Below are positions 1 to 31,768 of a DNA stretch of 31,768 bases, piece after piece (positions within the stretch are counted from its first letter, which is position 1; each line of letters opens with the position of its first letter). The stretch spans positions 1 through 31,768 of the forward strand of contig JAJBTP010000507.1 in NCBI GenBank assembly GCA_020860805.1. Direction: 5' to 3'. The notes under the pieces were generated by a model. The model saw only the letters and a program-made list of their open reading frames with translations, did no database searches and was not told the DNA's origin. The stretch is from Tannerellaceae bacterium. GTDB lineage: Bacteria > Bacteroidota > Bacteroidia > Bacteroidales > Tannerellaceae. The position numbers and the translations under genes are program-made.

Positions 1-6
1 GAAATA

Positions 7-14
7 TATCTTTG
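7..14 (+). promoter_or_regulatory. Bacteroidetes primary-sigma -7 element (TAnnTTTG) upstream of the AraC gene
   Basis: TATCTTTG at 7-14 matches the consensus about 50 nt before the ATG at 65. The -33 box would lie outside the window. Confidence 0.6.
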
Positions 15-64
15 TAAATAAAGATGTTAACCAGGTAGTAATTTTCATAAAAACTCTATGTACT

Positions 65-949
65 ATGAATCCTTTATATCAACGACTTCCGTTCAATCAC
101 AGTAACTATGTGAACTTCTATAAAGAAGACCTTCCGCATTTTATTGTGCCTATGCATTATCATCCTGAGATTGAAATAATGTATATACTGGAGGGTACAG
201 GTACCCGCTTTGTAGGTGATCATATTGATCGGTACGAAGAGGGAGATGTTTGTATGCTGGGACCTAAAATTGTGCATGAGTGGCGTAACGATGAGGTTTA
301 TTTTCAGAAAGATGCAGGATTGCGTTCTTCCTGTTTATGCCTGTTTTTTACGAGTGATATTTTTGATAAGAACTTTATCGGTTTGCCGGAAATGGAGAAT
401 ATTCGTGCACTACTGGAACGCTCCCGCCGGGGAATTAAGTTTGCCGGACATACCCGGAAAGAATTGGGGCGTATGATGGAGGAGACAGTTCCTATGACAG
501 GAATTCCGAAGATTCTGAATTTTATACGGATACTGGATGTGATGGCTACATCCGAGGAGTATGAACTATTAACCAGTGTAGGATATACGGAGTCGGTTAA
601 TTCGGCGGATTTTGAACGTTTTAATAAGGTATACCAATATATCATGAAAAACTTTTCCGAACCTATAAAATTAGAGGAAGTAGCGGATTTGGTTGGACTT
701 ACCCCGAATGCGTTCTGCCGGTATTTTAAAGGGCGTACCAAGAAGACGTTTGTACAGTATCTCAATGATATACGGATTGGGCAGGCGAAGAAACTGTTAA
801 TTAAAGGACGGATGAAAATATCAACGTTAAGCCTGGAATGTGGATTTAATAATCAATCCAATTTTATTGAACAGTTTAAACGTTCGACTAAGATGTCGCC
901 TTCGGAATACCAGAAGAAATACGGAGTAAAAAACCAAAAAGCAATATAG
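65..949 (+). CDS. AraC family transcriptional regulator (N-terminal cupin sensor, C-terminal double HTH)
   Basis: N-terminal HYHPEIEI cupin motif; C-terminal LEEVADLVGLTPNAFCRYFK...GFNNQSNFIEQFKR AraC signature; 294 aa, intact. Confidence 0.95.
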   Translation: MNPLYQRLPFNHSNYVNFYKEDLPHFIVPMHYHPEIEIMYILEGTGTRFVGDHIDRYEEGDVCMLGPKIVHEWRNDEVYFQKDAGLRSSCLCLFFTSDIFDKNFIGLPEMENIRALLERSRRGIKFAGHTRKELGRMMEETVPMTGIPKILNFIRILDVMATSEEYELLTSVGYTESVNSADFERFNKVYQYIMKNFSEPIKLEEVADLVGLTPNAFCRYFKGRTKKTFVQYLNDIRIGQAKKLLIKGRMKISTLSLECGFNNQSNFIEQFKRSTKMSPSEYQKKYGVKNQKAI

Positions 950-1064
950 AGAAACCGGAATGGTAATATTCCAAAACTATCCGGCAAAATTATGATAGTT
1001 TCGCATGGATTCTATGTATAATTTTACAATATCAAAAATACCATCAAACACACAACATACCAAA

Positions 1065-2332
1065 ATGGACAGACGAAATTTTATAAAAAGAGCAACAGCC
1101 ACCGCTATCACAGGGATGGCTTCTATGGAATTAGTCAATTCTGCGGCTTTCCAACATACCTCTCCGGATGTTAGAAAAAAAGGCACTGCGGTTTGTCCAC
1201 GGGCTATTACCATGTGGGATTTCTCCTGGCTGGAACGGCGTTGGCCGGGGGCCGGTTATGAAGATTGGGACCAGGCATTGGATGAATTGGCCGAACGGGG
1301 TTACAATGCTGTGCGTATTGATGCATATCCTCACCTGATAGGGGCAAACCCAACCAAAAAGTGGATGCTCAATGAGGTGTGGAACCAACAGGTATGGGGC
1401 AGCCCTGATTTAAATGAAGTACAGGTGCAACCAAACCTGAATCAATTCCTGGAAAAATGTAAGGCAAGAGATATAAAAGTTGGGTTATCATCCTGGTACA
1501 GGCAGGATACGGATAATGTAGTCATATGACCATTACCACTCCTGAAAAAATGGCCGGATGCTGGATTAAAACGCTTCAGTCAATAGAGGCTGATGGCCTT
1601 CTGGATACCGTTATGTTTGTTGATTTATGCAACGAATGGCCGGGAAACCTCTGGGCACCATATTTCTCTGAACAATATCCACATGTGGTTTGGGGACAAT
1701 GGTATAAGGATGAATCTGTGAAATGGATGAAAACATCCCTGGAAATAATGAAGGCAAATTATCCGGACATGCCTTTCTTATTTTCTTTTGATTATGGTGA
1801 TGTCGAAAAGTATAATGAGGTGGATACGTCTTTCCTTGATTTATACGAACACCATATCTGGATGGTACACCAGAATAACAGTGAGTTTTATAAAGCTGTT
1901 GATTACAAAGACGGGCAGTTTTCGCCTCAATCCTACAAGAATGTAGTAGCGAGGGCCGAGAAATTATACCGGGAAAAACCAGCGTATTGGCAGCAGTTAT
2001 TAACTTCAAAAATTGAGATGATGGCAGAAGTAGCCCGCCGCAATAAACGGTTGGTAGTTACTACCGAATGTTGGGGAATTGTTGACTACAAGGATTGGCC
2101 TCTGCTTAACTGGGACTGGGTAAAAGAACTTTGTGAAATTGGAACAATAACAGCCGCTAATACCGGTGTATGGATAGGCATTGCTACCAGTAACTTCTGC
2201 GGACCGCAGTTTGTAGGTATGTGGCGGGATATCGAGTGGCACAGGAGGCTGACTACTATTATTAAGTCGTCGCCTGTGGATGAAACGATACTGAAAGATA
2301 ATGTAACACAAAAATTATTGAAACGAATCTGA
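1065..2332 (+). CDS. Tat-exported clan GH-A TIM-barrel glycoside hydrolase ('cellulase-like' family); split by one frameshift near 1525
   Basis: Twin-arginine leader MDRRNFIK from ATG 1065. Family motif PRAITMWDFSWLERRWPGAGYEDWD. Putative acid/base DLCNEWP and nucleophile VTTECWG. ORFs 1005-1529 and 1526-2332 join if ATAT at 1524-1527 is read as AT. Confidence 0.85.
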
Positions 2333-2446
2333 TATACTTAGATCTAAAATACTCACTAATTACTATGAAAAGTGAACGGGGTGGAATCCGGATATAAACA
2401 CCTGTTCATCAGTTAGAATTTATTAATCTTATCAAATTAATTTTTT

Positions 2447-5400
2447 ATGGAAAAAAGAAATAGTATTATTTCCTTTAGAGACCTCTTTTTCTCTAAAAAA
2501 AGGCTCCTTCTTCCTGCTTTTCTGCTGTTATTCAGCCAAATACTTCTGGCTCAAAGCGGAACTGCCATTTCAGGAAAGGTTGTTTCGCAGGTCGATAATG
2601 AACCACTGATAGGAGTAAATGTCGTACAGAAAGGAACTACTAACGGCACATTGACCGACCTGGATGGTAACTTCGAACTGACCATTACTTCTGCTTCCGT
2701 ACTGGAAGTTAGTTATGTAGGTTTTATGACCCAACAGGTGAATGTACAACCGGGAGACAGAAATATTCGTATTGCCCTGAAAGAAGATGCGCAACTGCTG
2801 GATGAAGTAGTTGTAGTAGGGTATGGTGTGCAAAAGAAGAAATTAAACACCGGGGCTACCGTACGGGTGAAGGGCGATGATATTCAGAAGATGAATTCCA
2901 TTAACCCGATTGCTGCTTTACAAAGCCAGGCGCCCGGATTGAGTATCACGCAGACTTCCGGTATGCCGGGTGAAGGTTTCAAGGTAAACGTACGTGGTAT
3001 TGGTACCACAGGAGATTCAGCTCCGTTATTTGTGATTGATGGAATTATCGGTGGGGATATTAACTCACTGAACCCGTCGGATATTGAATCAATAGATGTA
3101 TTGAAAGATGCCGCTTCGGCTGCTATTTATGGTTCACGTGCTGCGAATGGGGTTATCCTTGTAACAACCAAACAGGGTAAAACCGGAAAAGCAACTATTA
3201 CCTATGATGGTTATTTTGGTGTGCAGAACGTATATAAAATGCCGTCTTTATTGAATGCACAGGAATATGCTACCATTATGAACGAAGCCCGTTTAATGGA
3301 CGGATTGCCGGGATATGATTTTGCCTCTCTGGTTCCTAACTGGGAAAGCATTGCTAATGGTACAAATAAAGGTACTAACTGGCTGGACGAGATACGGAAT
3401 AAAAATGCACCTATCCAGAACCATGCATTGAATATCAGTGGTGGTACTGAAACAGGTGTTTATTCAATAGGTATGTCGTACACTTCACAGGAAGGTATCC
3501 TGGGTAAACCCGCACAACCTGATTTCAACCGGTATAACTTCCGGGCAAATACTGAATTTACCTTGTATAAAAAAGGCGATTTGGATATTATCAAATTCGG
3601 TGAAAACCTGACTTATTCGTATTCAGAGAAATCGGGTATTGGTATTGGTAACATTTACCAGAATGATATCCGTTATATGATGCGTACCAGTCCGTTTATG
3701 CCGGTATATGATGAAGATGGCGATTATCATCCTGCTATTGCCTGGAATCCGATGGAGCCTAACCCAATAGCGTATATGGATTATGAACGGGGACAGAACC
3801 TGCGTAAAAATCATACGTTGAGAGGGAAAGTATTCCTGACTATCCAGCCTATTAAGAACCTGGTATTCAGAACTAACTTTGGTGTTTCTCTGAATGGTAT
3901 GTCCTACCGGGTATTTAAACCGGATTATAACCTGGCTTCTAATGTTTACAGGACTGAAAATTACGTATCTCAGGAAATGGCTATTGGTCATGGCTGGATA
4001 TGGGAAAATACATTAAGCTATGATTTCAACCTGAAAGATAAACACAACCTGAATGTATTGGTAGGACAATCTATGGAACGCAGCGGCCTGGGTGACCGTA
4101 TGAAAGGGGAGAATGTAAACTCTATTTTCGATGATTTCCAACACGGATATCTGGATAACACCAACGTTATCTATGCAGACCGCACTAAACTCAGTGGCGG
4201 ACCTTATGCGGCTAAACATGGGATTGCTTCTTTCTTCGGACGTTTGAATTATAACTATAATGAAACGTATATGGCAACTGTTATTCTGCGTGCGGATGGT
4301 TCGTCCAATTTTGCCAGAGGTAACAGATGGGGATATTTCCCTTCGGTTTCTGCCGGTTGGGTTCTTTCGAATGAAGCCTTTATGGAATCTACTCAGGGTT
4401 TCCTTGACTTCCTGAAACTGCGTGCCAGCTGGGGACAAAATGGTGACCAACAGATTGACCCATACCAGTATGAAGCGTTGATATCTTTTAATAATTCAAA
4501 CTACTTCTTCGGGAATGATAATAGAACAGTCTATCCTGGTTCCTATCCCTCTTTATTGGCCAATCCGGATATTACATGGGGTAAATCACAACAATTGGAC
4601 TTAGGTTTTGATGCCCGTTTCCTGAATGGCCGTTTAGGTGTTGGTTTTGATTACTATGTAAAAACAACCAAAGACTGGCTGGTTGTGGCTCCTACATTGG
4701 ATATTTATGGTGCGAATCCTCCTTATAAAAACGGTGGTGAAGTGGAGAATAAAGGTGTAGAATTAGCCTTGAGCTGGAATGACCAGGTAGGTGACTTTAC
4801 GTATGGTGCAAATCTGAACCTGACTCATAATAAAAACGAGGTAACTCACATTGCCAATACGGAAGGTATCATACAGGGTAAAGCCAATGTGTTGGGAGAA
4901 GGTATGAGTGAAATTTACCGGGCTCAGGTAGGGTTCCCGTTAGGATACTTCTATGGATATAAAACATTGGGTGTATTCCAGTCGGAAAAAGAGATTGCTG
5001 ACTATAAAGGTGCAAAATTATCCGGTGCTCAACCTGGTGATTTGATTTTTGAAGATTATAATGGTGATGGTGTCATTGATGATTTGGACAGACAAATGAT
5101 TGGTAGTCCGAATCCAAAAGTGCAATTAGGCGTTAATCTGTTTTTCGGTTACAAAGGTTTTGACCTTTCTATCGCTGCTCATGGTGCTTTTGGCCATCAG
5201 ATAGCTAAATCCTACCGTTCGGCTACCGACAATCCGTTGGATAACTATACTACTGAAATCTTCGGACGCTGGCATGGGGAAGGTACTTCTAACTTTTTAC
5301 CCCGGTTGACTTCCGGAACCAGTACGAACTGGTCGTATATGTCGGATATTTATATTGAAAACGCTGATTACCTGAAATTGCAGAACATCACGTTAGGGTA

Positions 5401-5605
5401 TGATTTCAAGAAAGTATTTCGTAAGATTCCGTTGGGACAGGTTCGCTTGTATATCTCAGCACAGAACCTGTACACCTTTACCGGCTATTCAGGAATGGAC
5501 CCTGAAATAGGTTGGGGAGCAGACGAATCATGGGCATCTGGTGTGGATGTAGGTAATTATCCTTCTCCGAGAACCTATATTATTGGTGTTAACCTCAAAT
5601 TTTAA
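2447..5605 (+). CDS. susC: SusC/RagA family TonB-dependent outer membrane transporter
   Basis: Carboxypeptidase-regulatory-like N-domain, LDEVVVVGYG, plug motif DIESIDVLKDAASAAIYGSRAANGVILVTTK, C-terminal YPSPRTYIIGVNLKF; 1052 aa, intact, no STN domain. Confidence 0.97.
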   Translation: MEKRNSIISFRDLFFSKKRLLLPAFLLLFSQILLAQSGTAISGKVVSQVDNEPLIGVNVVQKGTTNGTLTDLDGNFELTITSASVLEVSYVGFMTQQVNVQPGDRNIRIALKEDAQLLDEVVVVGYGVQKKKLNTGATVRVKGDDIQKMNSINPIAALQSQAPGLSITQTSGMPGEGFKVNVRGIGTTGDSAPLFVIDGIIGGDINSLNPSDIESIDVLKDAASAAIYGSRAANGVILVTTKQGKTGKATITYDGYFGVQNVYKMPSLLNAQEYATIMNEARLMDGLPGYDFASLVPNWESIANGTNKGTNWLDEIRNKNAPIQNHALNISGGTETGVYSIGMSYTSQEGILGKPAQPDFNRYNFRANTEFTLYKKGDLDIIKFGENLTYSYSEKSGIGIGNIYQNDIRYMMRTSPFMPVYDEDGDYHPAIAWNPMEPNPIAYMDYERGQNLRKNHTLRGKVFLTIQPIKNLVFRTNFGVSLNGMSYRVFKPDYNLASNVYRTENYVSQEMAIGHGWIWENTLSYDFNLKDKHNLNVLVGQSMERSGLGDRMKGENVNSIFDDFQHGYLDNTNVIYADRTKLSGGPYAAKHGIASFFGRLNYNYNETYMATVILRADGSSNFARGNRWGYFPSVSAGWVLSNEAFMESTQGFLDFLKLRASWGQNGDQQIDPYQYEALISFNNSNYFFGNDNRTVYPGSYPSLLANPDITWGKSQQLDLGFDARFLNGRLGVGFDYYVKTTKDWLVVAPTLDIYGANPPYKNGGEVENKGVELALSWNDQVGDFTYGANLNLTHNKNEVTHIANTEGIIQGKANVLGEGMSEIYRAQVGFPLGYFYGYKTLGVFQSEKEIADYKGAKLSGAQPGDLIFEDYNGDGVIDDLDRQMIGSPNPKVQLGVNLFFGYKGFDLSIAAHGAFGHQIAKSYRSATDNPLDNYTTEIFGRWHGEGTSNFLPRLTSGTSTNWSYMSDIYIENADYLKLQNITLGYDFKKVFRKIPLGQVRLYISAQNLYTFTGYSGMDPEIGWGADESWASGVDVGNYPSPRTYIIGVNLKF

Positions 5606-5620
5606 GTAAAACACATGGAT

Positions 5621-7320
5621 ATGAAAAAATAATATTCCTTTTATTGGTAGTATTTGCATTTACCGGTTGTGAGGATTTTCTGGATTCAGAGAATCTGGTG
5701 CAAAAGAATACGTCTAATTATCCGAAGAATGCAAAAGAAATAGAAGAGTTACTGACAGGTATCTATTCTGTCTTACCTTCTGTACATGCACAACAATCTA
5801 CCTTTTTTGTTTCCGAACTAATGTCTGACGACCGTCTGGGTGGTGGTGCTGCCGTTGACAGAAGCTGGGCGGCTCTGGACAATTTGAAAAAGATTAACGA
5901 CAACATGCTTAATCTATTGTGGCAGAAAATGTATTATGGAATCTATCGTGCTAACCTGTTACTGGAAGTAATCGATGATATTACAGACTTTGGTAGTGAG
6001 AATCAAAAAAATACAATTAAAGCAGAAGCTCATTTCCTGCGTGCTTATTTCTATTTTGAATTAGCCCGCTCATTCGGAGCCGTTCCGTTAAGTATCGATA
6101 CCAAAGATGAAAACCTGCCACGTGCAGCAGTTGAAGAAGTGTACGGACAAATAGCGGCTGATTTTAAGTATGCTATTGAAACTCTACCCAATGAAACATT
6201 CCAGCAAAGTGTAGACCGTTCCGGTCATGCAACCAAATGGGCTGCACAGGGTATGATGGCACGGGTATATCTGTTCTATACCGGTTACTATAAAAAAGAA
6301 TCGTTGCCGCTTACCGGTGGTAGTGAAATCACCAGCCAACAAGTAATAAACTGGTTGGATGATTGTATTAAAAACAGCGGGCATGGTTTGTTACCCTCTT
6401 TTGCAAGTCTTTGGCCTTATGGAAATAAAGCAACTGCTCCGGATTATAAATATGCTGCTGATAATGGTATTGAATGGATTGGAGAAGAAGGTGCGAATTA
6501 CGAAACTGTATTTGCTATCAAATATTCGGCTATGGCTGACTTTGGTACCAGTATCTATTATTCAAACCAACCGGTTCTGTACTTCTCTATTCGGGAACAA
6601 CCGAACGGCTATCTTGATATCTTCCCATTCGGACAGGGATGGGGTGGTGGCCCGGTGGCAACTAATATGATTAACGACTGGAAGACACTGGAACCTAATG
6701 ACCCGAGGCGGGAGGCTTCCGTATTGGATGTAGAGAATCCGGCCGAAGGTCTGACCAATTATGTCTGGGGTGCAAGTATGCAGATTCAGGAAACCGGTTT
6801 GTGGCAGAAAAAGTATACAGCTATCAATGCTTATGATACAGATGCCAACGGCAATACAATGGCTGTTAATTACAGTGTTAAATTGTACGGACGTACTTCA
6901 AGTTACCAGATTGATAATACACAGGACCAATTTGTTATTCGTTTTGCTGATATTCTGTTAATGATGGCTGAATTGAAGAAAGACCATACGTATATTGACC
7001 AGGTAAGGAGCCGTATAGGATTGCCTTCTGTAGGTTCTTATACTGAAGATGCTTTGCGTAATGAGCGCCGTTGGGAACTGGCTTTTGAAGGAGTTCGTTA
7101 CTATGATCTGATGCGTTGGGGAATAGCAGGTGAGGCACTCAATAAACAGAATGGTGTGCAAGTTAAGAACAACGGAGTAGATGCTGTTATGAACTATGGT
7201 GACCTGAATGCACGTTACCAGAGTACAGGTGGCTTCCTTCCGATACCTCAGACACAGATTGACTTATCTGGTGGTGTACTTACACAAACTCCGGGTTGGG
7301 GTAGTGATGCAATTTATTAA
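5621..7320 (+). CDS. susD: SusD/RagB family glycan-binding lipoprotein; true start probably ATG 5621 with an indel in A6
   Basis: Correcting the A-run at 5624-5629 gives lipoprotein signal MKKIIFLLLVVFAFTG-C. Motifs EAHFLRAYFYFEL, RFADILLM, ERRWELAFEGVRYYDLMRWG. Directly follows susC. Confidence 0.93.
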
Positions 7321-7324
7321 CCTC

Positions 7325-7374
7325 CTCCGCCCCCCTAAAGGGGGGATTTAAACCCTCCCTTTAGATGAACGGAG
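7325..7374. repeat. GC-rich palindromic intergenic element after susD (REP-like remnant or stabilising stem-loop)
   Basis: CCCCCC-TAAA-GGGGGG (7330-7345); alternative pairing CTAAAGGG (7335-7342) with CCCTTTAG (7357-7364); outer CTCCG/CGGAG. Confidence 0.5.
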
Positions 7375-7414
7375 TGAATGTATTATCAACTACTAACTAC
7401 TCAAAAAAAGAATT

Positions 7415-8260
7415 ATGAAAAAGATAACTTTATTATATACCCTGTTGGTTGCTATGTTATTCACAACTGCATGTGATCCGGTAGAGAACAGGGAAAGCCT
7501 GGGCGGTATTATACCGGCCAGCGAATTAAAGATTGATGTCTACTCGTTGGAAGACGGTGGCAATGAAATCGTATTGGTAAACAATACGCCGGGTGTGGGT
7601 TCTTTCTGGGATTATGGCTCTGGTTACTCCTCCCGTCAACAGGATACTATTATCGTTCCCTTCCTTGGTGATTTGACTGTTTCTTTCACTGGTATAAGTT
7701 CAGGAGGGACAGTTACAAAAACAGAAACTATAAAAGTGGATAAAATTATATCTCCGGTAGATGAAACATGGAATTTACTGGCAGGAACAGATGAGAATGG
7801 TAAAACATGGGTATGGGATTGTGATGACCCTTCTGATATTGTATGGGGGAATGGTGCATCTATTGTTGATTATAGTCCATCCTGGAATCAGGTTTCTGCT
7901 GCACAGATGGGCGAAGAAGAACCGGAAGTAGGTATTGACGGACGTATGGTGTTTGATTTGAACCAGAAAGCAAACTTTACCAAAATAGGCCAGGATGGCA
8001 CCGTGCTTGAAAGAGGTGCATTCCAGTTTGATATGTCTCAAACCATGCTTTCGGCTGATGGTGAAACTCTCTGGTCAATCGGACAGCTTACTATTATCGA
8101 TGGAACGATATTTAAAGGGATTTCTCCGAATGGTGGTGGAGTGGTAGTCAATACATTTGAAATACTGGAACTTACCGAAGATAAAATGGTGCTTGCGCAT
8201 GTAAGTCCCGGTGGTATGTCATGGGAGGCATGGTACTGGAAGTTCAGAGTCAAAAAATGA
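7415..8260 (+). CDS. PUL surface lipoprotein of unknown function (SusE-position)
   Basis: Lipobox MLFTTA-C-DP; Trp-rich, beta-rich sequence; located directly after susD; 281 aa. Confidence 0.8.
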   Translation: MKKITLLYTLLVAMLFTTACDPVENRESLGGIIPASELKIDVYSLEDGGNEIVLVNNTPGVGSFWDYGSGYSSRQQDTIIVPFLGDLTVSFTGISSGGTVTKTETIKVDKIISPVDETWNLLAGTDENGKTWVWDCDDPSDIVWGNGASIVDYSPSWNQVSAAQMGEEEPEVGIDGRMVFDLNQKANFTKIGQDGTVLERGAFQFDMSQTMLSADGETLWSIGQLTIIDGTIFKGISPNGGGVVVNTFEILELTEDKMVLAHVSPGGMSWEAWYWKFRVKK

Positions 8261-8300
8261 TTTCGCTCTTAATTCTCAAGACTTACTAAATACTTAACTG

Positions 8301-8348
8301 ATCAGGAGCAAATGATGTGGCTCCCACCTTTGCTCCTGATTTATTTTT
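8301..8348 (+). terminator. Intrinsic terminator or attenuator after the lipoprotein gene
   Basis: Perfect 12-bp inverted repeat ATCAGGAGCAAA (8301-8312) / TTTGCTCCTGAT (8329-8340), followed by TTATTTTT. Confidence 0.75.
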
Positions 8349-8354
8349 GAAAAG

Positions 8355-9027
8355 ATGAAAAAGACTATACTTTTTATTTGCCTCCTTTTAAATACACTGC
8401 TTCTTTCTGCCCAGTATCAACGGGCAGAGATGTGGGCAGATAAGATTGCCGAACTGGATGAAAAGAATGAAAGGGAGGGATTTACTCAAAATTGTGTGTT
8501 ATTCATAGGCAGTTCAACTTTTACCCGTTGGGGAAATGTGGCAGATTATTTCCCAAATTCTATTACAGTGAACCGGGCTTTTGGAGGCTCTATGCTGTGC
8601 GACCAGATTTATTTTTTTGATAAAGTAGTTAAACCCTTTAACCCAAAACAAGTGGTGATATACACCGGAGATAATGATTTAAATAATACATCAACTACCC
8701 CGGAGGAATACATGGAAGACGTTATTTGTATGACCCGGCTTATTCATTATCATTTTCCGGAAGCAAAAATACTTTTTACGTCTATTAAACCGTGTCCTGA
8801 CCGTACACATTCATTCAAAAAATACAAAAAAGCGAACCAACTCGTAGCCCGTTTATGCGGCTCAGTATGAGTATGTGGAGTATGTAAATATATGGGATTG
8901 TTTCTTTGATAAAAAGGGAAGGTTAATCAAAGAGTATTTTACAGACGACAATATTCATATAACCAAAGAGGCTTACTCGCTTTTACAGGAAGCGATGAAA
9001 GATAAAATACTTGAAAACAGAAAATAA
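8355..9027 (+). CDS. SGNH/GDSL hydrolase (probable carbohydrate esterase); frameshift near 8853
   Basis: Signal peptide; blocks FIGSST, NRAFGGS, YTGDND. Removing one T at 8852-8854 extends the ORF through YVNIWDCFF...TDDNIH (catalytic DxxH) to TAA at 9025-9027. Confidence 0.85.
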
Positions 9028-9028
9028 T

Positions 9029-11904
9029 ATGAAAAATATATATACAATCGGTTGCTTATTTCTGATGGCTTTCGGGCTACAGACAACCCATGCACAATAT
9101 CAACTCAACTTCGGACTGCCTTCCCGGCAGCCGGATAGTCAGCTACCCAAATCAAAGGCTGCTTTTATAGAACCAGTCAGGAAATCCTACCAGGCAGTTC
9201 CAGGTGAACTTACCCGGGATGAAGAAGGTAATTATACCTTCACTAAAGGATGGGAGATGGTTGAGGGATATAAGTTATTTGAGGAAGGTGTTTCCTTGTG
9301 GACTACTTCTTCCCAACCGGTTGACTGGTATAACGCAACCGTACCCGGAACTGTATTGACTACGCTGGTTAATCAGGGGGGGTGTATGCTGACCCATATT
9401 ATTCACTGAACAATCTGCATATTCCGGATACGTTGTGCCGTATGGACTGGTGGTACCGGATTGCTTTTGACGCTCCACAGGATACGGATGCAGCAGATTT
9501 TGATTTGCTGTTAAACGGTATTAATTATAAAGCCGAAGTATGGTTGAATGGGGTACGGTTGGGTACGATGGCCGGTGCTTTTAAAAGAGGTGTTTTCCCA
9601 ACCAAAGGGCTCCTGAAGAAAAACGGAAAGAATATACTGGCTGTTCATATCTTACCTTCTAATAATCCGGGTATACCTCATGAGCAGAATATTGCTTCGT
9701 TTGGTCCGAATGGCGGAAGCCTGTGTCTGGATGGTCCGACTTTTATATCCTCTGAAGGATGGGACTGGATACCTGGCATGCGCGACCGTAACATTGGTAT
9801 CTGGCAGGATGTGAAATTGATTAAGACTAATAAAATAAAAATACAGGACCCGTTTGTAATAACAGATTTACCTCTTCCTGATACAACCTATGCAGACCTA
9901 ACTATTCAAACAACCTTAGTCAATGTAACAGGACAGCCCCAACAGGTTACTTTGACTGGTAAGATAGAAAATATTACTTTCACCAAAGAAGTATCACTTG
10001 CTAAAAATGAACAGAAAGAAATTACACTGAGTGGTGATGAGTTCAAACAGTTACGGATGCAAAAGCCCCGGTTATGGTGGCCCAATGGATATGGAGCCCA
10101 ACATCTTTATACGTTAGAGTTGGCTGTTAAACAGGGAAATGAAACCTTACAGGTACAGACTATTCGTTTCGGTGTACGTGAATTCTCTTATGAATTCATG
10201 GCTCAGTCCCAGGCAAAAGAAAATGTTCGCTTTAATTATAGTCCTACGGATGCAAGGGATGCCGGTAAACCTTTATTTAATTACAAAGAAGCAGTTACCC
10301 TTACAAATACGAACTATCCCGATATTGCTATCCCTACTTTTGAAGAAGGAGCAGAAAAATACATTCAACGATTGACTGAAGAAAAGGATAACCCGTACCT
10401 CACCATTTTGGTAAATGGCAAACGAATTTTTTTGTAAAGGTGGTAACTGGGGGATGGATGATGGTATGAAACGGGTATCCCGTGAACGGCTGGAACCGTA
10501 TATCAAACTCCATAAAGATGCCGGTTTCACGATGGTGCGTAACTGGACAGGTGAAACTACAGAAGAATTGTTTTATGCCCTTTGTGATGAATATGGCTTG
10601 TTAGTCTGGAATGACTATATGATGTCCACCGAAACATTCAACCTGGAACCACTCGACCATCAATTGTTTTTGGATAATGTGCAGGATATTATCCGCCGGT
10701 TCCGTAATCATCCATCTATTGCTATCTGGTGTCCACGGAATGAAGGATATGCACCGAAAGCATTGGAAGATGGTATCCAGCAATTGATAATTGCCGAAGA
10801 CGGAACCCGTCATTACCACGGTAATTCTATGAAACTGAATCTACAGACCAGTGGCCCGTGGCATTATCTCGTAGAATCAATCAGTTACCTGACCGGTAAA
10901 GCGGATGGTTTTACTACAGAACTGGGTGCGCCATCTGTACCAACAGCCAACACTATCCGCAAATTTATTCCGGAAGAAGATTTATGGCCTATCGGAGATG
11001 TATGGTATTATCACGATATGCATATCGAAAGTTTTGACTGGCGGGATTATATCCGTGACGTAAACCGGGTTGGCAGAGATGAAAGCAAAAATGTAGACGA
11101 ATTTGCCGCACGGGCACAGTTTAAGAATTATATCCTGTACCGGAATATGTTGGAAACATGGAACAGCAACATGTGGAACTATGCCAGTGGTATCTTACTC
11201 TGGATGAGCCATCCGGCATGGCCCAGTATGACCTGGCAAACGTATTCGTACGATTATGAAACACCCGGTTCTTATTTCGCTGTAAAGAAAGCCTGTGAAC
11301 CTATCCATGTACAGTGGAACTCTGTAAGCAATCAATTGCAGGTAGTCAATACAACGTTGAAGGGTTTGAAATCAGCCAATGTTCAATTCATGGTATATGA
11401 TATAAAAGGTAAAAAACTCTTTGATAAAGCCTATAAAATGAATATACAGATCAATGCAACGACTCTTTGTGCGGAAGTAGGTATTCCTGCGGAAATAAAA
11501 GATGAGTTAGTATTGGTAAGAGTCGTGTTAGATGATGGAAAAGGAAAAACAATATCTCTGTTAATGATTACTGGATTAACCGTGAAGATACAAACGATTA
11601 TACCCGTATCGGTGATATCGGAGCCACTTCCGTACAGGTAGTAGAAAAAGGGTTGACAGAGAAAAACGGAAAAACATTCCTGAAGGCAGAAGTGAAAAAT
11701 ATGAAAAAAGAAATCGCAGTAGGTATCAAATTAAATGCCCGCTGGAAAGATTCCAATGAAATTATATTACCGGCCTATATGTCTGACGGATATTTTAACC
11801 TGTTACCCGGAGAAACCAGAGTAATAGAAGTAGAAATACCTTGTACAACCGGCAAAAACATATACATATCTGCCGAAGGGTTGAATGTGGCACTAAATTC
11901 CTGA
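9029..11904 (+). CDS. Glycoside hydrolase family 2 (beta-mannosidase / exo-beta-glucosaminidase-like); split by three frameshifts
   Basis: Signal peptide MKNIYTIGC...; motifs ATVPGTVLTTL, GINYKAEVWLNG, WDWIPGMRDRNIGIWQDV, KGGNWG, NHPSIAIWCPRNE, TELG, WMSHPAWPSMTWQTY. Junctions at G7 9376-9382, T7 10427-10433 and TCTCT 11555-11559. Confidence 0.9.
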
Positions 11905-12100
11905 AAGGAATACGAAGCAATAGCCCAGGGTTGAGCGCAGCGAATACCCTGGGTTAATGGACCGACACATACCTCAACCCTGAAGGGGGTGCATAGATGA
12001 ACTACAGTTTTGTAGAACCTTTACAAGGTTCTGTGCCTTCTAGGGTTTTCCTACTCAGGGTTTACAACCCTGGGCTATTGCTCAAATCCCTTACAGGGAT
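11897..12100. repeat. About 200-bp REP/REPIN-like multi-hairpin palindromic element
   Basis: Perfect 18-bp inverted repeat AGCAATAGCCCAGGGTTG (11916-11933) / CAACCCTGGGCTATTGCT (12065-12082). Terminal hairpins ATTCCT-GAA-AGGAAT and ATCCCT-TAC-AGGGAT. Internal hairpins at 11922-11955, 11978-11988, 12014-12032 and 12056-12072. Confidence 0.75.
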
Positions 12101-12136
12101 AAAGACGAAAATAAATATCTTATAAAAATAGAAAAG

Positions 12137-12694
12137 ATGAAAAGTTCTGAAATTCTTTTTCCTACAACCATATTTACCAATAATCTGCTTACGGGGGAAG
12201 GAGTAAAAAATGATACACGGCGGCTTGCAGATGTAGATACTATATTTGCTAACCAGCCGGCATTAAAGGAAATGGACAGGCAACAAACCATTTACCGGGT
12301 AAGTAGTTTCCTTCCTGTCAGAGAAAATACATCCGGAGGTCTCTTCTTCGGTATTACTACCCTATATCCCGGTAAAGTAGGGGACGAGTATTTTATAACC
12401 AAAGGTCATTATCATTCCCATGTGGATACGGCTGAGTTTTATTGGGGCGTAGAAGGAGAGGGAATGTTGATACTCATGGATTTGGAACGGAATGTTTGGG
12501 CAGAAAGAATGTTTCCCGGTAGTTTGCATTATATACCGGGCAAAGTGGCTCACCGGGTTGCTAATACGGGTTACCGGAACCTTGTCTTTTCAGCCTGTTG
12601 GCCGTCGGATGCCGGACATGATTATGATTCGATAGCCCGGGACGGATTCGCTAAACGTCTGCTGGATATGGATGGAGTACCCACTTTAAGATAA
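12137..12694 (+). CDS. Cupin-type (archaeal PGI-like) sugar-phosphate isomerase
   Basis: TKGHYH...AEFYWGVEGEG and YIPGKVAHRVAN give the H-x-H...E...H metal site of cupin PGIs; 185 aa, intact. Confidence 0.88.
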   Translation: MKSSEILFPTTIFTNNLLTGEGVKNDTRRLADVDTIFANQPALKEMDRQQTIYRVSSFLPVRENTSGGLFFGITTLYPGKVGDEYFITKGHYHSHVDTAEFYWGVEGEGMLILMDLERNVWAERMFPGSLHYIPGKVAHRVANTGYRNLVFSACWPSDAGHDYDSIARDGFAKRLLDMDGVPTLR

Positions 12695-12702
12695 ACTGAC
12701 AT

Positions 12703-13670
12703 ATGAAATACACCTATACAATTGGAATCGATCTGGGTGGTACCTTCGTCAAAGTAGGGCTGGTCGGAAACGGGAAGATGATAGACTTTACCGTGTTTAA
12801 TTCGAATATGCAAAAAGGTCTGGAAGCCAACCTTCCTTATCTGAAATCAGTTATTTATGACTTACTTTCTCAGAATGATGTAAGTAAAGAAGAACTTTCC
12901 GGCATTTGCCTTGCTTTTCCGGGAATTGTAGATACCTCACATAGCAGAGTATTATCTACCAACGAGAAATATGATGATGCATCTCAACTGAATCTGGAAC
13001 GTTGGTTTAAGGTCCATTTTGGTGTACCGTTTCATCTGGATAATGATGCCCGCCTGGCTACTATCGGAGAATGGAAATACGGTGCGGCAAAAGGAATCAA
13101 TAATGTTGTTATGATGACGTTGGGTACAGGGATCGGTACAGGTGTGATTCTGGACGGACGGGTGATGTATGGCGAACATTTTCAGGCTGGTTGTTTAGGT
13201 GGTCATTTTGTGGTGGATTATAAAGGCCACACATGTTCCTGTGGCAATGTCGGATGTGTGGAAGCCCATGCTTCTTCTTTTTTCCTTTGGAAAATTATAG
13301 AAGAAAATGAACATCTTTCCCCTCAGTTCAAATCACGGGCACAGGAATATACATTTGAAAGTCATTTTAAATTAGCAGGAACCCATGAAGAAGCTCAACT
13401 GGTAATTAAAGAATGTATGAAAGTCTGGGCAGCTGCTATTGTTACTTATATTCATGCTTATGACCCCAGGTTGTAATAGTGGGTGGTGGAATTATGAAAA
13501 GTAAAGAGATGATTTTGCCCTTCCTGCAAAAATATATAGATACATATGCCTGGTGTCCTACCCAACGGGTAGAAATCAGAGCGTCCCAATTAGGAGATAA
13601 TGCAGCTATACTGGCTGCAGAGTATTGTTTACAAAATAAAGTAATAAAAAATGAATCCGCTAACTTATAA
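12703..13670 (+). CDS. ROK family sugar kinase; frameshift near 13465
   Basis: IGIDLGGT, DNDARLA, LGTGIGTG and the Zn motif CSCGNVGCVE. Adding one base at C4 13464-13467 gives DP(Q/E)VVIVGGG and joins ORF 13479-13670. Confidence 0.9.
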
Positions 13671-15430
13671 AGGTTCAAATTACGATAAATATCCGGTGGT
13701 TCAGTTACCGGATACCTATACGGAGGCTTGTTTTTCGGGATGGGAATCTATTACAGGTGAAATCCGGCAGAAATTACAGGCTATAAACAAAAGAGAAAAG
13801 ATTCTGGTGGTAGAATGTTATCCCGGTGTGGACGAGAAGGAAATCCGGAATGTATTTGAAGCTGCCTTTCCGGATGCTCTTTGCATTCATTCAAAAGAGG
13901 GAATGCTGGAAGAAGAAGAGTTGAATGCATTATTGAAAGAGGATGTAACGGAGGATGAACTCTTCGGATACATGACCCGCCGGAATATAGACTGTTATTT
14001 TGACCCACAGAAAGTAGTATCCATTCGGAAGCAAATACAATCTGTATCCGGGCAACCGGTTATTGTATATGGAACCGGGGCTGCTTATCTACAACCTACA
14101 TCTGACATATTGGTGTATGCAGATATGGCCCGGTGGGAAATACAGCAGCGTTTCAGACGTAATGAAGTGGGGAATGTAGGGTTAAACAATGCTGCCGAAC
14201 GGACTTCACTACAATATAAAAGAGGCTTTTTTGTGGATTGGCGTATTTGTGACCGTTTCAAGAAAAAACTAATGCCTTACTGGAATTATGTATTGGATAC
14301 GAATAGCAAAGGTCAACCAAATATGGCAATAGCCGAAGCTATAGAGGCCGGTTTGAAACAGGCTATCCAACAACCGTTCCGGGCAGTTCCCTTTTTTGAC
14401 CCGGGACCCTGGGGAGAGGCCAATGGATGAAAGAAGTTTGTGACCTGGATAGAAAGGAAATCAATTTTGCCTGGTGTTTTGATTGTGTGCCTGAGGAAAA
14501 TAGTTTACTGTTAGGCTTTGGCAACATTCGATTCCAGTTACCATCTATAAATCTGATTTTTGCCTATCCCCGTGAATTGTTAGGAAAGCCGGTACATGCC
14601 CGCTTTGGTGATGAATTCCCTATTCGTTTTGATTTTCTGGATACCATGGATGGAGGAAATCTCAGTTTACAGGTACACCCATTGACCGAATATATACAGG
14701 AAAAGTTTGGAATGCATTATACGCAGGAAGAGAGTTATTATATGCTGGATGCCCGGGAAGATGTAGTCGTGTATCTGGGCCTAAAAATGGAATTGATAAA
14801 GATGAGATGATTCAGGCCCTGGAAGAATCTCAGACTTGCGGAGTATTTGATGTGGAAAAATATATCGGAAAATATCCGGCAAAGAAACATGATCATTTCC
14901 TGATACCTCCCGGTACCCTTCATTGTTCCGGTACGAATGGAATGGTTCTTGAAATCAGTGCCACTCCTTTTATTTTCACATTCAAACTTTGGGATTGGGG
15001 ACGTTTGGGACTGGATGGCCGGCCACGGCCTATTAATATTGAACATGGTAAACAGGTTATCCAATGGGATAGGGATGAAGAGTGGGCTAAAAAGGAAGGT
15101 ATTAATCAATTTGTTCCGGTTGACAAAGGAGACGGATGGCGGGAAGAGAAAACCGGCCTGCATGAATGTGGGTTTATTGAAACACGCCGTCACTGGTTCA
15201 CCAAACCGGTTCTGCATACAACGGATAAAAGTGTCAATGTACTGAATCTGGTGGAAGGGCGGGAAGCTATTGTAGAAAGTCCGAACCATGCTTTTGAACC
15301 TTTTGTGGTTCACTATGCAGAAACTTTCATTATCCCGGCAGCTGTGGGTGAATATACGATACGGCCTTTCGGTGAATCGGAAGGTCAGGAATGTGCTACA
15401 CTTAAAGCCTATGTCAGACACAATGGATAA
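13651..15430 (+). CDS. Long-form class I mannose-6-phosphate isomerase-like cupin with about 250-aa N-terminal extension; two frameshifts
   Basis: Restored PWGGQWMK; metal-site motifs LSLQVHP, QEESYY, IPPGTLHCSG, VLEISATP. Junctions at GAGAG 14414-14418 and A5 14783-14787. Confidence 0.88.
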
Positions 15431-16220
15431 GCAAGTACTTGAATTTAATCCTGGTTTTGGTATTTATCCGGCTAAAGATACCCCTGTCTTTTTGTATGAT
15501 GAGGATGTTTTCGGGCCGGATGTGGAAAACAGACGGTTGGATGATATACGGAAAAGCCTGAAGGAACCTACCTGTGGGGGGACCGGATATTGTTTATTCC
15601 ATTGCTATGGATGTGGGTAAGAAAAAACATAAACAGTTACTATTTGACTGGCATTTACTCTTTGGGGTAGTGCGGTTTGCTGCCGGAAAATTAGGAAAAG
15701 AACCTATCCGTAGAGCCAGGGCCATATTCATAAAGTGTCTCCGGTGAGTAATTGGTCTGCCCCGGAAGTGTATGAAATATGGGCAGGTGAAGCCGTGATT
15801 TATATGCAGGAATATGCAGAAGATAATCCGGGACGTTGTTTTGCTGTGTATGCAAAACCCGGAGATGTTGTGATTGTACCTCCGTATTGGGCACATGCCA
15901 CTATCAATGCCAATCCATCCAAAGAAATGGTATTCGGAGCCTGGTGTGACCGTCAGTATGGTTTTGAATATGAAGGAGTCAGAAAGCATAACGGAATAGC
16001 CTGGTATCCTTATTTTGATGAAAAAGACGAACTGCAATGGGAGGCAAATTCGCTGTATCAGCATTCTCCTTTGCTTTGTAAAAGTCCCGGTAGTTATACC
16101 TCTTTGGGAGTTGAAGGAGGAAAATCACTCTATCAACTCTTTGAAGATAATCCTGATACATTTTCCTTTGTTCCTTTTCCACAACGAAAGGAAGAAAATT
16201 GGAAGAATTTTATTCCGTAA
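15423..16220 (+). CDS. Second cupin-type PGI-like sugar-phosphate isomerase (about 264 aa); two frameshifts that sum to 3 nt
   Basis: ATG 15423 MDKQVLEF. Correcting G6 at 15576-15581 and AGAG at 15712-15715 gives GPDIVYSIAMDVG...RSQGHIH...PEVYEIW...VPPYWAHATIN. Confidence 0.82.
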
Positions 16221-16247
16221 CACATTTAAACCTATTAAATCAAGAAC

Positions 16248-17578
16248 ATGAATAACAACAGCAAATATTTATACTGGATTACATTCGTTGCTATCAATGG
16301 AGGATTATTGTTTGGACTGAATATGGCCTCTATCTCCGGTGCAACCGATATGATACAAATGAAGTTTTCACTTACTGAGAGCGGATTGGGAATGGTTACC
16401 GGAACGATGATGTTGGGTTGTTTGCTGGGGGCATTGTTTACCGGTAGTATAGCTGAAAAGTGGGGACGGAAGAAGACTATGTTACTGACGGCTGTATTAT
16501 TTATTATTTCAACCCTGGGTTGTGCTTTTTCCAATAGTTTAGGTATGCTTATCTTTTTCCGGGTATTGACGGGAGTAGGGGTAGGTATGGTTTCGGTAGT
16601 TGGTCCTATGTATATCTCAGAGATTGCACCGGCACGTAATAGAGGAACTTTTGTTTCGTTTAACCAGTTTGCCATAACCATTGGTATTTTATTAGCCTAC
16701 TGTTTTGATTTCTTACTGGTGAATCAGGGTGACCAAAGCTGGCGGTATATGTTGGGTATACCGGTTGTATTTGGTATTATTTACCTGGTATGTCTTTTAC
16801 TGGCTTTTCCGGAAAGTCCACGTTGGTTATTCAACCAGGGAAAGAAAGCAGAAGCATAAACTATCTTTAAGAAAATAGGAGAAGATATTTCCGATGATTT
16901 ATCAGGGATAGATTCATCCCAACAGACAAACGATAACCGTATCTCCATCGGAGACTTATTTAAAGGTAAAACCGGAAAAATTGTTTTTATAGGTACATTG
17001 ATAGCCGTGTTCCAACAGATAACGGGTATTAATGCGGTTTTGATTTTTGCACCGGATATTTTGAAATCAGCAGGAGTCGGAGGGGAAACAGCTTTACAAC
17101 AATCCATGTTAGTTGGCCTGGTTAACTTTCTGATGACTATTGTAGCCATTAAACTGGTGGATACACAAGGACGTAAAACTCTTTTATTGTATGGAGCAGC
17201 AGGTATGAGTGTGGCACTGTGTTATTTGATGTTTGAGTTTATGCAGCCGGTCCGTAATACGACATTTGTATTGATTGCGTTGTTAGTGTATATAGCCTTT
17301 TTGCAGCTTCTTTTGCACCGGTTATGTGGGTGATTATTTCTGAAATCTATCCACCGGCAATCAAAGGTTTAGCGATGTCTTTTTCAACGGCTGTCAGCTG
17401 GATATGTACCTTCCTTACCATCTATACTGCTCCGGTTATCCGGTCAGGTTTAGGTGATACGGCATTATTTGGTCTATACGCTTTCTTTTCAATAGTAGCC
17501 TTTCTATTCGTAAAAAAATATATACCAGAAACAAAAGGAAAAAGCTTAGAGCAGATTCAGAAGGAGTTGAAATTGTAA
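16248..17578 (+). CDS. Sugar porter (SP) family MFS transporter; in-frame TAA at 16857-16859 and frameshift near 17300
   Basis: GLLFG, KWGRKK, YISEIAPARNRG, PESPRW, FQQITGINAV, DTQGRKTLL, PETKGKSLEQI. Confidence 0.9.
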
Positions 17579-17638
17579 TCTATTTTTATTCCCCTACGGG
17601 GATTTAATCTGTAACTAACCTAATCATTGTGAAAAAGG

Positions 17639-17669
17639 AAGGGGAGGCGGCCGTAGGCTGTCTCCCCTT
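17639..17669. terminator. Hairpin at the convergence of the two PULs (probable terminator)
   Basis: AAGGGGAG...CTCCCCTT 8-bp stem extended by an imperfect GC stem. On the - strand it is followed by CCTTTTT. Confidence 0.6.
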
Positions 17670-17689
17670 AGTAGTATAATACACTTAAA

Positions 17690-19117
17690 TTACTTTACCG
17701 TCCCGGTAAAGGTAATTACACTTTGCGCCGGGATACTTACAGAGAACTTGCCTGTTTTGTCTGCTTTAATAGACTGAGTTTCCCAGCATTTATCATTATT
17801 TGTGAGGTAACCTGTCAATGTATTTTGTGGGTTAGCTCCTTCTATAGACAGGTGAGTAATCTGTTCATTATCGTTATTATTGATAATTACGACTGTATAC
17901 TTGTTTTCCTTTTTATAGGCAGAAACTAATAATTCAGTGCTGGTTGTGGTTTCTATCCGTTTGCTTCCGGAAGGTATGTAACGGGTGAAATTCCCAAATG
18001 TTTCATAACGTTTGCTTAGGGTATACTCCTTTCTGTTTTTATTCAGTTCAATCAGACATTCGTTATTACCGGCCGGCATAGCCCCTCCCCACCAGATGAA
18101 AGCACTTACATTGGCCGTAGTCAGGTATTCGTGAAATGTTTCAGCCCAAAACATACCATTTTCCATGGATAAGTCCAATGGGTCTGTAGTACTTATTTCT
18201 GTCATCCATACCGGAATGTTTTTATCTTCTGCAATATGGAAAGGAACAATAGATGTTTTCATCAACCCATTAAGCATTTCCATGCCTTTTATCTCCGGAA
18301 ACGTATAACCATGCCCGGATGCAATGGGGTTATAGTTTAAAATATCCGGATATTCTTCCAGGATGGTGTTTACAAAATCTTCTGAAGAAAGAGAAGATAA
18401 CATAGTGGTAGCCGACCAGAATGGATTCTCTCCGAATACGATTTTAGCATCGACTTTCTCTTTTTGGAAAGTGGGTCCCAGATGTTTTGTAAGAAATTCT
18501 CCCATTTTGTCAGCACTCCATACCGATGAATTCCACGGAGCTGCATATCCGGGTTCGTTGGAAGGTGAGATAGCATACGGTTCCATACCAGCTGCCTGGT
18601 AGGCTTTATAGAAAGCAGCCAGATAATCGGCATAAGCCTGGTAATAGTCTTTTCTTAAATGTCCACCTGATGCATTTTTGTTACTTTTCATGTAAGCCGG
18701 TGCACTCCAGGCTGAAAAGAGGAGTTTCTCTACTTTGTACTTCTCTTTGGCCTGTTTGGTAATCCAGTGTTGGCCTCTGCGTTTTGCATCGTCCGATTCT
18801 TTATCCAAAAGAGGATGATCGAATGGAATAAGAATATCATCTTCCAGATTAAAAGAGGTATCATTTTCGTTTTCCCAATAATGAGGGTAGATTTCTCCCC
18901 GTAGAATGTTTAATTGAAGACCTTCCTGATCAAAAAGTAATTCCATGAGTTTATCCCGCTGATGGTGGGCGTACAATGGATAAGACCATCCGGCCTGGGA
19001 AACTCCGAATCCGTCAATGGTTTGTTTTTCCTGGTTCCAGTGGATGGTTACATCTCCGGCATGCAGAGGAAGTAAGCTCATACAGAGTAAAATAGTAAGC
19101 GTACAAACGTTTTTCAT
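17690..19117 (-). CDS. Glycoside hydrolase family 30 (clan GH-A, signal peptide)
   Basis: QTIDGFG, LFSAWSAPAYMKSN, AISPSNEP (acid/base), VWMTE (nucleophile), AFIWW, C-terminal beta-sandwich ending IPAQSVITF; 475 aa, intact. Confidence 0.9.
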   Translation of the reverse strand: MKNVCTLTILLCMSLLPLHAGDVTIHWNQEKQTIDGFGVSQAGWSYPLYAHHQRDKLMELLFDQEGLQLNILRGEIYPHYWENENDTSFNLEDDILIPFDHPLLDKESDDAKRRGQHWITKQAKEKYKVEKLLFSAWSAPAYMKSNKNASGGHLRKDYYQAYADYLAAFYKAYQAAGMEPYAISPSNEPGYAAPWNSSVWSADKMGEFLTKHLGPTFQKEKVDAKIVFGENPFWSATTMLSSLSSEDFVNTILEEYPDILNYNPIASGHGYTFPEIKGMEMLNGLMKTSIVPFHIAEDKNIPVWMTEISTTDPLDLSMENGMFWAETFHEYLTTANVSAFIWWGGAMPAGNNECLIELNKNRKEYTLSKRYETFGNFTRYIPSGSKRIETTTSTELLVSAYKKENKYTVVIINNNDNEQITHLSIEGANPQNTLTGYLTNNDKCWETQSIKADKTGKFSVSIPAQSVITFTGTVK

Positions 19118-19137
19118 GTTTTTTGTTTTTTAAGTTC

Positions 19138-19190
19138 ACACAGGAAACAAATATACGATCCTTGTTTCCTGTGTAAAAAAAAAAAAAAAA
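19138..19190. other. Perfect 13-bp stem-loop plus A16 tract between susD and GH30
   Basis: ACACAGGAAACAA (19138-19150) / TTGTTTCCTGTGT (19162-19174), then 16 A (19175-19190). No U-tract follows the stem in the transcribed (-) direction. Confidence 0.7.
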
Positions 19191-19198
19191 TAACTCTA

Positions 19199-20713
19199 TT
19201 ATTTATCCCACCACATACGTGTATTCAGGTCATCTGCGCCCTGACGTTGAATTGCCTGTTCAATATTGGCTTTATTTATTGTATACTCTTTGGTTGGATA
19301 AATGAGCCTTCTGGGTATTTTACCTCTGTTGGGGCTGCCGGCAAAGTTTGTTGGAGTTAATACAGGATAGCCTAATCTTCTCCAGTTGGCATAACTTTCG
19401 TATCCGTTCATGAAAGTAGCTACCCAGAATTCAGTACCAATCACGTTTAGTTTATCTTCTGTTGTCTGTGCATTAGCAAATAAATTCTGGCTCAGGTAGT
19501 TATCTATAGCCTCATCGCTGATAATACCACCGGCCCCATATACAGCCTGTTCTTTCATGGAGTTACGAACTGCATTTTCGTAATGCGTGTTGGCATTTCC
19601 GCTAATCCATCCTCTTACTACTGCTTCAGCCTGTAACAGTTCTGTTTCGGCAGACGACATAAATATGGTAGGAGCACTGCGTTGCAGAATGGTATTGGTG
19701 TTGAAATTGGAATATACATTATGATCAGAATAATCCGGTTCTACCTCTGTAATCGAATCGAAGTCATATCCATTCGGTAAACCTCTTTGTTTATCCGGAT
19801 CCGTATCACCATCAGGCAGAGAACAGAAAACAGTCAAACGGGGATCATGGGTTTGTTTCAAATGATCCATGAAAGTTTTACTGATTTTAATTTGTCCCAG
19901 TTCAATGAAGTTATCCATAATAAACCGGGTGGTCACTTGATTTTCTGTTCTGCTTTCACCTTCCAGGGGATTTATCATAGTCATATCTTCCTGTCCGGAC
20001 ATAACACCGCCCTGTAACGCTTCTGTTACCGTTTTCTTTGCTAATTCGGCATCTACTTTAGACATACGCATACCTAACCGGAGTAACATGGAATTTCCGA
20101 ATTTTTTCCATTTTGAAATATCACCATTATAAATAATATCACCTTCTATACCTGGTTTGGATGTATCCAGTAAATTCAACCCGGTTTTTATATCATTGAT
20201 TAATCCTGCGTAGATACTTTGCTGAGAGTCGTAAGCCGGATAATAATTCTGTTCATAATATCCCATACCGGCATCTGTATAAGGAATATCACCGAATAAG
20301 TCCGTCAGACGGTTAAATAAGTAGGCGCCCCAGATATGTGCAACAGCTAAGGTGTTTTCATATTTTTCATCTTCCGATGCAGTTACTTTTAATTCTGCAA
20401 GGTTCTTAATAACCATTCCGTAATTATCATTGAACATAGTTCCGGAAGATTCACTGGGATAGTATTTGTCGCCCGGCATTGTTTCTCTTTGCAGAGTAGC
20501 TGTTTGCTGAACAATCATCATACAGGTACCTACCTGAATGTTTTTACTCACCCCGCCTGTGGTTGGATTCAGGTATAACTGTACATAGGTAAGTAACGGA
20601 CCTGGTTCAATGGAAGTGCTGTTATTCGGGTCTCTGTTAATTTCTTCATATTCGCAGGCAAATAAAAGACTACATAAGAAGAAAACCGATATATTTTTGA
20701 GTCTGTTTTTCAT
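19199..20713 (-). CDS. susD: SusD-like lipoprotein (SusD-like_2 type)
   Basis: Lipobox SLLFA-C; LTDLFGDIPY, KWKKFGNSMLLRLGMR, ESYANWRRLGYP, IPRRLIYP, TRMWWD; downstream of susC. Confidence 0.93.
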   Translation of the reverse strand: MKNRLKNISVFFLCSLLFACEYEEINRDPNNSTSIEPGPLLTYVQLYLNPTTGGVSKNIQVGTCMMIVQQTATLQRETMPGDKYYPSESSGTMFNDNYGMVIKNLAELKVTASEDEKYENTLAVAHIWGAYLFNRLTDLFGDIPYTDAGMGYYEQNYYPAYDSQQSIYAGLINDIKTGLNLLDTSKPGIEGDIIYNGDISKWKKFGNSMLLRLGMRMSKVDAELAKKTVTEALQGGVMSGQEDMTMINPLEGESRTENQVTTRFIMDNFIELGQIKISKTFMDHLKQTHDPRLTVFCSLPDGDTDPDKQRGLPNGYDFDSITEVEPDYSDHNVYSNFNTNTILQRSAPTIFMSSAETELLQAEAVVRGWISGNANTHYENAVRNSMKEQAVYGAGGIISDEAIDNYLSQNLFANAQTTEDKLNVIGTEFWVATFMNGYESYANWRRLGYPVLTPTNFAGSPNRGKIPRRLIYPTKEYTINKANIEQAIQRQGADDLNTRMWWDK

Positions 20714-20725
20714 ATTGATACGTTC

Positions 20726-23700
20726 TTAAAATTTAACATTTAAACTAAATCCCCAGCTACGGGTCGCAGGTAAACTATACATTTCAAGGCCCTGTGCATT
20801 CCCGTTATTAAAAGAAGATTCGGCATCAACTACCGGAACTTTATCGTAAATAGTCCATAAGTTACGTCCTACGACAGATACCTGTAAATCGGCAACTTTA
20901 ATTTTATTGACCAAAGCTTTCGGGAATCTGTATCCGACGGCTAATTCACGCAATTTGATAAACGAGGCATCGTATACGAATTCTTCTGTGATACTATTGG
21001 CTATACCCATATAGTAAGTCATTACATCTACTTCTACATCATTGGGTGTACCATCCTGTTTGACACCTTTACCTACGATTTTGTTTTCTTCACGTCCTTC
21101 CAGCGTATCTTTGTGTTTACCATAGCTGTATACATTGTTGTTGGTACCGGAAAGAATACTTCCTCCGAATTTGGCGTCCAGCAAAATATTCAGGTTGATT
21201 CCTTTGTATTCGAAGTTGTTGCTGAAACCCAATGTCCACGGATGAACGCTTTCCCCGAGTTTAGTTAACTCTCCCCGCATCGGCAATCCGTTTTCATCAT
21301 ATATCTTTTCGCCGTTTTCGTTGCGTAGATACGGATATCCTTTGATGATACCATAGGGTTGGCCTACTTCATGGTAAATATATCCAGGTGCACCATCACC
21401 GTCCTGATAACCGGTACGGCTTTGTTCCAGAATAAATTCTGTAATGTTTTCCGTAATGTATTTAACTTCACTCTTATTGTAGGATAAATTAAAAGAACTG
21501 TTCCATTCAAAATTCCGGGTGCGTACAGGGATTCCTGTCAGTAATAATTCAATACCTCTGTTGGTTACCTCTCCGGCATTAATAAGTACATAGTCAAACC
21601 CGGAAGCAGTAGAAATACCTGCACTTACAATATCATCTTTGGTATTTCTTTGGTAATATGTGAAGTCTATTCCTATCCGGTTCTGTAAGAAACGTGCATC
21701 AAACCCTAATTCATAAGAAAGGGAAGAAAGCGGTTTCAGGTTCAGATTAGGAATGGTTTCCGTATTAATAGACCCGATAGGATAGCTCCCGAAGGATTGA
21801 TTATAACTATAGGTTAATCCCAGGTTATAAGGACCCACGCTTCCTCCTGATTTCGCCCACGAACCTCTTAATTTAAGGAATGGAATCCACTCCGGCATAG
21901 GAATGACTTCGGTTAATATAAGTCCTACTCCTACGGAAGGATAAAATATATGGTTGGGTGTTGTTTTATTTTTGTAAGATAGCGCTGAGAACCAATCATT
22001 ACGGCGCCTGTAACCGTTACGTAAACCATATTCCTGTAAGAAACTTCAGCCTGTCCGAAAACAGAATTAATGTAACTTTCTGAAAAATGTTTTCCTCCCG
22101 AAGTGGTTTCAGTATTGCCCATCGCGTTAAATCCCGGTTGTACGAAGCGGTTACCATTTGCACTGACTCTGTCCCACCAGGTAGCCATTGTATTCCAGCC
22201 AATAAAAGCATCTACCCCCCCAGGTGCTATTAAACAGCTTATTATAGCCTGCAATAGCTTCCACGTTAAACTCACCGTGAAAAGTAGTGGATTCGGAAAT
22301 GCTTCCTTCCGGTGAATACCCTGTACCCATTGGAATGACATCTGTATAACGTCTGGTAATCATATCACCACCGGCTTTTCCTCTGAGGTAAATATTTTCT
22401 GTGAAATCATATTGTGCCTGTAAAGAACCAATCATACGGTCTTTGCGGTCTTTTTGTTCACGTTGATAAGCTACAAAATAAGGATTGGATATCCATCCGC
22501 TGGAGGTAGGAAGAAATTCGCTGCCATCCTCGTTGACTGCCTTTTCGAGTGTACGAATATCCACACTGGTCGGCATAATCCACATATAAGTGTTTCCGTT
22601 AAAGATAAGGTCTCCCAGGTTCGGACGGTTCTGAGCCCGTTCCCGCATATACATAACACTTGCCTGGATAGATAATTTATCAGTTGGTTTTGAGTTCAGG
22701 TTTAATGTAATGTTATTCCGTTCCAGTTTAGAATTGGGATACAGGTCGTTTGCCCGCTGATCACCCAGACTGATTCTGTATTGGGTATCTTTTCCTCCAC
22801 CTGAAATGGATAAGTTGTTACTCAACATCCAGGCATTGTTGTAGAAATTTTTGAAGTTATCTTTTTGTGCTACATACGGCCGGAGTTCTCCATCAAACTG
22901 TTCGACATCCGAACCGTCTAATTTAGCACCCCAGGATAACATACCTGTATTCAGAGGACTAATAGCTCCGGGAACCATACCCATATATCCCTGTCCATAT
23001 TCCCACTGGAAATCTTTATTCTTTACAATAGGATTATCCAGGGTGAAATAACTGTTGTATTCTACGCTGACTTTGCCGGCTGCACCTTTCTTTGTAGTAA
23101 TAACAATGGCACCATTAGCGGCCCGTGAACCGTATAGGGCTGCTGCTGTTCCTCCTTTCAGCACACTCATGCTTTCGATATCTTCACTATTGATGGATGA
23201 AATACCGTCACCACCATCATTACCACCCCATAGACCTGCCTGGCCGTAATCGCTGTTATCAATGGGAATACCGTCCACGATATATAGTGGCTGGTTGTTA
23301 CCGTTCAGCGAACCGTTACCACGAATCGTAATACGGCTGGAACCCATTACTCCTGAACTTGGTTTCACAACATTTACACCTGCTACTTTACCTGTTAATC
23401 CGGTTGCCAGGTTCGTGGTTTTTACCCGGTTCATATCGTCGCCTTTTACTTCGGTAACCGAATAAGCCAGTGCTTTCTTTTCTTTTTTTTGATACCTAAT
23501 GCTGTTACAACGACTTCCTCCATTACCTGTGCATTTTCTCTCATTACAATATGCAAAGGTTGATTGTTTGCAATTCGTACTTCCTGGGTTATGTACCCAA
23601 TGTAACTGAATTGTAACGTAGCGTTTGCCGGAACATTTATTGAAAAATTACCATCCAGGTCGGAAACAACACCGATAGAAGGCTGGTTTTTTACAATAAT

Positions 23701-24151
23701 GTTCACTCCGATAATGGGTTCTCCGAACTGGTCTTTCACTGTTCCGGAAACCGGGATGTTCTGTTGTGTGGTTTCTCTTTTTTCAGGAACAACCTCTGTG
23801 GTTTTGATAAACACCTGCCGGTCGTTTACTACATACGAGTAATTGGTATTCTTAAATACTTCGTCCAGAATCTGGTCGATGGTTCTGTTTTCCATACGAA
23901 CGGCTACCCGTTTGTTGACATCTACTTCCTGTGTGTAAAAGAAAATGTATTCACTTTTCTTTTCAATATTATCAAACAGTTCTTTCATGGTTGCGTTATC
24001 CATATCCAGAGATAGTTTGACGGACTGAGAGTAGGAACTTGCTGCCATCAGGCATTGGGAACCCAGAAAGAACAGGAGTATTATACAATGTATGACTCCA
24101 CTCACTTTATTCCTTCCGGAATAGTTTTTTTCGTTAAGTTGTTTTTTTCAT
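20726..24151 (-). CDS. susC: SusC/RagA TonB-dependent transducer with N-terminal STN domain; four indels
   Basis: STN-like LFDNIEKKSEYIFFY; EEVVVTALGI; plug DIESMSVLKGGTAAALYGSRAANGAIVITTKKG; C-terminal TRSWGFSLNVKF. Junctions at T7 24142-24148 (restores ATG 24151 MKKQLNEKNY), T8 23483-23490, C7 22215-22221 and GCGC 22004-22007. Confidence 0.93.
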
Positions 24152-24203
24152 ACTATCCGAATTAATATAAAAGGTTAGACAATCGTGTTTCTATCGTGTT
24201 AAT

Positions 24204-25426
24204 TTAATGAGGTTTTTTGCTGTTTTGAATATAATAGGTTTCTTCGTTTTCGTCTTTGATTATCCGGATGGGATATAGTTCCTTTAATCCTTCCATTAAC
24301 TGATCAAAGTTTTCTTTCAGATCCAGTTTCCCATTTCCTTGGTATAAGGAAAGAGAAGGATCACAGTGAATCGCTTTTCCGTAAAACCGGGATAGCTTCC
24401 TCATGAGCGCCGGCAGATTGTCCCGGTCACATAATAAATATCCTTCTTTCCAGGAAATATAATTAGAGACATCTACTGTGGATATCGTGGATACATTGTC
24501 ATTGTAAACCAATATCTGATTAGGTAACAGGTTGTTTTCTTCGTTGTTAAGTGTTTTTACCGTAACTGCTCCGGATACCAGTACAACCGTTTGTATATCT
24601 TCTTCGTAAGCAGATACATTTAAAGAGGTTCCGGTTACTTTTACAGTCATTTGTCTGGTATGCACGAAAAAAGGACATTGTTTGTCAGACACTACATCCA
24701 GAAAGACTTCACCATTGACAAATATCTCTCTTTTGTCTGCCGTAAATGTTTCCGGAAAAATTACCTGGCTGCCGGAATTAATGTGCATAGTTGTTCCATC
24801 CGGTAGGGTCAGCCGGGAACGTGCTCCTTTAGGGACCACTAATTGATTGTAGTTTACTTTGTTTTCTTTTACTTTATCCGGGGCGGTTACCAACAGGTCT
24901 GCGTCAACATGGATATCTCCTTCTTCATTCATTTCAATATCGGCTGTTTGTTGGTTCAAAACATATGCCTTCTCACCCCCAACGATTAACTGAATACCTT
25001 TACCTTCTCCGTTTACAGGAGCCATTTCCCGGGCAATGGCAACAATATCTGTTTGTTCCTCTTCTTGCTGTTCCAGGCTGTTCCATTGGTAAAACAGATA
25101 ACTACTAACCAGTAACAATAGGGAGGCTACTGCACTCAATGTATATATATTATAACGGCGTATATGGCTTCGCAGGATTTCTTTGTTTTAACTTCAATGG
25201 CTATCCAGAGGGCATTTTTTTCTTTGACCGTAATGACTTTGTGAGGTTTCTTTACGGTTTCCATGAATGCCCGTGCCTGCTCTAATTCTTTTCCTGAGAG
25301 AAGATCATACTCTACCAGTGTATCCCAATACTTCTCAGTTTCTGGTGTAGGGTTTACTATGGATTGGATAAAATCCTCGTCGTCCAGCAATTCTTTCTCT
25401 TTATATGAAGTATATTTTTTAGTCAT
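24204..25426 (-). CDS. fecR: FecR family anti-sigma factor; frameshift near 25185
   Basis: N-terminal LLDDEDFIQ..W, TM segment SAVASLLLLVSSYLF, FecR motifs LTLPDGTTMHINSGS, VNGEVFLDV, VKVTGTSLNV, ISWKEG. ORFs 25136-25426 and 24204-25139 join with one added base. Confidence 0.9.
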
Positions 25427-26061
25427 ATTTTATTTTTATATTCACTGTTATACCGGCTATCCGTATGTTGGGAAATTTCCCTTATTTTCTGAATAGAACG
25501 GTGTAATAAGTTTCGTACAGATTGATAATTCATTTGCATGAGTTCGCAGATATCCTCGTATGACATACCTTCGGTAAACCGGTAGTAAATAACTTCCCGT
25601 TGCCGTGGAGATAAGGTTTGAAGCATATTCCTGAGATTCCGTTTCGATTCCGTTTCCTGTTCCTGGTCAATGTAACGTTCTTCCACGGAACGTTCCAACG
25701 AAAACACAGGTTCCATAGAATCTATCTGGTAATAGTCCGGGTCTTTATTAAAAACTGCAAACAACCTGTTTTTGAGGGAAACATATAAGTAAACCTTTAC
25801 ATTGGCGACCTCTTTCAGGTTTTTGCGGTTACTATAAATGGTTACAAATACATCCTGTATTGCATCTTTTATGACTTCGTCGATAGAAGTGAAATACAGC
25901 CCGTAATAGAATAAATCCTGAATATTTAATTCATATAGCCGGGCAAACGCATTATTATTCCCTTTGATGAAAGCCGACCAAAGTTCATTATTTAAGGCTG
26001 TATGTTGCGTTTTGTGGACCATGTTGCCTAATGGAGTAGTTTCTTCGGATTTTGCACTCAC
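25423..26061 (-). CDS. ECF-type RNA polymerase sigma-70 factor (alternative start ATG 26022)
   Basis: Region 2 AFARLY...DAIQDVFVTIY and region 4 LSPRQREVIYYRFTEGMSYEDICELM; overlaps the anti-sigma start. Confidence 0.93.
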   Translation of the reverse strand: MSAKSEETTPLGNMVHKTQHTALNNELWSAFIKGNNNAFARLYELNIQDLFYYGLYFTSIDEVIKDAIQDVFVTIYSNRKNLKEVANVKVYLYVSLKNRLFAVFNKDPDYYQIDSMEPVFSLERSVEERYIDQEQETESKRNLRNMLQTLSPRQREVIYYRFTEGMSYEDICELMQMNYQSVRNLLHRSIQKIREISQHTDSRYNSEYKNKI

Positions 26062-26194
26062 TATTTCTGAAAAAAATAGAGGATTAGTGGAATTTTTTTT
26101 GAAATGGTAAGAAAGAAATAGAAATAGTGAAAAGTTTGGGTGGCTACATTTTTACCTTTGGAAGTGATAAGTGGTATTATTATTCTGCTAGTGT

Positions 26195-26605
26195 TTACTC
26201 TCTGTTTTTAGTGATAGGTTCATATTTCAGGAAGCTGGCTTTTTGCTCTATCCGGTTTTTGAAAGCCGGTGCCGGTTTAAAACAAACCCGTTTGATTTGA
26301 ATATCATTTCCGGTAATCTTATCCGGGTCGGTGACCGGATGTTTTAATTCGGCTGAGACTTTAAAAGTACCCAGTCCGTCCAACGTAACCGTATTACCCG
26401 AAGCTAATTGATCAGCAATTACACCAATCAGATTACTGACCATACCGGTTACATCACCCGGAGAAAACGCGCTCAATGTGTTCATGTATTCGGCAATTTC
26501 AGTTAAAGAAATATTGGAGTTGCGAACCAGTGAAATGCTGTAATGTGATTCTCCATCCGGGAAACGTCCGTTTTTTACTTTGTTGATGTTGTATTTCAGT
26601 GACAT
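26195..26605 (-). CDS. Bacteroidetes HU-related (histone-like) DNA-binding protein
   Basis: ISLTEIAE...SPGDVTGMV...LASGNTVTLDGLGTFKVS...IKRVCFKP pattern typical of the Bacteroidetes HU-like paralogue family; 136 aa. Confidence 0.82.
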   Translation of the reverse strand: MSLKYNINKVKNGRFPDGESHYSISLVRNSNISLTEIAEYMNTLSAFSPGDVTGMVSNLIGVIADQLASGNTVTLDGLGTFKVSAELKHPVTDPDKITGNDIQIKRVCFKPAPAFKNRIEQKASFLKYEPITKNRE

Positions 26606-26689
26606 GGTATATAAGTTTTGCGTTTCTAATTAGCGAATACTCTCCGGCTGGCTTCCTATTCCCCTGTAAAGAACCTTTTATCACTTTGC

Positions 26690-26752
26690 CGTAAGTTCTG
26701 GGGATAATTGCGTAGCCCCAGAACCTGTGGCCGTAGCTCCAGATGATAAAGT
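26690..26752. repeat. Degenerate 21-bp tandem repeat (3 copies) containing a 9-bp inverted repeat
   Basis: CGTA starts at 26690, 26711 and 26732; CGTAGCCCCAGA vs CGTAGCTCCAGA; GTTCTGGGG (26695-26703) / CCCCAGAAC (26716-26724). Confidence 0.5.
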
Positions 26753-26830
26753 TAAGCGTTCGTTACCCGGTAAAAAGGTAACCGTTACTAAAGATAAGGA
26801 TTTCTTAAGGAAAAAAAGAGTGAAAGGCTA

Positions 26831-27478
26831 TTATTTATTAAAAAAATAAGCTTCCAACATGCTGCATAGTGTATGGTAAATAGGCAAATGGTATTCCTGA
26901 ATCCGGAATACTTCCTGTGCGGGTACCTGAATGGTAATATCACAAATAGAGTGAAGAGCACTTTTTCTGCTACCGGTAAAGGCAATTGTTTTGATTCCGA
27001 AAGCTTTTGCTGTTTTACAAGCGTTTACTACATTGGCTGAGTTGCCGGAGGTGCTGAGTCCTATTAATACATCTCCGGGTTTGCCGTAACCTATCACTTG
27101 TTGGGCGTATATCATTTCCGGATGTACATCATTCATGAAAGCACTTGTCAGGGACAATTGGCTGACTAAAGATAGGACTGGAATAGCTTGCTGGAGGTTA
27201 CTGATAAAAAAGTCTGCCTCTTCCGGAAAAGTCTCCCGGATTGTTTGTTGCTGTTGTTCTGCTAAAGGGCGTTTTTGTTTGAAACCTTTCATTAGTTCTC
27301 CTACCATATGTTCGGCATCAGCGGCACTGCCACCGTTACCACAAGTCATAATCAGACCTTTGTTACGGTAACAGGTTTGCAGGAGAAGATATGCAGAGAA
27401 TATACTTTCTCTGCATATCGATAGTTCAGGATAATTAGAAAATAAGATTTCGAATTCCTGTTGAGGAGTTGTTTTCAT
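26831..27478 (-). CDS. gmhA: GmhA-like SIS-domain phosphosugar isomerase (sedoheptulose-7-phosphate isomerase family)
   Basis: CGNGGSAADAEHMVGEL, GDVLIGLSTSGNSANV, RIQEYHLPIYH. The H-x3-E and Q-x7-H spacings of GmhA active-site residues are preserved. The symbol denotes family only. Confidence 0.85.
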   Translation of the reverse strand: MKTTPQQEFEILFSNYPELSICRESIFSAYLLLQTCYRNKGLIMTCGNGGSAADAEHMVGELMKGFKQKRPLAEQQQQTIRETFPEEADFFISNLQQAIPVLSLVSQLSLTSAFMNDVHPEMIYAQQVIGYGKPGDVLIGLSTSGNSANVVNACKTAKAFGIKTIAFTGSRKSALHSICDITIQVPAQEVFRIQEYHLPIYHTLCSMLEAYFFNK

Positions 27479-28470
27479 ATTCTTTCAGAATCTAAATTGT
27501 ACGCTCCTACAGATAGGGCTGCATAATCACCAATCTGTTCTCCTAATCCGGCCGGTACGATTTTACATACTTTCCGGGTATGGATAAGGGTTTCTTTTTC
27601 TATTATCTCCTGCATGGATGGCTCTATCAGTTTTTGTGCACGTCCGTAGATGCTTCCCAGAATAATTAGTTCAGGATTCAGTATATCTATTACTATAGAT
27701 AAGGCTTTCCCCAGATACATCCCGCAAAGACTATATATTTCTATGGCAACCGCATCACCTGCCAGGGCTGCTTCCGCAACTGTTTTTGCTGATAAAGAAG
27801 TAAGTTGGCCGGTGTTCCTGCAAAAAGAGTTTTTTTCGCCCATCTGGATTTTTTCCAATACTTTGGTTTGTGTTAATTGTGCAATCCCTCCGCCACTGCA
27901 AAATCCTTCAAATGAGCCGGCTTTACCATATCCAACCGGGCCGTTCTGGGCTAAACGTATGCGCCCTACTTCGCCGGCCATATCATTGGCTCCTACATAT
28001 AATTTCCCATCCAGAATAAGACCACAGCCCATACCGGTACCGAAGGTCAGAAAGAGCATGTTTTTAATTCCTTTGCCGGCTCCGTATTTCCATTCGGCCA
28101 GTGCACAGGCATTGGCATCATTTTGAATATATGTTTTTACTCCCAGCCGCTTTTCAAACAGTCCGGTAATAGGAATGTTATCCCATCCCGGTAAGTTAGG
28201 GGGTGACATGATGATTCCTTTCCGGCTATCCAGAGGGCCACCGCAACTTATTCCTATGGATGAAAGATTTTCAGGTGTAAAACCTGCTTTTGCCAATAGT
28301 TCATTTATGGCAGTAAAAATACGTTCCAGTGTATGTTGGTATCCTTTTGGGGTTTCGGTAGGAAAGGCATGTTTATCTATTAATTCCATTGAATCATCCT
28401 TTCCTTTTTTACCGAGGATGACTGCACATTTTGTGCCGCCGATGTCTATACCTAAAATTATATTTTTCAT
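27475..28470 (-). CDS. ROK family sugar kinase lacking the Cys-rich Zn motif
   Basis: ILGIDIGGT, QNDANACALAEW, FGTGMGCG, AGEVG, NPELIILG; 331 aa, intact. Confidence 0.9.
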   Translation of the reverse strand: MKNIILGIDIGGTKCAVILGKKGKDDSMELIDKHAFPTETPKGYQHTLERIFTAINELLAKAGFTPENLSSIGISCGGPLDSRKGIIMSPPNLPGWDNIPITGLFEKRLGVKTYIQNDANACALAEWKYGAGKGIKNMLFLTFGTGMGCGLILDGKLYVGANDMAGEVGRIRLAQNGPVGYGKAGSFEGFCSGGGIAQLTQTKVLEKIQMGEKNSFCRNTGQLTSLSAKTVAEAALAGDAVAIEIYSLCGMYLGKALSIVIDILNPELIILGSIYGRAQKLIEPSMQEIIEKETLIHTRKVCKIVPAGLGEQIGDYAALSVGAYNLDSERI

Positions 28471-29636
28471 GATTGGGTGGGATTTGATTTATTGGAACGA
28501 ATGAGGTATATAGCTAAGTATAGGATATACAGAAGGCAGGCTCCCATTACTAACATACCTGTCATTAGGCCGTATGAATCTGTAATCAGTGCCATGAGAG
28601 GGGGAATAACTCCACCTCCGCATACACTCATAATCATGAGTCCGGAAAGCTCGTTAGCCCGTTCCGGCAGGTATTGTAATCCGGCAGAAAAGATAAGTGG
28701 GAAGATGGCTGCTGTGCAAAGTCCAATACTGAAAACGGAGATACAACCTCCGAGGAAAGAGTCCATCCGATACATGGAGGCAAATGTCAGGATGGACAGG
28801 AATGCACAATAAAGGAGCATTTTATTACTTTTCATTTTATTCAGGATAAGGGCACTCACGAAACGTCCGGTCATCAGGGCGGCAAAGTAGAGGCTTATTC
28901 CCCGGTTGCTTTCTTCCTGTGAAACACCAAAAAATGATTTCAGGTAATCCGGTATGTTGGTATTCATACCTACGTCGAAACCAACCATCAGGAATGTACC
29001 GCAAACCAGTAATAGTACTTTGCGGTCGCTCAGTAGTTTGATAGTGCTGCTGAAACCGGCTCTTCCGCTGTTTCCTGTTTCACGGATAGGGGTACATTGA
29101 AGCCAGATAATGGTTATTATACTAAGGGTAAGGTATACCCAATATACGATTGTCCAGTTATTAAAATATTCGGCAAAGAAAGTGGCAATAAAAGGTCCGC
29201 CCATTCCGGCAATGGCTTTTACAAACTGGGATAAGGTCAGATTGCGGGATAGTTTGCCGGAGGGTGATACATCCTGCATAAGCGGGTTGGCTGATACCTG
29301 TATGATGGCATTTCCTATACCCATACAAGTAAAAGAGGTTATCATCCCCTGAAAACTGTAACTGATAAGAGGAGTAACCATTCCCATAGCGATGAAGATT
29401 ATTCCCAGGTTAACGGTTCTTTTCTTGCTGTATTTGTCCTGAAAGATTCCTACCGGAACAGATAGCAGGGCGAACCATACAAATGCCATAATCGTAAGCA
29501 GGTGGGTATGTGCGTTTGTTAATCCGAATTCAAGACGGACATAGCTTGTTGCTACACCGACAATATCCGGAAAACCCATTACATAGAATGCCATGAAAAC
29601 GGGCAATACTTTAAACAGATTATTCTGGTTGTTCAT
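28467..29636 (-). CDS. MFS sugar transporter (FucP/NagP-like); probable start ATG 29636
   Basis: About 12 hydrophobic segments; FYVMGFPDIVG, IIQVSANPL, LSQFVKAIAG, GRFVSA, AIFPLIFS, GGGVIPPLM. Confidence 0.88.
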   Translation of the reverse strand: MNNQNNLFKVLPVFMAFYVMGFPDIVGVATSYVRLEFGLTNAHTHLLTIMAFVWFALLSVPVGIFQDKYSKKRTVNLGIIFIAMGMVTPLISYSFQGMITSFTCMGIGNAIIQVSANPLMQDVSPSGKLSRNLTLSQFVKAIAGMGGPFIATFFAEYFNNWTIVYWVYLTLSIITIIWLQCTPIRETGNSGRAGFSSTIKLLSDRKVLLLVCGTFLMVGFDVGMNTNIPDYLKSFFGVSQEESNRGISLYFAALMTGRFVSALILNKMKSNKMLLYCAFLSILTFASMYRMDSFLGGCISVFSIGLCTAAIFPLIFSAGLQYLPERANELSGLMIMSVCGGGVIPPLMALITDSYGLMTGMLVMGACLLYILYLAIYLIRSNKSNPTQS

Positions 29637-29733
29637 ACTATGTTTTTCTTTATATGCACCGGGACTAAACATCTGTTTGTTTGTTTTCGTCCCGGTGACT
29701 TGATTTACAAAGGCGTGAGAATTGATTTATTAT

Positions 29734-31767
29734 TTATTCTTCTAACAGGTTTACCTCTTTCACTTCTCCTGTATGCCGGTTTACCCTGAGCGTTTTGATT
29801 TCGCAGGGGCGGAAATCACCTTCCCAGGTTGTGTTGACAACCGGTAAGTCGATTGTAGCGGCAGAGGCTTTTCCCTGTGTTTCTATGCATCGCATGATGA
29901 GGTCAGCTCCTTTCTCCGATATTTTTATGGAGGATAGGAGTATGTTGGGCTCTTGTACGTTCATGAAGGAGGCTGACCTGGGTAGCTTACCCGGATGGAT
30001 ACCCTGATAAACGATTGTAGAGGGGGTTAAAAACTCTTCTGCCAGAGCCGGGAGGTTAATATCCTGCCAGGAACCGGTATGAGGAACTAATTTCATCCGG
30101 AATGTTTGTATACCCTGGTCCATCCAGATATATTCTTTTTCCGGTTCCAGCTTTTTAGGGTCATGATGTGCATATACGGCAGAGCGTACAACGGAGAGAT
30201 GCATATCTGTGCCCTTCACATCATATCCGTATTTTGCATCATTTAGCAGGGCGAATCCATAGGTTTTATTACCTTTTTTCCCGGTGACGTCAATCCAACG
30301 TTGGCCGGGCACTTCGTTGCCGTTGTTTTTTCTTACAAGGTAGCCATACGGTATTTCATAGGTTGCTTCTGAGGTTTCTGTATTTACCGGAAAGGAGAAT
30401 TTCAGTATTTTTAGTCTTTCATGCCAATCCAGTGTTACTTTTGCTTCGGGCATTCGTGAACCTGCGTAGAGTGTCCAGTCTATTGTCAGGGTTGATTTAC
30501 CATAGGTTGAATGAACCCGTAGCGTGGCTTTTAAAGGACCGCTTTCTATTATTTTGAAAGTGGCATTCCCAAAGGCTTCTATTTCCTTGGAGTAGTGAGT
30601 TACCGCATGGCTCCAGCTATCACTCGGGTCATCCATTACAACGGCACGGCATCCTTTTGCTCCTCCTTTAAAGACTTCTTTTCCATTTGCTTTATCCGTG
30701 ATACTTAAACAGCCTTCTGTAGAAAATCTGATTTTGATATACTGATTTTCGATACTGTTGTTTTGAATCGTAACGGGGTGTTGGATGGTGGCCGGTTGTC
30801 CTTTTCTTATTCGTAACTGGCGATATCCCATCGGAGGGATGGATGCTTGTATACATATCATTCGCCGGTCGGATGTTTCGGAAGCTCCGCTTACCCACTG
30901 GTGGGGTAATGGGTTTCCGTTTTCATCTTCTACGTGTGAGGTTCCGGGATTTTTACCAAAGATACCCAGTTCATATTCCAGGTGTTCTTTTACTTCCCGG
31001 GCGTGTGGATTAAAGACTACGAGGTATTTGGAGTCGGAGTCTTCTGTAGGTATCTGCCATTCCAGTTTTTGTAATGCCAGGTAACGTAGGCGGTTGGCTG
31101 TGTCGAGTGCATAGGTATAACCTTCCAGTGCTGTTTGTGAATGCTGGAACAGGGAGGAACCTGCCAGGCTATCATGGAATTGCATAAACAGGACTCTGTG
31201 CCATGCTTTGGTCAGGTCTTCTGCGGGGTAACTGACTTTCCATGCCAGTGTTCCTAATGCGGTTACTTTTTCAGTATGTATCAAAGCTGCTTCAGCCAGC
31301 CGGTTGTTTTTCTTTATACTACTTTCGGCTGTATAACAACCTACTGCATGGTATTGTAAATCATCTTTTACAACGGGTATCTGTATACTTTTATCGGCAC
31401 GGATATCGTCAAAGTACCGGTCAGCTGAACTGTAGAATAGGGTGGGAGCTCCTTTTTCTTTTTTCAGTGCTTCTATGGATTTGATGGTTTCTTTGGTGGG
31501 GCCGCCTCCGTGGTCGCCTACTCCGTAAAATGACATATAGGATTTCATGGGTTGCGTCTCTCTTTCGTCCATAATCAATCCGATACGTTTATGGACTGTT
31601 TTCTCTTCGTTGTACCCTTTCGGTATCCGGTAAGCCTGTACTTTTGAACCATCCGGACTTTCCCACCAGAAGAGTTCTGCCGGAAGGTTTTTTTCGTGTG
31701 GTTCGGGCCGTAAGAAGGTATAACTATCCAATCCCTGTAATTTGAAAATCTGGGGCAGGGTGCCTGC
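29734..31767 (-). CDS. Glycoside hydrolase family 38 alpha-mannosidase-like protein, 5'-truncated by the window edge
   Basis: Frame stays open to the window end (AGTLPQIFKLQGLDSYTFLRP). Motifs YGVGDHGGGPT, HAVGCYT, QFHDSLAG, YEIPYG, LLNDAKYGY. The nucleophile motif would lie just beyond 31768. Confidence 0.9.
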   Translation of the reverse strand, partial: AGTLPQIFKLQGLDSYTFLRPEPHEKNLPAELFWWESPDGSKVQAYRIPKGYNEEKTVHKRIGLIMDERETQPMKSYMSFYGVGDHGGGPTKETIKSIEALKKEKGAPTLFYSSADRYFDDIRADKSIQIPVVKDDLQYHAVGCYTAESSIKKNNRLAEAALIHTEKVTALGTLAWKVSYPAEDLTKAWHRVLFMQFHDSLAGSSLFQHSQTALEGYTYALDTANRLRYLALQKLEWQIPTEDSDSKYLVVFNPHAREVKEHLEYELGIFGKNPGTSHVEDENGNPLPHQWVSGASETSDRRMICIQASIPPMGYRQLRIRKGQPATIQHPVTIQNNSIENQYIKIRFSTEGCLSITDKANGKEVFKGGAKGCRAVVMDDPSDSWSHAVTHYSKEIEAFGNATFKIIESGPLKATLRVHSTYGKSTLTIDWTLYAGSRMPEAKVTLDWHERLKILKFSFPVNTETSEATYEIPYGYLVRKNNGNEVPGQRWIDVTGKKGNKTYGFALLNDAKYGYDVKGTDMHLSVVRSAVYAHHDPKKLEPEKEYIWMDQGIQTFRMKLVPHTGSWQDINLPALAEEFLTPSTIVYQGIHPGKLPRSASFMNVQEPNILLSSIKISEKGADLIMRCIETQGKASAATIDLPVVNTTWEGDFRPCEIKTLRVNRHTGEVKEVNLLEE

Positions 31768-31768
31768 A

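Follow-up and report, generated by a model that had tools for sequence, protein, structure and literature searches.

A PUL-linked operon of a Tannerellaceae bacterium with a probable role in the breakdown of a mannose-like sugar, possibly heptose

Mannoside operons typically combine a hydrolase, an importer, a ROK kinase and an isomerase. In Bacillus subtilis, the gmuBACDREFG operon joins a hydrolase and a transporter to the ROK-type kinase GmuE and to GmuF, a cupin mannose-6-phosphate isomerase (PMI). In Bacteroides thetaiotaomicron, the yeast-mannan locus MAN-PUL2, which Cuskin and colleagues are said to have described in 2015, reportedly contains GH38, GH130 and GH92 enzymes among others; to our knowledge, the loci of this species possess no dedicated importer-kinase-isomerase set. 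Heptoses are common in bacterial surface glycans, and the isomerase GmhA (EC 5.3.1.28; 2XBL, 1X92, 2I22) is otherwise known only from heptose biosynthesis.

In the operon analysed here, which comes from a bacterium of a gut-type Bacteroidales lineage, a GmhA-type isomerase is linked to a mannosidase-family hydrolase, an importer and a kinase. The logic and gene order are those of gmuBACDREFG (hydrolase, importer, ROK kinase, aldose-ketose isomerase). However, the isomerase is a SIS/GmhA protein instead of a cupin, a zinc-less subfamily of ROK proteins supplies the kinase, and import would proceed through SusC/SusD and an MFS permease. With MAN-PUL2 the locus shares three hydrolase families, predicted to be periplasmic exo-mannosidases, beside a SusC/SusD pair. 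In contrast to MAN-PUL2, no GH76 or GH125 gene was seen in this PUL, its GH38 represents a different, shorter (about 850 residues), Tat-exported subfamily, and a GH28-like gene as well as the dedicated importer-kinase-isomerase set are added. The operon probably serves the breakdown of a sugar of mannose shape, which may be heptose. Our preferred reading, to which we assign a probability of about 45%, is that the four genes form the inner end of a PUL for the uptake and catabolism of a sugar with manno configuration, D-glycero-D-manno-heptose being the likeliest.

Organization of the operon and the adjoining PUL

The window (the whole stretch of DNA analysed, 31,768 nucleotides of contig JAJBTP010000507.1) contains the following elements:

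29734..31768, minus strand: GH38 alpha-mannosidase-family gene, C-terminal 677 codons, open reading frame 29734-31767 with its 5' end open at the contig edge (Pfam GH38 N, middle, C and C2)
29673..29733, minus strand: spacer of 61 bp between the GH38 and MFS genes (direct sequence reading)
28467..29672, minus strand: 401-residue MFS importer resembling glucose/galactose-fucose permeases (Pfam MFS_1, 102 bits)
28467..28470, minus strand: 4-bp ATGA overlap of MFS stop and ROK start (direct sequence reading)
27475..28470, minus strand: ROK-family sugar kinase of the zinc-less subfamily, 331 residues (Pfam ROK, 176.9 bits)
27961..27963, minus strand: codon CGC for Arg170 at the ExGH position (alignment and sequence)
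27475..27478, minus strand: 4-bp ATGA overlap of ROK stop and SIS start (direct sequence reading)
26831..27478, minus strand: GmhA-type SIS isomerase of the "long" subfamily, 215 residues, of which residues 72-97 form a two-helix insert 26 residues long (GmhA as best solved relatives)

All four open reading frames are intact and co-oriented on the minus strand, and both overlaps noted in the preliminary description (27475-27478 and 28467-28470) were read directly as ATGA. The genes are unbroken across 4.9 kb, their orthologues in related bacteria are 58-69% identical, and all Pfam assignments (GH38 N, middle and C domains; MFS_1; ROK; SIS_2/SIS) lie above cut-off. A consensus scan of the 61-bp spacer found no terminator-like site on the minus strand; counts in the sigma-70 promoter and terminator scan were close to the shuffled expectation, with a consensus that does not cover Bacteroidota promoters.

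The GH38 gene is biologically untruncated; what interrupts it is the end of the contig. The initial 175 codons, including a Tat export signal, are located on contig C554 of the same MAG; the two contig ends have 9 bases in common and the reading frame runs on across the join. The part in the window is 58% identical to residues 174-848 of the 848-residue orthologue in locus L075, and C554:10849-11373 matches residues 1-174 of the same protein at 67% identity. The N-terminus carries the twin-arginine motif SRRKF, common to the orthologues, and the C554 part includes HGHIDP and HPDSFGH, which we take to be the motifs of GH38 for metal binding and for the nucleophile. All three domains (N-terminal catalytic, middle, C-terminal) were found, and the best solved relatives are Ams1-type GH38 enzymes. 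A search of 400 Bacteroidota genomes revealed no orthologue of this subfamily above 34% identity. The nearest NCBIfam models of the MFS protein are gluP and fucP, each scoring under its own cut-off; its orthologues occupy the same position in L015 (69% identical, tblastn), L075 and L076.

Joined to C554, the operon lies at the end of a PUL arranged in the order SusC-SusD-DUF3823-GH130-GH28-GH92-GH38-MFS-ROK-SIS. SusC and SusD are co-oriented with the hydrolases, and both of them, like GH130, GH28 and GH92, are split into fragments on C554, as are several genes of the window; intact SusC-SusD-GH38-MFS-ROK-SIS loci occur in L075 and L076. The earlier view of the operon as catabolic and PUL-linked, not biosynthetic, is upheld, and no HddA-, HddC-, GmhB- or HldE-type gene was present among the window ORFs scanned, as first described.

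The hydrolases directly upstream introduce the main competing explanation, according to which the PUL would be directed at fungal-type mannan or a different mannoside, the MFS protein would import mannose, the ROK kinase would form mannose-6-phosphate, and the GmhA-type protein would be a mannose-6-phosphate isomerase of non-cupin type leading through fructose-6-phosphate to glycolysis. The GH130 protein matches solved GH130 chains at 4e-78, chains which we assume to be of the beta-1,2-mannosidase type, so that this relationship, together with GH92, would point to mannose as the sugar released. Moreover, a neighbouring PUL in the window encodes its own PMI-like gene, and PUL-borne PMIs thus occur in this genome.

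Isomerase and kinase

The SIS protein is, by its predicted fold and the residues of its active site, of the GmhA type. Its best solved relatives are all GmhA proteins; for the AlphaFold2 model (pLDDT 96.6), ranks 1-35 in Foldseek are exclusively GmhA or its close relative DiaA, the top match being GmhA of Burkholderia pseudomallei (2XBL; TM 0.87 normalised to the target). The zinc and catalytic residues of the latter enzyme are S58, D61, H64, E68, D98, Q175 and H183 (PMC5705639), and their equivalents S51, D54, H57, E61, D117, Q194 and H202 are invariant or nearly so in 69 family members. The zinc ligands are thereby retained (H57, E61, Q194, H202), and the H-x3-E / Q-x7-H site reported at first is indeed there, as H57-x3-E61 and Q194-x7-H202. 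Contacts to sedoheptulose-7-phosphate or phosphate in Mycobacterium tuberculosis GmhA (N53, G55, S121, T122, S123, S126; PMC7705670) correspond to N48, G50, S142, T143, S144 and S147, all present. The modelled fold, the zinc ligands and the substrate contacts thus agree with the original assignment as GmhA-like, and the nearest sequence relatives include members located in HddA/HddC/GmhB clusters.

There are also differences from GmhA. The protein scores 130.3 bits against TIGR00441 (cut-off 209.45) and 131.7 bits against NF010546 (cut-off 276), both curated cut-offs being missed because the 26-residue insert splits the match. Unlike the GmhA of GDP- or ADP-heptose biosynthesis, its translation is coupled to that of a ROK kinase and an importer within a PUL. 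It has no match to TIGR00218 (class I ManA cupin), and the ManA of the genome is a separate gene on contig C580; the SIS protein stands outside the ManA family and would at best resemble a PMI in function. The conserved residues are no proof of chain-length specificity.

The kinase contains the motifs DIGGTK (residues 9-14) and NDAN, lacks an HTH domain, and aligns over its 331 residues end to end with glucokinases. Compared to the ROK glucokinase GlkA of Streptomyces griseus (3VGK), length and the ATP-binding and catalytic NDAN motifs are alike, whereas all three zinc-binding cysteines are missing from the subfamily (17 of 17 members), the CxCGxxGCxE zinc motif being replaced by GPVGYGKAGSFE in all orthologues. 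The zinc- and sugar-binding histidine of the ExGH motif is present in each of the 16 aligned orthologues and is Arg170 in the window kinase alone. The codons CGC and CAC differ by one transition, and Arg170 could reflect either a genuine substitution or a mistake in the assembly. The window copy may be damaged or mis-assembled, because the neighbouring PUL genes are fragmented and arginine stands in place of the sugar-binding histidine.

It is unlikely that a different sugar (ketoheptose, deoxy-heptose, unrelated hexose) is handled, or that this copy of the operon is a decaying, non-functional remnant. Arg170, the split genes of C554 and the window, and the varied partner hydrolases of related loci, including GH78 and GH116, would fit such readings; however, the four genes have remained intact with conserved orthologues, and the break density over the whole contig looks like assembly error, not decay of a single locus.

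Distribution of ROK-GmhA pairs and of heptose-activation genes

Among 54 loci of species-representative genomes fetched by SIS similarity, about 20 from gut-type Firmicutes and several from Bacteroidales relatives carry GDP-heptose-type clusters; context counts are biased because most loci were fetched in this way. In a sample drawn by ROK similarity only, a GmhA-type gene lies at most two genes away in 6 of the 8 loci that reach 50% identity or more. The trees, quick ones with SH-aLRT support values, were poorly resolved. The expectation that the GmhA clade of the window accompanies ROK and hydrolase genes rather than biosynthetic ones held in part: the SIS protein falls in a well-supported Bacteroidales clade with seven ROK-linked members out of nine, whereas most Firmicutes homologues stand beside biosynthetic hddA, hddC or gmhB. 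Members of the "long" subfamily occur inside GHMP kinase-nucleotidyltransferase-HAD clusters (HddA/HddC/GmhB-type) and one is fused to an HldE-domain-I-like kinase, and the subfamily therefore acts on heptose phosphates there.

Short GmhAs of the E. coli type are likewise partners of this ROK subfamily (54-58% identical), in the arrangements LacI-GH78-GH2-ROK-GmhA-SusC-SusD, LacI-ROK-GmhA-MFS and GH92-GmhA-transporter-ROK. These short proteins score 257-259 bits against an equivalog cut-off of 265 and are motif-identical to housekeeping GmhAs. The kinase subfamily thus has partners from two deep GmhA lineages, and both lineages contain biosynthetic or housekeeping members as well. ROK-linked and biosynthetic SIS proteins are interleaved on the tree with no long separating branch; the residues separating them are lineage-correlated only, no change is convergent between the two lineages, and no active-site difference was seen in the alignment. 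The coupling recurs beside importers and diverse hydrolases: GH38, three unrelated GH92 subfamilies and GH2, and also GH78 and GH116. Apart from the window itself, no cupin PMI gene was found in any fetched locus. For a GSU2086-family neighbour in other loci no solved relative was found, and NagS, a SIS-domain GlcNAc-6-phosphate dehydratase, was rejected as a relative, being related to MurQ and not to GmhA.

The preliminary description gave characterised Bacteroides LPS cores as generally reported to lack heptose, a weak background in view of the GmhA-HddA-GmhB-HddC clusters of related Bacteroidales; the GmhB of B. thetaiotaomicron is reported to prefer the alpha-anomer (PMC4380924). A search with a single HddA-like protein detected no HddA-type kinase in the window genome (79% complete), and none in Lihuaxuella (G041) or Paenibacillus cremeus (G043); on this single query and incomplete genome, the isomerase is left with no visible biosynthetic partner. 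In all five genomes covered, the window genome included, HldE domain I matches stayed below cut-off; the best was the distant HldE-I-like kinase of locus L065 in G043, at 136 of 345 bits. As no heptose-activating enzyme was found in the window genome with these queries, the SIS protein would run catabolically or on a six-carbon substrate.

These results bear on a salvage function, in which imported heptose would be phosphorylated and kept as heptose-7-phosphate for nucleotide-heptose synthesis, GmhA topping up the pool from sedoheptulose-7-phosphate. Some ROK-SIS loci with an added HldE-I-like kinase and HAD phosphatase would suit it, although they also count in favour of heptose catabolism: L064, with GH92 nearby, where kinase and phosphatase are fused, and L065, with a distant GH38, where the kinase lies near the pair. 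HddA-type genes are also present elsewhere in G007 and G014, the former having a separate biosynthetic GmhA cluster besides its ROK-paired copy. Given the searches described above and the position of the operon in a PUL with hydrolases and an importer but no transferase, salvage seems very improbable.

Heptose or mannose as the substrate

In the preferred heptose pathway, oligosaccharides would be imported by the SusC/SusD pair of the adjoining contig, and the monosaccharide would be released in the periplasm by GH38, exported by the Tat route, with GH92 and GH130 assisting, and enter the cytoplasm via the MFS permease. The zinc-less ROK kinase would phosphorylate the terminal hydroxyl, giving heptose-7-phosphate, and the GmhA-type isomerase, whose reaction is freely reversible, would run in reverse to deliver sedoheptulose-7-phosphate to the pentose phosphate pathway. 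A literature search found no account of heptose consumption by any organism, of a heptosidase, or of a GmhA-type mannose-6-phosphate isomerase, in accordance with the earlier statement that no PUL-linked heptose catabolic route has been described. We tentatively propose this as a first catabolic pathway for bacterial heptoses, with GH38, GH92 and GH2 members serving as putative heptosidases.

The sequence of release, import, phosphorylation and isomerisation suggested before this analysis is retained as to its GmhA-type isomerase and catabolic, PUL-linked operon, whereas GH130 and GH92 of the PUL point to mannose, which had been named only as an alternative substrate. The partner hydrolases (GH38, GH92, GH2, GH130) all belong to mannosidase-type families, for which we know of no report of heptosidase activity, and for this reason a mannokinase with a GmhA-type mannose-6-phosphate isomerase is a strong rival. 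Also in its favour, the ROK-SIS pair sits elsewhere with GH38, GH92 or GH2, and by analogy with mannoside operons the SIS gene is placed where a PMI normally sits. The step from sedoheptulose-7-phosphate to manno-heptose-7-phosphate is, furthermore, the exact chemical homologue of that from fructose-6-phosphate to mannose-6-phosphate. G171, complete and carrying the module, has no class I ManA and shows weak small-cupin matches only, which also favours mannose; class I ManA above cut-off in 14 of the 15 carrier genomes, the window genome included, speaks against it.

The mannose explanation nevertheless needs two deep GmhA lineages to have turned into PMIs with no detectable active-site change, and the ROK subfamily was never beside a cupin PMI in the loci fetched. 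Mannose freed by the same hydrolases could be managed by the ordinary ManA route of the genome, though ManA elsewhere is weak evidence because additional PMIs dedicated to one operon are frequent. Mutants of E. coli in manA fail to grow on mannose although GmhA is present, which likewise argues against mannose. In addition, GmhA turnover is reported as below one per second (PMC5705639), and so slow an enzyme would suit bulk catabolic flux poorly. On balance heptose catabolism is favoured, while the mannose explanation, in our estimation somewhat less probable, is a strong rival.

If heptose is the substrate, the module would fill a gap in the knowledge of heptose consumption, part of the GH38, GH92 and GH2 families would be reassigned, and Bacteroidales and Firmicutes could eat heptose-bearing capsules, S-layer glycans and LPS cores, making the module a marker for microbes feeding on the envelopes of other bacteria. 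If it is mannose, the SIS protein would represent a new, non-cupin class of mannose-6-phosphate isomerases, now annotated as a heptose-biosynthesis enzyme. Under either reading the label "phosphoheptose isomerase" is misleading here.

Organization of the operon and its PUL

The window is an entire contig (C163) of a MAG of 3.44 Mb in 634 contigs, 79% complete. The preliminary description proposed a four-gene GH38-MFS-ROK-GmhA-like operon; the reading frames, the families (Pfam/NCBIfam) and both overlaps, read directly from the sequence, have been confirmed, the strand alone being revised to minus.

Genes and overlaps of the operon
29734-31767, minus: GH38 hydrolase, ORF open at the contig end, followed by a 61 bp spacer
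28467-29672, minus: MFS permease, intact ORF
27475-28470, minus: ROK kinase, intact ORF
26831-27478, minus: SIS protein, intact ORF
28467-28470 and 27475-27478, minus: ATGA overlaps

A genome search with a full-length GH38 orthologue placed residues 1-174 on C554, another contig of the same MAG (67% identity), and residues 174-848 in the window (58%). The two contig ends have 9 bases in common and the reading frame runs unbroken across the join; the GH38 gene is complete across the two contigs and encodes a protein of about 850 aa. Upstream of it C554 carries, all co-oriented, SusC, SusD, a DUF3823 lipoprotein, GH130, a GH28-like gene and GH92, with 24 bp between the GH92 end and GH38. The operon is the end of a PUL.

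The GH38 N-terminus (MKKTNTISRRKFIHH...) contains a twin-arginine motif, likewise present in the Bacteroidales orthologues, whereas Firmicute orthologues start straight at the catalytic domain. From these N-termini a periplasmic location is predicted for the Bacteroidales enzymes and a cytoplasmic one for those of Firmicutes. The accompanying importers, SusC/SusD with MFS in Bacteroidales and a binding protein with two permeases in Firmicutes, agree with this prediction.

Frameshifts or stops split most upstream PUL genes on C554, and long genes are also divided in the window. At about one per few kb, these breaks suggest errors of assembly or sequencing more than a biological cause; decay of the PULs may be the alternative cause on both contigs. 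That the operon is a damaged copy, or serves another sugar, is considered unlikely.

Split genes and neighbouring features
C554, 53-10824: SusC, SusD, GH130, GH28 and GH92, the long genes in two to four ORFs each
20726-24105 (minus), 9011-11641 (plus), 14427-15430 (plus): long genes in two to four ORFs, with SusC, GH2 and a PMI-like gene among those identified
16248-17333, plus: sugar transporter, apparently truncated
17690-26605, minus, downstream of the SIS gene: HU-like gene, ECF sigma factor, 96-aa ORF, FecR anti-sigma factor, split SusC, SusD, GH30

In two of the loci fetched for comparison (L077 and L078) GH38-ROK-SIS is also followed by ECF sigma factor, FecR and SusC, and because of this shared pattern the PUL of the operon and the downstream PUL may be linked in regulation.

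The GmhA-type isomerase and its kinase partner

The solved relatives of the SIS protein with good scores are GmhA and its close relative DiaA only, and GmhA structures are the first matches of its structure model (pLDDT 96.6). The zinc, catalytic and sedoheptulose-7-P-binding residues of GmhA have been assigned in published work (PMC5705639, PMC7705670), and every one of them is present. The protein falls under the curated cut-offs because of a 26-residue insert, which forms two short helices. It is the product of the single GmhA-like gene found in this genome.

The contexts of homologues were surveyed in 54 loci of species-representative genomes. About 20 homologues of the “long” type, the one with this insert, mostly of Lachnospiraceae and other Clostridia, adjoin a GHMP kinase, a nucleotidyltransferase and a HAD phosphatase, the context of the GDP-heptose pathway. 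About a dozen pair with the ROK kinase, some of them also with GH38, and a smaller third group adjoins or is fused to an HldE-domain-I-like kinase together with a “GSU2086 family” protein. These counts are biased, since it was SIS similarity that led to most of the loci. In quick maximum-likelihood trees, whose inner support is weak, the SIS protein falls inside a Bacteroidales clade (97-98% SH-aLRT) with seven of nine members ROK-linked. Overall, the ROK-linked sequences form more than one clade, and no long branch divides them from the biosynthetic ones. Column-by-column comparison found no active-site position telling the contexts apart.

More informative than the isomerase is its partner, the kinase, a member of a distinct ROK subfamily in which a conserved GPVGYGKAGSFE stretch stands in place of the zinc-binding cysteines. 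The kinase of the window has Arg170 (CGC) where 16 orthologues have His, the two being one transition apart. A search with the kinase alone as query, the one sample free of the SIS-derived bias, covered the genomes of 41 relatives and an even sample of 400 from Bacteroidota. At an identity of at least 50% it yielded eight loci including the window, six of them with a GmhA-type gene within two genes. In three of these six (G007, G013 and G426) the kinase is paired not with the long type but with a short, E. coli-type GmhA of 257-259 bits, for which the equivalog cut-off is 265 bits. On the trees the short partners group with housekeeping GmhAs, one of them next to BamA and Skp-like (OmpH) genes, and all active-site motifs of the two are identical. 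Besides its ROK-linked copy, G007 encodes a second GmhA, which is biosynthetic and accompanied by HddA-type genes. A single ROK subfamily thus recruits GmhAs from two deep lineages without visible change, which is most easily explained if the kinase product needs the ordinary seven-carbon-phosphate chemistry of GmhA.

Heptose or mannose as the substrate

The operon is tentatively assigned to heptose catabolism, with a probability of about 0.45. This reading is supported by (i) a GmhA active site that two lineages have kept unchanged; (ii) the exclusive ROK-GmhA pairing; (iii) the presence of ManA elsewhere in the genome; (iv) HldE-like and HAD genes that join the pair in some loci; (v) the slowness reported for GmhA (PMC5705639). 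A mannose route with a GmhA-type PMI, a serious though less probable alternative, would demand nothing more than a GmhA taking a substrate one carbon shorter, whereas heptose catabolism depends on several families of hydrolases tolerating a mannose extended by one carbon. Heptose salvage is regarded as very improbable. In favour of mannose are the hydrolase set and the operon template. The partner hydrolases belong to mannosidase-type families throughout, and the GH130 of the PUL matches solved Bacteroides GH130 chains (4e-78), which we regard as beta-1,2-mannosidase-type enzymes. A similar set is found in the yeast-mannan loci of B. thetaiotaomicron, which reportedly combine GH130 with GH92 and GH38. 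Mannoside operons usually consist of hydrolase, importer, ROK kinase and isomerase, and the gene order here follows that template. Judged by sequence, each of these enzymes is compatible with a six-carbon as well as a seven-carbon substrate. No publication on heptose catabolism, on a heptosidase or on a GmhA-type PMI turned up in searches of the literature.

Class I ManA scores above the cut-off in 14 of the 15 module-carrying genomes; this genome is among them and does not lack a mannose-6-P isomerase. The exception, G171, has weak small-cupin matches only. A further PMI-like gene lies in the neighbouring plus-strand PUL; among the fetched loci, none other than the window contains a ManA-like gene.

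Plus-strand PUL with the PMI-like gene
2447-5605, plus: SusC
5644-7320, plus: SusD
9011-11641, plus: GH2 pieces
14427-14810 and 14807-15430, plus: class I PMI-like gene split by a frameshift, 32% identical to the ManA of the genome, weak match to 1QWR

Variants of the module and related gene sets

SusC-SusD-GH38-MFS-ROK-SIS is intact in two metagenome contigs. In another arrangement, LacI-GH38-ROK-SIS, the next gene downstream encodes an ECF sigma factor, with FecR, SusC and SusD farther along; further variants are GH38-ROK-SIS-SSF, GH92-ROK-SIS, ROK-SIS-GH2, GH116-x-GH2-ROK-SIS and MFS-ROK-SIS alone. Lihuaxuella and Paenibacillus have the order GH38-SIS-ROK; in Paenibacillus, genes for a binding protein and permeases come before it. 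A Trueperaceae genome encodes a binding protein, two permeases, GH38 and SIS; its ROK-family gene, distant and on the opposite strand, is probably a regulator.

Locus L081 of a related genome (G021, contig C13, 6139-9685) has a GH38 orthologue that shares 62% identity with that of L075; the ROK gene after it is interrupted by a TGA, and a SIS gene is absent. The locus is possibly a remnant of the module. L074 encodes a 357-aa homologue with two SIS_2/SIS domain pairs (10001-11074), with ROK before it and a GH2 closest to beta-glucuronidases after it. The G007 locus (L079, contig C8, 3775-16855) reads LacI-GH78-GH2-ROK-GmhA-SusC-SusD; the Pfam N-terminal domain of its GH2 alone hints at a beta-mannosidase type, the nearest NCBIfam models being beta-galactosidases. 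The S-layer glycan of Aneurinibacillus is reportedly a repeat of alpha-L-rhamnose and beta-D,D-heptose. A rhamnosidase with a GH2 of maybe beta-mannosidase type would presumably suit such a repeat, and equally rhamnose-mannose glycans.

The set of long-type GmhA, HldE-domain-I-like PfkB kinase and GSU2086 family protein is recurrent.

Loci with this set
L064, 6032-8979
L055, 6050-9074
L017, 7246-10624
L065, 12266-13366

In some cases a HAD phosphatase is fused to the kinase, and in one case GmhA itself is. The GSU2086 family comprises more than 7,900 homologues, none of them named; one gives a deoxyhypusine-synthase Pfam match, and no solved relative was found. The set looks like an unstudied heptose-phosphate pathway.
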